From: Candidatus Cloacimonadales bacterium
GTDB lineage: Bacteria; Cloacimonadota; Cloacimonadia; Cloacimonadales; JAIOQZ01
DNA length: 64,000 nucleotides
Assembly: GCA_963665815.1 (NCBI GenBank)
Contig: OY762463.1
Span: 672,001 to 736,000 of the forward strand
Reading direction: 5' to 3'
The notes beneath the pieces are model-generated. The model worked only from the letters and a program-made list of their open reading frames with translations, did not search any database and was not told the DNA's origin. How positions within the stretch are numbered: the first letter of the stretch is position 1; each line of letters starts with the position of its first letter. Below, piece after piece: positions 1-64,000 of the stretch. A program made the position numbers and the translations under genes.

Positions 1-969
1 ATTAGACGCTTTTTCATTAAAATCCAAACTAAATTTTTCAATGATTCGTAGCAACTTATTTTTAAATGAATTTGAGATTATCACCTCAAGCCCATTATCC
101 TGACTGAATCTGGATTCTTCTGTAGATATCTTATTCAACTCACGTAGAATGATATTTCTGCTGTTGTAAGGTTTCAATGTGTAATATATAAGATCAGTTT
201 TCCCTGTTATACCAACAATTTTCTGTTCTTGCATTTCTTCTCCATGAAATATCTGAGTTCCCGGTTTAAATGTATAGGAAGACTTTACTTCAACCGGAAT
301 TTTATATTGAATAGCAAATTCCAATGCCCTGGAGTGTAATACTCCTGCTCCGCAGTTTGCCAGATCAAGAACAACACTGCTTTCAGCAGAATCAAGTTTG
401 ACAGCCCTATCAGTTATTCGGGGATCAATTGTAAAAACTCCGTCTACATCAGTAAAAATCTCACAGGAATCCGCATTCAGGTAACATGCCAGAGCTACTG
501 CAGTTGTATCCGAGCCACCTCTTCCAAGAGTAGTAACTTCCTTTAATCCGCTTACACCCTGAAAACCGGCAACAATAACTATTTTACTGTTCTTGAGTTC
601 CTCTCTTATACGAAATGCACTAACATTCAGAATTTTTGCATTCCCATGATTATTGCATGTAATGATTCCACTTTGTGAACCGGTAAAAGAAATTGACTCC
701 AGCCCATGCTCGTGTAATGCAAGAGCAAGGAGTGACATACTTATACGCTCTCCTGCGGTCATCAGCATATCAAGTTCCCTGTCAGAGGGATTTGCAGAAA
801 TACTCTCAGCCATATCCAGCAGCTTATTTGTAGTATCACCCATTGCAGATACTACTATAACCATCTGATCTTCTTTGGAAAAATCAGATGCCAGTTTATC
901 AGCTATGTTTTTTATCTTATTGATATCAGCCAGAGATGTTCCGCCAAACTTCTTTACTATTAAACTCAT
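1..969 (-). CDS. lysC: Aspartate kinase, 3' end runs off the window edge
   Basis: Hand translation from ATG 969: MSLIVKKFGGTSLAD...VIVVSAMGDTT...GERIS...VAGFQG...TTLGRGGSDTTA...TDVDG. These are canonical aspartokinase motifs, and the frame stays open to position 1. Not in the ORF track because it has no stop codon here. Confidence 0.93.
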   Translation of the reverse strand, partial: MSLIVKKFGGTSLADINKIKNIADKLASDFSKEDQMVIVVSAMGDTTNKLLDMAESISANPSDRELDMLMTAGERISMSLLALALHEHGLESISFTGSQSGIITCNNHGNAKILNVSAFRIREELKNSKIVIVAGFQGVSGLKEVTTLGRGGSDTTAVALACYLNADSCEIFTDVDGVFTIDPRITDRAVKLDSAESSVVLDLANCGAGVLHSRALEFAIQYKIPVEVKSSYTFKPGTQIFHGEEMQEQKIVGITGKTDLIYYTLKPYNSRNIILRELNKISTEESRFSQDNGLEVIISNSFKNKLLRIIEKFSLDFNEKASN

Positions 970-1119
970 AAGCCTATCTGCAAAGAAGTGTAAAGAATGT
1001 CAAGATTTATCAAGCAATAGAGACTTTGCATAGTTTTAAGAAGTTGATAAAATTCCTGTATTCAATTGAAATCTGTTACCTGAAACTACAGTTTTACTCC
1101 AGATAGAAACAAATGATCC

Positions 1120-2271
1120 CTATGTATGCTTTGGTTCGGTTGTAAATATACTGTCTGCGAATGATTTGTTCATTCGTATCAGGTTTTCATAATTACTGAT
1201 TGAACTCTTTCCATGTTTTTTAGCATCTTTGAGAGCATAATCTGCATTCTTAATCATTTCGTCAACGGAATCAGGCAAGCCAATACAAGAATCTGTCAGC
1301 CCAATACTTACTGTCATCTGAATAATACCGCGGTCCGTAGCTATGATAGAGTCTTCAATCTTTGTGTTAATCTTATCAGCAACAAGTTGAGCATTAGCTA
1401 TAGATGTATTAGGCAAAACAATGAGGAATTCTTTACTCGAATATCGACCAAAAATATCCATTCTCCTGATATTCTGCTGAATAATCAGCGAAACCTGTTG
1501 TAAAATCTGATCTCCGATCAGGTGACCATACGTATCGTTAATAAAACTGAAATTATCTATATCCAGCAGCATGCAGGAAAGATTTATACCGTATCTCTGG
1601 GTCTTACTGAATTCCTTCAGAAACATATCGAGAACAAATCTTCGATTGTATATTTTTGTGAGATAATCATGAGTTGCCAGCATGAATAACTCTTCGTTCT
1701 TCTGCGACAGAACAGCATTTTTCTTTTTCAGTTGACTGTTAAGCTGCTTGAGTTTATTGCGCTGTTTTCTTACTTCTGAGTATAATTCTTTCAGCAGGTT
1801 ATTTTTAACAGAATGAGAAATTTCAGTATATTTAGTATCGAAGACAATTTCTGAAACAGCCTCAAAAATATTCTCATTAATCTGAGGTACGATATCAATA
1901 ATTACTGCCAGATTATCATAATCGATAAGAACAAGCTCTGCTTCTTCATGACACACTATTTCATCGGTAACAATCTCCCTGTTAAAATAACCAAGTTCAC
2001 CAGTAAAACTATTAGCTGATCGCTCTAATCTCAACTCTCTGAACTTTCCATCTCCTGAATCATTATCTGAGACAGAACAATGTACTGAGATTAATCCGTT
2101 AACAACAAGTATTAATTCGACATCACTTAGTGACTCTTTTTTAAGCTTTTCTCCGGCATCTAACTTTACGGAAGTAAACATATCATCAGTTAAATCAATC
2201 AAATCACTTTGTTCAATACCATGGAACAGGAGATTGCGGATTATCTTATCGGCATATTTTGCTGAAATCAT
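1120..2271 (-). CDS. cNMP-binding-like domain, coiled coil and degenerate GGDEF domain
   Basis: N-terminal Crp-like beta-roll (FTGELG), coiled coil, then HDYLTKIYNRR, LLDIDNF, NDTYGHLIGD and TVSIG. The active-site motif reads SSKEF instead of GG(D/E)EF. Confidence 0.85.
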   Translation of the reverse strand: MISAKYADKIIRNLLFHGIEQSDLIDLTDDMFTSVKLDAGEKLKKESLSDVELILVVNGLISVHCSVSDNDSGDGKFRELRLERSANSFTGELGYFNREIVTDEIVCHEEAELVLIDYDNLAVIIDIVPQINENIFEAVSEIVFDTKYTEISHSVKNNLLKELYSEVRKQRNKLKQLNSQLKKKNAVLSQKNEELFMLATHDYLTKIYNRRFVLDMFLKEFSKTQRYGINLSCMLLDIDNFSFINDTYGHLIGDQILQQVSLIIQQNIRRMDIFGRYSSKEFLIVLPNTSIANAQLVADKINTKIEDSIIATDRGIIQMTVSIGLTDSCIGLPDSVDEMIKNADYALKDAKKHGKSSISNYENLIRMNKSFADSIFTTEPKHT

Positions 2272-2481
2272 ACATACCTCATTATTAAGTATTTTACACT
2301 ATAAATATACTTGATATTTGCTTCATGTAAATAAAAAGATTTTAAAATGTGTTGTCAATCTTATATATTATTTTATATATTACTTTCTTTAAAGAGACTT
2401 TTGCATAATTTTGATTAGTTGATTCGATTTTGGAAATCATCTTGCAATGGTCTTCTATAACTGGAAACTCAGGAGATTCTT

Positions 2482-5040
2482 ATGCATAAATTTTTAACTT
2501 TGTTTTTCTTTTTAATTATTTTAATTCCGGGAGGACTTCTCTGTAAAATGAGCAATAACAATAATGCAAAAAAATACGTCTTCAGGTTTGAACCACTGAC
2601 AGCCGGGGATTACGAAGTCTACGTTGTTGGAGATTTTAACGGTTGGAAGAAAAATGACGACTCAAAAATGTTAAATAATAATGGGATCTATACTAAGGAA
2701 TATTCACTTATTCCCGGTGAATATGCTTATAAATTCTACGTAAACGGAAAATGGATTAAAGACGAAAAAGCTGAAAAGTTTGCACCTGACAGCTTTGGTG
2801 GAGAAAATTCAATTCTGGTTATCGAAGAGACTGACAAAACTCTTCGGCGTATACATCTTGAATATCCTGCATCATCAGGCATATCTTCTGCTGCCGTTAC
2901 AGGCAGTTTCAATAAATGGAATCCTAAGAAATTCGAGATGATTAAAAAAAATGGCAGATTTCAACTCGATTTCATGCTTTATGATGGGAAATATGAGTTT
3001 AAATTTTTGATTGATGGAAAGGAATATCTGCTCAACAAGTTAAAATATAGAACAGTCCCGGATGGACTTGGAGGAGAAAATCACCTGTTAGTAGTTGATA
3101 GTAAACATCCTGAAATAATTGCTGAAAAAGGAGATTCAAGCATTGAAACTGACGTTCTATCAGGTATTAACAGAAATATCTTAGAAAAGATAAGCGATAA
3201 TCTGATTCAATTTACTTTCAGAACGGTAAGAAATGATGTAGAGTATGTCAAACTAAACCTTAATAATAAAGATTATGTAATGCATAAAGCGTATACTGCC
3301 AATAATTTCGATGTATATCAGATTATTCTTGATGCTGAGGAGAACATTGATATTCTTGTTGAATTAACTGACGGTTCAAAAAGTTTGTATTGGAATGGAT
3401 CAAAATTCTCAGATACTAAGGTAGCACCACTAAAAAATGTTCTCAGTGAGATTGATAATCCTGAGCCCAAATGGATTAAAGAAGGGATTATCTATCAGAT
3501 TTTTCCGGATAGATTTCAGAATGGCAATGCTGATCTGAATCAGGATTTCAGTGAATGGTATTATCAGGGTATGACAACACCTCCACCAAAAGGTAAAAAG
3601 CTAAAACCTAAGCAGAAATATTTCAGATTTGTTAAAAACTGGTATGATCATGCGCTTCTGCAGCATAATCCTCTTGCAGAAGACGGAGGACCGGACCTTA
3701 ACACTTTTTATGGTGGTGATATTGATGGAATTCACCAGAAACTTGATTATATAGACGATCTGGGCATAAACATCATATATCTGAATCCAGTTAATGAAGC
3801 ACGATCCAACCACAAGTATGACGTTATAGATTTTAAGAAAATAGATCCACACTTCGGGGATAAAGCTACATTCAAGAAATTTGTTGCTGCTGCACATAGA
3901 AAAGGTATTCAAGTAATTCTTGATCTGGTTCTGAATCATACTGGAGATGGCTTTCATGCGTTTCAACATGTCATAAAGTATGGAAAAGACTCAAAGTATT
4001 TCAATTGGTATGAATGGCGTAAGCTGCCTGTACCTTATCCATTCCCGGATGGATTCAATCCCGAAGAGTATTATGCATCATGGTGGGAACATGCAGACCT
4101 GCCGGATCTGAACTATGATCTTGCTCATCCCATTCCACAGGAAAATAAAATCGAAAATATTGAGGATGCTTCCCCCAATCAGGAGCTTGTTGACTATATG
4201 CTTTCAGTTGCAGATTTTTGGCTTTCAGAGATGGACATAGATGGGTTCAGACTGGATGTTCCTAATGAAGTTCCTTTCTGGTTTCTGGAGCTATTCAGGG
4301 ATAAATGTTATTCAATAAAGCCTGATGCAGTTATTATCGGGGAAATCTGGCAAAACGCTGAAAAATGGATGGATAATGATTATTTCAACGGGATAATGAA
4401 CTACGAATATTTTAAAGATCCTGTTTTGGACTTTATCTGTAACAGTAAAATTAGTGCTGAAGAATTTGATAATAAGATCACTCATGGTCTTGATAAATAT
4501 AGAAACAGTCAGATATCCAGCATGATGAACCTTCTCGACAGTCATGACACCTACAGAATTCTCCGGGTTTCTAATGGTATTTACGATAAAGTAAAACTGG
4601 CAGCATTGTTTCAGATGACATTTAAAGGAATGCCTCACATCTGGTATGGAGATGAAATAGCTATGACCGGAGGTAAAGATCCTGACAATCGCAGACCATT
4701 CAATTGGAAATATTATAGAGACAAGAAAAGCGTTGAGATGAGAAATTATTATAAAATACTGATTGCTCTACGTAAAGACAATAGTGAATTCACATTGGGA
4801 GGATTCAAGACTATTCTTACAGATAAAGATGTATATGTATACTCCAGATTTCTCAAAGATAAAGAATCATTTGTTGTTCTCAACACGGGAAACTCTGAAA
4901 GAACAATCACAATAGATATTGAAAATGCTGCAGACAAATACGTAAATCTCCTGGATGGTACCGAATTCAATTCTGAAAATGGAAAGCTGATTATAAAAGT
5001 ATCCCCTGTTTCAGGAGCTGTTCTCAAAGCTGCGGACTAA
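2482..5040 (+). CDS. Exported GH13 alpha-amylase/cyclomaltodextrinase-like enzyme with two CBM48/AMPK-like domains
   Basis: Signal peptide; two VxGxFNxW...YKF modules; YQIFPDRF and YGGDIDG; catalytic FRLDV, IGEIW and LDSHD. Confidence 0.9.
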   Translation: MHKFLTLFFFLIILIPGGLLCKMSNNNNAKKYVFRFEPLTAGDYEVYVVGDFNGWKKNDDSKMLNNNGIYTKEYSLIPGEYAYKFYVNGKWIKDEKAEKFAPDSFGGENSILVIEETDKTLRRIHLEYPASSGISSAAVTGSFNKWNPKKFEMIKKNGRFQLDFMLYDGKYEFKFLIDGKEYLLNKLKYRTVPDGLGGENHLLVVDSKHPEIIAEKGDSSIETDVLSGINRNILEKISDNLIQFTFRTVRNDVEYVKLNLNNKDYVMHKAYTANNFDVYQIILDAEENIDILVELTDGSKSLYWNGSKFSDTKVAPLKNVLSEIDNPEPKWIKEGIIYQIFPDRFQNGNADLNQDFSEWYYQGMTTPPPKGKKLKPKQKYFRFVKNWYDHALLQHNPLAEDGGPDLNTFYGGDIDGIHQKLDYIDDLGINIIYLNPVNEARSNHKYDVIDFKKIDPHFGDKATFKKFVAAAHRKGIQVILDLVLNHTGDGFHAFQHVIKYGKDSKYFNWYEWRKLPVPYPFPDGFNPEEYYASWWEHADLPDLNYDLAHPIPQENKIENIEDASPNQELVDYMLSVADFWLSEMDIDGFRLDVPNEVPFWFLELFRDKCYSIKPDAVIIGEIWQNAEKWMDNDYFNGIMNYEYFKDPVLDFICNSKISAEEFDNKITHGLDKYRNSQISSMMNLLDSHDTYRILRVSNGIYDKVKLAALFQMTFKGMPHIWYGDEIAMTGGKDPDNRRPFNWKYYRDKKSVEMRNYYKILIALRKDNSEFTLGGFKTILTDKDVYVYSRFLKDKESFVVLNTGNSERTITIDIENAADKYVNLLDGTEFNSENGKLIIKVSPVSGAVLKAAD

Positions 5041-6522
5041 TTTCATAAACTCAGATATCTTACCGGAACTTATAGCAGTCTCAGACATTTTCCAGTTCCA
5101 GTTACCTGTTCTGGTTCCAGGTGTATTCATTCTTCCATAAGAACCCAGTCCGAGTGCATCCTGAACAGGAAATATCAGCGTTTCCGCTCCTGAACATACA
5201 GCAGCCTTCAAAATCTCTCGGAATATTGCTGATTCGCCGAAAGTATGCATATTTCTGCTCTTGCACCAATCCATCAGTTGCCTGTTATTACTGCGAATTG
5301 ATGATTTGATCCAGCCAATCAGAGTATCATTGTCATGTGTTCCCGTGTAAAGATAATCACTTTTATCCATATGTTTCAGGTCTTCGATGTAATGAAATTG
5401 CATAACCTTCATACCGGGAATATCATTTTCTTTTCTTATGGATTCCACTACATCTGTCAAGATACCAAGATTCTCTGCTAATACCTTTATTTTTACGTGT
5501 TTTATAACATGTTCAATAAATTTTACTCCCGGACCATCTTTCCATAATCCTTTTTTTGCAGTATTGGAACCATAAGGTATTGACCAGTAATTAATCAGAC
5601 CAATAAAGTGATCGATCCTTACTTCATCCATCAGCTCAGATAAATGATTCAATCTTTCCTGCCACCAGAGATATACCTTATCACTATTACTGTTCCACCT
5701 GTATAACGGATTACCCCATAATTGCCCTGTTTTTGAGAAATAATCCGGAGGTACGCCTGCAACAGAATTTGGAAGACTCTTGTCGGAAAGATCAAAAATA
5801 TCTTTGTTACTCCAAACATCAGAACTATCCATAGCAACATATACTGGTATGTCACCAATGATTCTTATTCCTTTTTTGTTCGCATATTTCCTCAAAGCTG
5901 TCCATTGCATATAAAACAAATACTGTTTGAAAACGATGTAATCGAATTTTTCCTGATTACCATAGATTGTACTTTTAACCAGTTCATGTGAGAAACATCT
6001 ATCGGAAGTTCTCCATTCAATCCACGATTTTCCTTCATTATCCTCTTTCAAAATCTTATATGCCGCAAAAGGTTCTATCCAGTATGAATTACCCAGCACA
6101 AAATCATTGTATGTTTTACTATCTTTGTATATCCCGTTTAATGAGTTAAACAGTATTTTAAGGAGCCTTGCTTTTGCAGAATAAGATTTTTGATAATCTA
6201 TCTTAGGTGTCTTCTTCCATGCTTCAAGTACCAGTATATATTCCTTTGTTACCCCTGAAACATCAATATATTCTGAAAAATACATCAAAGCTTGTGAGAC
6301 GGATATCATAATTGGATTACCTGCAAAAGCGGATATAGAGCTGTAAGGAGAATTATCAAATCCTGTGTGGTTCAGAGGTAGAATCTGCCAATATCTGATA
6401 TGTTCAGCATGCAACATATCGATAAATTTATAAGCCTCGTTTCCAAAGTCTCCAATGCTGAATTCAGATGATAGTGATACAGGATGAAGGAGAAACCCGT
6501 ATTTTCTTTTATTTTCTTTCAT
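5011..6522 (-). CDS. malQ: 4-alpha-glucanotransferase (GH77)
   Basis: WQILPL, SPYSSISAFAGN, GVPPDYFSKTGQLWGNP, RIDHF, GTHDNDT and RMNTPG motifs. Confidence 0.93.
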   Translation of the reverse strand: MKENKRKYGFLLHPVSLSSEFSIGDFGNEAYKFIDMLHAEHIRYWQILPLNHTGFDNSPYSSISAFAGNPIMISVSQALMYFSEYIDVSGVTKEYILVLEAWKKTPKIDYQKSYSAKARLLKILFNSLNGIYKDSKTYNDFVLGNSYWIEPFAAYKILKEDNEGKSWIEWRTSDRCFSHELVKSTIYGNQEKFDYIVFKQYLFYMQWTALRKYANKKGIRIIGDIPVYVAMDSSDVWSNKDIFDLSDKSLPNSVAGVPPDYFSKTGQLWGNPLYRWNSNSDKVYLWWQERLNHLSELMDEVRIDHFIGLINYWSIPYGSNTAKKGLWKDGPGVKFIEHVIKHVKIKVLAENLGILTDVVESIRKENDIPGMKVMQFHYIEDLKHMDKSDYLYTGTHDNDTLIGWIKSSIRSNNRQLMDWCKSRNMHTFGESAIFREILKAAVCSGAETLIFPVQDALGLGSYGRMNTPGTRTGNWNWKMSETAISSGKISEFMKLVRSFENSS

Positions 6523-6625
6523 TATTTCTATTCCATTAACATTCTTTCTATACTCTGAAAAAAGATTGTCAATTTATGTTTTCAGGATATATTATTTTAA
6601 AAATTACATCGAACAAGGAGAAAGT

Positions 6626-7087
6626 ATGCTAATCAGAACAAAATCAACAATTACTTTACCTCTTTACAATATGAAATCAAGAGATTACGATGAACAGAAA
6701 GATAAAATAAGCAACTTAAAAATTACTGGAAGGATAAAAAAAATATCATTCCATGCTCCTTCAGATGAAAAAGTCACTATTATAACTAGTCACATAATTG
6801 AGATTCGCAAAATCAAAAGAACAGATGAAATACATAAGAATCGTGATGGAAGTTTCACTTTAGCAAAACAGGAAATTATTGTAAAAGTACAATCCGTAAA
6901 CAATACATATATGATTTTTGCAAAACTATTCAATAATGAAAATGAAAAAGAGATAAATGAAGAAGCAGATTTAATAGTTAGAGAAATTACTGCTGCAATT
7001 GATGATATGGTTACAAACTCGAATCCATTTGTTAATATATCTAATCAATTGGAACATAGATTCAATAAAATTACAGATACCCTATAA
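6626..7087 (+). CDS. Hypothetical protein (153 aa)
   Basis: ORF with an AAGGAG ribosome-binding site before ATG 6626; no motif recognised. Confidence 0.6.
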   Translation: MLIRTKSTITLPLYNMKSRDYDEQKDKISNLKITGRIKKISFHAPSDEKVTIITSHIIEIRKIKRTDEIHKNRDGSFTLAKQEIIVKVQSVNNTYMIFAKLFNNENEKEINEEADLIVREITAAIDDMVTNSNPFVNISNQLEHRFNKITDTL

Positions 7088-7132
7088 AAAAGCGGCATTG
7101 CTTAATATGATTAAAGTATTCAATACAAAGAA

Positions 7133-7882
7133 CTAATTTCCCAGTATACTATCCAAAGTTCCATCAGACTTCATTTCATGTAGAGCTGCGGATACTTTCA
7201 TTTCTAACATTCTACCTTTATCAGTATCTCTGAAAACATAATATGTATTCGCAATGGCAATAGGCGAGTTCTTATCATAGTGCACTTTATCCAGTATTCC
7301 CAAGATTCTGCAGGACCCAAGAACTGCAGTTTCCTCTCCTACAAAAGCATCTATCCTATTGTTTCTAAGTTTAATTGCACTTTGCTGAAGGTTATCAGTT
7401 TCCTCAATTTTAAAATCTCTGTCTTCAGCTTTAAAATCCTTACTAACACAATGATCAAGGTATCCACGGAGTATACCAACAGTCAATCCTTTAAGTTCTT
7501 TTACGTCACTGAAAATTGGTTGATTCTTATGTGTAAAGATATAATCTTTTTTCGTATAGAAAGATTCCTCAGACTGTATTATTCCATCTTTTTTCTTGTA
7601 GATTCCTTCAACTGCCGGAAAGAGCATATCCCCCTCCCCTGCTTTGAAATCTTCTACAGCACGTTTTGTAGGCTTAAATACAATATTGAATTTTAATCCG
7701 GTTCTTCGTTCTACTTCTCGAGTAATTAACACGAAAGTACCTTCAGTATCATTGATCATAAGTTCCGGAACAAGAAATGACATTACTTTAACAGGCTCTC
7801 CATCAAAATCATAAAGACAATTAATTGAGCTTGTAACAATAATAAAAAGATAAAATAAAATACATTTTCTCAGACGCATCAT
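7133..7882 (-). CDS. Family-3-like periplasmic substrate-binding protein (orphan)
   Basis: Signal peptide and SBP_bac_3-like pattern (PTKRA, LKGLTVG, RIDAFV, LHEMKSDGTLDSI); GGAGG RBS before ATG 7882. Confidence 0.75.
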   Translation of the reverse strand: MMRLRKCILFYLFIIVTSSINCLYDFDGEPVKVMSFLVPELMINDTEGTFVLITREVERRTGLKFNIVFKPTKRAVEDFKAGEGDMLFPAVEGIYKKKDGIIQSEESFYTKKDYIFTHKNQPIFSDVKELKGLTVGILRGYLDHCVSKDFKAEDRDFKIEETDNLQQSAIKLRNNRIDAFVGEETAVLGSCRILGILDKVHYDKNSPIAIANTYYVFRDTDKGRMLEMKVSAALHEMKSDGTLDSILGN

Positions 7883-8184
7883 AATCTCTACCTCCGGAAA
7901 GAGATTCATTCAATTGTAAAGGAATACACGGAGTATCAATACTATTTTAATAACTTTTTTTGCAAATATTTAATAGTCAAAATAGATTTGTCAATATAAT
8001 TTTCATAACTTGAACATACTCTCTTATGAAGTTATGATTTTTTAAAATTAACACTATCCATGTTTAGAATCAGGTTATGGAAAAAGCAGTCCTGATACAG
8101 AACTGGAAAGATTCTGTTGACAGACATTTAGAGAATATTCAATCTTTCTCAAATCAAAAAAAATAATAAGGAACTTGAGGTAAT

Positions 8185-8685
8185 ATGGCAATAGAAACAG
8201 CAGCAATAACTAAAATTGTATCTCAACTCACTACTGTAGTTCCTAAAATAATCAGCAAATACAGACAATCAGGCCTGCAACGGAAAGTGATGTTTCTTGA
8301 TATGCTGGAAGAAGCTCAGGATAATCTGACAATGCTCAAAGAAGACTATATCAGAAACGCAGCAGCACACAATTTGATTATCGATAATCTTGAAAATGAG
8401 AAGCTTAAAGAGTTGATAAAAGCAATCCGGTATAAAAAATTCAGCCCGAAAGCAATTGTTTTGAATGAGCAGTCCAAAGACCTGTGTTCCTGTTACAAAC
8501 AATATAAACAGTTTAATTCAATGGGGCTACAGGATTTTTTGGTTAATATAAACAAAAAGATCAAGGAACTTAAAATAAAGAGAAAGCTATATCAGGAAAA
8601 TGAATCAGGAAAATACAAACCTGATATCCGCCTGAGAAACCTGATAAAGATGTATGAACTGTTATTCGCCAGATTGAAACTTTAG
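8185..8685 (+). CDS. Hypothetical basic helical protein
   Basis: 166-aa ORF with a GAGGT RBS; no motif recognised. Confidence 0.6.
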   Translation: MAIETAAITKIVSQLTTVVPKIISKYRQSGLQRKVMFLDMLEEAQDNLTMLKEDYIRNAAAHNLIIDNLENEKLKELIKAIRYKKFSPKAIVLNEQSKDLCSCYKQYKQFNSMGLQDFLVNINKKIKELKIKRKLYQENESGKYKPDIRLRNLIKMYELLFARLKL

Positions 8686-8696
8686 TCACCCATTAT

Positions 8697-8740
8697 TGGC
8701 ATTGTTAGATACTACTTTGAATACTAGTCTGATAATGCCA
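8697..8740. terminator. Stem-loop between convergent genes
   Basis: TGGCATTGTTAGA pairs with TCTGATAATGCCA (13 bp including two G-U pairs). Confidence 0.4.
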
Positions 8741-8831
8741 GTTCAGCAAGTTCCACAAAAGTTTTTAAGTACCCGATCATACCTATTCCATTAATAATAG
8801 CTCATCATATGCAGAATGCTATTAATTTTTT

Positions 8832-9833
8832 TTAATCCCCAATATTAACCAGTTCATGTTCCTGTAAAGGCAAACTGTATTTATACACTTTTTCACTTTT
8901 AATATCAATAAAGAACATGAGATTATCTTTGATGACTTCAGAATTATCCAAGAGTACATGATGCTCGGGAAGAGCAAACTGCCTGAGTACTTTCCCTTTT
9001 CGACTTACTAGTGCAATAACAGATCGTGATCTCTCCACTTTTGTTCTGAAATCTCTGACCTGTTGTTCTTCACCATATTTGTATGATGTTACAACTAACC
9101 ATAATCCAATATCGTTGTAACCGCATATATGAGCTGAAGAGCCGTCATCATACTCCCGGTACAGATTTTCCAGCAAATTCTCTTTATCTTCAGCAACATC
9201 GGAATAGGTATTCAGATATAAGTTTTCTTCCTTTTTATCCAGAATATAGGTGTAATCACCTTTGATAAAATATGAACTGAAACTGTAGTTCTCCCTTAGA
9301 AATTTCTCAACCTTGCCTTTTATGACCAGGCTTCCGTCTTCAATTGAATACAGCTTATTCTCTGGCAGAAGCTTACCTGTAAAATCTCTGCAATAAATAC
9401 CTGAACTGCTTCTCAACATATCACTGACCTGCACATCACTGATTTCATTAACCAGCTTACCATCTCCATTCAATACTGATATTCGATTGTTACCGATATC
9501 ACTTATATAAACAAATGAGTCATCGCTTGTGACACTCATGACCTGAAAGAACTCTCCGGGACCTCTTCCCTCTTCACCGGTTTTCCTGATAAATGACATA
9601 TCTTTTATTCTGTACTCCCAGATTCCCTTAAATTCATCAGCAATCACAAGTTTGTCATCAAAAACTGCTAAATCAATGGCATTGCTCATATCCAACTCAA
9701 GGCTATCAGCAGAAGTCAGAAAATCTATTCTGTACTTTTCTACCGTACAGGAAGTAATGCTCACTGCTAAAATTATAAGAAATGATATTGCTGAAATATT
9801 CATGATATTTAAGATGGCTCTTTTATACAACAT
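8832..9833 (-). CDS. 6-bladed beta-propeller (NHL-like) probable lipoprotein
   Basis: Lipobox-like ITSC; GxxGRGPGEF signature; YISDIGNNRI NHL-like blade. Confidence 0.75.
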   Translation of the reverse strand: MLYKRAILNIMNISAISFLIILAVSITSCTVEKYRIDFLTSADSLELDMSNAIDLAVFDDKLVIADEFKGIWEYRIKDMSFIRKTGEEGRGPGEFFQVMSVTSDDSFVYISDIGNNRISVLNGDGKLVNEISDVQVSDMLRSSSGIYCRDFTGKLLPENKLYSIEDGSLVIKGKVEKFLRENYSFSSYFIKGDYTYILDKKEENLYLNTYSDVAEDKENLLENLYREYDDGSSAHICGYNDIGLWLVVTSYKYGEEQQVRDFRTKVERSRSVIALVSRKGKVLRQFALPEHHVLLDNSEVIKDNLMFFIDIKSEKVYKYSLPLQEHELVNIGD

Positions 9834-9970
9834 ATTATACCTTTCATTTTTTAGATTTTTAATTTTTTAAAATGATTTTCCATTATTAACTGTCAATTAG
9901 AATAACTCTACAGAATTATATTTACATAACATAGCACTAAATAATAATCAATCATTGAAGGAGATAAATC

Positions 9971-10759
9971 ATGATTTATAAAAATGGTAACACTGAAATA
10001 TACTATGAAGTTTATGGTGAAGGTAACCCTGTGCTTCTTATTGCAGGTCTGGCTTCAAATTCTGTTAGCTGGGGATCTGTAACACAAGAGCTTGCAAAAA
10101 AACATAGAGTTATTGTGTTTGACAATAGATACTGCGGTCGAACAAAAACAACAGAATCAGATCTCAATGTGAATATAATGGCTAATGATGCTAAGAGTCT
10201 TCTTGAATACCTTTGTATTGATAAACTGGATATTGTTGGGCATTCCATGGGTGGAATAATTGCCCTGGAACTTGTGCAGCTTATTCCGGATAAAGTAAAT
10301 AAGGTTATAGCTGCTGCATGTCCACATAAAATATCAGCCAGAAACACAGCATTATTCAATAGCTGGTTAGAATTGAAGAATGCAGGAATTACTGCCAGAT
10401 TATGGTTTGAGAATATTTTTTACTGGATTCTAACTCTTGACTTTTTTGAGGACAAGGAACTCCTGAAAACTGCTCTTGACTTCTCTGAAAACTATCCTTT
10501 CAATCAAACAGCTCAAGCTTTGGGTAAGCAGGTTCAAGCACTTAACGACTTTAATTTCGGGGAAAACCTGAGTAAAATTGATGCGAAAGTGCTTGTAATA
10601 GCCGGAGAAAAAGATATCCTGATACCGATTGAAGAATGCAGAATTTTAGCAAGGAGCCTCGAGAATTCTCAATTCAAAATTATACCTGATGCAGCTCATT
10701 CATTACACTCTGAAAAACCATTGGAGTTTGTCAGAGTTATCGAAGATTTTCTTCAGTAA
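9971..10759 (+). CDS. Alpha/beta fold hydrolase
   Basis: FDNRYCG, GHSMGG nucleophile elbow, GEKD acid and AAH histidine. Confidence 0.9.
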   Translation: MIYKNGNTEIYYEVYGEGNPVLLIAGLASNSVSWGSVTQELAKKHRVIVFDNRYCGRTKTTESDLNVNIMANDAKSLLEYLCIDKLDIVGHSMGGIIALELVQLIPDKVNKVIAAACPHKISARNTALFNSWLELKNAGITARLWFENIFYWILTLDFFEDKELLKTALDFSENYPFNQTAQALGKQVQALNDFNFGENLSKIDAKVLVIAGEKDILIPIEECRILARSLENSQFKIIPDAAHSLHSEKPLEFVRVIEDFLQ

Positions 10760-10856
10760 TAAATGCTGTAAATTTCATTGAAATGATTATCCTTTGACAT
10801 TAAATCAATGATTTTAAATATGGTTAACCAAAATAATAAAGAAACAGGAATTGAAA

Positions 10857-11603
10857 ATGGAAAACAAAATTTTAGCAAAGGTAAACGGAAAAGAAATCAC
10901 TCAGAACGACATGAACATGCTTTTACATAGCCTTGGACAGCAAAGAGCTGCACAATTCAACAGCGAAGAAGGAAGAAAGCATATACTGAATGAACTCATT
11001 AATCAAAATCTGTTTTTAATGGACGCAAGAGCTAATAAAATAGATGAAACCAAAATGTTTAAAGAAGAACTTGATAGAATGATCGACACAATGATGATTC
11101 AATTCAGAATGAATCAGGTTATGGGATCTGTTCAAGTATCTGACGAAGAACTTAAAGAGTATTATGAAGTACACAAAGCTCATTACAGCAAACAGGAATC
11201 TGTGACAGCATCACATATTCTTGTGGCTTCCGAAGATGAATGCCGTTCTATAAAAGAGAAGATCACTGCAGGTGATGTAACTTTTGAAGATGCTGCTATG
11301 GAATACTCATCATGTCCATCTAAACAAAATGGTGGATCACTCGGTAATTTTGGTAGAGGAAGAATGGTTCCTGAATTTGATCAGGCTGCTTTTGAAATGG
11401 AAGTTGGTGAAGTCAGTGATCCTATTCAAACACAATTCGGTTTTCATCTGATTAAAGTTACAGAAAAAACTGATGCAGAACCATCAACTTTTGAAGAATC
11501 TAAAGAGCATGTATTCAATCATTTAATGCAGGATCGTCAAAAAGAAGTTTATATGTCTAAACTTGAAGAACTTAAAAAACAATATACAGTTGAAATGCTG
11601 TAG
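10857..11603 (+). CDS. PpiC/parvulin-type peptidyl-prolyl isomerase
   Basis: ASHILV, SSCPSKQNGGSLG, MVPEF and TQFGFHLI motifs. Confidence 0.92.
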   Translation: MENKILAKVNGKEITQNDMNMLLHSLGQQRAAQFNSEEGRKHILNELINQNLFLMDARANKIDETKMFKEELDRMIDTMMIQFRMNQVMGSVQVSDEELKEYYEVHKAHYSKQESVTASHILVASEDECRSIKEKITAGDVTFEDAAMEYSSCPSKQNGGSLGNFGRGRMVPEFDQAAFEMEVGEVSDPIQTQFGFHLIKVTEKTDAEPSTFEESKEHVFNHLMQDRQKEVYMSKLEELKKQYTVEML

Positions 11604-11621
11604 ATAGATCAAAATTTCTAT

Positions 11622-11648
11622 GCCCCTGTACAAGGGGCTTTTTCTTTT
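11622..11648 (+). terminator. Intrinsic terminator after the PPIase gene
   Basis: GCCCCT-gtaca-AGGGGC followed by TTTTTCTTTT. Confidence 0.7.
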
Positions 11649-11657
11649 GGAGCTAAC

Positions 11658-12125
11658 ATGTACAAAATCAGAACTTCAGCAAAAGCCATTATCATTCATG
11701 AAGACAAGATACTTCTTTCTAAGCACGCAGACGAAAATGGAAAAATATACTACATACTCCCGGGTGGAGGGCAAAACCATTATGAGGATTTAGAATCTAC
11801 AGTTAAACGAGAATGTCTCGAGGAAGTCGGTGCAGAAGTAAAAGTGCAGGATATTGCCTTTGTACGTGACTATATAGAGGAAAATCATGAGTTTGCAGGC
11901 AGGAATAAGGATTTCCATCAAGTAGAGTTGATGTTCCTCTGCAATATTACTAATCCGTATAATCTGCATCATCCTACAGAGCTGGATACCAGACAGGTTT
12001 CCCGTGAATGGATTCCGCTGAGTGAAATCCCGGAGATCAATCTCTATCCAAAAGTACTTAAGGACAAAATACCGGAATACCTGAACGGAAATACGTGTAG
12101 GATATATTTAGGTGATGTGAATTAA
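11658..12125 (+). CDS. NUDIX hydrolase
   Basis: Nudix box GGGQNHYEDLESTVKRECLEEVG. Confidence 0.9.
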   Translation: MYKIRTSAKAIIIHEDKILLSKHADENGKIYYILPGGGQNHYEDLESTVKRECLEEVGAEVKVQDIAFVRDYIEENHEFAGRNKDFHQVELMFLCNITNPYNLHHPTELDTRQVSREWIPLSEIPEINLYPKVLKDKIPEYLNGNTCRIYLGDVN

Positions 12126-12256
12126 AGGAATTGGATTACAAAACTCCGCAGACCAAACTACAACGTTCAATCTGCGGATATAAACACTTTTCTAAAGTTT
12201 CAGCATAGTCAAAGAGTAATCTTAGTAACATTTAATTAATAACAGTATTGAACATC

Positions 12257-12381
12257 CCTCTTAATGATCCTTCAGAGGACTGGTATAGTTGATGAAAACA
12301 AGCTTTCATCTAAGAATTTCGTTCGAATCTGTTTATTGTGATATTTTGAGTACAAACCTCTTAATGATCCTTAAGAGGACT
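12257..12381. repeat. 25-bp direct repeat (12257-12281 and 12357-12381), internally palindromic
   Basis: CCTCTTAATGATCCTTCAGAGGACT versus CCTCTTAATGATCCTTAAGAGGACT: 24/25 identical with a 100-bp period. The second copy spans the prx stop codon. Confidence 0.85.
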
Positions 12382-13068
12382 CCATTCTTTCCACACGTTT
12401 CCGACTAATGCAGGTCCAGGTTTAAGGACTTTCTTGCCCTCGTCCCAACCGGCAGGACAGACTTCAGCACCTTTAGTTTTTCTAACATGCTGATAAGCCT
12501 TAATTTGACGTATTGTTTCTTCCAGTTTACGACCAACCGGTGGTGTCAGTACTTCCATTGCCTGGATAACACCATCCGGGTCTATAATAAAGCGTCCACG
12601 GAATTCTACCCCGGCAGCTTCATCATAAACACCATATATTCTTCCAACATGACCGGCTCCATCCGAAGCCATATGGAAAGGCACATCCTTTCCTGCCATC
12701 TTGCTTAATTCCTGATCATTCCATACCTTGTGGACAAATTGACTATCGACACTAACGGATACAACATCTGCACCCAGATCAAGTAACTTTTCATAATTGG
12801 CAGCGACCGCTGACACTTCTGTTGCGCAAACAAACGTAAAGTCGCCCGGGTAAAAACACAGTACGAGCCACTTTCCTTTAAAATCAGAAAACTTTACAGT
12901 AGTAAAACCTCCCTGATAATAAGCCGGAGCTTCAAAATCAGGAGCTTTATGACCTACTCTTGCTACTTCCATAGCAATCTCCTTAACAACAGCTTCTTCT
13001 GCTTTTGCTTCGGGAACGCCTTCGACCTTGCTTATTGGTCTGGCACATCCTGCAGATTTTTCAGCCAT
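12361..13068 (-). CDS. 2-Cys peroxiredoxin, PrxU-like (Cys form)
   Basis: FYPGDFTFVCATE, RGRFIIDPDG and VCPAGW motifs; N-terminal GCARP extension. Confidence 0.9.
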   Translation of the reverse strand: MAEKSAGCARPISKVEGVPEAKAEEAVVKEIAMEVARVGHKAPDFEAPAYYQGGFTTVKFSDFKGKWLVLCFYPGDFTFVCATEVSAVAANYEKLLDLGADVVSVSVDSQFVHKVWNDQELSKMAGKDVPFHMASDGAGHVGRIYGVYDEAAGVEFRGRFIIDPDGVIQAMEVLTPPVGRKLEETIRQIKAYQHVRKTKGAEVCPAGWDEGKKVLKPGPALVGNVWKEWSPLKDH

Positions 13069-13211
13069 TACTTTCTCCTTGATATCCGACTATGCTGAAT
13101 AAAATTTATATCAATGATCTAATACATCCTTATATGAATAAATAATAATTGTTATAGGGAATATGTAAAGAAAATAATTGGAAATACCTAAAATTCTAAG
13201 TGAAAATAAGC

Positions 13212-14204
13212 TTACCCAATCTGTGAATTATATTTTAGAAAATTATAAAAATCATTGCGACCTATACTGTTAATAAGACTAATCTTGTATTGCTCATAAA
13301 ATCCTGATTTCAGATCTCCCCTATCAAAATACCACAAACAGTCTATAAGAATACAGAATTTTAGTAAATCGAATATATGTTTCATTTCTAACTCATTTAA
13401 AGGTCTAATTGAATTGTATATCGCAATTATATTTTTTGCACTTTCGAAATCCAAAGAACATTCATCTGAATTAGTATCTCTCCAATTTTTCCAATTAAAC
13501 TTGAATATTACTGAGTCAATTAACAAAACCAGATCCAACATCAGATATGTATAATTTGCATCATCAAAGTCAATAAGTGCCTGAAATTCATTATTCTTGT
13601 ACAGGATATTGGTAAAATGAAAATCGCAATGGCAAACACCTAATGGAAGTTCCACGTAAAGATTGAGGTTATACATTTCATTTCTGAACCATTTGAATTT
13701 CTCATAGATCGGCTTACTTGGATCTTCACCTATTTTCTTGGTCAATGCCTTCATAATTGATTCAGGATTATAGTTAAAGCGAAATTGCTTGTATTCAGAT
13801 TGAAAGCTTCTGGTGATAACACTCAATTCAGCCGTTTTTTTTACGAGTTCTTCTTCTTGGAGTTTATCAGGATTTACAATGTGAGAACCCTCAATATACG
13901 TGAATAAAGCAATGGGTTTATCCATATGTGTACCGGCATAAGCTCCATCTCTATCCATAATTGCATAAGGACAAGGAAAACCATGATTATAAAGAAAGTT
14001 GATCAACTCAAGTTCAAAATACACAGATTCAAGTAATCTGCCTTGTTGGTAATATCTCAGTACATATCTATCATACTCCGTTCGAATAAGAATATTGATC
14101 TGAACTGTGCCAGATTCAAAATATTCATAGTCTAAAAGTCTTCCTATATTGAACCTACTAACAATTTCTTCAAGATCAGATTTTACTAGTATCTCATTTC
14201 CCAT
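13212..14204 (-). CDS. APH/type II homoserine kinase-like phosphotransferase
   Basis: HCDFHFTN catalytic loop, IDFDD and FELEL motifs. Confidence 0.8.
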   Translation of the reverse strand: MGNEILVKSDLEEIVSRFNIGRLLDYEYFESGTVQINILIRTEYDRYVLRYYQQGRLLESVYFELELINFLYNHGFPCPYAIMDRDGAYAGTHMDKPIALFTYIEGSHIVNPDKLQEEELVKKTAELSVITRSFQSEYKQFRFNYNPESIMKALTKKIGEDPSKPIYEKFKWFRNEMYNLNLYVELPLGVCHCDFHFTNILYKNNEFQALIDFDDANYTYLMLDLVLLIDSVIFKFNWKNWRDTNSDECSLDFESAKNIIAIYNSIRPLNELEMKHIFDLLKFCILIDCLWYFDRGDLKSGFYEQYKISLINSIGRNDFYNFLKYNSQIG

Positions 14205-15072
14205 ATTTTCTATCCTGATTTAAATCTGAATGATCATTTCCATGTAATATCCTTTGTATATAATCCCTCTGGCTAACCTCTTTGAAAACTTCATACCCTT
14301 TTTCTGCAATCTGTTTTCGTTCTGCATCCCTATGTAGAAAATGCAGACAGGCTGCAACAAGGTCTTTATAGTTGCAGAATACTGCTCCTTTTCTGAATTT
14401 CATTTCCATTTCAAGATCATTACCTGCTTCCGTAATTACGAATTGCTTGTTCGCGAATAGATATGATACTCTAATGATTTCAAATATTGATGCCTCATAG
14501 TAGTGAACATTCAACACTATTTTAGATCGAGCTATATACTTATCCCGCTCTGCCCCATACACATCATATAAATGCTTAACTCTCACTCCTTGTCTGGCAA
14601 GCTCATTCAAAATCTTTATTCTGCGCTCATTCAGACTCCCGTAAAAAAGCACATCAATATCCTTGCTTTCAATATGCATTTCATGTTCAAGTGTTTTATT
14701 ATATCCGATACCGCAATAATTGACATTACATATATTTAATCGCTTCAGTTCTTTTATATTTTGAGGTGAATAATCCCAGACCCTGAATCTCTTCAGTAAC
14801 TCAGGATATTGTCCTTTCATCCAGGGAGATTCCGGACTTATCTGCTCAAGATTGAATATTATGGTGTCTTCAGATAAATATTTAGCTTCACTACCCAGCA
14901 GATTTGCACCGAACACAATAGGAGTTCCTTCAATCTCGTCAACACTGACTGCATGCTTACAATCATATCCGAGTTCCAATAGAGAATCTTTAAATGACAG
15001 AGCAATCTCATCAAATGCACGAGAATGCTTATATTCTTCCGGTGTAACCTGAAACACTGTATATTGTTTCAT
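14194..15072 (-). CDS. GT-B glycosyltransferase (Glyco_trans_1_2/CgeB-like)
   Basis: DIDVLFYGS, SKIVLNVH, FEIIRV and RKQIAEKGY. ATG 15072 overlaps the upstream stop codon (ATGA). Confidence 0.75.
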   Translation of the reverse strand: MKQYTVFQVTPEEYKHSRAFDEIALSFKDSLLELGYDCKHAVSVDEIEGTPIVFGANLLGSEAKYLSEDTIIFNLEQISPESPWMKGQYPELLKRFRVWDYSPQNIKELKRLNICNVNYCGIGYNKTLEHEMHIESKDIDVLFYGSLNERRIKILNELARQGVRVKHLYDVYGAERDKYIARSKIVLNVHYYEASIFEIIRVSYLFANKQFVITEAGNDLEMEMKFRKGAVFCNYKDLVAACLHFLHRDAERKQIAEKGYEVFKEVSQRDYIQRILHGNDHSDLNQDRKYGK

Positions 15073-16031
15073 ACCTGTCTGTTCAACCACATTTCTTTTA
15101 ACAGTTTATACTTTTCAAACAGCTCCTGTGAATCCTTTATATTTCTCGGAAAGCTGATTTCCATTTTTGCATTTCTCAAGAATCTTCTGAACTCTTTTAT
15201 TTCTTCAGATTCACTAAGTACCGAATCTACGTCCAGAGAATATTTGAGTCTATCTAAGGAGTATTCCGGCTTTAAAATGTATCTTCTCTCTGCTTTTTTG
15301 GATTTTATACCAAGGAGATACATAAAGAAATTTGCTGCCATCATTTTTGATAAATCATTGAATTTCTTCTGTTTGAAATCCATGTATTTCTCATCCTTTA
15401 CATCCTCTGTCTCTCCATGATGGAGCATAAGATTATCTTCTCTGATAAACGCACAATTATAACCGGACAGCATTAACCTGATTCCGTAATCAGTGTCCTC
15501 CCAACCATATCTTCCGAAATCTTCACACCAGAATCCAAGTTCTTTATGTATGGCTTTGTTAATGAACACACATCCACCGTAAATCTCGGCAGTATTCTGA
15601 GGTATTTCAAACCTGACACCTTCTGATTCAACTTGATTAACTACCGGAGCATCCGGAGCATTACGGTAAAAGTTATATGATACAGCACCTATATTATTTC
15701 TCTTCCCAGCTTTTAGGATATTTAGAAATGGTTCTGTCCAACCTGCCTGATTTATCTCAATATCGTTATCAAGCTTCACAAAGTAATCTGCATCAGATAG
15801 TTCCCACAAACAGTTTGACGCTGCTGCAATTCCATAGTTACGATTGAGTAATATCAGTTTATCTATGACACCTTCGTCATATAATTTCGTCAGATAATCT
15901 CGAGTACCATCTGCACTGGCGTTATCTGCTATCAGAATGTTAATCTCTTTCTCAGTATATCGTTTTAATGAGTCTATGCACTTTTGGGTCAGTTCCAGTC
16001 TGTTCCAGGTCACGATGCAAATATCTATCAA
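15069..16031 (-). CDS. GT2 glycosyltransferase
   Basis: IVTWN, DNASADGT, LDND (DxD) and YGWEDTD; AAGGAG RBS before TTG 16031. Confidence 0.88.
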   Translation of the reverse strand: MIDICIVTWNRLELTQKCIDSLKRYTEKEINILIADNASADGTRDYLTKLYDEGVIDKLILLNRNYGIAAASNCLWELSDADYFVKLDNDIEINQAGWTEPFLNILKAGKRNNIGAVSYNFYRNAPDAPVVNQVESEGVRFEIPQNTAEIYGGCVFINKAIHKELGFWCEDFGRYGWEDTDYGIRLMLSGYNCAFIREDNLMLHHGETEDVKDEKYMDFKQKKFNDLSKMMAANFFMYLLGIKSKKAERRYILKPEYSLDRLKYSLDVDSVLSESEEIKEFRRFLRNAKMEISFPRNIKDSQELFEKYKLLKEMWLNRQV

Positions 16032-16312
16032 ACTAATTCTCCTTAAATACGTATTGTAAACATACAAGCAGGTTCTGTCAATTCTTTATCGACCTTTAGA
16101 TGATTTTATAAAGCACTAATTACATTTCGTCTAAATGAATCAAGTGTATTGTGTCTGAACATCTATAATTGATTAGTACTGGAATACGCAATTTATTTGC
16201 AGACTTCAATAGAAATTACAGCAATTCAAATCTTAGGATTGTGAATTTGCTTGACATTGATTGCTATTTAACACCGACTATATAGGAATTTTTATTAGAA
16301 TAAGGAGATTAA

Positions 16313-17080
16313 ATGAAAAAGATAGTTTTCATACTATTTGTTATGTTGCTTTTTATCATAAGCTGTAACAAAAGAGAGAAAATTACAGACCTGAACCAGT
16401 TAGCTGAGAAAGAATTTGCAGTTCCCACAGGAACCATTGCAGATAAGCTTGTACAATCAAAGTTTCCGGACACATCATTCAAGTATTTTAACACAGTACT
16501 TGATGCATGCATGGCTGTAAAAACAGGTAAAGCAGATGCTGCAGCTTACGATGAACCTATCCTTAAAAATATAGCAGCAAAAGTAGAAGGGTTAACCGTA
16601 CTGCCTGACATGATCACCATAGATGAATACGGCTTTGCAGTTGATAAAGAAAATGTAGAACTTAAAAAAGTAATAGATGAAGTTGTGGCATCTTTAAATG
16701 CTGATGGCAGCTATAATGATATGATGAAACGCTGGTTACCGGAACAGGGGGCTCCTGCAGATATGCCTCAATTTGATTACTCCGGTACTGATGGTATTTT
16801 AAGATTTGGAACATCCGCTGTCACTGAGCCATTCTCATTTATTGATGGTAAACAGAATGTTGTTGGACTTGACATTGAAATTGCTTCACTCGTTGCAAAA
16901 AAAATGAATATGAAACTCGAAATAGTAAATATGGATTTTGGTGCGATGATACCGGCTGTTCTTTCCAAAAAAGTTGATTTTATAGGTGCCTGCATTACAA
17001 TTTCTGAAGAAAGAAAACAGAAAGTACTTTTCTCAGAACCATATTACAAGGGTGGGATTGCTGCACTTGTTGCAGAATAA
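16313..17080 (+). CDS. Polar amino-acid ABC transporter binding lipoprotein (permuted lobe order)
   Basis: Lipobox IISC; SBP_bac_3 segments present (PFSF, GLDIEI, ITISEER, FSEPYY). Confidence 0.85.
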   Translation: MKKIVFILFVMLLFIISCNKREKITDLNQLAEKEFAVPTGTIADKLVQSKFPDTSFKYFNTVLDACMAVKTGKADAAAYDEPILKNIAAKVEGLTVLPDMITIDEYGFAVDKENVELKKVIDEVVASLNADGSYNDMMKRWLPEQGAPADMPQFDYSGTDGILRFGTSAVTEPFSFIDGKQNVVGLDIEIASLVAKKMNMKLEIVNMDFGAMIPAVLSKKVDFIGACITISEERKQKVLFSEPYYKGGIAALVAE

Positions 17081-17118
17081 AAACCTTATTTTTGAAATAA
17101 AAACTTTGTCATCTAATG

Positions 17119-17138
17119 AGCCGATTGTAAAATCGGCT
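17119..17138 (+). promoter_or_regulatory. Intercistronic stem-loop after the binding-protein gene
   Basis: AGCCGATT-gtaa-AATCGGCT. Such hairpins are common after SBP genes, where they affect differential mRNA stability. Confidence 0.5.
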
Positions 17139-17154
17139 TATCTTTAATAAAGGG

Positions 17155-17838
17155 ATGTTTATGGATTCTTTAGTATCAAGCTTTGTTAATAATATCATTG
17201 TTGAAGACCGTTATCTGTTAATTATTGACGGTCTGCTTACAACAATTACTATTACTTTACTATCTGTTCTGTTCGGGGTTTTACTGGGAAGTATTATCTG
17301 TATGCTGAGAATGTCGGGAAACAAAATACTTTCCGGATTTGCCAGAGCTTATATATCCATTCTAAGAGGTACACCACTACTGGTACTGCTGATGCTGATT
17401 TTCTATGTTGTTTTCGCATCAGTGGATATTGACCCTGTTCTGGTTGCAGTTATAGCATTCGGATTAAACTTTGGAGCTTATTCCTCAGAGATATTCCGTA
17501 ATGGGATTAACAGTGTTCCAAAGGGACAGACTGAAGCCGGTCTTTCCATGGGATTCTCCGCTTACCAGACTTTCATCCATATAATCCTCCCACAGGCATT
17601 AAAGAGAATTATCCCTGTACTTAAAGGGGAAATTATCACATTGCTGAAAACTACTTCTATTGTTGGTTATATTGCTGTGCAGGATTTAACCAAAGCAAGC
17701 GATCTGATTCGCGCCAGAACATTTGACCCGTTTTTCCCTCTTGTACTGATTGCGATTATTTACTTCCTTCTGTCAAAGCTTCTTACGGTACTACTTGATT
17801 TTGCAGGCAACCATCTGATTCATGGTGGTTCAAAATGA
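17155..17838 (+). CDS. Amino-acid ABC transporter permease
   Basis: [21 protein letters not shown] (EAA loop) and ILPQA motifs. Confidence 0.93.
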
Positions 17839-18929
17839 TCAAAGTACGAAATTTAAAGAAATCATTTGGTGATACTTTGGTCCTGAAAGATGTTAATGCA
17901 GAAATCAGTAAAGGTGAGGTCATATCAATTATCGGACCATCAGGAACCGGTAAATCAACATTCCTGCGGTGTCTTAATCTGCTTGAAGTACCTGACTCCG
18001 GAGAGATACAATTCCAGAGCAAAGACCTTCTTGCCGACTCTACTGATATAAGTCTTGTACGTCAAAAAATGGGGATGGTTTTCCAGGCATTTAATCTGTT
18101 TGAACACTTGACGGTAATCCACAATCTTACGATTGCCCCAATCAAGTTACTGGGTATGAGCAAATCCAAAGCACACAAGAAAGCTATCGAAACACTCAAG
18201 AAAGTAGGGCTGACTGAGAAGGCGGACAGTTACCCGGATGAATTGTCCGGAGGCCAGAAACAGCGTGTAGCCATTGCCAGATGCCTGATGATGAATCCGG
18301 AGGTCATATTATTTGATGAACCGACATCAGCTCTTGATCCAACCATGGTCGGAGAGGTATTATCAGTAATAAAAAACCTCGCAAAAACTGGAATGACAAT
18401 GGTGATAGTAACTCACGAAATGGACTTCGCAAGAGATGTTTCAGACAGAGTATTCTATATGGATCAGGGAATTATTTTTGAGAACGGTTCTCCTGAACAG
18501 ATATTTGAATCACCGCTGACAATTGAAGCGGATGTATTTATTAACAGAATTAAGAATTTCCATTACAGCATAAAATCCAGAAACTATGACCTTTATGCTC
18601 TTAATGCAGAAATAGTAACATTTGCAGAGAGACAGTTCCTGAACAAACTATTGATTGAGAGAATCGAACTTGTTACAGAGGAAATCATTCAGATGTATCT
18701 TGATAACAGTGCTACAGTCGATGCTGAACTTGAAATAGCTTATTCAGGTAAAAAGAAGCAGTTGCAAATAATCCTGAACTACAAAGGCAGCAAACACGAT
18801 GTATTTGAGATGTCAGATAATGCTATCTCTCGCAAGTTGTTGGAAAGCTATACAGATAAGATAGAATATGAATATTTAGGTGACAATCGAATTGTACTTT
18901 TCGTAAAACTTGATCACATTGATCATTAA
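17835..18929 (+). CDS. Amino-acid ABC transporter ATPase (GlnQ-like) with a ~125-aa C-terminal extension
   Basis: [25 protein letters not shown] and VTHEM motifs, followed by an extra domain after about residue 240. Confidence 0.92.
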
Positions 18930-19948
18930 GATTTTTTTGTCTGATTTTCAGCCAGAAAATATATCTGCCATAGCTCTTTTACAGATTGATTAAGTAAAGG
19001 AGAAACCACTTTCTGACCAGACTTTCCTATACTTTTTTTCAAGTATTCCAGTTCTTTGAACTTGTCCTTAATTTCCTGTTCAACCGGTTCATTGAATCCT
19101 GCTTCTCGCATCATAAGAACCCCCTTAGACCTTATAGCTAATTCCAGGTAAACTCTTAAATAGCAGTGAAGATCTAAAACAATCTCAGGAGTAAAGCTGG
19201 ATGAGAATCTGGACATATATTGCCCTGTTTTCGAGTCTTTAAACTTTCCGCTCTTCAGGTTGTTAAGCAGCTCAACGTTTGTATCAAAACCTGTTTGAAG
19301 CCATTTCTTAAGTCCCTTTTCACTCTCAGTAAATACAAAACTGATTATTACCGGAAGAACAATGACCTGAGAAATAACTTTGTATAATGGATCAATGCTG
19401 AGTGTATTAAATGCAAAATGGATTGATGCAGCAGCAATATACCCGGGGAAAAATCTACTTACTTGAAAAGTGGTACTTTTACTAATTAGCATTATTGATA
19501 TCATGGAAAAGATTGCCGTTGTACCACCATGCATTATTGCAGTACCAAAACCTCTGACAATCCAGAAATAGATTCCTGAGTCATGTATATAAGTCAGATA
19601 ATAGATATTCTCAAAAATTGCAAAGCCACATCCGACAGAAAATCCGGATATTGCTGCATCGATAGTAAATCCTATCTTATTTCTTCTTATCAGAATGATT
19701 GGCATTATCACCTTTAAAGCTTCCTCAAGAAATGGAGCAATGTATCTTATCAGAACACTGTCTGCAACACCAAAATGATTTAAGAGCGAAAAGTTTGCAA
19801 TCCAGGCAACAATAGCGACAATAAGACCTGAACCGATATAAATCAAAATCCTTCTATAGCTCATCAGCTTGTATGAGTCAAGAAAAGCCAGAAGTGCAGA
19901 GAACAATACTATCGGGGCAATACTTATCAGAATATCTAAAACTAACAT
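18926..19948 (-). CDS. PrsW-family glutamic intramembrane protease with a cytoplasmic C-terminal domain
   Basis: Multi-TM protein with EEALK (EExxK), FAIFEN (FxxxEN), MHG and IHFAFN (HxxxN). Confidence 0.85.
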
Positions 19949-19954
19949 GGCATC

Positions 19955-22885
19955 CTATAGTATTTTAAGACTGAACATGATTTCTTCTTCTCGGTTGCTG
20001 TCTCTATCCCAACCTGTAGAATAACCAATTGAGAAAGTTGTCTTAATGAATGAGAGAGTCACAACTCTTAAATCTATCTGAGTTCCTGCATTATAATAGT
20101 ATGCCTTATCGTCATTATCAATGTCAGTATGGATAATCGATCCAAAAAGAGACATTCTGAGCCATCTCATGTAAAATGCAGCGTTTCCTATTTCTTCAAA
20201 TCTTAGTGGTGGTAAATTCAGTTCCAACATATTTCTTACGAAAGATTTACCTTTGATTTCATTTATATCAAATCCTGGAAACGAGCTGTATTTCCTGTAC
20301 TGTTTCTCATGTTTCTTTTCTACATAGTTGTTACCAAAACCACCAAAATAGTAATTACTGAAAGAGTCTTTTCTATCGCCAAAAGCATAACCTGCAGCAG
20401 ACCTGAGAAATATTGATGTATGTTTAACAGGAAGTAAATAACCCAGCGAAAAATCTCCGTGAATTTTCGGATGAATATCTGAATTTACTTTTGTTCCCTG
20501 TACATTCACTGAAAATGCAGCTCCCTGCTCATCATCTACATGTCCCAGAGAGTTCTGAAAGAATTTGTAATCCAGTTTTGCTGCTGCAACATACATTTCA
20601 GTAAAATCAGAGCCTATTTTCTGATACTCAGGAAGTTTTTTCAGGTCTCCATAACCATCAAAATCCAGAGAAAGATTCATCATCTCAGGTTTATTGTAAA
20701 TCAGGCTTTGAGTAAAACCTGCACCATAAGAATATCCCTTTCTACTCACTTTTACTGGGCCGAATATATCGTAGAAATCAGCCTTATTGTAAGTTCCTCG
20801 CAAGTTGAACATCCTGTAAGAATATCTACAGCCCAGATGCAGCTTCTCTTCATCTTTTAAATTATCACCAATCGGAGAGTAAGATACGGATAGTTTAATG
20901 CTGTTGAATCCGATATCATCCGAGTAGTTCATAAGATAACCATAAGCCATATAGTCTTTATAGCCTTCAATAATGGGATAAGTACCTTTATTTCGAAAAT
21001 TGCGGATATAACTGTATTTTCCTTCATATGTTTTGAGAGAATCCAGATTAATTTTTGCAGGCGAGCCATCTCCCCACTCTTTTATGTATGGATACTTCTC
21101 ATAAACTTTCTGTCCAAGGAAAGCAATAGCACTGACATTTTCCACATTTTCATTCTTTATAAATCCCGGCTGCCATCCTTTACCACCAACATAGTTATAG
21201 ACAATAAGACTATCATTGCTTATCGGAAGAGGACGAAAGAATCCGGTTTCGCTGTTGGATATGATTGATATATCATTTTCTTCAAAATCGTATCTGTATA
21301 TGTTTGAAACTCCTGAATAATAGGATGTACCAAACAAATATCGACCATCATCTGAGAATACAAAATTTGCCGGAGAGCTGTAGTCAAAGTCATAGATCAG
21401 ATTTTCTACTACCTTGCCTGACTGCAATGCAGCCATATCATAATACACAAGCTTCTGATTTCCATCTATCTGTGTCAGTGCCCCGGTTAGTTTTGTTCCA
21501 TCTGGAGAAATGTCCAGATCATATAAGTCGCTTCCATACTCAAATGCATAAATTGCAGTCCAGTCTTTATATGGAGGATCGATTTTCACAATTGTGGAGA
21601 TACCGTTCTCATGCCTGATACCCCATATTGATTTATCTACCTTATTCAGAGCCAGTTCTCCTGTTCGACTGTCTCGAATCAACAATTCTGTTTTCCCTGT
21701 TGATATATCAACAGTGTTAAGGTCTCTTCTGTAAAAGTTGTCTGTAGTAAATATTATTCTGTTCTCATCTTCAATGTAGACAGGATTGGTTGTAAAATAT
21801 GTGGAGGCACCTTTGATATTACATATCTTTCTTTTCTTTCCGGATTCCAGATCAATTTCCATCAAACCTGGTAATTGACCTGCATACTTCACACCTACAA
21901 ACAGTTTTTTTCTGTCTTTGCTCAGGTAACTACGCGAAACTGATCCCATTGGTTTTGAACCATTCACAGGTCTGAAATCAGTAACCGGATTCTGTCTTAT
22001 TCTTTGCAGATTCATCAGTTGAAACTCTCTTTCAAACTCAATCCATCGATCCCATTCCTCAGAAAGGTTTTTGTTATATACTTTAGTAAACTGCGAAGCG
22101 TAAAAACCCTTTGACTCTTTGTCTCTTTTCACCCATTCAACAAGTTTATCCGGACCATACATATAAGCGAGATATCCGAAAAAACGTGTGCCATACATAT
22201 AAGAGTTAGCTCCAACCTGAAAGTCAATTGCTGTTCCTTCCGCTTCCAGCCCCACCATTCTGTAGAAATGGGCATCATCTTTAATCATTCCACGGAAAAC
22301 CATTTCATCATAGGCACCCATTGCCCTGCCTATACCACCTCCCATCCAGGTTTCCATAGAGACGGCTATTCCTTCATGATACCATCTGGGAGCGTATTTT
22401 CTTGGGTTTGTAAGATATCCGTAGAGAAATGTTATAGGATCATCTGCAGTATGCTGTATTTTGCTTCTGAATAGCTTTCTGAAAAAGTAATCCTGAGGAG
22501 AATACATATCCATAGCCAACACATGAGTAAGTTCATGGTGCATAAGTAAACTCATTCGTTCTGCTGCAGGAGCAACTTCAAAAACATACATATACGGAGA
22601 CATACTGATATAAACAAAATTGTTTGTAACAGCTGTTGCTCCACCATTAGACCAATCAGAGAAATCCTCAATGAATATTGATGTTTTTTCGTATGGTTTA
22701 TACTTCCAGAAATCCTTATAGTAATCCCATGTCCTCAAATAGCATCTTGAAATATGAGGTATGATATAGCTATGAGAATTACTGTAGTATATTAAATTCA
22801 TGTCATCTGTTTTGATATTGTTTAAAGGAAATGAAAATATCAGCACATTAACTGCTAGCAAAATCAATGTCATTTTGAATTTCAT
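19955..22885 (-). CDS. Large exported protein: gluzincin-like peptidase domain, TolB/PD40-like propeller and probable C-terminal beta-barrel
   Basis: Signal peptide; HHELTH plus WYHEGIA; SPDG/SDDG propeller repeats; alternating aromatic beta-strands in the C-terminal third. Confidence 0.7.
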   Translation of the reverse strand: MKFKMTLILLAVNVLIFSFPLNNIKTDDMNLIYYSNSHSYIIPHISRCYLRTWDYYKDFWKYKPYEKTSIFIEDFSDWSNGGATAVTNNFVYISMSPYMYVFEVAPAAERMSLLMHHELTHVLAMDMYSPQDYFFRKLFRSKIQHTADDPITFLYGYLTNPRKYAPRWYHEGIAVSMETWMGGGIGRAMGAYDEMVFRGMIKDDAHFYRMVGLEAEGTAIDFQVGANSYMYGTRFFGYLAYMYGPDKLVEWVKRDKESKGFYASQFTKVYNKNLSEEWDRWIEFEREFQLMNLQRIRQNPVTDFRPVNGSKPMGSVSRSYLSKDRKKLFVGVKYAGQLPGLMEIDLESGKKRKICNIKGASTYFTTNPVYIEDENRIIFTTDNFYRRDLNTVDISTGKTELLIRDSRTGELALNKVDKSIWGIRHENGISTIVKIDPPYKDWTAIYAFEYGSDLYDLDISPDGTKLTGALTQIDGNQKLVYYDMAALQSGKVVENLIYDFDYSSPANFVFSDDGRYLFGTSYYSGVSNIYRYDFEENDISIISNSETGFFRPLPISNDSLIVYNYVGGKGWQPGFIKNENVENVSAIAFLGQKVYEKYPYIKEWGDGSPAKINLDSLKTYEGKYSYIRNFRNKGTYPIIEGYKDYMAYGYLMNYSDDIGFNSIKLSVSYSPIGDNLKDEEKLHLGCRYSYRMFNLRGTYNKADFYDIFGPVKVSRKGYSYGAGFTQSLIYNKPEMMNLSLDFDGYGDLKKLPEYQKIGSDFTEMYVAAAKLDYKFFQNSLGHVDDEQGAAFSVNVQGTKVNSDIHPKIHGDFSLGYLLPVKHTSIFLRSAAGYAFGDRKDSFSNYYFGGFGNNYVEKKHEKQYRKYSSFPGFDINEIKGKSFVRNMLELNLPPLRFEEIGNAAFYMRWLRMSLFGSIIHTDIDNDDKAYYYNAGTQIDLRVVTLSFIKTTFSIGYSTGWDRDSNREEEIMFSLKIL

Positions 22886-22943
22886 AGAAATTTTAAACTC
22901 CTGTAACTTATTTTGAGAGAACCTGATTGGAACATATAAATGT

Positions 22944-22969
22944 AAAAAAAAGAGCCGAATAAACGGCTC
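22944..22969 (-). terminator. Intrinsic terminator inside the cluster, after the 308-aa gene
   Basis: Minus strand reads GAGCCG-tttatt-CGGCTC followed by T8. Confidence 0.75.
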
Positions 22970-22977
22970 AGAACTTT

Positions 22978-23904
22978 CTACCAGCCACTTAACTTCAGTT
23001 GATTATGTTTCAAATCCTGAAAATCACTCTCATGCAAGTGAATTACAACGTTCTGAAAAGATTGATTAAATGCCAATGCTTTGAAAGCAGTATTATTAAA
23101 ATCAAGACCATAAGCACCTATACTTTTCTGAAAATCTGCTGACCAAAATTTATTGAAATCTGAGGAAAACGTACCGACACTGGATTTCAAACCAGTACTA
23201 AAGAATTTTTCCAGATTCATATTAGTATAAAGTAACTTAGAAAGTTCATCTGAACTTATTGCTTTGTCTGCATCATAGCCAGGAATAATAAAAGCATGAA
23301 TATCACTGTCATTCTGTAGTGCATTACCAATATCCGTATTCTGCATAACAGCCATAAAAAGATTGAATTGATTATCACCTTTATCTGAACTCCATGCAAA
23401 GTTTTTTTGATATTCTAACGCCCATGCACAGAATTTTTGTATATCAATCGAAAAATAGCTTAGAAATGATCCCAGAACTGAATCATTCTCCGAGTTATTT
23501 GTTACATAGTTCTTGTATTGCTCACTTAGCTTATTCACATCCATGTTTTCGAAGTCGACTTCTAAAAACATCTTATTGACACTTCTCATCCAGAGTGCGG
23601 AACCCTTCAACTTATAAATAGCTCTCATTCCCTGTTGAAAGTGATCACTCTGAAGCATTTTTACGAACTTTTCATCTTTCATGGCATTCTGCCACTCTGC
23701 ACTCTGAGTAAGCTTTGTCACTTCAGGGCTATCCAGAGTTAAATCCTTTTCAGACATCTGTTTTCCCCTGAACTTCTCAGCTTTCTGAACACCACCAAGG
23801 GTTCCCTGAGTGTTATTATTATCAGTTAAAGGCCAGTTTTTGGCAACATACATTATCCCTGCAGCTATTACAAAAACGACGACCAAAATAATGATTTTTT
23901 TCAA
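22978..23904 (-). CDS. Membrane-anchored or exported protein with degenerate S-x-D-F-Q-K-like repeats
   Basis: TTG start with GGAGG RBS; N-terminal hydrophobic helix; repeats SAEWQN, SDHFQQ, SIDIQK, SSDFNK, SADFQK, NQSFQN and ESDFQD. Confidence 0.75.
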   Translation of the reverse strand: MKKIIILVVVFVIAAGIMYVAKNWPLTDNNNTQGTLGGVQKAEKFRGKQMSEKDLTLDSPEVTKLTQSAEWQNAMKDEKFVKMLQSDHFQQGMRAIYKLKGSALWMRSVNKMFLEVDFENMDVNKLSEQYKNYVTNNSENDSVLGSFLSYFSIDIQKFCAWALEYQKNFAWSSDKGDNQFNLFMAVMQNTDIGNALQNDSDIHAFIIPGYDADKAISSDELSKLLYTNMNLEKFFSTGLKSSVGTFSSDFNKFWSADFQKSIGAYGLDFNNTAFKALAFNQSFQNVVIHLHESDFQDLKHNQLKLSGW

Positions 23905-23919
23905 TTTTTCCTCCAGTGA

Positions 23920-24243
23920 TTAAAATTTTTCTATCGAATTTTCCAGTTTATCATCAATATTCAGAATTCTTGAAAATCCTGCTATATCGAATATCTCTTT
24001 TATGAACTCTTTCATACAGCATAATCTGAAATGACCACCATTTTTTTTCATTTTTTTGGCATTCATCAGGATTATCCTTAATCCGGCACTACTGATGTAT
24101 TCCAGCCCAGAAAAATCCATTATAATTTTCATGTTATCTACAGATTTCATCTTCTGACCCAGCTTATCAAATGTATTGGAATCAAGTCTACCGGATAGTT
24201 TTATTATCAAAACATCATTATACAAGACTTCAGTAATATCCAT
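23920..24243 (-). CDS. STAS anti-sigma factor antagonist (RsbV/SpoIIAA-like)
   Basis: GRLD, DFSGLEYISSAGLR with the phosphorylatable Ser, and IFDIAGF. Confidence 0.93.
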   Translation of the reverse strand: MDITEVLYNDVLIIKLSGRLDSNTFDKLGQKMKSVDNMKIIMDFSGLEYISSAGLRIILMNAKKMKKNGGHFRLCCMKEFIKEIFDIAGFSRILNIDDKLENSIEKF

Positions 24244-24245
24244 TC

Positions 24246-24665
24246 TTACTCCTTTATTATCTTTTTTAAAACTAATATATTATGTTCATTATCTCTTGAG
24301 TATCTTACATCATCCATTTTTTCTTTGACCAGCATAATTCCCAGTCCTCCAATCTCCATCTCATCAATTTCCAAATCAAGATCAGGTGTATCACTTTCAA
24401 GAGGATTAAATGCTTTGCCATCGTCAGTAATAGTGAGTTCCAGTGTATCACCATTGTAATCATAGGAGACATGGATAATGTGTTTTTCAGTATCATCAAA
24501 ACCATAGGAGATAATATTCGTCAGAATCTCATCAAGTGAAAGAGTTAAATCAAAAACTGATTTCACGGGGAAATCCAGTTTCTCTCCGATACTTTCTATC
24601 CATTCAACAACTTTTCCAATTTCCGGAATCTTATTCTCTATTTCGATTTTATCTGTATGTTTCAT
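24246..24665 (-). CDS. Anti-sigma factor/Ser kinase (RsbW/SpoIIAB-like HATPase)
   Basis: DEILTNIISYG (N box), DDGKAFNP and GGLGIMLV. Confidence 0.93.
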   Translation of the reverse strand: MKHTDKIEIENKIPEIGKVVEWIESIGEKLDFPVKSVFDLTLSLDEILTNIISYGFDDTEKHIIHVSYDYNGDTLELTITDDGKAFNPLESDTPDLDLEIDEMEIGGLGIMLVKEKMDDVRYSRDNEHNILVLKKIIKE

Positions 24666-24671
24666 AATATC

Positions 24672-26570
24672 TCACATATTACGTTTGAGGAACAATAATG
24701 TAATATCATCGAACTGCCTGTTCCTCTGAAAATCAGCTAACTGGTCAGTTAACTTATTAATCAATTCTTCCATTGTCAGAGAATGATTCTCCTCAAGATA
24801 GTTAAGAAACCTATCCTCTCCGAACAAGTTATTGTCTGCATCAGTAGCTTCAATTACGCCATCTGTATACAGTATAAGAGATTCATTAACATCAAGTTTT
24901 ATTTCACCATTATGAAATTCATGTTCATCATCAATACCAAGTGCTATATCCTGTTCTGTCTTCACAACTTTGGAAATCCCTGATTCAGATATAATTATCG
25001 GATAATCATGACCGGCATTGGAATATGTCAGTACTCCGGTTGAAACATCATAGAATCCAAGAAACAATGTGGTGAACATGCAGGCGTCATTATCCTGACA
25101 AAGTATGTAATTTGCTTTATTCAGTGCTTCAGCAGGTGTTAAATCAACTGTACAAACCGTTTTCAGCAGGGTTCTGGTTACAGCCATAAACAATCCGGCA
25201 GAAATCCCCTTTCCGGAAACATCTGCCATAATTACAGCAAGAACGTTATCATTCAAAAAAAAGAAATCGTAAAAGTCACCGGCAACCTCTTTTGCTGCAA
25301 TATTCTTTGCATATAAGTCAAATTCTTTTCTGTGAGGGAAAGCAGGGAAAATCTGAGGAAGAAGCGATTCCTGAATCTGACGGGCAATTCTCATTTCACT
25401 TTCTACGGCTTCTTTTGCCTGAGTCACACTGGTGAGATTACTGATGTATTGCTTCAAGTCTGCAACCATCTTAACAAATGAATGCTGAAGAGCCGCAATC
25501 TCATCCTGGCTGTCATTTGTTTCCATCTTGACATCTAATTCACCATAAGCAATTCTTTCGGTTACATCAACCAGTTTTTTCATCGGCACAGAAAAACGTT
25601 TTGCAGAAATAATAATTATAACCAATACAATAATCAATCCTGAAAACATTATGAGAAACTGCTTAATCACGTTTTTTCTGACTTCTGACAATACAATTTC
25701 TTCCGGTATTACAGCGGCAAAGCTCCATCCTGTTGACTGTATAGGTGTATAAACAATCCACTTTTTTTGATCATTATCAAGATCGTTATAACTCTCTATC
25801 CCACTCTCTCCTGCCAGCATACTTCTGCCAAGCTCTCTCAGTTCAGGTCTTCCGTATTGTTCTGCAAGGCTGAATATAGACTCGACCATGATATAATCCT
25901 CTCGCGGATGATATATAAATGTCCCGTTTTTACTGATTATAAATGTATAACCATTCATTATCTTTATATTACTTAGCATTTCAGACATGACTTTCAAAGA
26001 AATATCAGCATAAGAAACTCCAATAACCTTATCTTTTTTAATAATAGGATATGCCCGTAACATCAGCAGTGTTTTGCTAATTCTACCCCAGAATGGATCA
26101 GACCAGTATCCCTTTTTTAATACTGCCGGGATTACAAACCAGTCCTCTTTTAGATAATCGTATTGTGCAGCAACATCAGACATTGCGAATTCGCCGTCTT
26201 TTCTGTGAATAAAATTTGCATACTTCTTATTCTTGAAAGCTTCAGGATAAAATGCTACTCCCGAGCCAACATTATCCGGATCGCTTTCCAGTTCCTTAAC
26301 AACAAAATCGAAAACCAGGTCTTCATTATAGGTGTCGGTTGACTCTACCAGATTTCTTATACTGTTTGAAGTCTGAGACAGTTGCTCGAACTCTCTATCA
26401 AGCTTTTGAGCATTGTGACGAGTAAGCTCTTTTAAATACCTTTTTGTTTGATCAAGAGCATTATTCTTATTAATTATATAATTGTAAATGAGAACAAACA
26501 TATAGATTATTATTAGAGGGATTCCAAGTCTAGCTGTGAGCTTAAGCCATATTGGTCTTTTAATTTTCAT
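24672..26570 (-). CDS. Cache-HAMP-SpoIIE/PP2C sensor phosphatase (RsbU-like)
   Basis: Two TM helices around a Cache domain (WSDPF, GYTFII), HAMP (DEIAAL), VAGDFYD, ADVSGKG, NAGH, YTDGVIEA and DDITL; GGAG RBS before ATG 26570. Confidence 0.92.
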   Translation of the reverse strand: MKIKRPIWLKLTARLGIPLIIIYMFVLIYNYIINKNNALDQTKRYLKELTRHNAQKLDREFEQLSQTSNSIRNLVESTDTYNEDLVFDFVVKELESDPDNVGSGVAFYPEAFKNKKYANFIHRKDGEFAMSDVAAQYDYLKEDWFVIPAVLKKGYWSDPFWGRISKTLLMLRAYPIIKKDKVIGVSYADISLKVMSEMLSNIKIMNGYTFIISKNGTFIYHPREDYIMVESIFSLAEQYGRPELRELGRSMLAGESGIESYNDLDNDQKKWIVYTPIQSTGWSFAAVIPEEIVLSEVRKNVIKQFLIMFSGLIIVLVIIIISAKRFSVPMKKLVDVTERIAYGELDVKMETNDSQDEIAALQHSFVKMVADLKQYISNLTSVTQAKEAVESEMRIARQIQESLLPQIFPAFPHRKEFDLYAKNIAAKEVAGDFYDFFFLNDNVLAVIMADVSGKGISAGLFMAVTRTLLKTVCTVDLTPAEALNKANYILCQDNDACMFTTLFLGFYDVSTGVLTYSNAGHDYPIIISESGISKVVKTEQDIALGIDDEHEFHNGEIKLDVNESLILYTDGVIEATDADNNLFGEDRFLNYLEENHSLTMEELINKLTDQLADFQRNRQFDDITLLFLKRNM

Positions 26571-27516
26571 TGTCTGCTCCTTCAGGATCATAAATGAAAT
26601 CATTATACTCAATCTTATTTTTAATCATTTTCTGATTAAACAGAGCTTCTCTCACATTTTTATACTTGGATTCGTCCAGTTCACCAAAAGTATCATCTGT
26701 GAAAGCAGATTCAAGTATAGTTTCCAGCATCCACCTCTGCTCAGCATAGTTTGTTTTCAGTTTCCACTTAGAACAATATTCAAGAACCTTATTGATAGTC
26801 TCTTCCTTATTATCTCTGGCATACTCCCAGCCTCTTTTCACTGCTTTTCTGACACTATCTACTTCATTTCTATTTGATTCCATGTATTTAGAGGTAACGT
26901 ATAAGCCATCTTCCGGGAAGTTCATATCTGGATCTTTGGAAAAGAATATTGTGTTCATCTCATCGAAGTTTTTTCCTGCCAGATACAACTTGTAATATTC
27001 ATTGTAGTACATTGCTGCTGTGGCTTCGCAGGCACCGGATAAAAACAGGTCCATATTATAAGAACCTTCAATTCTATCAAATTTCAAATTATGCTTTCGG
27101 ATAAATGCATTGAATGACACATCAAAATCACCACTCCAGAGTCTGATTTTTCTGCCGTTCAAGTTATCAGGTGTCTCAATCCCGCTTTTACTGTCAGAAA
27201 CAATCATCAACGAGGAGTTTTGCAATATCTGCATAATATTTACAACTGATTTGTCATCATTATTTCTAATTGCACCTGTCAGCCAGGCTGTACAATAATC
27301 GATTTCACCGGATTTCAACTCATTAATCAAATTCTGAGAACCATCGGAAAAAATGAACTCAACTTCAAGATTGTTTTCTTCAAAGAATCCCTTTTCTTCT
27401 GCCATGATAAAACCAGCAAACTGGGCTTGAGGGTACCACTGAAATTTCATTTTAATAACATCTGCATTACAGTATACTGATACAAAAAAAATCATTATTA
27501 CAATTGCTTTTCTCAT
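26560..27516 (-). CDS. NMT1/THI5-like periplasmic binding protein
   Basis: Signal peptide; QWYPQAQFAGFIMAEEKGFF and YYNE motifs; overlaps the phosphatase gene by 11 nt. Confidence 0.85.
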   Translation of the reverse strand: MRKAIVIMIFFVSVYCNADVIKMKFQWYPQAQFAGFIMAEEKGFFEENNLEVEFIFSDGSQNLINELKSGEIDYCTAWLTGAIRNNDDKSVVNIMQILQNSSLMIVSDSKSGIETPDNLNGRKIRLWSGDFDVSFNAFIRKHNLKFDRIEGSYNMDLFLSGACEATAAMYYNEYYKLYLAGKNFDEMNTIFFSKDPDMNFPEDGLYVTSKYMESNRNEVDSVRKAVKRGWEYARDNKEETINKVLEYCSKWKLKTNYAEQRWMLETILESAFTDDTFGELDESKYKNVREALFNQKMIKNKIEYNDFIYDPEGADNEN

Positions 27517-27925
27517 TAATTGTTCCCTTATTCCTGTTTGATTTCCGGATTTTATGTATATTTATACAATAATATTAACATATATGTAAAAATGTCCACA
27601 TAAAAAAAGAGGTTAGTATACAGTGCTACTTTAAAAATCTGCTCAATTTCACTGTTGATAGTAAATTAACAATTATCTATACAAATGTAAAATTTCTACT
27701 ATCACAACATCAACACATGTTTTTTCATTTTCAAAATCTTGTCTTATACAGCAGGCTATGAGTATATTTTCTCGAATGATGAATATAGTTAATATGTAAA
27801 ATAAATGATTAACTAACTCAACTAACTTACAGTCTTAAAAGTATAACAAAAATTGACACTGACTTCAGGAATACCTTCATTGAAAGTTAATGTTAGAAAT
27901 ACTTCCTGTAATATACTCTTAGCTC

Positions 27926-32418
<4,493 letters not shown>

Positions 32419-32446
32419 CTAAGCCTTACCAATCTGACTGGCTTAA

Positions 32447-33874
32447 TTACTTAGTCTCAGATATTTTTACAGTCCAGATGTAATCACAAGGTGGTTGTTT
32501 TCTCATCTCATCAGGAATTATTATTTCACAACCTTTTTTGCCTTTCTTTTCCCATTTGAGTGGTTTGTCATAACCAAGAAGATGTACTTCCGCGTCTTTT
32601 ACCGGGCGATGAGAATTAATTTTAATAGTTGCAGGCATTTGGGTTTCGGTTTCTTCGCAGATGTAGAAGAAGTATGAATTACCGTCTTTAGTTTTTGTCA
32701 TGCAGATATTCTTTTCTTTGTAAGGCTCAAGAACATCACTGCTGTATATACCTTCGCTGTTTATTTTCATCCAGGCTGCAATACCTTCAAGTCTGTCATA
32801 TGCTCTCGGGTCCCAGTCCCCTGTTGGAGCAGGTCCAATGTTAAGAAGCAGGTTACCACCCTTTGAGACTACGTTTACAAGAAGTTGAACCAACTCACGA
32901 GTGGATTTATATTGATGATATCTATTATATGACCAACCCGGTGCCATGGGTACACATGCTTCCCATGGATCCAGCAAAGCTTCTTCAGGAACTTTATTTT
33001 CCGGTGTCAGGTAATTCTCATATTCTCCCTCTACCCATCTGTCTACAACAATAAGGTCTTTCTGATGAGATCTCGCCATTTCTGCCAGTTTCGGCATATC
33101 TATATCCTGATCGTAATCTTTGGTTATAGCCCAATCTTTGAATTCCTCAGGAGTGTTTTTTCTAGGTCTTACCCAAGCTCCATCCAACCAGAGTATGTCA
33201 ATCTGACCATAATCAGTCATAAGTTCTTCAACTTGAGTGTATGTAAATTTCTTAAAGTTCTCCCATTTTTCAGGATATTTTTTAGGATTGTAATTTACGT
33301 GTCTTGGTCCTTTAGGATAAAAAGACCACCAGTAATCCTGACTATGCCAGTCTGGCTTTGAGAAGTATGCACCAATCCAGAAACCCTCTTCTCTAAATGT
33401 ATCGAATATCTGTTTTGTTACATCAGCCTTAGGGTATTTTGAGTATGGGCATTTTTCAGATGTAATTTTGTAATCTGTAGTTTTTGTATCAAACATACAG
33501 AATCCGTCATGATGTTTAGTAGTAAACACTACATATTTCATACCTGCTTCTTTAGCTGCGTTCATCCATTTTTGAGGATCGAAATCTCTGGGAATGAATG
33601 TCCTCTGAAGGTTTTCATAGTCTTCAACATAATCGGGATAATTTTCAAACCGTGCAAGATCTCTTCCAATCCAATCCTCAGAACAAAGAGTCCAGGATTC
33701 CATTACTCCCCATTGTGAATATGGTCCCCAATGCATCATCAACCCGAACTTAAGTTCCTGCCATTGTTCTATTTTCTTAACAACTCCACTGTCTTCAGGT
33801 TTATGATATTCTTTATTGTAACAAAATCCTACAGAAATAAAAGAAGCAATAATAAATATTAAAAGTATTCTCAT
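32447..33874 (-). CDS. Alpha-L-fucosidase GH29
   Basis: Signal peptide; KFGLMMHWG, TTKHHDGFCMF, LWLDG and GGNLLLNIGP. Confidence 0.92.
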   Translation of the reverse strand: MRILLIFIIASFISVGFCYNKEYHKPEDSGVVKKIEQWQELKFGLMMHWGPYSQWGVMESWTLCSEDWIGRDLARFENYPDYVEDYENLQRTFIPRDFDPQKWMNAAKEAGMKYVVFTTKHHDGFCMFDTKTTDYKITSEKCPYSKYPKADVTKQIFDTFREEGFWIGAYFSKPDWHSQDYWWSFYPKGPRHVNYNPKKYPEKWENFKKFTYTQVEELMTDYGQIDILWLDGAWVRPRKNTPEEFKDWAITKDYDQDIDMPKLAEMARSHQKDLIVVDRWVEGEYENYLTPENKVPEEALLDPWEACVPMAPGWSYNRYHQYKSTRELVQLLVNVVSKGGNLLLNIGPAPTGDWDPRAYDRLEGIAAWMKINSEGIYSSDVLEPYKEKNICMTKTKDGNSYFFYICEETETQMPATIKINSHRPVKDAEVHLLGYDKPLKWEKKGKKGCEIIIPDEMRKQPPCDYIWTVKISETK

Positions 33875-34231
33875 GGACATTCCCCTTTCTTTGTGGTTCA
33901 TTAAAAAAATATTATAACTTCAGATTGTCAAAATAAAAAAAGTATAAACTTTCATAATAGTAAGTAATTTCTCAGAAAATGTCTCAAGATCTCCCAGACT
34001 TTATATGATTTGAAAGCTTTGTGCTACTGAAGAAAATGACAATATTTCTTACATCAATTACACATAAAAAAAGTCTTATCAAATCCCTGTGATATAATAT
34101 AGTATTGATACTTACTGTAAACGTCTTGAGTTTTTATACAATTGATATGCTTTACATATAAAAACTTTTATTTTCTATATTGGCATGAAGTGAAAGATTG
34201 AGCCTTTTATAATTTCTCTTTATAGTTGTAC

Positions 34232-35125
34232 TCACTGAGTGTGACTCTTAAAAATCCCCAACATCTCTCTGCATCTCTCCGTAAAAGTATTTTCCTTCAG
34301 CCTGTCATATACAAGCTCACTATTACGTGTTTTTGCCTGCTCATGCTTCAAGTAGAACTCAATTTTCTTTTCAAGATCAGGACTGTCATTATATGTGACT
34401 ATCCCATATTGCCTGAGTCCAGGTACATCATCGCTGATCTGAAAGATCTTTAGCAGTGCCAGATCATATGTCCTGTTGTTAATAAATCCATGCTGTTTCA
34501 TGAGTCCATGGTGATCATTCAGTACAATCTTTGCCGAAGAATACAATTCCGGTAAATCCACATATTCAACCTGATCTGCAATGATTCTGTTTGACGGGAC
34601 TAATCCATGCCATCCTGCACCAACATAATGACACTTATCAGCATAAGCTGTCAGCTGTAAATCCTCTATGATTTTTCTATATTTAAGTTTATCATAGTAA
34701 TTATTGCCCACAAAGAGCAGATAGTATTTTTTTTCGACATCTCTTGGATAAAAAAGCCTTTCGTCTGATGCCTGAAACAGTGAGTAACAAGGAGAAGTTA
34801 TATCTCCTTTGACAGTTTCACAAAAAGGTTCAGAAGCTATAAACACAATATTATAGCTGTTTAGTTCCTCAGGAGTTCTTACTTCAGGATGACTGATATT
34901 CCACATGATGTTAAAGTTTCTATTGTCAGGTCTGTATTGCACAAGCCCACCCAGAAAAATTACCACATCATATTGAGAATTGTTTACATACCACTCGTCA
35001 CGAAAATTAATAACAGCCGTATGTCCGAACTGCATAAATGCAGTGCATAATCTTTCGGCAAATGGTCCGTCTCCCCCATTTCGGCAATCTTTATTCGGTG
35101 TGCAAATCTTCACAGCAATCTTCAT
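34232..35125 (-). CDS. CgeB-like GT-B glycosyltransferase
   Basis: LFVGN, YSSAKIVLNDH and GFINNRTYD; AGAGG RBS before ATG 35125. Confidence 0.8.
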   Translation of the reverse strand: MKIAVKICTPNKDCRNGGDGPFAERLCTAFMQFGHTAVINFRDEWYVNNSQYDVVIFLGGLVQYRPDNRNFNIMWNISHPEVRTPEELNSYNIVFIASEPFCETVKGDITSPCYSLFQASDERLFYPRDVEKKYYLLFVGNNYYDKLKYRKIIEDLQLTAYADKCHYVGAGWHGLVPSNRIIADQVEYVDLPELYSSAKIVLNDHHGLMKQHGFINNRTYDLALLKIFQISDDVPGLRQYGIVTYNDSPDLEKKIEFYLKHEQAKTRNSELVYDRLKENTFTERCREMLGIFKSHTQ

Positions 35126-35126
35126 A

Positions 35127-36794
35127 TTATCCTCTATATGCAAAACAGTCTTTTGCGATCCTGACAGACATATCTTGTTCCTTGACTATTTTATTGTTAA
35201 CGCAAGCATCTACTAACACTGCCAGGGTCTTTGAATCACTACCGGCATAACTGAAAGCAACAGGAAAAAAGTCTGAATTATAATATACTGATTCTCCAGG
35301 AGATGCAGACACTACCGGATCACCGATCAGACTATCTGCAATACCATTTGCCTGAGGATGATATACGTTTACACTCTGTGTAATAGAACCAAATCGCTCT
35401 GAAATCATTGGAATATATATTTCTGCATCTTCAAACTCATGATGATTTCTCAGCAATGAGGAAAACATGGAAGAATACTGATAATTACCATTTAAAACTA
35501 CAATAGGGTCACCATTTTTCACTCCATTGATTTCAGAATGATCTTTAATTATACGTACATTGAAGTCCCTGCTGAAACGTCTGGAAAGCTTATTGTGATT
35601 ACCATTGATTGACTCAGTTATATGAAGTGCAGATTTCTCAATTTTGTTTTCCAGATACTCTATAGCTTTTGTAATGACTCGTTCTGTAGAAGAACCATCT
35701 CTGACAGAAACAAACTGACTGGCAATGCTTTCAGTTGATTCCGGCATAATTAAAAACTGTAGAATCAAGTGCTTCAAGTAATACGGATTAGAAAAACGAG
35801 ATCCTACATCCCTGAATCTGTATTCCAGATCATTTTCATTATACTTCGGATGCTTTTTCTGCAAAGGTGAATCAAAGAGTATAACCGGTTTGCCGGAAGC
35901 AGCAAATTCATATACAACTGACGAAACATCCGATACAAGCAGATCTGCTGCTGCGAAACACTCAACAATATTATGGTTTTCCGAATAGGAAATACTTTTG
36001 TCATTGTCAGAGAGATTTCGATAATGTTCTTTCACTTCTTCACGTTCAATACCATGAAGTTTAACAATAACATTCGTATAATCAGGAAAATAACTTCGAA
36101 AATCTCCTTTTAAAAATGGTAACAATGAGAACTCTCTGTTATAAGTTGGTGCAAACAGAATCGTTCTTTTTTGCGGATCAAGACCAAACTTTTCAAGAAT
36201 ATCATTTCTTTTCAATTTTCCGGAAAACATGGGATCCAGTTTCGGAATGCCTGTTACTTCAATCGGTTTGAAGATATTCTTTTGCAGAACCTCTTTATGG
36301 ATTGATCCCGGTACACAAATCAAATCAGCAAAGTTATCTCGTCTAATTTTTGTCGAGTCTACATAAAACGAGCCCTTACATATTGTTCCATGCCCAATAC
36401 ATACTTTAAATCCGAGATGACCATCATATTCAGACGGTGTATCTGCAAAATAGGTAATATCAGGACTAAAATCAGCAGGAACATTCACCGGGATAAATTC
36501 ATTCCCGATAATTTCAGTGATAACATTCAATCTTGCACCGGATGATGCTCTTCCATCTCTACTCGGTATGTATGATGTAGACATAATCCCTATTTCACCT
36601 AAATCCTGATTCCTGATATGTTTAATCAAATTCTCGAACAGTGAAATATGAAATTCACGTTCAAGTAAAAATAAAAACCTGTACTTTTTCAAATGATATT
36701 CCTGACTCTTCTTTATTATTAGATCGGAAAAATTCAATAATTCATTAGACAAATCCGATGAATACTCATATTTAGTAAACATCAGTGGTAACAA
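35127..36794 (-). CDS. CDP-glycerol glycerophosphotransferase (TagB/TagF-like) with a C-terminal extra domain
   Basis: GHG, TGIPKLD, LFAPTY, KLH and SDVSSVVYEF motifs. Confidence 0.82.
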   Translation of the reverse strand: MLPLMFTKYEYSSDLSNELLNFSDLIIKKSQEYHLKKYRFLFLLEREFHISLFENLIKHIRNQDLGEIGIMSTSYIPSRDGRASSGARLNVITEIIGNEFIPVNVPADFSPDITYFADTPSEYDGHLGFKVCIGHGTICKGSFYVDSTKIRRDNFADLICVPGSIHKEVLQKNIFKPIEVTGIPKLDPMFSGKLKRNDILEKFGLDPQKRTILFAPTYNREFSLLPFLKGDFRSYFPDYTNVIVKLHGIEREEVKEHYRNLSDNDKSISYSENHNIVECFAAADLLVSDVSSVVYEFAASGKPVILFDSPLQKKHPKYNENDLEYRFRDVGSRFSNPYYLKHLILQFLIMPESTESIASQFVSVRDGSSTERVITKAIEYLENKIEKSALHITESINGNHNKLSRRFSRDFNVRIIKDHSEINGVKNGDPIVVLNGNYQYSSMFSSLLRNHHEFEDAEIYIPMISERFGSITQSVNVYHPQANGIADSLIGDPVVSASPGESVYYNSDFFPVAFSYAGSDSKTLAVLVDACVNNKIVKEQDMSVRIAKDCFAYRG

Positions 36795-36844
36795 TTTACT
36801 GAGAATTTAGTTTTTCAATAGACATCACTTACTCAAGGAATATT

Positions 36845-37246
36845 ATGAAATTTAACAAAATCTGGTCAATCGTGTTTCTGGCTTATTTCGCAATCATTGT
36901 ATTAATTGTTTATCTTGCTTATCAGGGAATACTGCCTACAAATTTACCTACAAACAAGTATTTTGATGAATGCGGACATTTTACCCTAATTGGTATTACT
37001 GCTCTTTTTGCTCATCTTGCAATGAATAGGCATTTCTTTAAACTAAGCTATATAAAAGTACCTGTCGGTCCTGCGATAATCCTTTTAATGGCAACAATCG
37101 AAGAGTTTTTCCAGACATTGTCTCCTATACGAGAGTTCAGCTTAACAGACTTGCTATCCGACTTAGCCGGAATAGTTTTCTTTCTTTTTCTCGATTATTT
37201 AGTCAGGTTCTTTTTAAGGAAATTTAAAAAATTATACAATAATTAA
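36845..37246 (+). CDS. VanZ-family membrane protein
   Basis: DECGHF, EEFFQ and REFSLTDLLSD motifs; four TM helices. Confidence 0.8.
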   Translation: MKFNKIWSIVFLAYFAIIVLIVYLAYQGILPTNLPTNKYFDECGHFTLIGITALFAHLAMNRHFFKLSYIKVPVGPAIILLMATIEEFFQTLSPIREFSLTDLLSDLAGIVFFLFLDYLVRFFLRKFKKLYNN

Positions 37247-37439
37247 CCTGAAACTTACTCAATTTCTAAAATATTCTCATAATCAGCTCAAAATCAATAA
37301 TACATAAAAGATTTATAACAAATTAGTTGACCAATTTACACATCTGAAACTCCTGCCTTAGTTTTAACATTGTACTGTATAATTGCAGATATTCATCCAT
37401 TATACAAAAATTGATCAGATAAAAACTGGAGAAAAATAA

Positions 37440-39248
37440 ATGAAAATTAAGAATATTGCTATAATAGCTCACGTTGATCATGGAAAAACAACACTCGTAG
37501 ATGGTGCACTTAAGCAATCCGGTGTTTTTAGAGACAACCAGAATGTTGAAGATCGAATCATGGATTCAAACGATCTTGAAAGAGAACGCGGTATAACAAT
37601 CTTTTCCAAGAATGCATCACTTTATTATAAAGATTACAAAATTAATATTGTTGATACTCCCGGTCACGCTGACTTTGGTGGAGAAGTTCAACGTATCCTT
37701 AAAATGGTAGATTCTGTACTGTTACTTGTTGATGCGTTTGAGGGTCCAATGCCTCAAACAAAATACGTACTGAAAAAATCCCTTGAACTTGGTTTGAAAC
37801 CAATTGTTGTAATTAACAAAATAGACAGACCTAACAGTCGTCCTCAGGAAGTTCTTGATATGGTATTTGATCTGTTTACGGATCTTAATGCAAATGATGA
37901 CCAGCTAGATTTCCCATATGTATATGCATCAGGTAAAGATGCATTAGCAAAGTATGAACTGGAAGACGAAAGTGATAACCTTGTTCCTTTGTTTGAAACA
38001 ATTCTGAATCATGTGGAAGACGCTCAAGGTGATCCTGAAAAACCATTGCAAATGCTTGTATCAGCTATTGAGTACAACAATTATCTCGGAAAAATAGGAA
38101 CAGGCCGAATCTCTAACGGAACAGTTAGTCAGGGAGAAGAAGTCGTTTTAATGAAAAGAGATGGAGAAAGACTTTTGTACAGAATCTCCAAAGTATTCCA
38201 TTATGAAGGTCTGAAAAAGAAAGAAGTCAAAAAAGCCTATGCAGGAGATATTGTTTCACTCGCCGGAATGGAAATGGTTGATGTTGGAGAAACTGTAGCA
38301 TGCAGGATTCATCCGGAACCATTACCAATTATTGATATTGATGCTCCCACCCTGGCAATGGAATTCTGTGTAAATGATTCACCCTTTGCCGGCAAAGAAG
38401 GAAAATACGTCACATCCAGAAACATCTGGGATAGACTTCAGAAAGAGCTCCAGACCAATGTGAGTATTATTGTGGAATCTACTGATTCAGCAGATAAATT
38501 TACCGTAAAGGGTCGTGGAGAGCTACAGTTATCTATTCTTATTGAGAATATGAGACGCGAGGGATTCGAATTTGCCGTATCCAAACCCAAGGTTATTTAC
38601 CGCGAACTCAAAGGCAAACGTACTGAACCTATAGAGCTTGCTCTGATTGATGTTGCAGATGAATTTGTTGGTGCAGTGATTGAAATGTTGGGAATCAGAA
38701 AAGGTGAAATGCTTGATATGGAAGTGGGTTCCGATGGATACACCAGACTGGAATTCAAAGTGCCGGCAAGAGGTTTGATAGGATTCCGTAACGAATTCCT
38801 GACAACAACAAGAGGAACCGGTATTCTCAATCATAGTTTTTATGAATATGAATATTATAAAGGTGAGATAGACAAAAAAAATCGTGGTGCGCTTATTGCG
38901 TTGGAACAAGGATCATCTATGGCATATTCCCTGTTCAGTTTCCAACCAAGAGGAATTCTGTTTATTGGTCCCGGAGTTAATGTCTATCCCGGAATGATCG
39001 TCGGTGAACACAGTAAGGATCAGGATCTTGTTATAAATGTAATTAAGAACAAGAAATTGACTAATGTCAGAGCATCCGGATCTGATGAAGCTCTTAAACT
39101 TATTCCGCCAAAACAGTTCAGTCTGGAACAGGCACTGGAATATATTGAAGATGATGAGCTTCTGGAAATCACTCCGGAGAGTATGAGAATGCGTAAGAAG
39201 ATTCTTGATCACACCGAGAGGAAAAGATCTCAGAAAACTGTTGAATAG
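37440..39248 (+). CDS. typA: Translational GTPase TypA/BipA
   Basis: AHVDHGKTT, ERERGITI, DTPGHADF, NKID, GRGELQL and TNVRASGSD motifs. Confidence 0.97.
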   Translation: MKIKNIAIIAHVDHGKTTLVDGALKQSGVFRDNQNVEDRIMDSNDLERERGITIFSKNASLYYKDYKINIVDTPGHADFGGEVQRILKMVDSVLLLVDAFEGPMPQTKYVLKKSLELGLKPIVVINKIDRPNSRPQEVLDMVFDLFTDLNANDDQLDFPYVYASGKDALAKYELEDESDNLVPLFETILNHVEDAQGDPEKPLQMLVSAIEYNNYLGKIGTGRISNGTVSQGEEVVLMKRDGERLLYRISKVFHYEGLKKKEVKKAYAGDIVSLAGMEMVDVGETVACRIHPEPLPIIDIDAPTLAMEFCVNDSPFAGKEGKYVTSRNIWDRLQKELQTNVSIIVESTDSADKFTVKGRGELQLSILIENMRREGFEFAVSKPKVIYRELKGKRTEPIELALIDVADEFVGAVIEMLGIRKGEMLDMEVGSDGYTRLEFKVPARGLIGFRNEFLTTTRGTGILNHSFYEYEYYKGEIDKKNRGALIALEQGSSMAYSLFSFQPRGILFIGPGVNVYPGMIVGEHSKDQDLVINVIKNKKLTNVRASGSDEALKLIPPKQFSLEQALEYIEDDELLEITPESMRMRKKILDHTERKRSQKTVE

Positions 39249-39275
39249 ATTATCTGAAAAATAAATTGTTTGTAG

Positions 39276-39300
39276 AACGCTCGGAAACGAGCGTTTTTTT
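39276..39300 (+). terminator. Intrinsic terminator after typA
   Basis: AACGCTCG-GAAA-CGAGCGTT followed by a T run. Confidence 0.85.
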
Positions 39301-39544
39301 ACATTATCTGCGTCATTATTTTGATTTAGCAAAAACATGTTTCTTGAGCATCGCGAGCATCGCTGCAATCTTTATCTGAATCCATCTGTCTTCAAGTGTT
39401 TTCGAAGTCTTTACCTAATAAATTTTTTGCGCAACATCATCTCTTTACGCAGGCAAGATGACTGCGTCTCTGGATATATTCTTTCAGAAACATTAACGAG
39501 TTTCCAACCCTTTGGAAGGTGTAAGTAAAGTGTATATTTACATG

Positions 39545-40330
39545 TTACACATCAACCAGTTCTGTGGGTTCGTATTGATCTGCAACAAGTAATCTGACAG
39601 CATAATTGTTATTCGTAAGAAATCTATTCATATTCTGAAACGCTATCTCGGGAGTATTATTCGTTTCACTAAGGTGTGCAAGAATAAGGTTCTTAAGTCC
39701 TTCATGCATAACTTCATCAACAACTTTGACTGCATCTACATTAGAGAGGTGACCATGTCTGGAACGCACTCTCTGTTTCAGTTTCCAGGGATATGGACCA
39801 TCCATAAGCATCTGCATATCATGATTACTCTCCAGAATAATTGTAGAGCAATTTTTGAGATACTTAAGCATCAGCTTAGTTGGAAATCCAACATCCGTCA
39901 CAACACCAAGCTTTCTTTCGTTATCACCTTCCTTGTAGAATAGGAAATCACAACTGTCAACTGCATCATGTGAAGATGTGAAGGGATATACTACGATATC
40001 CCCTATCTGAAAAAGTTTCCCTGGTTCGAAGAATTTTGGACCTCCGGGGAGATTACCTAACTTAACTTTGCACTCATAATATGTTTTTTGAGTAACATAT
40101 AATGGAATATTCAGATTCCTGCAGACAACTCCGACGCTTTTTCTGTGGTCAGAGTGTTCATGACTGAGGATCAATCCGGCTATTCTATGTTGATTAAGCT
40201 GCAGCTTGTTTATCGCCTCATATATCCGCTTCCCGGACAATCCCGCATCATAAAGCAGCTTTGTCTTTTCTGTTCGGATAAGTATAGCATTACCCTTACT
40301 GCCGCTGGCAAGTACGCTTGTCTGAAACAT
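39545..40330 (-). CDS. MBL-fold hydrolase (YycJ/WalJ-like exonuclease)
   Basis: LASGSKGN, SHEHSDH, SHDA, ESNHD, GHLSN and HLSETNN motifs. Confidence 0.88.
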   Translation of the reverse strand: MFQTSVLASGSKGNAILIRTEKTKLLYDAGLSGKRIYEAINKLQLNQHRIAGLILSHEHSDHRKSVGVVCRNLNIPLYVTQKTYYECKVKLGNLPGGPKFFEPGKLFQIGDIVVYPFTSSHDAVDSCDFLFYKEGDNERKLGVVTDVGFPTKLMLKYLKNCSTIILESNHDMQMLMDGPYPWKLKQRVRSRHGHLSNVDAVKVVDEVMHEGLKNLILAHLSETNNTPEIAFQNMNRFLTNNNYAVRLLVADQYEPTELVDV

Positions 40331-40343
40331 TTATCAGTCTTTC

Positions 40344-41288
40344 TTAGCCAAGGTAAAAATAGCGATTATTCAACTTGTCGTATTCCGACCACTCAGAACC
40401 GGAATTCAGAGAAGATGATACAAGCTGAGTAACTCCAACAGTCTGAGCATCAAGGTTGTCTGCATAGTGCAGAACAACAGCTTCAAGCATCTGTGGAAGT
40501 CTTGCAGAAGCTTTTTCATATTCACCATGATGAGCAAGAATTAAATGACGCAGCTTCATCAAAGTGTTTTCAGGGAAATTATTTATTTCTCGAGCTTTTC
40601 TGCAAATCAGTTCGTCTCCGAGACAAATATGCCCGATTAACCTTCCGATTGTAGAAAAGTCAATTGTAGATTTCATATTGTATTCGTATACCTTACCCAT
40701 ATCATGGAGTAATGCACCAGTAATAAGTAGATCAGATTGAACAGAATACATTCTGGCAGAGAAATCACAGATTTTTGCAACAGAAATAGTATGTTCCAGT
40801 AATCCGCCCATATAATTGTGGTGCCATGTTTTAGCTGCCGGAGCTTTGCAGAACATTGAAAGAAATTCTTTATCATCGAATATCTTATGAAGCAGTTCTT
40901 TCAGATGAATGTCTTCCATTTTATCAATATAATAGAAAAGGGCATCGCTGAGTTTTTTAATATCCTTACCGGTAGCAGGGATAAACTCAGAAAGATCATA
41001 TTCAGCTTCATCTGCTGTGCGGATCTTGTTAATAGTAATCTGCACCTGTTCTCTGTATTTTATTACAATACCTTTTACCTTAACAATATCACCTTCTTTA
41101 AACTGGCTGTTATAGTGTTTGGCATTATTCCATATATTCGCAGTGACCGATCCTGTTTTGTCACTTAGTTTCATGCGGATAAATTTGTCCTTTGTTCCTT
41201 CTCTCATTTCCTTGTGTGAAACAAGATAATATTCAACAACCTCTTCATTAATGTAGTTTCCCAGGACATTCACATAAAGCTTATCCAT
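40344..41288 (-). CDS. OB-fold plus HD-domain 3'-5' exoribonuclease (YhaM/CBF1-like)
   Basis: N-terminal OB fold (DKTG), PAAKTWHH, GGLLEH, LLHDMGK, HHG and ADNLDA. Confidence 0.88.
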   Translation of the reverse strand: MDKLYVNVLGNYINEEVVEYYLVSHKEMREGTKDKFIRMKLSDKTGSVTANIWNNAKHYNSQFKEGDIVKVKGIVIKYREQVQITINKIRTADEAEYDLSEFIPATGKDIKKLSDALFYYIDKMEDIHLKELLHKIFDDKEFLSMFCKAPAAKTWHHNYMGGLLEHTISVAKICDFSARMYSVQSDLLITGALLHDMGKVYEYNMKSTIDFSTIGRLIGHICLGDELICRKAREINNFPENTLMKLRHLILAHHGEYEKASARLPQMLEAVVLHYADNLDAQTVGVTQLVSSSLNSGSEWSEYDKLNNRYFYLG

Positions 41289-41308
41289 TAAATTCCTCTC
41301 TTTCTATT

Positions 41309-42331
41309 CTAACTGAATACATATATCGGATTTGTATATATCCATCCGGAACCCCAGCGTTTTATTTCCAGTCTGTAAATTCCGGGTCCATTTATTTCAA
41401 ATTTTCCTTTGTCGTCAATTTTTTGATTGATGCACGCTCCATCCTTAATGAGTTTTACACGTGTAATTCTTTTTGTCATAAAGTAATAGACCATACCTTC
41501 GCTATACTCAATTTTTTCTCCATAGATAGCTGATGTTCCATTTTTCGCTGTAATTCCACCATAAAATTTCTCGGGATAAGCCGATTTGTAGTTAACAATA
41601 TAAGAATTCCCATTCCTGAGAGCCTGTTTAACAGAATCTTTATTTACTTCTTTATCTAAGGGTATAAGTACGTTAGTACGAACTGTCTTGAAAAGATAGT
41701 AATGAGGAAGAACTTTCAGGTTTATAAAGCCTAGCTTATATGAATGAGTATGAGCATCAACGCTGCCAATTCCAACTGTTTTACAGCCTTTAATATTGAG
41801 ATCATCCCAAAGTTTCAGAGTTTTCTTCAAAGGCTTATTCGCACAAATAGCAGGAAAAAGCATATGATACGCTCCAGTAACAAAAGGATGCAAAGTACTG
41901 AGCCAGCATGAAACAAAATTCCATACTTCAATACCTGCAGTGAAATCAAAATCTTTATCCCACTCATAAGTCGGATATTCAGAGCAAATTCTTTTTTCCA
42001 GTGGATGAGCAGCAAAACCATTATCAGAATATCCACCCTTCTCTTTTATATCAAGTCCCGGTTCGACAAACTGCAGATAATGATTTTTATCGCGAGAATC
42101 ATTGATTTCAATTCCGGGGACAATTATTAAATCTTTTTCGTTAATATATGCAGGATCATTCATAAAATCGTAATTATTGTGATCTGTGATCATAATATAA
42201 TCAAGTCTGTTCTTTTTCGCCTGCTTAATAACTTCACTTAAGGGAATAGAGCAATCATGCGAATATTCAGTATGAATATGCACAGCTCCTGTCAGCTCAT
42301 GAAATTCTCTATTGAAAATCTTCTTCTTCAA
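41309..42331 (-). CDS. PHP-family metallophosphoesterase
   Basis: HIHTEYSHD, ITDHN, GIEI, AHP and GSVDAH motifs. Confidence 0.85.
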   Translation of the reverse strand: MKKKIFNREFHELTGAVHIHTEYSHDCSIPLSEVIKQAKKNRLDYIMITDHNNYDFMNDPAYINEKDLIIVPGIEINDSRDKNHYLQFVEPGLDIKEKGGYSDNGFAAHPLEKRICSEYPTYEWDKDFDFTAGIEVWNFVSCWLSTLHPFVTGAYHMLFPAICANKPLKKTLKLWDDLNIKGCKTVGIGSVDAHTHSYKLGFINLKVLPHYYLFKTVRTNVLIPLDKEVNKDSVKQALRNGNSYIVNYKSAYPEKFYGGITAKNGTSAIYGEKIEYSEGMVYYFMTKRITRVKLIKDGACINQKIDDKGKFEINGPGIYRLEIKRWGSGWIYTNPIYVFS

Positions 42332-42348
42332 AATACTGTTTTCTCTTT

Positions 42349-44331
42349 CTATTTCAGCAATACGCTCTTTGTGTGAAAAGTTCTCGTTTTCCCGCCTGTT
42401 CTAACATTAAATCGATATAAATATACTCCGGAAGAAACAGACTTATCTCTGCTATCCTTAAAATTCCAGAAGAAATTGTATTTTTTCCCCTTCTCAGAAT
42501 TTACGATTCTCTTTACTTTCTGACCTTTTATATTATAGATTTCCAATTCTGCTCCATCACATTGTTCCTTTATACTGAAAGAAATGTGTTGAGATCCATT
42601 TATTCCCGATGGATTCGGATATACTGATATATCAGGTATTGAAAGATCTACATCATTATCTTTTACAGATACACCTTCAAGAAGATAATCAAGAGTAGCG
42701 GAATCTATCAGAAATATCTGCTTAGTTTCTTCATGCTGAATCCAGTATACAAAATGCAGATCAGTAAGGATATCATCAAATTCATGATCATCTATAATAT
42801 CCAGATCATATCTGGAAAAATCTATTGCAAAGAAAGCTTCTGTAGAATCAGCCAGCCCTTGTAAATTCATTCCGTTAATAGGAGTGAGACTTTTAAGCAA
42901 AATCATACCGGGAATTATGTCATCGGAAGAAGCTATCAATGGTACGTTCGTCTGAAAAATCCCAGCATGAAAAGCACAGTCCCCATAATATTGACTGAAA
43001 AGATATGTGTCTTCTATTTGCTGTACGTAAGTATCAATATATATGTTTTCACTTGCATCCATACCGACCATATATCCACTGCTCTGAAGAAATGTTTTGT
43101 CTGAAGCAATACTGTTTGTCGCTGCATAGTACGTATCTGCAAACTCATTTTCGTCCGAATATCCTGTGAGTTTGTTGTAACCCTGAACAACAATATTCGG
43201 TAGACCAAAGTTGTTGTAGAAACTACTTCTTGTTCCCGAAGAAGTTCTGAAAAATCTTAAATCGGATTGCTCCGGAAAATAATTAAGAATAAAGAAATCA
43301 GGAGTAAATATTTCTTCGTTAGTCATTATTGAACTGAAGTAATTAGCATCAGAATCAACAAAATTTTCCACAACTTTATTATCTAAAGGAGTAAGAAACA
43401 CATTGATTTCTGTACTTAAAGCATTGTTCGTCAGTATATCGTCATGTGATGATGTCAGGTTTGCCAAAATATCGTATTGTGCTGAAATAGATGGTAACAG
43501 AAAAGAATCATCAAATGAAGCTGTGTCAGATTTTGTCTCATATGGATCAAGATGTAAATCTGTAAGTGCCAGAGGAATACTGCTGAGTCCAGAAGAAGGA
43601 GGTGGAGTCAGTGAATAGTTGATATTGATATCATTCACTGTATAAGAATTGTTGTTCCTTATTGTATAATATGCTTGAACTTCTCCATCCGGATAAACAC
43701 GTCCGGTAATTCCAAAGTCAATTAAAGCTATATCATTGCTTGAAGCAAAAGTATAATGCCCCTGAAGACCTACAAGAAAATCTGAACTTAAGCCACTTCC
43801 AGCATTATTCCTGAAATAACCTTCCGTCTCAGAAAGTGCTTCCCAGTAGAAGCACCTGGAACCATCTCCGTTATTAGCTGACATATAAGGACTGTCTTCA
43901 TCTGTTTCATAATCAATTACAAGCCATAAGTCTGGAAGAGCTTCAACATCACCATCAAAATTGAAATCATACCAGTCAGATGCATCTCCATCCTGGAATG
44001 TATGGTTGCATGATGTTAAAAGACTATCGTCATCAATTATTGTTTTGTATAGCCTGAATGAAATAGTACCTGACGGATTGAACAGGTAAATCGACACTCC
44101 TTCTGCATCAAACATAGCTGAATCATTTACAGAATAAAAGTCACTGCTTACAAAATGCACTGCCCATCTGTTAGTTCCGTACCAGTGCTGTTCATCAATA
44201 CCGTTATGGTATGCCATTACCCCTGAATTTCTTTCAGGAAAAGTATTAACCGGATTATCTAACTCAATAACATTAACTCCGTATAATCCGGAAAACAAAA
44301 CAATTACTATTAAAGCTATATATGCCTTCAT
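42349..44331 (-). CDS. Secreted acidic protein with a C-terminal FlgD-Ig/Por-secretion-type sorting domain
   Basis: Signal peptide from ATG 44331; C-terminal VYPNP...IYNIKGQKVK...W...SSGVYLYRF...LLK. Confidence 0.8.
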   Translation of the reverse strand: MKAYIALIVIVLFSGLYGVNVIELDNPVNTFPERNSGVMAYHNGIDEQHWYGTNRWAVHFVSSDFYSVNDSAMFDAEGVSIYLFNPSGTISFRLYKTIIDDDSLLTSCNHTFQDGDASDWYDFNFDGDVEALPDLWLVIDYETDEDSPYMSANNGDGSRCFYWEALSETEGYFRNNAGSGLSSDFLVGLQGHYTFASSNDIALIDFGITGRVYPDGEVQAYYTIRNNNSYTVNDININYSLTPPPSSGLSSIPLALTDLHLDPYETKSDTASFDDSFLLPSISAQYDILANLTSSHDDILTNNALSTEINVFLTPLDNKVVENFVDSDANYFSSIMTNEEIFTPDFFILNYFPEQSDLRFFRTSSGTRSSFYNNFGLPNIVVQGYNKLTGYSDENEFADTYYAATNSIASDKTFLQSSGYMVGMDASENIYIDTYVQQIEDTYLFSQYYGDCAFHAGIFQTNVPLIASSDDIIPGMILLKSLTPINGMNLQGLADSTEAFFAIDFSRYDLDIIDDHEFDDILTDLHFVYWIQHEETKQIFLIDSATLDYLLEGVSVKDNDVDLSIPDISVYPNPSGINGSQHISFSIKEQCDGAELEIYNIKGQKVKRIVNSEKGKKYNFFWNFKDSRDKSVSSGVYLYRFNVRTGGKTRTFHTKSVLLK

Positions 44332-44565
44332 GTTTATGACCTGTCCTCTATTTTTATATCTCTTCATAGTGTAATATGAATAACTCATGAAATAGGTTTC
44401 AAATATGCAAAGAGATATTTATAATAGTCAATTTCAGAAAAAAACAAAACATGTAAAGAATTAAATCAATAAAAATGGATCATACACCTTTTCTCAGCTT
44501 CTCTTACTACAGGAGAAGAAAGTCTTTATCGCTTGACATTTAGCTTTGTGAAATTTTCCTGACTC

Positions 44566-44665
44566 TGTCTTCGAGCTTATGTATCTACGGCAATCCCGCT
44601 ATGAGACATAAGCCGATAGGGTTTATCCGGAAACAGATGAGCCTCCCGTGTTTGGAAAGAAGATG
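44566..44665 (+). ncRNA. Moco/tungsten-cofactor riboswitch-like RNA (variant lacking P3)
   Basis: P1 TGTCTTC/GAAGATG; P2 GCTTATGT/ACATAAGC; P4 GGTTTATC/GATGAGCC with a GAAA loop; 3' GCCTCCCGTGTTTGGAAAG matches the moaA-leader signature GCCTCCCGTATTTGGAAAG. Confidence 0.8.
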
Positions 44666-44847
44666 TAAGATGAATATAATAAAATATACCCACCATTTAT
44701 GAATATCTATTCATATCCACGGGGTTTTTACGCCATTTTTCCATCCATCCTACCGGAAAATTGATGAGAAACCTGAAATCAACTCTTAGCAATTTTCCTT
44801 CTTGAATATTATAAAAACACTGACTACAAAATACAATGGAGGAAACA

Positions 44848-46383
44848 ATGAACGACTTTCTCAAAGATTTGGGAATTAGGAACGTAAACTACGGAGCAAC
44901 TACAGGCTCTACCAATGGCTGGCTTAAAACAAGTGGAAGTGAATTGATATCATATTCACCAATTGACGGAAAACCTATTGCGGCAATAATCCAGGCTACC
45001 GAAGATGATTACGAAAAAGTAATGATTAAGGCAGTGAAAGCTTTCAAGAAGTGGAGAATGATGCCGGCACCACATAGAGGTGAGATTGTTCGGGAAATAG
45101 GTGAACAGCTCAGAAAATACAAAGAACCATTAGGTAAACTTATAACTCTTGAAATGGGTAAAATCGTCAATGAAGGTATAGGTGAGGTACAGGAAATGAT
45201 TGATATTGCAGATTTTGCCGTTGGGCTATCCAGACAGCTCTATGGAAACACCATGCACAGTGAAAGACCATATCACAGAATGTATGAACAATGGCATCCT
45301 CTTGGAGTAGTAGGAGTTATTACAGCTTTCAACTTCCCGGCTGCTGTCTGGTCATGGAATTGTCTTATTGCCGCTGTATGCGGAGATGTTAACCTGCTTA
45401 AGCCTTCTTCCAAAACTCCACTCACAGCTATTGCGATACACAATATCATAGCTCCGGTTGTGGACAAATATGGAATTGATGGAGTATTCAATCTGGTGAT
45501 TGGAAAAGGTAGTGTTATCGGCGAAAAAATCAACAACGACAGAAGAATTCCACTTGTCAGCGCAACGGGTAGCTGTAATATGGGAAGAAGAATCGGTCAG
45601 GCTGTAGCAAAGAGACTAGGTAGAACTATCCTTGAACTTGGCGGTAACAATGCAGTAATTGTTAGCGGGGATGCAGATATTAAAATGGCTGTGAGAGCTG
45701 TTCTGTTCGGTGCCGTTGGTACTGCAGGACAAAGGTGCACATCAACCAGAAGGATTATTCTTCATGAATCGCTGAAAGAAGAATTTCTGGAAAGACTCAT
45801 CAATGGGTACAAACAGATTAGAATAGGTAATCCACTTGAGGAAAACACACTTATGGGTCCACTTGTTGATGAATCGGCAGTTAATGATATGATGAATGCA
45901 ATCAAGAATATCAAAAAAGAAGGAGGGGATATTATTTATGGAGGTGGAAAATACAAGCTTAAAGGCTATGAAAAAGGAAGTTATGTTGAACCGACAATAG
46001 TCATAGCTGATAAAGATTTACCTATGATGAAAGAAGAGACTTTCGCTCCGATTCTATATATAACTACATTCAGGGATTTCAACGAAGCAATTGCAATCCA
46101 GAATAGTGTTGATCAGGGACTCTCATCATCAGTATTTACAACAAACATGAGATCTATGGAGCAGTTTCTCTCTCACGAAGGCTCTGACTGCGGTATAGCT
46201 AATGTAAACCTCGGAACAAACGGAGCTGAGATTGGTGGAGCATTTGGAGGAGAAAAAGATACTGGTGGAGGAAGAGAAGCCGGATCTGACTCGTGGAAAG
46301 CATACATGCGCAGACAGACAAACACTATTAACTGGGGTACAGCTTTACCGCTAGCACAGGGAATAAATTTCATAATAGACTAA
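44848..46383 (+). CDS. NAD-dependent aldehyde dehydrogenase, ALDH7/piperideine-6-carboxylate dehydrogenase type
   Basis: AFNFP, ELGGNN, AGQRCT, EETFAP and the ALDH7-type EIGGAFGGEKDTGGGREAGSDSWK; GGAGG RBS before ATG 44848. Confidence 0.9.
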   Translation: MNDFLKDLGIRNVNYGATTGSTNGWLKTSGSELISYSPIDGKPIAAIIQATEDDYEKVMIKAVKAFKKWRMMPAPHRGEIVREIGEQLRKYKEPLGKLITLEMGKIVNEGIGEVQEMIDIADFAVGLSRQLYGNTMHSERPYHRMYEQWHPLGVVGVITAFNFPAAVWSWNCLIAAVCGDVNLLKPSSKTPLTAIAIHNIIAPVVDKYGIDGVFNLVIGKGSVIGEKINNDRRIPLVSATGSCNMGRRIGQAVAKRLGRTILELGGNNAVIVSGDADIKMAVRAVLFGAVGTAGQRCTSTRRIILHESLKEEFLERLINGYKQIRIGNPLEENTLMGPLVDESAVNDMMNAIKNIKKEGGDIIYGGGKYKLKGYEKGSYVEPTIVIADKDLPMMKEETFAPILYITTFRDFNEAIAIQNSVDQGLSSSVFTTNMRSMEQFLSHEGSDCGIANVNLGTNGAEIGGAFGGEKDTGGGREAGSDSWKAYMRRQTNTINWGTALPLAQGINFIID

Positions 46384-46389
46384 TAGATA

Positions 46390-46423
46390 AAAAACAGGCT
46401 GTCATTGCTGATAGCCTGTTTTT
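46390..46423. terminator. Bidirectional intrinsic terminator
   Basis: AAAAACAGGCTGTCA-ttgc-TGATAGCCTGTTTTT between convergent genes. Confidence 0.85.
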
Positions 46424-46446
46424 CAAATTTTGAGGGTGAATCCAAA

Positions 46447-48231
46447 CTACTTGTAATGCAGTTTCAATATGTCACCATGATTAACTTCTGAAAGAGTAAC
46501 AATATATTTATCTTCAACCTTTTTTATAGAATATCCACTTTTGAACACAATTTTTTCTGGTTTGTTGTCCAGAGTGAAACTCAGGTTTTTTATTTTTCGT
46601 CTTTTAGTCTGACTGAATGAGATTTCTGAACTTCTTTTTTCATCCTTAATAATTACGGTTAAATCAAAGAGCTGATTCCATCGTTGTGATATCATTTTTA
46701 GATTTGCAATCCAGCTACCATCATTTTCTGCTCTATCAACTGCATTTTCTAGTACCTTCAAGGTTTTATCATTGTATCCGGAATATGCAGGATGTGCAAT
46801 AATTGTCATCAGTCCTTTATTCGGTCTAATAGCTCTATTCCAGAGACTTTTGAGATAAGTATCATATTTTGAAATATCTGAATCAAGTTTACTGCCTGTA
46901 TTACTGTTAGAATCAAGTGCTTTCAAATAATACCAGTCATCATGTAAATTCTGAGAAATCTCAAGTAAATCCAGTGAAAGATAGTATTTTTCATGAAAAA
47001 CAGGAACATTATAAGGATATACAGATCCTCGATAGTATTCAATGTGATTGACTCCAATACTTGAATCATACATATAGCCCATTTCCTGAAGAGCAAGCAT
47101 TCCGAAAAAACTGTTATTTGTGTTTGGAAATCTAAAGCCATCCGGGTGAATATCCATCTTGCTTTCAGAGGTCAGAAGTTCACTCATAGTTCCAGCATAA
47201 TTCAGTGTTCTGTAATCAACTCTGTTTCGAGAGTTTGATGCAATCTCAAGTAAGTCATTACTTCTGATTACCTTGACGATTTCTTTATCTATTTCAGCAT
47301 TTAAAAAAAAAGTAGCAGGCAGTTTTCTTTTTTTCAGAAATCTTAGTACTCTACTATACTGTTGCTGATTACCATTTGCATTAAAGCTTAAACACAAAGC
47401 AGATTCTGCACCTTTTTCCCAAACATTCATTCTGAGTTTATGATAGTTTTCACCTACAGCAAGGTCATAAATAAACTCATAGAAATTTGCTATTTCTTTA
47501 GAATTCGAGAATCCATTATCAATCGCTGGGTGGATCATACTGAAATTACCAAGCAGTACTGCTTTCCCTTGATGAAAGCTGTTAACTGTTAATGCAGGAT
47601 AAACGCTTTCCTCTTTTTTCCATTCAGCAATCGTACTCATTTTTGATGAAATCCTTTTAGTAATTACAGGTGTCCATTCATCTTTAGAAAAAGCTTCAAC
47701 TATCTCACCTTTCCAGATACCCTGCCCAATAATTGAATACCCCTTCATATTGAGTTCCTTAAGCTCTACACCAAAGCACTCAGACATCAACCAATTGCTT
47801 TTGCTGAACTTTCCCTCTGCATCGATTCTATCTTGCCCGTCCAGTTTATTTCTTCCAATATACACATCACTAACAAGCGTACCACCATTCTTAACCCAGT
47901 TCAGTAAATTCTGCATTTCAAAATCACTCAGATAAGAAAGCGAATACTGTCTGTCCCCATCATGGTAACCGTATGTAGTTGGAGCGATTATTATTGAGTA
48001 TTGCTGCATTTCCGAAGCATTATGCAGAATTTTACGATTTTCAATTCTCACAACTGATCCCAGTTTTGCAAATACTTCATTTGCAATAACCAGTCCATCT
48101 GATATTGTGCCACGACCATCTCCATCTCCTGTAGACAAGAACAGCACTTTGGGTAATTGGTACTCCAGTGTGGTTAAATTACTCAGAATGAGGAGTGCAA
48201 AAACTATAAATAAAACTCTCTGATTTTTCAT
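46447..48231 (-). CDS. Exported protein: class-I GATase/beta-gal-trimerisation-like domain plus degenerate CE4 deacetylase-like domain
   Basis: Signal peptide; NodB-like fold segments (PATFFL, GFRFP, YDSS, HP) with the catalytic D/H residues replaced. Confidence 0.65.
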   Translation of the reverse strand: MKNQRVLFIVFALLILSNLTTLEYQLPKVLFLSTGDGDGRGTISDGLVIANEVFAKLGSVVRIENRKILHNASEMQQYSIIIAPTTYGYHDGDRQYSLSYLSDFEMQNLLNWVKNGGTLVSDVYIGRNKLDGQDRIDAEGKFSKSNWLMSECFGVELKELNMKGYSIIGQGIWKGEIVEAFSKDEWTPVITKRISSKMSTIAEWKKEESVYPALTVNSFHQGKAVLLGNFSMIHPAIDNGFSNSKEIANFYEFIYDLAVGENYHKLRMNVWEKGAESALCLSFNANGNQQQYSRVLRFLKKRKLPATFFLNAEIDKEIVKVIRSNDLLEIASNSRNRVDYRTLNYAGTMSELLTSESKMDIHPDGFRFPNTNNSFFGMLALQEMGYMYDSSIGVNHIEYYRGSVYPYNVPVFHEKYYLSLDLLEISQNLHDDWYYLKALDSNSNTGSKLDSDISKYDTYLKSLWNRAIRPNKGLMTIIAHPAYSGYNDKTLKVLENAVDRAENDGSWIANLKMISQRWNQLFDLTVIIKDEKRSSEISFSQTKRRKIKNLSFTLDNKPEKIVFKSGYSIKKVEDKYIVTLSEVNHGDILKLHYK

Positions 48232-51200
48232 TTTATCCTCTCGATTATAATTTTCTTGTTAACAGCAGCAGAAAAAACAATCTCATTATTTCGAACATTA
48301 TAAACTCCATCACTGCTGCTGTTTGATACTTTTACAATTTTCCAGTCTGTCTTGAATGTTACAGATAAAGGTTGATCATATACTAAAGGATTAAGTTCAG
48401 AATACAATTCCACAATATATGAGTTGAAACCATTTTGAGTTTTAACTGTTGTGTTTTCCCTTTCAATAATGTATTTTCCTACTGCTGAGACAGGAGCAAT
48501 CCAGTAATCAGAATTTCTTATTAACCTAATTTGATTGTCAAAAACTCTTGGAGTTACTGAATACCGGTTATATACATTATGATAATCAAAAAGATGCATT
48601 TCTTTTGAATTCTCTGGGAAAATGTGATGATACATAAAAACAGTCCATTCACCATAATTATCTTCAATAATTTTTTGAATTTCAATTTGTGATGGATCTT
48701 TATCATTAAGAATTGTTTTACTGTTAAGATGAAGAAGGTTCTCAATGCAATTATTCTGCGAGTTGTCTCCAATTCTTCCAAACATGAATCCGCTTCTTTC
48801 AGCCGCAGAATAAATCTTTTCATCTGCAAAAGAATATGGGTATTGAATTGTATATACCTGGTCTCCAATTTTACTCTCAATCAAGTCCTTATTTTTTTTT
48901 AATTGAAAAACGATATCCTCTATTTTTTTATTCTTATCAATTCTCTTATGTAGATAACCATGGGAACTAATTTCATTTCCATATTCATGCAATTTTCTTA
49001 TCTGCTCCCAACCCATTCTTTCAATTCCAAATCCACCATCTTCAGTGGTTGTATGAGGACTTTCTGCAACCCATTCACCAACAACACCAAACGTACCGGT
49101 GATATGATATTTTTTTAGTGTCTCAAAGGCAAACTCGTACTGTCCCATTCCGGTATCATCGAATGTAACTGAAATTGCTCCTTTCTTATTTTCATACCAC
49201 TTTGCTATTTCAAACTCTTCCGTAACAGACTCTGAGTAAATGGTTTCATTGGGTTTCAGGCTGGCAAAAAGCGTTTTCAGAGTATCATATTGTGCTTTTT
49301 TCCTGACTTCATATTCAGGAATATCCCACTTGCTCCAGATATATTTGTAACTCTTTTCGTTTTCGGGAACAGTATATAATACATTGTTCTTATTATCTGT
49401 TATGTACGTATATATCTTGAAATTTTCAATCTCTGTAGTTTCGATATCCGGTGTATCAGGTTTATCATCCAGAACCTGCAGAGATGACGGATCAGAAACA
49501 TTAAGCAAATGCCATGGTAATCTTATTTCCAAAATACCTGTTTCATCGCTATAGTACCAATCGGCATTAGAGTTTTCATCCACGTTTCCACAAACCAGTT
49601 TACTCCGATTATGAATTTTCTGAGGAAACTTCTCACCAAGCAATGTTTCCCTTGCTCTGTTCGAGATAAGCTCTTGTGGAACAAATCTACCGTCGCTGTT
49701 TGACATAGATCTGTATACCGGAACATAGTCATTGTAAATATCTGAAAACACAGAATACTCATCATCTATCAAAACATAGGCAGAATCTCTGGAAGAAAGT
49801 TCAAGTAAAAATTCGATTCCTGTGGGGGCATCCTTTTTCAGCATTGCAAGATTGTGTTCACCTTTATTTTCATCATAAGTATCAATTGCAATTAATAGAT
49901 TTTTTTCATCAAATCTGAAATCATCTAATTCATACTTCAGGTAAAAGTAACTTGGATCAGCATGAGCCTGAACATTCTTCTCATCAAACTTTGAAGGTTC
50001 CTGCCAGTCATTTTTTTGACCATCAGGAATTATTGTTCTATTTTCAACTGCCAGAACACCAAAATTCTGTTCCGGGTTTTCCTTATTATGCCAATACTTC
50101 CTTCTATGTTGAGGTTGTTCAAAATCCATAACCATCCAGTTAAATTTAAACCACTCATCAATCCATTCAAACATAATTGCTCCACCACAATCAGTTTCAT
50201 GAATATTCTCTGTTAAAATTTTGTTTATGTTTGCCTGTTCAATTTCATTATGACCACCCTGATCAAAACCATAAGGAGTATAATGACTATTTCCTCTGCT
50301 TGATGGAACCCCATATTCTGCAATTATCAAAGGGATATCAGGACAAAAATCCTTTAGATCTTTGAGATATGCTTTATAATTATTCTCATCATGACGATAC
50401 TTGATATCCAGATATACATAATCCGGATAATACGGATACGCATGATAAGCAGCATAAATTCCAGATTTAGCAAACTTGGTGTTATGAAATTTCTGAAAAT
50501 CTATAGATTCAAGATCATTATCATATTCCCGGACTTTATCATTTTCAATGAATTCTGAATTATGATGCATCGGATCAAGAGGTAACCAGTTTACAAAAGA
50601 AACCGGATGCTGTGACTTATATTTAAGTGTTTCATATTTATATGTATAATCCATCATTTCCGCCAGCCATGTTTCCATTGGTGTTCCTGAAGGTACACAG
50701 ACAAAATCCCCGGAAAAACTTTTTCTCCGGTTATTCTGGTTAGTATAAGTTACACTCCTGGGCTCCCACTCTCTCCCTAACAGAAAAGCGACAGTATACT
50801 TAGATACATCAGAAACATATGTCCCAGAGGCTTTGCCCTTTAAAGGCTCAAGAACACTATTCCCATGAATTACATCAATCACATCCTTTATCTCTTTTCG
50901 GAAATCATAAGAGTAATCTTCATTCATATAGTCATGTGAGTCCGGAACTGTAGCCCAGACACCCTGCATCAGATACAAAGGCTTGTCAGAATAGATAAGA
51001 TTATAATTCGCAAAAGCTTCGTAGAAAACAGGAGGTAAGATTGTGTAAACCCTGACTACATTGGAGTTCATTTCACCTATCTGGATAAACCAATTCATGT
51101 ATAAATCAAAATCCTGAGGAAATTCTGAAGGAAATTTTCCGGGTAGAGCAGCCCCTAAATTGACTCCCTTAAGAAATATTGACTCCCATTCATTTACGCC

Positions 51201-51440
51201 TTTAACATTCTTTTTGATCTGGAAATAATCCTTCTTTATACGGAAATCAGGAGATACTTTTTCTGCAGCAGCCGAAAGTATTTTGATATCAAACTCTGGT
51301 AAGAGTTCAACCCTGACTACTGTGCTGTCTACGACAATTATCTTCTCCTGACGAATTTTGTTCTCGACTTTCATCATGAAGTACAGAATTATTGAAATCA
51401 GGATTACAAGTATTGAAATTACAAAGTATTTTGATTTCAT
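48228..51440 (-). CDS. Membrane-anchored clan-A-like glycoside hydrolase fused to a CE4 polysaccharide deacetylase
   Basis: KGVNLG, NVVRVYT, GREWE, IAEYG and FEWIDEW in the TIM-barrel part; C-terminal TFDD, SHGYLH, YPY and MYH. Confidence 0.75.
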   Translation of the reverse strand: MKSKYFVISILVILISIILYFMMKVENKIRQEKIIVVDSTVVRVELLPEFDIKILSAAAEKVSPDFRIKKDYFQIKKNVKGVNEWESIFLKGVNLGAALPGKFPSEFPQDFDLYMNWFIQIGEMNSNVVRVYTILPPVFYEAFANYNLIYSDKPLYLMQGVWATVPDSHDYMNEDYSYDFRKEIKDVIDVIHGNSVLEPLKGKASGTYVSDVSKYTVAFLLGREWEPRSVTYTNQNNRRKSFSGDFVCVPSGTPMETWLAEMMDYTYKYETLKYKSQHPVSFVNWLPLDPMHHNSEFIENDKVREYDNDLESIDFQKFHNTKFAKSGIYAAYHAYPYYPDYVYLDIKYRHDENNYKAYLKDLKDFCPDIPLIIAEYGVPSSRGNSHYTPYGFDQGGHNEIEQANINKILTENIHETDCGGAIMFEWIDEWFKFNWMVMDFEQPQHRRKYWHNKENPEQNFGVLAVENRTIIPDGQKNDWQEPSKFDEKNVQAHADPSYFYLKYELDDFRFDEKNLLIAIDTYDENKGEHNLAMLKKDAPTGIEFLLELSSRDSAYVLIDDEYSVFSDIYNDYVPVYRSMSNSDGRFVPQELISNRARETLLGEKFPQKIHNRSKLVCGNVDENSNADWYYSDETGILEIRLPWHLLNVSDPSSLQVLDDKPDTPDIETTEIENFKIYTYITDNKNNVLYTVPENEKSYKYIWSKWDIPEYEVRKKAQYDTLKTLFASLKPNETIYSESVTEEFEIAKWYENKKGAISVTFDDTGMGQYEFAFETLKKYHITGTFGVVGEWVAESPHTTTEDGGFGIERMGWEQIRKLHEYGNEISSHGYLHKRIDKNKKIEDIVFQLKKNKDLIESKIGDQVYTIQYPYSFADEKIYSAAERSGFMFGRIGDNSQNNCIENLLHLNSKTILNDKDPSQIEIQKIIEDNYGEWTVFMYHHIFPENSKEMHLFDYHNVYNRYSVTPRVFDNQIRLIRNSDYWIAPVSAVGKYIIERENTTVKTQNGFNSYIVELYSELNPLVYDQPLSVTFKTDWKIVKVSNSSSDGVYNVRNNEIVFSAAVNKKIIIERIK

Positions 51441-52984
51441 TATAAACTTCCCCCGAATACTAATGAGATATTATCACTCTTGTAATAATCATTATTAAAC
51501 TTCGATATGGATAAAGCTATCGAAAACCCGGAGAAGTTCCAACCTATCTCGTAATCATAATTACTCTCATATTCATCGTTGTTATCTTTAAAGAAACCGA
51601 AATTTCCGTAAAGATAAACATCTCGATATTCATAGAATGCAGAAACTGAAGCTCCAAAAATCTCACGATTCGAAGGTGAATAGTAAAGTGATGAATCGTA
51701 CTTGTAATCCATAAATCTGTAGTTCCCATTCAATGTCAGCTTCGGGATATTCATAAACTTATATTTCAGATTGTAACTATAATTCACAAATGGATTCTCG
51801 ACTTTGGAATACTTATTCCATATCCAGTTTTTTAAGACTTTGCCTACTTCATAGTCTGCAGTAAAACTGAGTTTCTTCCAGTCTATCTGCAGATTGTCAT
51901 GCACATATTGTTTTCTGACTCTCTTCCAGAAATAAAAATACTTTTCTCCTGAACCGATCTTATTCACAAGTTTTATATTCTTAAATCTTTCTCTAAACTC
52001 CCAGTTCATTTCCGATACAGATATAGTAGAATCGTTGATTGATCCACCTAGAATGCAAGAAAATCTGTTATTCTTAAGCATCAAATCGGTAGTTATCAAA
52101 CTTGAGTCATAATATCTCTCCACGGTAATCCGGTTTTCCTTTTTTTGAGAGTACTGCCAGTTACTGTTCAGTTTTATTTGAATGAAATCGTTAACTCTTT
52201 TGCTTACTGAGTAATTATGTTGTATAAAAGATATCTCATAATCTTCTTCTTCCTCATTTCCGAAAGAAAACTTGAGAGAGTAATCCCATATAGTTTCCCT
52301 TTTAACTTTATTGATTTCATCTTTAATCTCAGTATTTGAGGGATCAAGCAATAAAGCCTTCTCATAAAATTCCAGTGCTTTCAAAGGTTTATTGCTCCAC
52401 CATAGCATTCTTCCTATTCCTGCATAAGCTTCTGAGTAAGTGTCATCAATATCAATAATTTGTCTGTATGTTAAGATTGCGGCGTCCAGATTATTATCAT
52501 AACTATATACCTTTGCAAGTTCAAAAAGTGCTGTAACATATCCTGGCAGATACTCAAGTGCTGAGTTATAATAGTAAACTGATTTACCAAATTCTTCTGT
52601 AGCGGAGAATACACGAGCTAATCCAAGATAAGCTTCTACATCAGTTTTGTCATTAGCCAAAATCATCTGAAAAAATTTTGTTGCTTCCTGAAACTGCTCT
52701 TTATCATAGTATAGTCTTCCTAATGCAAGTCGCGCATCATAATCATTGCTGTCGAATGAGTATACTGACTTATATGCGGCAATGGCATTATCCAGTTGAT
52801 TGTTCTGTTTGTATAGAAAGCCCAAGCTTCTCCACAATTCAATGTCATTGTTACCTGAACTTTTCATTAGAACAAAAGCCTCATCCAATTTCTGTTCTTT
52901 AAGCAAATTCAGCAGATTTTCAGTCGAACTGAGAAATGAAAACAGTAATACCAGAATAATCGTTGAGATCAATTTTTTCTGCAT
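51440..52984 (-). CDS. TPR plus probable outer-membrane beta-barrel (PgaA/YaiO-like exporter)
   Basis: Signal peptide; about five TPRs (ARLALGRLY, AYLGLARV, AYAGIGRM); aromatic-rich beta-strand C-terminal half with YYSP. Confidence 0.7.
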   Translation of the reverse strand: MQKKLISTIILVLLFSFLSSTENLLNLLKEQKLDEAFVLMKSSGNNDIELWRSLGFLYKQNNQLDNAIAAYKSVYSFDSNDYDARLALGRLYYDKEQFQEATKFFQMILANDKTDVEAYLGLARVFSATEEFGKSVYYYNSALEYLPGYVTALFELAKVYSYDNNLDAAILTYRQIIDIDDTYSEAYAGIGRMLWWSNKPLKALEFYEKALLLDPSNTEIKDEINKVKRETIWDYSLKFSFGNEEEEDYEISFIQHNYSVSKRVNDFIQIKLNSNWQYSQKKENRITVERYYDSSLITTDLMLKNNRFSCILGGSINDSTISVSEMNWEFRERFKNIKLVNKIGSGEKYFYFWKRVRKQYVHDNLQIDWKKLSFTADYEVGKVLKNWIWNKYSKVENPFVNYSYNLKYKFMNIPKLTLNGNYRFMDYKYDSSLYYSPSNREIFGASVSAFYEYRDVYLYGNFGFFKDNNDEYESNYDYEIGWNFSGFSIALSISKFNNDYYKSDNISLVFGGSL

Positions 52985-53914
52985 TTAGTTGTTAACCTCA
53001 AAATTAACCAGTTGTGAATAACTGAAATTACCTGATGAATCGTAGATGACAGCTAGTACAGTATGATTACCATTAGTTAACTGGACTGTATCAATATCCA
53101 GATTGTATGGTTGAGATGTAATGTCTGTGAAGTTCTCTCCATCAACCAGTATTTCAATTGAATTGACTGCTTCATTATCTGTTGCAGAGATTCTGACTTG
53201 CATATTACCGCTATGTGAAGACCAGTTTGCAGGATGAGTTATATAGCCCACCGGAACTTCAGTATCAGGCAGCTTTACTGAAAAGTTTACAAGTGTAGAT
53301 CGTTTGTAATATCCAGTAGAATCTGTTACAATTGCGTAAAAGTTATGTTCTCCCGGAGTACTGACATCAATAGATGTTGAGTAAGGTTCCGTGTTTATCG
53401 TACTCATAAGATTGCCATCAATATAAAGTTCGACTTTATCTATTTCGATGCTGCTTTCAACATTAACCAGAGCTTCAATCTGATTGGTCTCAAATAATTC
53501 CCAGGAAACAGGTCTTACTACATCGACGATTATTTCAGATTCGATATCTGGATCTGATTCTTGTTCCCAATAGAAATTCACAAGATCAGATACTTCAATA
53601 TTTCCATCACTGTCATATGCTTTACAATGTGTTGTATAAAGTCCATCATTAAAATCAGCTTTATTGAGTTCAATCTCAAAAGGTGGTTGATAGAAAGTAT
53701 CATAGCTTTTTCCACTTAGATAAACAATTACAGAATCAAGATTTGTATCAATAACTTCAAAACTGATAGTTAAGTTTTCATCATAAATATATGCCCAGTT
53801 AGCAGGATGAGTTACTAGTAAAGTAGGTGAAGACTCTACTGGAGAAACTGTATCCTCTACATCACATCCAATGAGAAATAGAACAGCAAGTATCAAGATT
53901 AGAAATTTCTTCAT
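52985..53914 (-). CDS. Lipoprotein with three tandem Ig-like (Big) domains
   Basis: Lipobox LIGC; three ~95-aa repeats (THPANW/RPVSW ... PF/PY ... DSxG ... LVNF). Confidence 0.8.
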   Translation of the reverse strand: MKKFLILILAVLFLIGCDVEDTVSPVESSPTLLVTHPANWAYIYDENLTISFEVIDTNLDSVIVYLSGKSYDTFYQPPFEIELNKADFNDGLYTTHCKAYDSDGNIEVSDLVNFYWEQESDPDIESEIIVDVVRPVSWELFETNQIEALVNVESSIEIDKVELYIDGNLMSTINTEPYSTSIDVSTPGEHNFYAIVTDSTGYYKRSTLVNFSVKLPDTEVPVGYITHPANWSSHSGNMQVRISATDNEAVNSIEILVDGENFTDITSQPYNLDIDTVQLTNGNHTVLAVIYDSSGNFSYSQLVNFEVNN

Positions 53915-55398
53915 TTTTCCTCCGTTTTTCCAAAACCTTTTCTGGAAAATTTATACCAATTATTTTTTTTCTTTAAAAAATCAATCAATCCGATTAATTG
54001 TGCGTATATTCTGAAAGGTGAATATATAAAATCACCAATAATACTAATAAAAATAAGTTGAAGCCAGTCTGAAACGGACTTGTATCTGAGAGCTTCCTTT
54101 GAATTCAATTTATTCCTGTTGGTCCACTGCTCTATGAAGACTGTAGCCAAGCTTGTTATAACCGCTGAAACAAGAGTAGTAAAAATGATTGCCAGCAGCA
54201 TCCATGACTGATTAAAATACCCCATAAGACCGGCAATTATCAAAAACAGGAATGTAAAAATTTTAACTACAGGTGAAAATAGTTCAAAAAAAAAGTAATA
54301 TGGAAACGCCAATAGACCAATTTCCTTATATTTCGGCTCAAACAACATTGCCTTGTGTATCTTCATTGTCTCGGCCAGTCCTCTGTGCCAGCGATTTCGC
54401 TGACGTCTCAAAAAATCTGCATTGTCCGGAACCTCCGTCCAACAAACAGGATGAGGAAGAAATACAGCTCGAGCTTCTTTATTTATATCGAAAAAGTATC
54501 TCCATAGTCGTACAACAATTTCCATGTCTTCACAAACCGTCTGTTCTCCATATCCACCAATCTTTTTTATATAATCACTTTTGTTTGATTGAGTGAGAAA
54601 TCCACCTACTTCAAGTAAATCTCTTTTTTTATAAACTGAAAATGCTCCGGACATAATCAAAATCATGTTCATTTTGCTCATACTGTAACGTGCGATCATG
54701 AAAGATTTTAAATACTCAATAATCTGCCATTGCACCCAGATATTCCGAGGCAATCTGGAAGACTTAACTTCATTGTTTACAAGTTCAACACCATTGGCCA
54801 CTGCCAGCTGTCCCCCACTGACAAAAACTGATTTATCATTGATAAATGGCTGCACGGTTTGTTTTAGTGCCAGTTTATCGAGTACAGAATCGGCATCAAT
54901 AGTACATATCATACTCTTAGATGAAAAATTTATACCTACATTCACCGAATCAGCCTTTCCTCCATTCTCTTTATCAATCAGTATAAGATTCCTGAATTTC
55001 TTGATATTTCTAATTGGTTTAGCATCTATAGACTCATTACTTGTTATTTCAATATCTTTAAAATCATATTTCTTTTCCAGCACACTGCTTGTGCCATCTT
55101 TAGAACCATCATTCACTACAATTACTTCAAAATCTGGATAATCAAGAGCCAAAAGCATTCTCACGCTCTCAAGTATTGTGACTTCCTCGTTATAAGCAGG
55201 CACAACAATAGATACAGGAAATTCCCTGAAATCATCATTGCAGGAGATTTCAAGGTTCTCTTTCTTTATTGATCTCATGAAAACCAATAAAAATATCCAA
55301 TCTATAATAAAATAACTGACATAATATATGATAAGCAGATTTTCAACTATTCTTAACATTAAGACTCCAAATACAGATTCGAGCATGAAATATTCCAA
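53911..55398 (-). CDS. Processive GT2 polysaccharide synthase (PgaC/IcaA-like)
   Basis: VPAYNE, NDGSKD, GGKA, IDADS, SGAF, CED and RQRNRW (QxxRW); N- and C-terminal TM helices. The start may be ATG 55386. Confidence 0.88.
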   Translation of the reverse strand: MEYFMLESVFGVLMLRIVENLLIIYYVSYFIIDWIFLLVFMRSIKKENLEISCNDDFREFPVSIVVPAYNEEVTILESVRMLLALDYPDFEVIVVNDGSKDGTSSVLEKKYDFKDIEITSNESIDAKPIRNIKKFRNLILIDKENGGKADSVNVGINFSSKSMICTIDADSVLDKLALKQTVQPFINDKSVFVSGGQLAVANGVELVNNEVKSSRLPRNIWVQWQIIEYLKSFMIARYSMSKMNMILIMSGAFSVYKKRDLLEVGGFLTQSNKSDYIKKIGGYGEQTVCEDMEIVVRLWRYFFDINKEARAVFLPHPVCWTEVPDNADFLRRQRNRWHRGLAETMKIHKAMLFEPKYKEIGLLAFPYYFFFELFSPVVKIFTFLFLIIAGLMGYFNQSWMLLAIIFTTLVSAVITSLATVFIEQWTNRNKLNSKEALRYKSVSDWLQLIFISIIGDFIYSPFRIYAQLIGLIDFLKKKNNWYKFSRKGFGKTEEK

Positions 55399-55763
55399 TA
55401 AACCGAGATCTTATCAGATAATATGTCAAGTTTCTTACTAATTACTATAACATTCCCTGAGTATCACTTAATTAGTCTTATTAATCCATATATAGATAAC
55501 TTTTACTAATCATCCTGTCATTCACAGCAACAACTTTTAACATTATGAAGTTTTTTACTTGCCTTATCTATATCATTTGTTTTATGATCTTATTTTCTTT
55601 TAAATTCTTATATTACATGTTTTTCTTAAACTTATGATATTGGAAATATATATGTTTGTAAACTTACAAATCATGCATGTCAACCTGAAATCAATTGTGA
55701 TTACTAGTTTTTCAGATTAGTATTCTATTGAATTTCCGATTATTTTGCTTTCAAATTATCTGC

Positions 55764-56519
55764 TTAGTTTTCATTGTTATACATCTCACTGATTGAGTCC
55801 GGTACAATAAACCAATCCTGAGTGTCTTCTTTATATTTACCATCTATCTTTTTTACCTGAAAGTCGTATAGTCCCTTCATCTTGTTGTCTTTAATGAAAG
55901 TCAGATCATCCCAGAACCGTGGATCAGGCAGGCAGTATTGATTTGAAATTACCCTGTAAGTATCGGTTTCCTTTCTAACTTTTCCTGCATACTTTAGCTT
56001 ATCATTGAAAACTTTTACGGAAGATTTTCTTATATGGTAACTGAAATAGTCAAAGAGAAATCTATCCTTTTGAGTATCAAATTTATTAGAGTTTTTATCC
56101 GGAATATAATACTTCAACTCAAACAACTTCCATAATTCATATTTCGTATTTCTCACACCTCTGAGAACAACTGCAGACCATGTTGATTCACTGCTATTAG
56201 CATTCATTTGCTTACAATAGCAAATGAAAGATATCATTTTTAATGAATCGGGACTATAAATAATATCCTGAACTTGATATTGAAGACCCAAATCAAGTGA
56301 ATCGAATACTGTCTTCATATAAGTCTCAACAAGCAAACTATCTCTGTACAGGAATCGTTTTCCGTTTTCCTTCTCTGATATATCAAGATACTTCTGATAA
56401 TTACCAGTTGCCTGTTTTGTCATTGTTTTTCTATAAAGTGTCCTGATACCAAACACAGTAAGACAGAATACAACACATAACGTTACAAGAAATACAATTA
56501 CATACATTGCACTTTTCAT
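55764..56519 (-). CDS. Hypothetical membrane-anchored protein
   Basis: GAGGT RBS and N-terminal TM helix; no motif recognised. Confidence 0.6.
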   Translation of the reverse strand: MKSAMYVIVFLVTLCVVFCLTVFGIRTLYRKTMTKQATGNYQKYLDISEKENGKRFLYRDSLLVETYMKTVFDSLDLGLQYQVQDIIYSPDSLKMISFICYCKQMNANSSESTWSAVVLRGVRNTKYELWKLFELKYYIPDKNSNKFDTQKDRFLFDYFSYHIRKSSVKVFNDKLKYAGKVRKETDTYRVISNQYCLPDPRFWDDLTFIKDNKMKGLYDFQVKKIDGKYKEDTQDWFIVPDSISEMYNNEN

Positions 56520-56547
56520 TATTTACCTCAGTACCGGCAAGTTGATA

Positions 56548-59028
56548 TTATTTCTTTTTCTTTGCTCTCTTATGCAGTCTAATCATGGATTTCACAAGGA
56601 ACGATTCATCATTTTCCATTGTGTAGAGAATTTCATCTGTTTCATCGGTTTTGAAAGCTTTTAGTGAAGCAGCGGTAATAAATCTCAGTTTTTCAGAGCT
56701 ATTCGTAGTAAAGCTTTTGAGAATATTAATACTTTCGTTTGTATGAAGTGCTCCAAGAGCACTCAGACAGGTTGCAACATATTGCTTGTTATCTATGAAC
56801 CCTTTTATTCTGCTTACATAAGTTGTATCTTTTTTTGACGCAATAAACCTAATAGTGTTCTTTACTGAAGTTGAATCTTCGAGTTCAAGACCTTTTGGGA
56901 AATACTGATTCATTGCATCACTTTCTTTCAGAAATCTGCCAATTGCACGCAGGACAAGACCGGACTTCGTATTCATTCTGTTGTTAAATATATATTCTGC
57001 AGCTTCTTCGTCTCTCTTAAAAAGGATACTGAGAGCTTTTTCAACACGTTCCTTATTATTTCCTACTCCCCACTCCGAAGCTATACCAAAGATCTCTTTG
57101 ATTGCAGCGGTAGAATCTACTTCCGCAGCCATTTCTTCAGCTTCTTCCTCAATCTTCTTCTGAACTTCTACCATGAGTGTATCAATTCCAAAACCATACA
57201 TGTCTGTTATCCAGCGAGAGTTTTCTCCAACAGCACTTCTGGAGCTGTCTGCAGGTACAGGATATTGGTCTTTACCTCCTGTATCCATGAATATTCCTAT
57301 TCCTCCGGCACTTCTCGCCGTGTTTGCAAATCCGAAATTTTCTCTTTTCTGCATTTGATACTTATCGTCACCTGATCTATCAATGAAAACACCTACTGAG
57401 TTTGTAAGTCCCAATCCGTTACCACCTTCTACAGAGTAAGAGTCATTGCCGGAATGGTCAATCATAAATCCAACACCATAGTCGTGTCCAGCTCCCTGTC
57501 CCGGTCCATGCTTGGAATGATAATGATCTTCTCCTTCACCATCAAACAGGAATCCTGCAGCAAGGTGAATTCCGCTTCCCTGAGGATAGTAAACAGAGTT
57601 ATAAAAATCGTTTCCGGCATCATCAAGAAGCATTCCCAGTGCATACCAGTATGCTCCCGCTTGAGAGTATACTCCCCCCATATATCTATCGTTCCCGGCG
57701 TGGTCGAATAATATACCAACTCCACCACCCATTTTGCCGCGGAAACCAAAACTGAAACCCTGGCCCATACTTCGACTGTCATATGGTGCTAACGGTTTGT
57801 GCATATATTTACCACCTGCAAAATAAATATCACTGCCTTCCAGATCAGCAAGTATACCAACACCGAGTGGTCCTGCATAACCTTCACCGTATTGAGTAGT
57901 GTTATACATATCGTTTCCAGATCTGTCTACATGCACTCCCAATCCGAAAGTTGATGCACCAAGACTGTGATATCCTGTTCTATATGAATCATTTCCACTA
58001 TGGTCTTCAGCATAGAAATAGCCGAAGATTGATGAGAATGACATATCACCAATGTCATAGTAGTCATCCCCTTCAAGATCACTAAATACGCTGAATCCAC
58101 CTATTGCAGAAAGCATGGCTGCCATATCATTATTGCGATAAACATCATCACCTTTGAAGTCAATAATCATACTTAATGGTGATCCGAATGTTGAGCTGAT
58201 ATTACATTCATAAGTATCATTACCTGCAAAATCTACGATTATACAACAATCATCAGTATATACATCATCATTGGTTGAGCCTATCACAATCTTACCGAAA
58301 TGTGTTTTCTTAACGTATGGTTTTTTAAGCTTCATTTCCTCGTTTTTGTATTCTTCTATAACTACTTCTGCAACAGCTTTCAGCCTGTAACCGGCATAAA
58401 GCAGTGCTTCAAAATTAATTTTCTTTATAATTGGTATAATTGTATCTTCTGTTGAAATTCCTTCAATTTGATTTAAATTAAGCTTCCTTAAAATGGCATT
58501 TATTTTGAGACTATCCTCAGCCTCTCCATACATACTAAGTGCATAAGCAGTTAATGTGTCTCTTTCAGCCTCAGTGACATGTTCCCAGGCAATTTTGTGT
58601 ACAACATTTATCTCTGCTCTACAAGCACTTAGATAATCAGGCAGGTGCTTTTTCTTGTTCTTAACTAAATCCTTGAACATTTTTCTGTAGTGATCAGAAA
58701 AATTTAAGTCTTCTCTACTGTTTTCTACAAGAATAGATACAGCAAGATTATTTATGTCATAAGGATTACTTCTTTTAAGTATATTTCTCACGGAATCAGC
58801 AAATTCTGCATAATATAAAGGATCAGACAGAACTTTCAGCACAACGGGTAGCTTGAATTGTGTATCACTACCCCAATCTTTGAGAAAGTTCAAATCATTA
58901 AGATTAAGCTGTCTCCTGCTCAACATATCTTCAATCAGTTTGATTTCCTGATCATTTATGATTTCCGCATAAATATTATTAAATCCCAGCACAATAAACA
59001 TTAATAAAAAAATAGTTATTCTCTTCAT
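56548..59028 (-). CDS. Exported protein with DxxG(N/D)DxY repeats and C-terminal HEAT-like repeats
   Basis: Signal peptide from ATG 59028; about 12 DxxGxDxY repeats; helical C-terminus (ALGAL, RFITAASL). Confidence 0.75.
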   Translation of the reverse strand: MKRITIFLLMFIVLGFNNIYAEIINDQEIKLIEDMLSRRQLNLNDLNFLKDWGSDTQFKLPVVLKVLSDPLYYAEFADSVRNILKRSNPYDINNLAVSILVENSREDLNFSDHYRKMFKDLVKNKKKHLPDYLSACRAEINVVHKIAWEHVTEAERDTLTAYALSMYGEAEDSLKINAILRKLNLNQIEGISTEDTIIPIIKKINFEALLYAGYRLKAVAEVVIEEYKNEEMKLKKPYVKKTHFGKIVIGSTNDDVYTDDCCIIVDFAGNDTYECNISSTFGSPLSMIIDFKGDDVYRNNDMAAMLSAIGGFSVFSDLEGDDYYDIGDMSFSSIFGYFYAEDHSGNDSYRTGYHSLGASTFGLGVHVDRSGNDMYNTTQYGEGYAGPLGVGILADLEGSDIYFAGGKYMHKPLAPYDSRSMGQGFSFGFRGKMGGGVGILFDHAGNDRYMGGVYSQAGAYWYALGMLLDDAGNDFYNSVYYPQGSGIHLAAGFLFDGEGEDHYHSKHGPGQGAGHDYGVGFMIDHSGNDSYSVEGGNGLGLTNSVGVFIDRSGDDKYQMQKRENFGFANTARSAGGIGIFMDTGGKDQYPVPADSSRSAVGENSRWITDMYGFGIDTLMVEVQKKIEEEAEEMAAEVDSTAAIKEIFGIASEWGVGNNKERVEKALSILFKRDEEAAEYIFNNRMNTKSGLVLRAIGRFLKESDAMNQYFPKGLELEDSTSVKNTIRFIASKKDTTYVSRIKGFIDNKQYVATCLSALGALHTNESINILKSFTTNSSEKLRFITAASLKAFKTDETDEILYTMENDESFLVKSMIRLHKRAKKKK

Positions 59029-59175
59029 ACATTTTTCCTGTTCTTTTTTTTTGTCGAGAATCTTTAAATCAATTTCTTTTTGCAATCTTTTTTTGTATGA
59101 AATGTCTTTTTTTAGAAATCTGAACAAAATAATTGTCTAAAATTGTCCTTAACTGATATTTGAATCGGAGATAAA

Positions 59176-60351
59176 ATGAAGAAACTAATCATTGAAATAA
59201 CATTATTTATAATTGTCATGACTGCCATATCTGCACTGTTCATCAGCTCAGATTGGGATATTCAACTACAGAAACCATTTTATAACACTTCTGAAGGCTG
59301 GTTTATGAAGGACAGTCAACCATGGAAGTTACTGTACAAAGCCGGTACAATCCCTGGCTTGCTGTTGGCTGTATCAGGGATAGTCCTCCTGATTTTATCT
59401 TTTACAAAGAGCAAATATCTAAAATATCGTAAAATCGGAGCGTTCATTCTTTTAGTTATGATTATTGCTCCAGGGATTATTGTAAATGCAGGTTTCAAGG
59501 ATCATTGGGGAAGGATACGGCCACGTAACATTCAGGAGTTCAACGGAAAATACGAATATATAGAATTATGGGAGAAGGGTATAACCGGAAAAGGTAAATC
59601 ATTCCCATGTGGTCATGCTTCCATGGGATTTTATTTCTTCGTCTTATTTTTTCTTTATAGAAAATCAAACAAAAAAGCGGCAATATTCTGGTTTGTATTT
59701 GCCATGGTTTATGGCACACTTATTGGGATAGCCAGAATGATCGGTGGAGGTCATTTTGCAAGTGATGTCCTCTGGGCGGGAGCTTTTGTTTATATTACCT
59801 GCATTATCCTGTATTACTCTCTTGGAATGTCAAAAGATGTTTATTACGTCTCAGAATCTGCATTCAAAGTCAGAAAAACACCGATAATCATTCTAAGTCT
59901 TATGCTGGGCGGATTAATTGCCTTCTATCTCACCAGTATCCCATACTATAAGGACAGACATTTCTCAGCCGGTAAAAACATTGAAAAGGCAGTATTCAAT
60001 ATAGATAATGGCAACATTGAAATTAATGTTTGTGACTCGCTTGTTGTAAAAAGTCAAATACATGGTTTCGGATTTCCTGAAAGCAGCATTAAGCAGAAGC
60101 TGACAAAAGACAATGGACTGGCAGAATTTTCATCAAAGACAAAAGGGCTTTTCACAGAACTTAACATGACGACTACTCTGGGAATTGACAGACAGACAGA
60201 TTCCATTTTTGTCTATTTGAAATCGGATAAATCAGCTCTTGTAATTGATTCTTTGAAAAACAAAGACTTTACGGAGATTATTCTTAATGGTAACAAAATA
60301 AAAAATGCTGAAGCCCGGGAAGATGTTATGTATATAATTATTGTGAAGTAG
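59176..60351 (+). CDS. PAP2-family membrane phosphatase with a C-terminal soluble extension
   Basis: KDHWGRIRP, SFPCGH and ARMIGGGHFASD correspond to the C1, C2 and C3 motifs. Confidence 0.88.
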   Translation: MKKLIIEITLFIIVMTAISALFISSDWDIQLQKPFYNTSEGWFMKDSQPWKLLYKAGTIPGLLLAVSGIVLLILSFTKSKYLKYRKIGAFILLVMIIAPGIIVNAGFKDHWGRIRPRNIQEFNGKYEYIELWEKGITGKGKSFPCGHASMGFYFFVLFFLYRKSNKKAAIFWFVFAMVYGTLIGIARMIGGGHFASDVLWAGAFVYITCIILYYSLGMSKDVYYVSESAFKVRKTPIIILSLMLGGLIAFYLTSIPYYKDRHFSAGKNIEKAVFNIDNGNIEINVCDSLVVKSQIHGFGFPESSIKQKLTKDNGLAEFSSKTKGLFTELNMTTTLGIDRQTDSIFVYLKSDKSALVIDSLKNKDFTEIILNGNKIKNAEAREDVMYIIIVK

Positions 60352-60372
60352 TTAAATTCAAAAATAATTGTA

Positions 60373-63288
60373 CTATTTCACCTTATTGTCCTGACTGTTT
60401 TTCAAGTATTCTTTATTCTTGCGTAAAGGTTCTTTAGACAGGAACTTCATTGAAGAATCAACTTCTCCCCATTTACCAAATATTGAATAACTCGCTATTG
60501 ACACACCATTGCCATCGGTTAGCATTTTTATTATGGGAACTTTATTCATGAAATCACTGAGTTTCTGGAACAGAGAAATCTCACCTGAAAGGTTTATCTC
60601 CTTTTCATTAAGGAAACCATGAGAAGTTATATAGAGCCCGGGATTAACAAGCTGGACATTTGAGAAGTCAATTCTTTTATCTTTCCAGTCATAATTAAAA
60701 GTCAATTTTTCAAATGGAACACCTCCGGTCTTAAATCCTTCTGCAAAACCTTTGAGAGATCCCATACTGATAAATTTCGCAGATGTTGGAGTATCGAGTA
60801 TTACAAAATCCTTAACCTCAACTTTTCCCTTGAGTGCTTTTTTTATGCCGTCAGGCTGTATTGAAACAGAGACTTTCCCTGCTTTAACATTATCATATAA
60901 CTCAAGATCTTTCAGGAGTTCCCCAAGATTATCAAACTCCATTTCATATGTAGAATTATCAGCAGCTTTTTTAACAGTAAACTTATCTGTTTCATTTATG
61001 TATGCATCAATGGAAGCATCAATAATTTTTTTATTTCCGGCTTTGAACTTGAAATTAACTTTACTAAGCAATTTTTCTTTCTTAAAATAAAGCGCATCAG
61101 TATCGACTTTCAGATCCATATTTCTCATACTGGATCCTTCCTCAGAATTGAGGTTCATATTAGCAATAAGTGCAAGATTAAGAGATGTTCCATCATAAAT
61201 CATCTTATTAGAATCTTTGTTCTTTATGTATCTGAATAATCCATTGCAATTCTGAACATTTTTAATCTGAAATGTAACATTCTGTTCAAGATCATTAAAT
61301 CTGGCATTAAGCTGTACAGATGCTTTGCCTGACCTGTATTTAACTCCTTCAAGTGAAAAACCATTATCAAAAAGTTTCATGGAGCCTTTGATAGTGCTGA
61401 TTTCATTTCTATTCTTCAGAATATTCCGCTTTTTATCGGTTATCATCACATCGGTTGCAATTGAATTAATGTCTATTTTCAGTTGATCTTCAAGGAAATT
61501 GTATTTACCTCTTATCTCCTGCTGTCCTCTCAGGAATAAGGGAAGATTAAGGCTTTTACTTGACTGTTCATTCCAGTAAAGAGTAGCATCAAAACTGCTT
61601 GCACCTGTATTTAAGTTAGTTCTCCAGTCACATCTGGAGTTAAGATGATTATAAACAGTAGAGGTTTTCACATAAATTTTGTCTGTCTGAATCCTGATTC
61701 TTGTTTGATCAGTATATACAGAATCCAATCCGAATATATTAGAGTAGCTGTTTTTTGCAGTACCTTTATAATCGACATTCAACTCTGTGAACTCTTTTAT
61801 GTCTTTCAAAGGGAAATGTAATGATAGTTCAGACTCTGCATTCCCCCCTTCCAGTTTAGTCTTGTTCAGAAACTCAGAACTGTTATCAGTAATTGCTCTG
61901 GCAAAAACCATGACATCCTCTGTTGGTCCGATTGCATTACCGCTGATATCAAAGTATTTAACATCGTCTCTGAAATCGCTGAGAAGCAGTTTGCAATTCT
62001 TAAGATGCGAATTAAGCATTTTCCCGTAAGAAAAATCTATAGATAGTCTTTTGGTGTTTACTTTTAGTAAGCCTGAAGCATCTGTTATCTCGGGATAATC
62101 AAGAACATATTCGAACTTGAAATTATTGAAAGGCATTGTTACCTGAAAATCGAAATCAGGTTTCAGATCCTCTTTTTTGGGAATTGAAAACTCTACAAAA
62201 ATTGATCCATTCTGCATTTTCCCGGAATGGATATGAGACTCAATCCAGTTACATGTTACCGGAGCAAATTCAAATGGAGCATACTTGGAAAAGACTTCTT
62301 TATTAAAGGCTGAAACCCAGAGTTTTGTCATAAATTCAATTTTTTCAGGCGATTCAGTAGCGTATACAGATCCGTGGAAATTAAGGTCTTTATTTCTTAT
62401 TTTAACATCTTCTATTGAGATAACCTGCTCGCGCTTTATTTCAATCCCCTTAAAATCAATCTGATCTATGTAATAAGGATCTTTTTTTACATTAGATGCA
62501 AAAACTTCAATGTTCTTAACTGTTGCAGAACTTTTTGAAAAATTCATAAGGTTATTCTGATCTACTTCAGCAAGAACGTTAAGAAGAATTTCTCCTTTAA
62601 TATCAGGAAGTTTCACACCTTTAACATAAGCATAGGCATCCTGAACACTGAATTTACTAAGAAAGCCATCCAGAGTAAACAAATCAGGATTCTTCTTCCT
62701 CTCGAGGTTTACATAGAAGTTTGACCTTTTATCCTGTGATGTGATAAAATCACCTGAAAGCTTATAAGGACCATTAAAAATCCTTCTTGCATGTACTTTC
62801 TCCACGAGAAGAGATGTATATTCATACTCAAGTTTTAGAGAACTAATCTTCAGAATAATGTTAAGATTATCAATCTTCTTCAAAATCCTGTATATTGGAA
62901 ATTCATTCTTTTTCTTCTCATCATCAATTGTTCCGGACATAAACCGGATTGTACATTCACTGATATCAGCCGAAAAAATTCTATATCTGTTTCTTAATAA
63001 TTGCCAGGCAGATAACGTAACATCAACATTGCTCATACTGAAGTTTATTTTGCCATTCAAAACTGCGTTTTCAATATGTATAACAGGTATGAAAAGCCTT
63101 TTCCATCTCAGTTCAAGATCTGAAATGGTTACATCTGAACCGGTGATTATATTTTTTACACTTGATTCCAAGTATGGTTTCAGGAAATTTATATCTTTCT
63201 TTCCAATTCTAAGCCAGGCATAGCTTGATATAATTAACATAGTGACTGACAAAAGAATTATGGTTACTATCTTAGGTATCTTCTTCAT
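60373..63288 (-). CDS. AsmA-like/YhdP (DUF3971-type) lipid-bridge protein
   Basis: N-terminal TM helix, long beta-rich body, WIESHIHSG segment, and an AsmA_2-like C-terminus (GVPFEKL, INLSG, VPII). Confidence 0.7.
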   Translation of the reverse strand: MKKIPKIVTIILLSVTMLIISSYAWLRIGKKDINFLKPYLESSVKNIITGSDVTISDLELRWKRLFIPVIHIENAVLNGKINFSMSNVDVTLSAWQLLRNRYRIFSADISECTIRFMSGTIDDEKKKNEFPIYRILKKIDNLNIILKISSLKLEYEYTSLLVEKVHARRIFNGPYKLSGDFITSQDKRSNFYVNLERKKNPDLFTLDGFLSKFSVQDAYAYVKGVKLPDIKGEILLNVLAEVDQNNLMNFSKSSATVKNIEVFASNVKKDPYYIDQIDFKGIEIKREQVISIEDVKIRNKDLNFHGSVYATESPEKIEFMTKLWVSAFNKEVFSKYAPFEFAPVTCNWIESHIHSGKMQNGSIFVEFSIPKKEDLKPDFDFQVTMPFNNFKFEYVLDYPEITDASGLLKVNTKRLSIDFSYGKMLNSHLKNCKLLLSDFRDDVKYFDISGNAIGPTEDVMVFARAITDNSSEFLNKTKLEGGNAESELSLHFPLKDIKEFTELNVDYKGTAKNSYSNIFGLDSVYTDQTRIRIQTDKIYVKTSTVYNHLNSRCDWRTNLNTGASSFDATLYWNEQSSKSLNLPLFLRGQQEIRGKYNFLEDQLKIDINSIATDVMITDKKRNILKNRNEISTIKGSMKLFDNGFSLEGVKYRSGKASVQLNARFNDLEQNVTFQIKNVQNCNGLFRYIKNKDSNKMIYDGTSLNLALIANMNLNSEEGSSMRNMDLKVDTDALYFKKEKLLSKVNFKFKAGNKKIIDASIDAYINETDKFTVKKAADNSTYEMEFDNLGELLKDLELYDNVKAGKVSVSIQPDGIKKALKGKVEVKDFVILDTPTSAKFISMGSLKGFAEGFKTGGVPFEKLTFNYDWKDKRIDFSNVQLVNPGLYITSHGFLNEKEINLSGEISLFQKLSDFMNKVPIIKMLTDGNGVSIASYSIFGKWGEVDSSMKFLSKEPLRKNKEYLKNSQDNKVK

Positions 63289-63437
63289 ATTACATCTTCT
63301 CTGATGTATGAATTTCAAGTGCAAAAAAATAGTCAATACAAATCTGATTTTTTATACTCCTGTCAAAAATATATTGACGATTAATATTAAACAGACTTTT
63401 TTAAATTGATTAAACTGGCAGTATTATCGGAGTCAAA

Positions 63438-64000
63438 ATGAAATTCAAATTTTTCATTATTCTATTGATTATCTGGATTGCAATCAAGCTTGATGCTTCA
63501 GAAACAAGAACTTATACATGGAATTTCCTTGGATCAAGCTGGACGTTTGAGCTTGAGCTGAATGAAGAATCCATGAAATTCTATAAATCAAGATCCCGAC
63601 TCAGGGATTATGACCTTTATGTTACAGATTCTTTCGATGATAAGTTCATCAAGTCAGTTGTAAGCTCACTTGAGAAGGCTGCAGAAGAAAACAATATCCC
63701 TCAATCACAGGTTCCACACTTTGTGATTTCTTTTGTGCAGCATCTCCCCTATACTGAAGACAATGTAACAGCGGGATTTGACGAATACCCAAGATTTCCC
63801 TATGAAACATTATATGAGAATGGTGGTGACTGTGAAGATACATCGATTCTGGTATCCGCACTTCTCAGAGAAATGGGTTACGATGTTGTGCTGCTTAAAT
63901 ACAAATCTCATCTTGCTGTTGGTGTTATGGCGAAACTTGCCGGTGGAAGCTATTTCATTCATAACAACCAAAAGTACTATTACCTGGAAACAACCGGAAG
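63438..64000 (+). CDS. Secreted transglutaminase-like cysteine protease-fold protein, runs off the window edge
   Basis: Hand translation from ATG 63438: MKFKFFIILL...FVQHLPY...EYPRFPYETLYENGGDCEDTSIL...HLAVG...YYYLETTG, giving a C-H-E triad pattern. Confidence 0.85.
   Translation, partial: MKFKFFIILLIIWIAIKLDASETRTYTWNFLGSSWTFELELNEESMKFYKSRSRLRDYDLYVTDSFDDKFIKSVVSSLEKAAEENNIPQSQVPHFVISFVQHLPYTEDNVTAGFDEYPRFPYETLYENGGDCEDTSILVSALLREMGYDVVLLKYKSHLAVGVMAKLAGGSYFIHNNQKYYYLETTG

Follow-up and report, generated by a model that had tools for sequence, protein, structure and literature searches.

Gene content of the cluster

The 64,000-nt window, i.e., the whole stretch of Candidatus Cloacimonadales DNA that was analysed, contains a cluster of seven tightly packed open reading frames (ORFs), all on the minus strand. 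A previous sequence-only reading had described seven co-oriented, packed genes here, and the ORF coordinates and Pfam matches confirm that they are real. The spacing it gave holds for all junctions after the first (6, 2, 15, 92, and 6 nt from the ORF coordinates), whereas its value of -11 nt for the first junction, between the genes for a solute-binding protein and a phosphatase, implies a later start than the most upstream one listed (TTG), with which the overlap is 53 nt. The cluster is limited by a convergent ABC ATPase gene downstream and by a non-coding gap of 409 nt upstream of the solute-binding protein gene (27517..27925, minus strand). This gap is the presumed promoter region and yielded generic sigma-70-like matches at chance level only. 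Judged by their distribution among genomes, the seven genes form two separately conserved modules arranged head to tail, namely module A (solute-binding protein, dCache-HAMP-PP2C phosphatase, RsbW, and RsbV) and module B (Rep308, Big976, and PrsW), hereafter the triad.

Module A starts with an NMT1/SsuA-like periplasmic solute-binding protein (26560..27516, 318 aa; Pfam NMT1, 3.5e-31) with a signal-like N-terminus (hydrophobic segment 5-23 in a hydrophobicity scan). Its orthologues lie directly 5' of the same phosphatase at eight loci (L087, L100, L101, L102, L104, L105, L005, and L006). The phosphatase (24672..26612, 646 aa) is a membrane sensor of the architecture TM-dCache-TM-HAMP-PP2C (Pfam SpoIIE, 3.6e-51; MCP-like_PDC_1, 1.5e-16; dCache_1; HAMP), in which the transmembrane segments predicted by the scan, at 29-47 and 319-337, flank the Cache region. 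It is followed by an RsbW-like serine kinase or anti-sigma-type HATPase (24246..24665, 139 aa; Pfam HATPase_c_2, 1.7e-22), which matches the NCBIfam RsbW models at 7.5e-15, under their cut-offs, and is the only stand-alone RsbW-like protein of the genome (phmmer). The last gene encodes an RsbV-like STAS anti-anti-sigma protein (23920..24243, 107 aa; Pfam STAS, 3.8e-16; TIGR00377, 2.4e-21, above cut-off) with serines within 'EYISSAGL', which we take to be the position phosphorylated in relatives. Module A is a partner switch that senses a ligand and resembles the chlamydial RsbU type.

The first triad gene encodes Rep308 (22978..23904, 308 aa, TTG start), a protein matching no Pfam or NCBIfam family. 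A single N-terminal transmembrane segment (3-21, hydrophobicity scan) suggests an N-in signal-anchored periplasmic protein. The alignment revealed a conserved juxtamembrane motif, GT[IL]GGVxKAEK[FY]R..Q..D[LV], of which an HMM search found one copy only in this genome. There are also degenerate helical repeats, with 'xxDFQ/N' occurring about five times in residues 247-300. Between the Rep308 and Big976 genes lies a terminator-like hairpin (22952..22969, minus strand; GAGCCG-TTTATT-CGGCTC, then T8) that is kept in a same-genus genome; of 52 related loci, 30 have a perfect hairpin with a T-rich tail at this place, compared to 4 of 52 shuffled gaps. Because this hairpin separates Rep308 from Big976-PrsW, a single transcript is not assured.

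The second triad gene encodes Big976 (19955..22885, 976 aa). Its AlphaFold2 model (pLDDT 85.3, pTM 0.85) comprises a signal peptide, in line with the signal-like N-terminus in the hydrophobicity scan, an HExxH peptidase-like alpha/beta domain (~22-300), a six-bladed TolB-like propeller (~302-580), and a C-terminal beta-barrel of ~16 strands (~620-976). The HExxH motif reads HELTH (residues 117-121), and all 50 sequences compared share H117, E118, H121, E171, and E178. The propeller fold is clear, as residues ~302-558 superpose on TolB with a Z score of 23.1 and an rmsd of 2.8 Å over 240 aligned residues. Sequence evidence for the peptidase and Omp85 assignments is weak, since the window protein has no Pfam match to either family (a sub-threshold PD40 match was the only one), hhalign showed no similarity to the BamA of the same genome, and fold searches returned propellers and no other fold. 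Among the 50 family members, Pfam recognised Omp85_2 in 20, PD40 in 17, and Peptidase_MA_2 in 3. Big976 is most likely an outer-membrane barrel carrying a predicted zinc peptidase and a TolB-like propeller, both of which we infer to face the periplasm.

The third triad gene encodes a PrsW-family intramembrane metalloprotease (18926..19948, 340 aa; Pfam PrsW-protease, 5.8e-19, 68.8 bits against a cut-off of 23.5) with five hydrophobic segments at or over the scan threshold. All 25 orthologues compared share residues E75, E76, K79, F109, E113, N114, H140, H177, and N181. In addition, the protein has a subfamily-specific cytoplasmic C-terminal domain (~205-340, ~130 aa), which among 1.84 billion representatives (432 matches) occurs almost only at ~200-335 of proteins of ~330-345 aa. 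Complex modelling of the repeat protein with PrsW, as proposed by the sequence-only reading and run with our own alignments, gave a score of 0.39 for the Rep N-terminus against 0.00 for the best of three controls, with a partner pLDDT of at least 56 and runs agreeing in at least 94% of contacts. Of 157 solved complexes, 116 pass the mark applied to such scores, as do 2 of 215 mismatches, but scores of at most 0.60 among those passing belong to only 18 of the 157 solved complexes and to both mismatches. The prediction exceeds its controls, falls in the weak band, and hints at a contact between PrsW and the Rep308 N-terminus.

The triad and its sigma-linked relatives

The three downstream genes were not particular to this genome. 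In species-representative genomes, 594 of 692 matched stretches encode a relative. In 62 of 64 loci, the immediate upstream neighbour of the barrel gene encodes a homologue found with the Rep motif HMM, whereas PrsW is encoded on the same strand within 2 kb downstream in 58 of the 61 loci with enough DNA. The sequence-only reading had made its case depend in advance on the repeat protein, barrel protein, and PrsW co-occurring elsewhere, and they do. Rep308, Big976, and PrsW constitute a near-invariant triad that is kept together in many bacterial phyla. Our literature search found no published description of the system, and the claim of a conserved, undescribed system holds for the triad.

The wider neighbourhood revealed a canonical order of (PP2C)-RsbW-RsbV-ECF-anti-sigma-Rep-Big976-PrsW. 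Among the 42 loci with at least 5.5 kb of upstream DNA, an ECF sigma factor is encoded in 34, an anti-sigma factor in 35, RsbV in 35, and RsbW in 30. In most phyla, the ECF and anti-sigma genes sit between RsbV and the triad, and clusters of other phyla carry a cytoplasmic GAF-PP2C in place of the membrane sensor phosphatase. Upstream of the ECF gene, and likewise ahead of the repeat-protein gene, there is a promoter-like motif, CCAACTTTT-N12-TGTA. Written as CCAAC-N14-18-TGTA, the motif has 61 matches on the plus strand and 13 on the minus strand in 1.14 Mb; of the 42 loci, 19 have it no more than 200 nt upstream of the ECF gene, 22 at that distance from the Rep gene, and 31 at one place or the other. 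Together, the ECF and anti-sigma counts and this motif indicate that the family is sigma-linked, of the sigmaW/RsiW/PrsW kind, and not sigma-free. Furthermore, loci of Ignavibacteriota and Balneolota encode an anti-sigma-like N-terminal domain and the repeat protein as one fused protein, and the anti-sigma factor and Rep have a membrane anchor and the juxtamembrane GT[IL]G motif in common, which ties the repeat protein to sigma control.

These data also bear on a different role for the triad, as a machine for outer-membrane biogenesis or quality control (a BamA/BamB-like fusion with a BepA-like protease) that is merely induced by the ECF and has PrsW and the repeat protein as accessories, without any part in signalling. 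The motif upstream of the triad makes it an output of the sigma factor in canonical loci, and the triad persists where the ECF is missing. The WD40-Omp85 proteins have been likened to a BamA-BamB fusion in the account of Heinz and Lithgow (PMC4104836), and the hairpin behind the Rep gene suggests that a structural protein and its enzymes are made in different amounts. However, two lineages have an anti-sigma domain fused to the repeat protein, which together with the shared anchor and motif ties that protein to sigma control. Most of the phylum can dispense with the triad, which only 9 of 121 genomes encode, and the lack of similarity to the BamA of this genome also counts against this role. 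We regard it as unlikely.

A sigma-less triad beside a partner switch

No sigma gene was found in the cluster; the genome has 14 Sigma70_r2 matches, the nearest of which are ~54 kb and ~78 kb away. The best match to the cluster ECFs, which themselves score 203-276 bits, reached 106 bits in this genome and 117.8 bits in the 121 genomes of the phylum, so an orthologue was not found. An anti-sigma HMM had no match in the genome, and the promoter-like motif is absent from this cluster even when two mismatches are allowed, CCAAC-N14-18-TGTA likewise being missing from 27517..27925. Upstream of Rep, the motif was found in none of 18 ECF-less loci. As a cross-check, a Gemmatimonadota genome that has the motif without an adjacent ECF encodes a 252-bit ECF orthologue elsewhere. 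In a tree of Big976 proteins, all 39 ECF-bearing loci fall within a 63-row clade (support 100) and ECF-less rows lie outside it. Fidelibacterota likewise have the triad without ECF, anti-sigma factor, or ECF-type promoter. On this reading, the triad functions without that sigma factor. The absence of a sigma factor reported by the sequence-only reading thus applies to this cluster and lineage, but not to the family.

The relationship between the two modules was addressed by comparing genomes of the phylum. Full-length matches to the phosphatase architecture (E<=1e-60) occur in 69 of the 121 genomes, far more than carry the triad. Module A is separate from the triad in four of the seven other triad-bearing genomes with readable context (G049, G031, G055, and G108), and the first three of these encode orthologues of each of its four proteins. 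Hence the triad cannot be a requirement for the partner switch, and the notion of a single seven-gene system survives as a conserved unit for the triad but not for the whole.

This raises the possibility that module A is a general switch with a target encoded elsewhere, either another sigma factor or an RsbW-domain fusion, and landed beside an independent triad without functional meaning. The complete stand-alone copies and the contrasting gene frequencies speak for it, and candidate targets exist: the 14 sigma-70-family genes include FliA-like and RpoS/RpoH-like ones (no SigB/F/G-type sigma scored above cut-off among the 12 scanned), and ~500-aa proteins with an N-terminal HATPase_c_2 domain adjoin module A in G049 and G114. 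No sigma gene lies next to module A, here or in its stand-alone copies. Against chance, the adjacency recurs in varied forms, co-directional in G000/G001, divergent with one gene between in G114, and again in the Fidelibacterota loci L005 and L006; moreover, in many phyla the canonical clusters include GAF-PP2C, RsbW, and RsbV. Close phosphatase orthologues (E<=1e-150) were found in 7 of 9 triad-bearing genomes but in 9 of 112 others, although these genomes are kin and the counts not independent. We consider a meaningless adjacency possible, if somewhat doubtful.

At the other extreme, the seven genes might form one system, in which the phospho-switch would directly control the triad, PrsW would release the repeat protein, and the outer-membrane peptidase-barrel would process or export it. 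The tight packing and the 15-nt RsbV-Rep junction, both repeated in the same-genus genome, agree with this idea, as do an RsbV gene within 5.5 kb upstream of the triad in 35 of 42 loci, Rsb genes in the ECF-less Fidelibacterota loci, and the weak PrsW/Rep prediction. Secretion of passenger or partner proteins by some Omp85-family barrels is also on record (PMC4104836). However, RsbW and RsbV are cytoplasmic, and the triad extends into the cytoplasm only with the C-terminal domain of PrsW, which is just as conserved where Rsb genes are not nearby. Besides the separate occurrence of module A, no POTRA or TpsB-type features were seen. A single system of this kind seems quite improbable. Given the common upstream region and the 15-nt junction with Rep308, the two modules are probably co-expressed in this genus.

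Proposed mechanism and closest known systems

The reading we favour, and to which we give about an even chance, is a trans-envelope proteolytic triad that is sigma-linked in most phyla and sigma-less here, behind a separate partner switch. The triad would combine an anchored helical-repeat protein, the outer-membrane Big976, and the inner-membrane PrsW. In most phyla, a dedicated ECF sigma factor would transcribe it, and the canonical triad would probably also control that ECF by cleaving the anti-sigma factor, as in Bacillus sigmaW/RsiW/PrsW. In this genome, the triad stands without the usual stress sigma factor and directly behind a ligand-sensing phosphorylation switch. Here, Rep308 would most likely be the substrate or partner of PrsW, cut near the membrane and then trimmed by the outer-membrane peptidase.

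Individual parts resemble known proteins. The Big976 propeller has the six-bladed fold of Escherichia coli TolB (Tol-Pal), which is no proof of a common function: identity is only ~14%, TIGR02800 scores 28 bits against a cut-off of 343, and in Big976 the propeller is part of a fusion, with a peptidase-like domain before it and a barrel after it. The 'WD40-Omp85' subfamily of the Omp85/TpsB superfamily (Heinz and Lithgow 2014, PMC4104836) is similar in architecture, with a TolB-like propeller N-terminal to a POTRA-less Omp85-type barrel, but the excerpted text of that paper mentions no peptidase domain, PrsW, or sigma-factor context for it. [quoted passage not shown] Module A shares the periplasmic-sensor PP2C, RsbW-type kinase, and STAS protein in one operon. 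It differs in having no adjacent target sigma factor and in the NMT1-type solute-binding protein that is always encoded just 5' of the phosphatase.

The Bacillus subtilis sigmaW/RsiW/PrsW/RasP system is a regulated intramembrane proteolysis pathway. It shares with our locus a PrsW-family protease with intact catalytic residues, described in the Bacillus case as the site-1 protease of RsiW (PMC3482391), and a site-2 protease gene, which lies elsewhere in this genome. The canonical cluster further resembles it in an ECF gene followed by that of a single-pass anti-sigma factor and in an autoregulatory-type promoter. If the triad merely responded to the ECF and did not trigger it, the analogy would fail even for the canonical form. 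In contrast to Bacillus, this genome lacks the sigma and anti-sigma factors, its PrsW has an extra conserved cytoplasmic domain of ~130 aa, and the cluster goes beyond the Bacillus system in its outer-membrane peptidase/propeller/barrel protein, its anchored repeat protein, and, in most cases, a partner switch.

The seven-gene run and its setting

The cluster consists of seven minus-strand genes that encode an NMT1-type substrate-binding protein (SBP, 26560..27516), a phosphatase (24672..26612), RsbW (24246..24665), the STAS protein RsbV (23920..24243), a repeat protein (Rep308, 22978..23904), a protein of 976 residues (Big976, 19955..22885), and PrsW (18926..19948). We refer to the first four as module A and to the last three as the triad. 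The co-oriented arrangement had been claimed from the sequence alone, and the ORF calls agree with it. Five of the six intergenic distances in that sequence-only reading were also reproduced, while the first varies with where the phosphatase is taken to start. The claimed lack of a sigma factor in the cluster held as well, with none of the genome's 14 Sigma70_r2 matches lying inside. Pfam and NCBIfam assigned five of the seven proteins (NMT1-type SBP, phosphatase, RsbW, STAS, and PrsW), and PADLOC returned no defense family for any of them.

A 409-nt gap precedes the run, and a convergent gene follows it. Both flanks carry ordinary genes: upstream on the minus strand (27926-32406) a GH29 alpha-L-fucosidase with an F5/8 type C domain and a GH2 beta-galactosidase, and downstream on the plus strand (16313-18929), convergent, an amino-acid-type ABC transporter (SBP_bac_3, permease, and ATPase).

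Within the run, the 92-nt gap 3' of Rep308 contains a hairpin with a T8 tail (22952-22969). A perfect hairpin with a T-rich tail was found in the same gap of 30 out of 52 related loci, compared to 4 out of 52 shuffled gaps. It looks like a built-in attenuator or stabilizer that would yield more repeat protein than enzymes, and it is no sign of unrelated operons.

A conserved triad of repeat protein, barrel protein, and PrsW

Across species-representative genomes, a scan picked up 692 matching stretches, 594 of which encode a relative. The best 80 loci were kept and their ORFs were searched with the proteins of the window. These 80 loci derive from Cloacimonadota, Fidelibacterota, Calditrichota, KSB1, Ignavibacteriota, Balneolota, Bacteroidota, Chlorobiota, Fibrobacterota, Gemmatimonadota, Zixiibacteriota, Eiseniibacteriota, Krumholzibacteriota, Delongiibacteriota, and Acidobacteriota. 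Where 1,100 nt or more of downstream sequence was available (61 loci), PrsW was located on the same strand within 2 kb downstream in 58; the exceptions are L025, L045, and L055, and in L045 PrsW is an overlapping ORF call. Of the 64 loci whose upstream sequence spans 1,500 nt or more, a protein search recovered a Rep308 relative in 45. The 19 missed loci proved to have the same N-terminus followed by different repeats, and an HMM of this N-terminus matched directly upstream of Big976 in 62 of the 64 loci, the match in the other two being nearby or split. By these counts for PrsW and the Rep N-terminus, the triad is a near-invariant unit, and the expectation that the repeat protein, the barrel protein, and PrsW co-occur in other genomes was borne out.

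Rep308 belongs to no Pfam or NCBIfam family and has a single N-terminal transmembrane helix (TM) and degenerate repeats. Across loci, the N-terminus follows a pattern of the TM, often YPP, and then GT[IL]G.V.K..[YFH]R..Q...D[VIL].L, while the repeat part is free to vary in unit and length, from about 200 to 1,135 aa. In a Delongbacteria locus (L021:7449-9571), three tandem Rep-like genes are located upstream of the barrel gene, and no ECF or Rsb genes lie within reach.

PrsW of the window matched PF13367 over residues 35-202 with 68.8 bits (cut-off 23.5; E 5.8e-19). Among 25 orthologues, E75, E76, K79, F109, E113, N114, H140, H177, and N181 are invariant, so that the catalytic motifs EExxK/R, FxxxE, H, and HxxxN of the membrane helices are conserved. 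Members of this subfamily are about 336 aa long and share a conserved cytoplasmic C-terminal domain that is nearly confined to this context among 432 matches in 1.84 billion representatives. An ESM Atlas search with this domain gave a best score of 0.80 and no lead. The domain also occurs at about 200-330 in two much longer representatives, P0239 (1,365 aa) and P0236 (568 aa), which may be fusions or merged gene calls.

Modeling PrsW together with residues 1-95 of Rep308, a check proposed in the sequence-only reading, used our own alignments and gave a complex score of 0.39 (runs 0.12, 0.39, and 0.45), with 0.00 for the best of three controls, a partner pLDDT of at least 56, and at least 94% of contacts shared between runs. 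Of 157 solved complexes and 215 mismatches, 116 and 2, respectively, reached the mark applied; at scores of up to 0.60, the range of our prediction, only 18 of the 157 did so, along with both passing mismatches. The prediction lends weak support to a complex between PrsW and the Rep308 N-terminus.

More than 4,055 relatives of Big976 exist, and those that carry a name are all labeled hypothetical. Among the 120 relatives listed, identity to Big976 is 45-100% over almost the full length, and they span Cloacimonadota, KSB1, Neomarinimicrobiota, Krumholzibacteria, Delongbacteria, Bacteroidota, and others. The AlphaFold2 model (pLDDT 85.3, pTM 0.85) predicts a signal peptide, an alpha/beta domain (~22-300), a propeller (~302-580), short helices (590-617), and a C-terminal barrel of ~16 strands (~620-976). 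By sequence, PD40 matched only weakly. In the model, the propeller (residues 302-558) superimposed on TolB (1crz) with a Z-score of 23.1 and an rmsd of 2.8 Å over 240 aligned residues, and the Foldseek E-value was 4e-9. The modeled domain is therefore assigned as a TolB-like six-bladed beta-propeller at the level of fold only, its score for the TolB equivalog being 28 bits against a cut-off of 343.

The assignments of the other two domains are weaker. The HELTH motif is located at residues 117-121, and an alignment of 50 sequences shows no variation at H117, E118, H121, E171, or E178. Pfam searches over 50 family members detected Omp85_2 in 20 (best E 1.6e-5), PD40 in 17, and Peptidase_MA_2 in 3 (best E 2e-5), and no POTRA family in any; Big976 of the window itself had no Omp85_2 match at E<=0.01. 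An hhalign comparison of the family with the genome's own BamA gave a probability of 0.6%, i.e., no match. PDB sequence searches with Big976, a 50-sequence profile, and a peptidase-domain profile returned nothing significant except a weak propeller match, with no solved relative for the peptidase-domain profile. The whole 976-aa model, searched with Foldseek against pdb and in the VIA second-look and VIA wide searches, retrieved only propellers, which is uninformative for the other two domains. The peptidase would presumably face the periplasm.

The genome encodes a second protein of the same architecture (1,013 aa; L111:5655-8696, minus strand; G000:C1 about 2024654-2027695), with a HELTH motif, a weak Peptidase_MA_2 match, PD40, and a C-terminal Omp85 match. 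Its gene is convergent with an ECF sigma gene (L111:4772-5317) and a 128-aa ORF. In an hhalign comparison with the Big976 family, the peptidase part alone aligned (probability 30%, E 5e-4). The protein may represent a distant sister family that is likewise ECF-linked.

Canonical ECF-linked clusters and the sigma-less form

Most loci contain two extra genes between RsbV and the repeat gene. The first encodes an ECF sigma factor of about 180 aa (Sigma70_r2 and r4_2). The product of the second, about 260 aa long, combines a conserved N-terminal domain with one TM and a beta-rich periplasmic part; we read it as a putative anti-sigma factor. Among the 42 loci with 5.5 kb or more of upstream sequence, 34 contain the ECF, 35 the anti-sigma, 35 RsbV, and 30 RsbW. 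The phosphatase of this canonical form is a cytoplasmic GAF-PP2C protein whose gene either precedes RsbW or follows PrsW. Ignavibacteriota and Balneolota loci encode the anti-sigma N-domain and the repeat protein as one fused polypeptide, and the GT[IL] element of the repeat protein also occurs in separate anti-sigma proteins, about 15 residues past the TM.

A dyad search upstream of the repeat gene identified CCAAC-N14-18-TGTA in 21 out of 42 loci, compared to at most 5 in shuffles. Across all 80 loci (1.14 Mb), the motif had 61 plus-strand versus 13 minus-strand matches. Of 42 loci, 19 have it in the 200 nt preceding the ECF gene, 22 in the 200 nt preceding the repeat gene, and 31 at one or both of these places. 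The same search, a 5+4-mer counter, gave nothing above shuffles upstream of the Big976 and RsbW genes or of the ECF genes as a set; the ECF-upstream motif was seen only after the Rep-upstream motif had been mapped back onto the loci. The consensus reads ACCAACTTTT-N11-12-TGTA(T/A)TT, the promoter-like form being also given as CCAACTTTT-N12-TGTA. In 13 of the 19 loci (L012, L017, L019, L029, L031, L044-L046, L056, L066, L067, L069, and L070) the motif starts exactly 28 nt before the called ECF start, so that the -10-like TGTATTT abuts the start codon. This spacing suggests that the ECF mRNA is leaderless. The motif looks like an autoregulated ECF promoter with a second copy driving the triad.

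Neither an orthologue of the cluster ECF nor the anti-sigma was recovered in the genome of the window. An HMM built from 23 cluster ECFs scored 203-276 bits on the ECFs of 42 loci, compared to a best score of 106 bits in the own genome and 117.8 bits in the 121 genomes of the phylum. Four Fidelibacterota genomes with ECF-less clusters reached only 132-142 bits. The test was validated by a Gemmatimonadota genome with the motif at a locus lacking an adjacent ECF, where a 252-bit orthologue was recovered elsewhere. An anti-sigma HMM matched nothing in the own genome at E<=0.01. Rep308 has only about two cytoplasmic residues before its TM; related loci have an anti-sigma domain, either separate or fused to the repeat protein. 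The CCAAC...TGTA motif was missing from the cluster even with two mismatches allowed, and was found upstream of the repeat gene in 0 out of 18 ECF-less loci. In an unrooted FastTree phylogeny of 79 barrel proteins, a 63-row clade (support 100) includes all 39 ECF-bearing loci, and the Cloacimonadota and Fidelibacterota rows fall outside it.

A separable partner switch and the comparison with known systems

The module A phosphatase has the architecture TM-dCache-TM-HAMP-PP2C. Pfam matches were obtained for SpoIIE (3.6e-51), HATPase_c_2 (1.7e-22), and STAS (3.8e-16), and TIGR00377 scored above its cut-off. A PP2C phosphatase, a HATPase_c_2 kinase, and a STAS substrate are thus encoded together, as in RsbU/V/W partner-switching systems. 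By eye and with no reference alignment, we located EYISSAGL in RsbV and EILTNIISYG, DDGKAF, and GGLGIMLV in RsbW, presumably at the positions of the phosphorylatable serine and the ATP-binding boxes. RsbW is the sole stand-alone protein of its kind in the genome. No sigma gene was found in the cluster or beside stand-alone copies of module A, and no SigB/F/G-type sigma factor scored above cut-off among the 12 of 14 sigma genes scanned. RsbW may have a distant target.

Big976 occurs in 9 out of 121 genomes of the phylum. Four of them (G031, G055, G097, and G108) have a triad without adjoining Rsb genes. Orthologues of the SBP, phosphatase, RsbW, and RsbV form their own operon away from the triad in G049, G031, and G055 (117 kb away in the last), the phosphatase, RsbV, and RsbW are on another contig than the triad in G108, and module A is divergent and one gene from the triad in G114. 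The co-directional seven-gene run was found only in the window and in its same-genus relative. The phosphatase architecture was detected in 69 of the 121 genomes at E<=1e-60, and close orthologues (E<=1e-150) in 16, including 7 of the 9 triad-bearing genomes, a co-occurrence that is only descriptive because the genomes are kin. The sequence-only reading had described one system in which a phospho-switch controls release and export; the triad stands as a conserved unit, but the whole resolves into two separable modules, with module A occurring alone elsewhere. Their independence in sister genomes argues against an obligatory link.

Next to stand-alone module A copies, L100:4519-6030 and L104:1613-3250 (both minus strand) encode proteins (about 500-546 aa) that carry an RsbW-like HATPase_c_2 domain at the N-terminus plus about 350 aa of unknown sequence with one weak GNAT match; the partner switch might have them as its outputs. 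In one Fidelibacterota locus, a 405-aa protein (L004:3811-5028) with a STAS domain and about 300 aa of unknown sequence comes after RsbW-RsbV. A fused permease/substrate-binding ABC protein (937 aa) and an ABC ATPase come next (L004:5068-8697), and the triad follows them all.

The triad is the stable core. In the mechanism we propose, its canonical form would be an output of an ECF dedicated to it and probably also the trigger of this ECF, in the manner of sigmaW/RsiW/PrsW, a role suggested by the anchor, the motif, and the fusion that link the repeat protein to the anti-sigma. The lineage of the window runs the triad in the absence of this sigma factor, and in this genus the triad is placed behind a ligand-sensing partner switch. 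Every cleavage step, and any coupling between the modules, is something we infer. A direct link between switch and triad is testable, since the C-terminal domain of PrsW is the only cytoplasmic part of the triad. One such scheme, which we consider improbable, is that the triad is an autonomous trans-envelope proteolytic device predating or not needing the ECF, and that in this lineage the partner switch acts post-translationally on this domain. If true, a partner switch would have an intramembrane protease, not a sigma factor, as its output, and a periplasmic small-molecule signal would be coupled to the cleavage of an envelope-spanning rod.

Two textbook ways of controlling sigma factors, both known mainly from studies of Gram-positive bacteria, are PrsW-type site-1 proteolysis and Rsb partner switching. 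The known kinds of system involved here are this proteolytic signaling and partner switching; the cluster, which occurs in hundreds of diderm species that are nearly all uncultured, unites both controls with a predicted outer-membrane peptidase/propeller/barrel protein and an anchored repeat protein. Full-text literature searches returned no description of it, in line with the earlier statement that no characterized system of this composition is known. New are the sigma-less form, at the level of genome and phylum, the use of an SBP plus dCache-HAMP sensor in place of the GAF sensor, the separability of partner switch and triad, and the conserved hairpin. The sigma-less form shows that the envelope trio is the stable core around which regulators are exchangeable (ECF or none; GAF or SBP plus Cache), and offers a simple minimal system for heterologous reconstitution. 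PrsW sensing in diderms, the role of WD40-Omp85 proteins, and the targets of sigma-less partner switches thereby become testable questions.

A site-2 protease, as in the sigmaW/RsiW/PrsW system, is encoded elsewhere in the own genome (M50, PF02163, 219.5 bits, a 450-aa frame); such genes are near-universal, so this match says little. Unlike in that system, a cognate ECF and a membrane anti-sigma with a cytoplasmic sigma-binding domain were not found here. PrsW is the site-1 protease of RsiW according to PMC3482391. The accessible part of the ECF classification (PMC7826278) leaves such a context unmentioned; in it, PrsW is named for Bacillus/Clostridioides groups alone, and STAS for ECF19 subgroups alone. 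Heinz and Lithgow catalogued a 'WD40-Omp85' subfamily with a TolB-like propeller (2014, PMC4104836), and the lack of a POTRA match in the 50 family members is consistent with the non-POTRA subfamilies of their study. The available portion of that study makes no mention of a peptidase or a PrsW context for the WD40-Omp85 subfamily.

Follow-up and report, generated by a model that had tools for sequence, protein, structure and literature searches.

An RF01055 aptamer upstream of an ALDH7-type gene

The window, that is, the whole 64-kb stretch of DNA analysed, gave a single match when scanned against Rfam with cmscan: RF01055 on the plus strand (82.3 bits, E = 2e-18; gathering score 36 bits), spanning the full model from position 1 to 135 with the P3 positions deleted. 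In the covariance-model alignment, P1, P2, the GAAA-tetraloop stem and the junction nucleotides CCUCCC...GGAAAG are all present with posteriors of about 1. The RNA is a genuine P3-less aptamer of the Moco/Wco family, which bears out the initial annotation of a well-formed P3-less Moco motif. The features of the locus are as follows.

44533..44538, plus strand: TTGACA promoter-like element, 18 nt 5' of the aptamer (conserved spacing across leaders)
44557..44678, plus strand: Moco/Wco riboswitch aptamer, P3-less form of RF01055 (82.3 bits, covariance-model alignment)
44567..44572, plus strand: 5' strand of the P1 core, GUCUUC, forming six standard pairs with 44659–44664 (covariance-model alignment)
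44659..44664, plus strand: 3' strand of the P1 core, GAAGAU, immediately 3' of the conserved GGAAA junction (covariance-model alignment)
44688..44729, plus strand: two-part AU-rich hairpin and U run, weakly terminator-like (present in all predicted folds)
44734..44748, plus strand: switch sequence X (CAUUUUUCCAUCCAU), candidate anti-Shine-Dalgarno and anti-aptamer element (folds, duplexes, conservation)
44838..44850, plus strand: Shine-Dalgarno (SD) sequence GGAGG (44838–44842) and start codon ATG (44848–44850) (sequence; kept in congener G001)
44848..46383, plus strand: monocistronic gene for an ALDH7-type L-piperideine-6-carboxylate (P6C)/alpha-aminoadipate-semialdehyde dehydrogenase (Pfam, NCBIfam, structure relatives)

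The next same-strand ORF after the aptamer (44836/44848–46383) matched Pfam Aldedh with 442 bits and the NCBIfam equivalog NF050084 (L-piperideine-6-carboxylate dehydrogenase) with 781.1 bits, above its cut-off of 730; the second-best NCBIfam family reached 329.8 bits, below its cut-off of 770. The closest solved structures are Pcd, antiquitin and human ALDH7A1, similar over the full length (E = 1e-152 to 1e-177), and the remaining ALDH families matched at E = 2.6e-69 or weaker, in agreement with the ALDH7-type enzyme named in the initial annotation. Although the protein resembles ALDH7/antiquitin/Pcd in these respects, no lysine-catabolic genes surround it in the 64-kb window; by similarity, its substrate is putatively aminoadipate semialdehyde or P6C. 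The gene 3' of ALDH7 is convergent (46447–48231, minus strand).

The true start is probably ATG 44848, and the alternative ATG 44836 upstream is not conserved in G001. With the start taken at 44848, the aptamer ends 169 nt before the gene, so that its upstream position stands as first described and the distance of about 180 nt does not. No Mo/W gene was found among the 47 ORFs scanned in the window (6 at E ≤ 0.001, 41 at E ≤ 1e-10), again as first described. The aptamer is 87% identical to its G001 orthologue, and a G–C to A–U change has occurred on both sides of P2 (alignment read by eye). We rejected an origin as a recent copy of another aptamer, as identity to all except the G001 orthologue is at most 65%.

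RF01055 targets and cofactor supply in the source genome

The source genome (G000) is closed, a single contig 98.7% complete, and carries four RF01055 copies, among which the window aptamer scores best. The other three likewise have P1, P2, the GAAA stem and the junction nucleotides, with the P3 model positions deleted. One precedes P5CDH (TIGR01236, 789 bits; cut-off 614), one a tungsten-type AOR (AFOR_N and AFOR_C) with MoaD-family and ThiF/MoeB-like genes, and one an uptake operon of lipoprotein, ECF and TonB components. The AOR and uptake-operon copies thus have targets in Wco use or transport; the ALDH7 copy falls outside that set. Mo/W genes do exist elsewhere in this genome, which holds six pterin-enzyme candidates; besides the RNA-linked AOR, there is an AorAB-like one of 725 aa.

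Described Moco RNA targets are genes for making the cofactor, for taking up molybdate or tungstate, or for enzymes that use the cofactor; the accessible text of Regulski et al. 2008 (PMC2408646) ties the P3-less ('Tuco'/Wco) form to tungsten-cofactor users. The same association, claimed in the initial annotation, was recovered here: the genome has tungsten-type AORs, one with its own RNA, and relatives have WtpA and TupA-like proteins 3' of the RNA (384 bits against a cut-off of 355, and 270 bits, below the cut-off of 400, respectively). Of the genes aor, tupABC and wtpA, to which the initial annotation had pointed, the source genome contains AOR-family genes, but no clear tupA/wtpA/modA tungstate-binding protein.

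Searches of the source genome for MoaC, MoeA_N, MoaE and the MoaA C-terminal family returned no match, nor did tblastn when MoeA, MoaC and neighbouring proteins from a relative served as queries; tblastn with MoaA-like queries gave just weak, generic radical-SAM matches. The organism appears unable to make the pterin cofactor, so its supply would depend on scavenging. Across the order, the commonest RF01055 target is a lipoprotein with a Moco/pterin-binding PruR/SUOX-type fold, whose sequence resembles neither the 261-aa protein encoded in the AOR operon nor the protein with an Oxidored_molyb hit.

Distribution of the RNA among relatives

Our comparison set comprised 61 related (Cloacimonadales-like) genomes with 78 RF01055 matches, 67 of them 115–127 nt in length and the other 11 longer. 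RNA and AOR-family genes occur together in 39 genomes, the RNA without AOR in 5, AOR without the RNA in 1 and neither in 16. WtpA/TupA-moeA-moaC operons follow the RNA in those relatives that have the cofactor pathway.

The RNA precedes P5CDH in 18 of the 61 genomes, 17 of which have AOR-family genes. Among genomes with P5CDH, the pairing is found in 17/23 with an AOR-family gene versus 1/18 without (uncorrected for relatedness); in the other six AOR-positive genomes, P5CDH lacks the RNA.

The pairing with ALDH7 is confined, among the 61 genomes, to a single genus (two of the seven ALDH7-bearing genomes). A scan of genome contigs found it at 1 of 53 species-level ALDH7 loci (L084, ALDH7 90% identical), a locus that may derive from the G001 genome itself and that we did not count as independent. 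In both G048 and G059, P5CDH and ALDH7 are co-directional neighbours in an operon-like arrangement, and neither of the two P5CDH–ALDH7 operon loci has the RNA. A metagenome scan yielded 29 ALDH7 loci, all at most 66% identical, and an aptamer regex that recovers 63 of the 78 known aptamers matched none of them. The RNA–ALDH pairing sought in relatives is seen with P5CDH, almost only together with AOR-family genes, and stays within one genus for ALDH7.

Hydrogenase genes also lie near the RNA in some relatives. In genus g9 it sits before an [FeFe]-hydrogenase, a pairing that is probably secondary: in G051, the hydrogenase lies 3' of P5CDH within one operon, and in G038 a 38-codon ORF after the aptamer resembles the P5CDH N-terminus (sequence read by eye).

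Leader architecture and switch direction

TTGAC starts 22–29 nt 5' of the aptamer in 69 of the 78 RF01055 leaders from the 61 genomes, against a background of 47 in 1,880 windows of 40 nt, and is found in both ALDH7 leaders (G000 and G001). Transcription would accordingly start near this element in the ALDH7 leader.

Between the aptamer and the gene lies X, 14 nt of which are invariant between G000 and G001. X paired with the 3' half of the aptamer in unconstrained and P1-blocked folds, and with the SD and AUG when P1 was enforced. The linker:SD duplexes of the two ALDH7 leaders have energies of -11.7 and -11.5 kcal/mol (z = -2.0 and -2.3 versus shuffled linkers), and it is the SD-pairing segment that also binds the 3' strand of the aptamer best (overlap 17 and 13 nt); the X:aptamer duplex of G000 is not better than with shuffled linkers (z = 0.0, linker 172 nt). 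The modelled ALDH7 SD is mostly paired whether P1 is enforced or blocked (accessibility 0.00 versus 0.11 in G000, 0.00 versus 0.01 in G001). As the pairing is known in only two closely related genomes, this platform model is without covariation support.

To compare target classes, we computed how SD accessibility with the P1 core enforced differs from that with the 5' strand of P1 blocked, using leaders whose P1 has 5 bp or more; an earlier variant that took the aptamer MFE as the bound state was dropped as noisy, P1 often being absent. The mean change was -0.25 for ECF leaders (n = 6), -0.22 for SBP leaders (n = 3), -0.23 for lipoprotein/other leaders (n = 35; below -0.15 in 18, above +0.15 in 1), -0.16 for P5CDH leaders (n = 17; below -0.15 in 8, above +0.15 in 0) and +0.35 for AOR leaders (n = 5; above +0.15 in 3, below -0.15 in 0).

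A dual-pairing linker segment, in which the SD and aptamer-3'-strand pairings share at least 4 linker nt and both have z < -1, was present in 3/3 SBP, 24/39 other and 7/12 P5CDH leaders. For ALDH7 it was present in one of two by this definition, with a shared segment in both. In four genomes (G016, G022, G047 and G051), the 3' strand of P1 doubles as the SD of P5CDH. AOR leaders are linker-less, without the dual-pairing layout, and in every modelled state the 5' flank is able to base-pair with the AOR start codon. The transporter-type layout of the ALDH7 and P5CDH leaders indicates that both may be OFF switches, a direction drawn from these models, and the AOR leaders look ON-like, a soft call from three of five leaders. 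The OFF direction proposed in the initial annotation thus fits the ALDH7 leader, with its succession of aptamer strand, anti-SD and SD.

A proposed OFF switch and its alternatives

We favour, with moderate confidence, a P3-less Moco/Wco riboswitch that acts as a translational OFF switch on the monocistronic ALDH7 mRNA, within a cofactor-sparing regulon of a scavenger. Without ligand, X would hold the 3' half of the aptamer, and with it the 3' strand of P1, while the SD and AUG, 110 nt 3' of X, would remain usable; with ligand bound, P1 would close, and the freed X would pair with the SD and AUG and stop translation. Of the four operons, the uptake operon, P5CDH and ALDH7 would be OFF-type and the tungsten-type AOR, with its different leader, ON-like. 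When the cofactor runs short, uptake would rise and NAD-dependent semialdehyde dehydrogenases would replace tungsten-dependent, ferredoxin-linked aldehyde oxidation. An AOR acting on aminoadipate or glutamate semialdehyde may be the tungsten-dependent counterpart of ALDH7 and P5CDH, for which ALDH7 would provide a physiological backup. The initial annotation had proposed such a cofactor-free backup under scarcity; the P5CDH pairing supports the backup, and what runs short would be a pterin cofactor obtained by scavenging rather than the metal.

Ligand-dependent control could instead act on transcription, with the bound aptamer letting the AU-rich hairpin and U run terminate, or exposing the RNA to Rho, before ALDH7. 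The hairpin has its GGGGUUUUU tail in every fold, its upper stem is kept in G001, and the 169-nt leader is long compared with 15–90 nt in the other classes. However, a terminator scan of 44300–46600 called zero sites, the stem is weak (3–4 GC pairs and a 6×6 internal loop), and the hairpin is nested in the X:aptamer helix and therefore forms in both modelled states; we regard this mechanism as unlikely.

A second uncertainty concerns the ligand. The accessible text of the 2008 study (PMC2408646) assigns that of the P3-less form from gene context alone; the Moco/Wco ligand of the window aptamer is presumed on the same basis, and is even less certain in an organism without the cofactor pathway. 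The aptamers of this lineage might sense metal-free molybdopterin, a breakdown product or another pterin, so that the regulon would report pterin salvage and not tungsten-enzyme capacity. A genome without MoaA/C/E and MoeA, and a pterin-binding lipoprotein as the commonest target, would suit such a ligand. We nonetheless judge it improbable, given that the aptamer cores are highly conserved (61–82 bits against the family model) and that the pathway-bearing relatives use the same RNA before their WtpA/TupA-moeA-moaC operons.

If the riboswitch were an ON switch, or a device for co-expression, ALDH7 would be made alongside the tungsten enzymes because they share a pathway, in which it might, for instance, act after a step linked to AOR. 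The ALDH7 gene of genus g3 lies on the same strand 370 nt 3' of a split AOR-NuoE/NuoF operon that includes a MoeB-like gene; this arrangement, which also supports the tungsten-enzyme link of the favoured reading, could mean cooperation rather than substitution, and the modelled difference in ALDH7 accessibility is small. Co-expression is nevertheless quite doubtful: the ALDH7 linker is of the transporter type, unlike the linker-less AOR layout, none of the 17 P5CDH leaders is ON-like, and where the SD falls within P1 the P5CDH leader is of the repressing moaA type. Finally, it is highly improbable that the RNA is a decaying relic and ALDH7 is driven without cofactor response by its own promoter inside the leader: a sigma-70-like match (TTGGAA-17-TATAAT, 44652–44680) does overlap the aptamer 3' end, but it is not conserved in G001 and such matches are common here (13 observed versus 7.5 expected), whereas the aptamer is the best-scoring copy of its genome and is conserved in G001 with a two-sided P2 change and an invariant X, and the TTGAC signature of the lineage lies 5' of the aptamer rather than within the leader.

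Comparison with known systems and implications

For B12 it is textbook knowledge that riboswitches control substitute enzymes which do without the cofactor; metE and nrd genes are examples of B12-independent isozymes under cobalamin riboswitches. The proposed repression by cofactor of a substitute enzyme and of uptake genes is similar, but the RNA family and the cofactor differ, and the cobalamin isozyme pairs are biochemically established whereas the tungsten-dependent counterpart of ALDH7 and P5CDH is predicted here. 'Isozymes of B12-dependent enzymes' is a listed category of cobalamin-riboswitch targets (PMC3766115), and the accessible text of a study of Aromatoleum describes AOR as able to substitute for NAD-ALDH (PMC6365974).

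The E. coli moaABCDE leader belongs to the same aptamer family (RF01055), here in its P3-less form, and resembles the present leaders in its kind of expression platform, where the SD either forms part of the P1 3' strand or competes with it, which implies repression by ligand; for E. coli moaA, the accessible text of Regulski et al. 2008 (PMC2408646) describes repression through the arrangement seen in the four P5CDH leaders whose SD is that strand. Unlike the described Moco/Tuco targets, the enzyme here is NAD-dependent and pterin-free, and the genome appears to lack the biosynthetic pathway. Cloacimonadales-like bacteria are absent from the Moco/Tuco lineages listed in the accessible parts of the 2008 paper and a 2024 review. 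In the literature searched, largely without subscription journals, we found no paper that connects the Moco RNA with ALDH or P5CDH genes or with import of the cofactor, and a Mo/W-cofactor riboswitch on a cofactor-free substitute enzyme is undescribed there.

We propose, tentatively and as somewhat short of an even chance, that most Cloacimonadales-like bacteria cannot make molybdopterin (MPT), import finished pterin cofactor under riboswitch control and couple this to a cofactor-sparing programme. Finished Wco/Moco or MPT would be taken from the syntrophic community by a SUOX/PruR-type surface lipoprotein, a BtuB-like TonB receptor and an ECF-type transporter. In the presence of cofactor, tungsten-dependent, ferredoxin-linked AORs would be favoured; in its absence, NAD-linked P5CDH would be turned on, together with ALDH7 in the source genus and NADH-linked [FeFe]-hydrogenase modules in some families. 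Such import would be the first uptake route for Moco/Wco in bacteria.

The RNA before a cofactor-free ALDH most likely means that this anaerobe swaps to cofactor-free enzymes under cofactor shortage. If so, the Moco/Wco riboswitch would be more than a feedback device for synthesis and transport, as it would also select between tungsten- and NAD-dependent aldehyde oxidation, and amino-acid semialdehydes would be nominated as physiological substrates of uncharacterised AOR/WOR clades. An abundant anaerobic-digester group would then probably be auxotrophic for the pterin cofactor and have a candidate system for importing it, and microbe-to-microbe cross-feeding of a very labile pterin cofactor would become directly testable.

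A P3-less riboswitch precedes an ALDH7 gene

When the entire window was searched with cmscan (Rfam 15), RF01055, the molybdenum/tungsten cofactor (Moco/Wco) riboswitch, gave a single, highly significant match (82.3 bits, gathering score 36, E = 2e-18). The match spans the full model with the P3 positions deleted, and the aptamer is a P3-less member of RF01055. The next open reading frame (ORF) on the same strand matches Pfam Aldedh (442 bits) and the NCBIfam equivalog 'L-piperidine-6-carboxylate dehydrogenase' (781.1 bits, cut-off 730). Its closest solved structures are Pcd, antiquitin and human alpha-aminoadipic-semialdehyde dehydrogenase (E = 1e-152 to 1e-177), whereas solved members of other aldehyde dehydrogenase families match at 2.6e-69 or weaker. 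The initial annotation, which had described a Moco-motif RNA without P3 ahead of an ALDH7-type gene in a window lacking Mo/W genes, is correct. Domain profiles detected no Mo/W family in any of the 47 window ORFs scanned. ATG 44848 is probably the true start: a GGAGG motif precedes it, and the congener (G001) does not share the alternative ATG 44836. The gene is monocistronic, since the next gene is convergent.

Features of the ALDH7 leader in the window
44557-44678, +, RF01055 aptamer, P3-less
44688-44729, +, weak hairpin followed by a U run
44734-44747, linker segment CAUUUUUCCAUCCA
44838-44842, GGAGG, Shine-Dalgarno (SD) sequence
44848, ATG, probable start of ALDH7

The flanking genes encode a protein with a T9SS-type C-terminal sorting domain (42349-44388, −) and two very large polysaccharide-deacetylase-domain proteins (46447-51440, −), none related to amino-acid or cofactor metabolism. 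Elsewhere in the window (23920-26612, −) lies a partner-switching module of a SpoIIE-type phosphatase with Cache/PDC sensor domains, a HATPase_c_2 anti-sigma-like kinase and a STAS protein.

Four riboswitches in one genome

The genome carrying the window (G000; a single contig of 3.96 Mb, 98.7% complete) holds four RF01055 copies, every one P3-less.

RF01055 copies in G000 and their downstream genes
Copy 1: ALDH7 (window)
Copy 2: L-glutamate-gamma-semialdehyde (P5C) dehydrogenase, P5CDH (TIGR01236, 789 bits vs 614)
Copy 3: classic aldehyde:ferredoxin oxidoreductase, AOR (AFOR_N + AFOR_C), then MoaD-family and ThiF/MoeB-like genes
Copy 4: operon outside the window (G000:C1:1382108-1391154; L007 2109-11154) of a 609-aa lipoprotein, ABC_cobalt-type S component, Oxidored_molyb-match protein, phosphodiesterase-like protein, two ABC ATPases, BtuB-like TonB receptor and CbiQ-like T component

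Semialdehyde dehydrogenases of the NAD type are thus under the control of two of the riboswitches and a tungsten-type aldehyde oxidoreductase under that of a third, and the aor gene that the initial annotation had proposed to look for is present behind its own RF01055. A further AOR of 725 aa, accompanied by a 140-aa poly-ferredoxin subunit (AorAB-like), has no riboswitch (G000:C1:2792205-2798982; L083 3205-9982); a few kb upstream of it a sigma-54 activator is encoded.

Distribution among relatives

We compared G000 with 60 relatives. RF01055 occurs in 44 of these 61 genomes (78 matches in total). Among the seven with ALDH7 orthologues, the RNA lies directly upstream of the gene only in G000 and G001. 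A wider ALDH7 sample (53 loci from species-level genomes, plus the P5CDH-ALDH7 operon loci L080 and L081) yielded the RNA only at locus L084, whose ALDH7 is 90% identical and which may belong to the same genome as G001. The pairing, which was to be sought in relatives, thus recurs in the congener and is missing from every other ALDH7 locus sampled except L084.

The pairing with P5CDH is broader: orthologues are found in 41/61 genomes, and in 18 of these, across five families, the RNA is directly upstream. AOR-family genes occur in 40/61 genomes. Among the P5CDH genomes, 17 of the 23 that also have an AOR-family gene show the RNA-P5CDH pairing, versus 1 of the 18 that lack one (Fisher p = 1.7e-5, ignoring the kinship of the genomes), and the assembly of that sole exception is 90% complete. 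Two genomes without AOR (G048 and G059) carry P5CDH and ALDH7 as operon-like neighbours on the same strand without the RNA. In genus g3, a split AOR fused to NuoE/NuoF/Fer2 modules, together with a MoeB-like gene, precedes ALDH7 by 370 nt in the same orientation. On these distributions, a broader RNA-P5CDH regulon, tied to AOR-family enzymes, extends to ALDH7 within a single genus, on which the ALDH7 case itself rests.

At G003 (L082 3809-11461), AFOR_N is fused to a NuoE-like 2Fe-2S domain, followed by a NuoF-like subunit, Fer2_4 and Fer4 fused to AFOR_C, a MoeB-like gene and ALDH7; this split AOR may be an NAD-linked or bifurcating W-oxidoreductase of undescribed architecture.

In two families the RNA-P5CDH unit runs on into NADH-linked [FeFe]-hydrogenase genes, which fits a change of redox carrier. 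NuoE/NuoF-like modules or a HydA-type [FeFe]-hydrogenase follow the unit in G010 (L170 296-6790) and G051 (L172 2893-6318), and in three genomes of genus g9 the RNA lies 220-490 nt ahead of hydA. Read by eye, a short ORF after the aptamer of G038 (L077) resembles a P5CDH N-terminal remnant. In G009 (L166, about 931-4876), some 4 kb downstream of the unit are almost devoid of ORFs of at least 90 aa and may be masked or non-coding.

Direction of the switch

In 69/78 leaders a TTGAC starts 22-29 nt before the aptamer (background, 47/1880 windows), which very probably places the aptamer at the mRNA 5' end. In the window (44533-44556) and the 77 other leaders, TTGACA stands a fixed 18 nt ahead of the aptamer, with an AT-rich hexamer only about 12 nt further on. 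Sigma-70 spacers usually measure 16-19 nt, and the misfit suggests that promoter geometry may be unusual in this lineage. The element is absent from the AOR leaders of G000 and G001.

All leaders carry GGAGG-type SD sequences. For leaders with a P1 of at least 5 bp, we modelled how accessible the SD is in a bound state, with the P1 core enforced, and subtracted the value for a free state, with the P1 5' strand blocked.

Change in SD accessibility on binding, by downstream gene (n; mean; number below −0.15; number above +0.15)
ECF: 6; −0.25; 4; 0
SBP: 3; −0.22; 2; 0
Lipoprotein/other: 35; −0.23; 18; 1
P5CDH: 17; −0.16; 8; 0
AOR: 5; +0.35; 0; 3
ALDH7: 2; −0.06; 0; 0

In the transporter leaders (ECF, SBP, lipoprotein/other), expected to be OFF switches, accessibility drops on binding; in the ALDH7 leaders the SD is paired in both modelled states. 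Most non-AOR leaders have a single linker segment that is the best duplex partner for both the SD region and the aptamer 3' strand. In a shuffle test, the two pairings shared at least 4 nt, both with z < −1, in SBP 3/3, other 24/39, P5CDH 7/12, ECF 2/6 and ALDH7 1/2. In four P5CDH leaders (G016, G022, G047 and G051) the SD is the P1 3' strand itself, resembling E. coli moaA, where the available text of Regulski et al. (PMC2408646) reads an SD inside P1 as repression. Four of five AOR leaders have no dual-pairing linker; their SD lies 5-10 nt past the P1 3' core and, in fold models, pairs with aptamer CCUCCC in the free state. The fifth (G011, ahead of a split AOR) has a 42-nt linker and no anti-SD signal (z −0.3 and −0.4).

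The ALDH7 linker segment is identical in G000 and G001, and in both leaders the SD pairing and the aptamer pairing share a segment. Unconstrained and P1-blocked folds of G000 pair it with the aptamer 3' half, and the P1-enforced fold pairs it with AUGGAGGAAAcAAUG, which comprises the SD and AUG. Shuffle-test z values were −2.0 (G000) and −2.3 (G001) for the duplex with the SD region, and 0.0 and −2.7 for that with the aptamer strand. These pairings suggest that the ALDH7 leader would switch translation OFF by means of a long-range anti-SD; this remains a model because two near-identical sequences give no covariation. Attenuation instead of translational control is possible, given the weak hairpin and U run between aptamer and linker. 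The OFF direction and a backup role for ALDH7, as the initial annotation had proposed, are unproven, and comparative and structural-model evidence supports both. Such logic would match B12 riboswitches on B12-independent isozymes, a target category listed in the available part of PMC3766115.

Relation to described targets

The available portions of PMC2408646, PMC3766115 and a 2024 review (PMC11672702) describe Moco RNAs as acting on synthesis, on transport and on enzymes that use the cofactor. AOR is reported for 23/35 Clade I genomes by a Cloacimonadota pangenome preprint, whose main text contains none of tungst*, molybd*, cofactor or auxotroph; a 2026 classification of W oxidoreductases does not mention 'riboswitch'. 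In our literature search, no paper described an RNA-ALDH pairing or import of the cofactor. The feature is real and its RNA class known; the regulatory context is new.

Cofactor supply

Family-profile searches, positive in 11/14 control genomes, found no MoaC, MoeA_N, MoaE or MoaA C-terminal domain in G000, where the lone MoCF_biosynth match sits in a 405-aa frame. When MoeA, MoaC and the proteins encoded beside them in the operons of two relatives were used as tblastn queries, G000 gave nothing; MoaA-like queries gave weak, generic radical-SAM matches only, and a TupA-like query a 25-residue fragment. The same genome has three AFOR_C matches, one 278-bit Molybdopterin-oxidoreductase match and two MoCoBD_1 proteins. 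Across the comparison set, MoaC occurs in five genomes and MoeA in four, against the 40 with AOR-family genes. WtpA or TupA-like binding proteins follow the RNA in exactly these four MoeA genomes, of which G038 has a lipoprotein leader as well. In genomes with the pathway the RNA stands ahead of WtpA/TupA-like genes, and in those without it ahead of the lipoprotein.

This lipoprotein family of about 270 aa is the commonest RNA target (35/78 riboswitches, 34 genomes) and has no Pfam match; the 609-aa protein of G000 comprises two copies of its domain. For its AlphaFold model (pLDDT 91.7), the best Foldseek match was PruR, a 'putative pterin binding protein' (probability 1.00, E = 0.017). With an independent aligner, the top ten matches were all SUOX-fold Moco/pterin domains (Z 9.9-6.0), and unrelated entries scored 5.1 or less.

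Matches to the lipoprotein model (Z)
SoxC: 9.9
PruR with neopterin: 9.6
Sulfite dehydrogenases: 8.6-8.8
Nitrate reductase: 8.2
Sulfite oxidase and YedY: about 7

The copy-4 operon is a candidate Moco/Wco import system, and we infer that the lineage scavenges a pterin cofactor. The supply of a scavenged cofactor would be uncertain, so that a cofactor-sparing switch would be useful.
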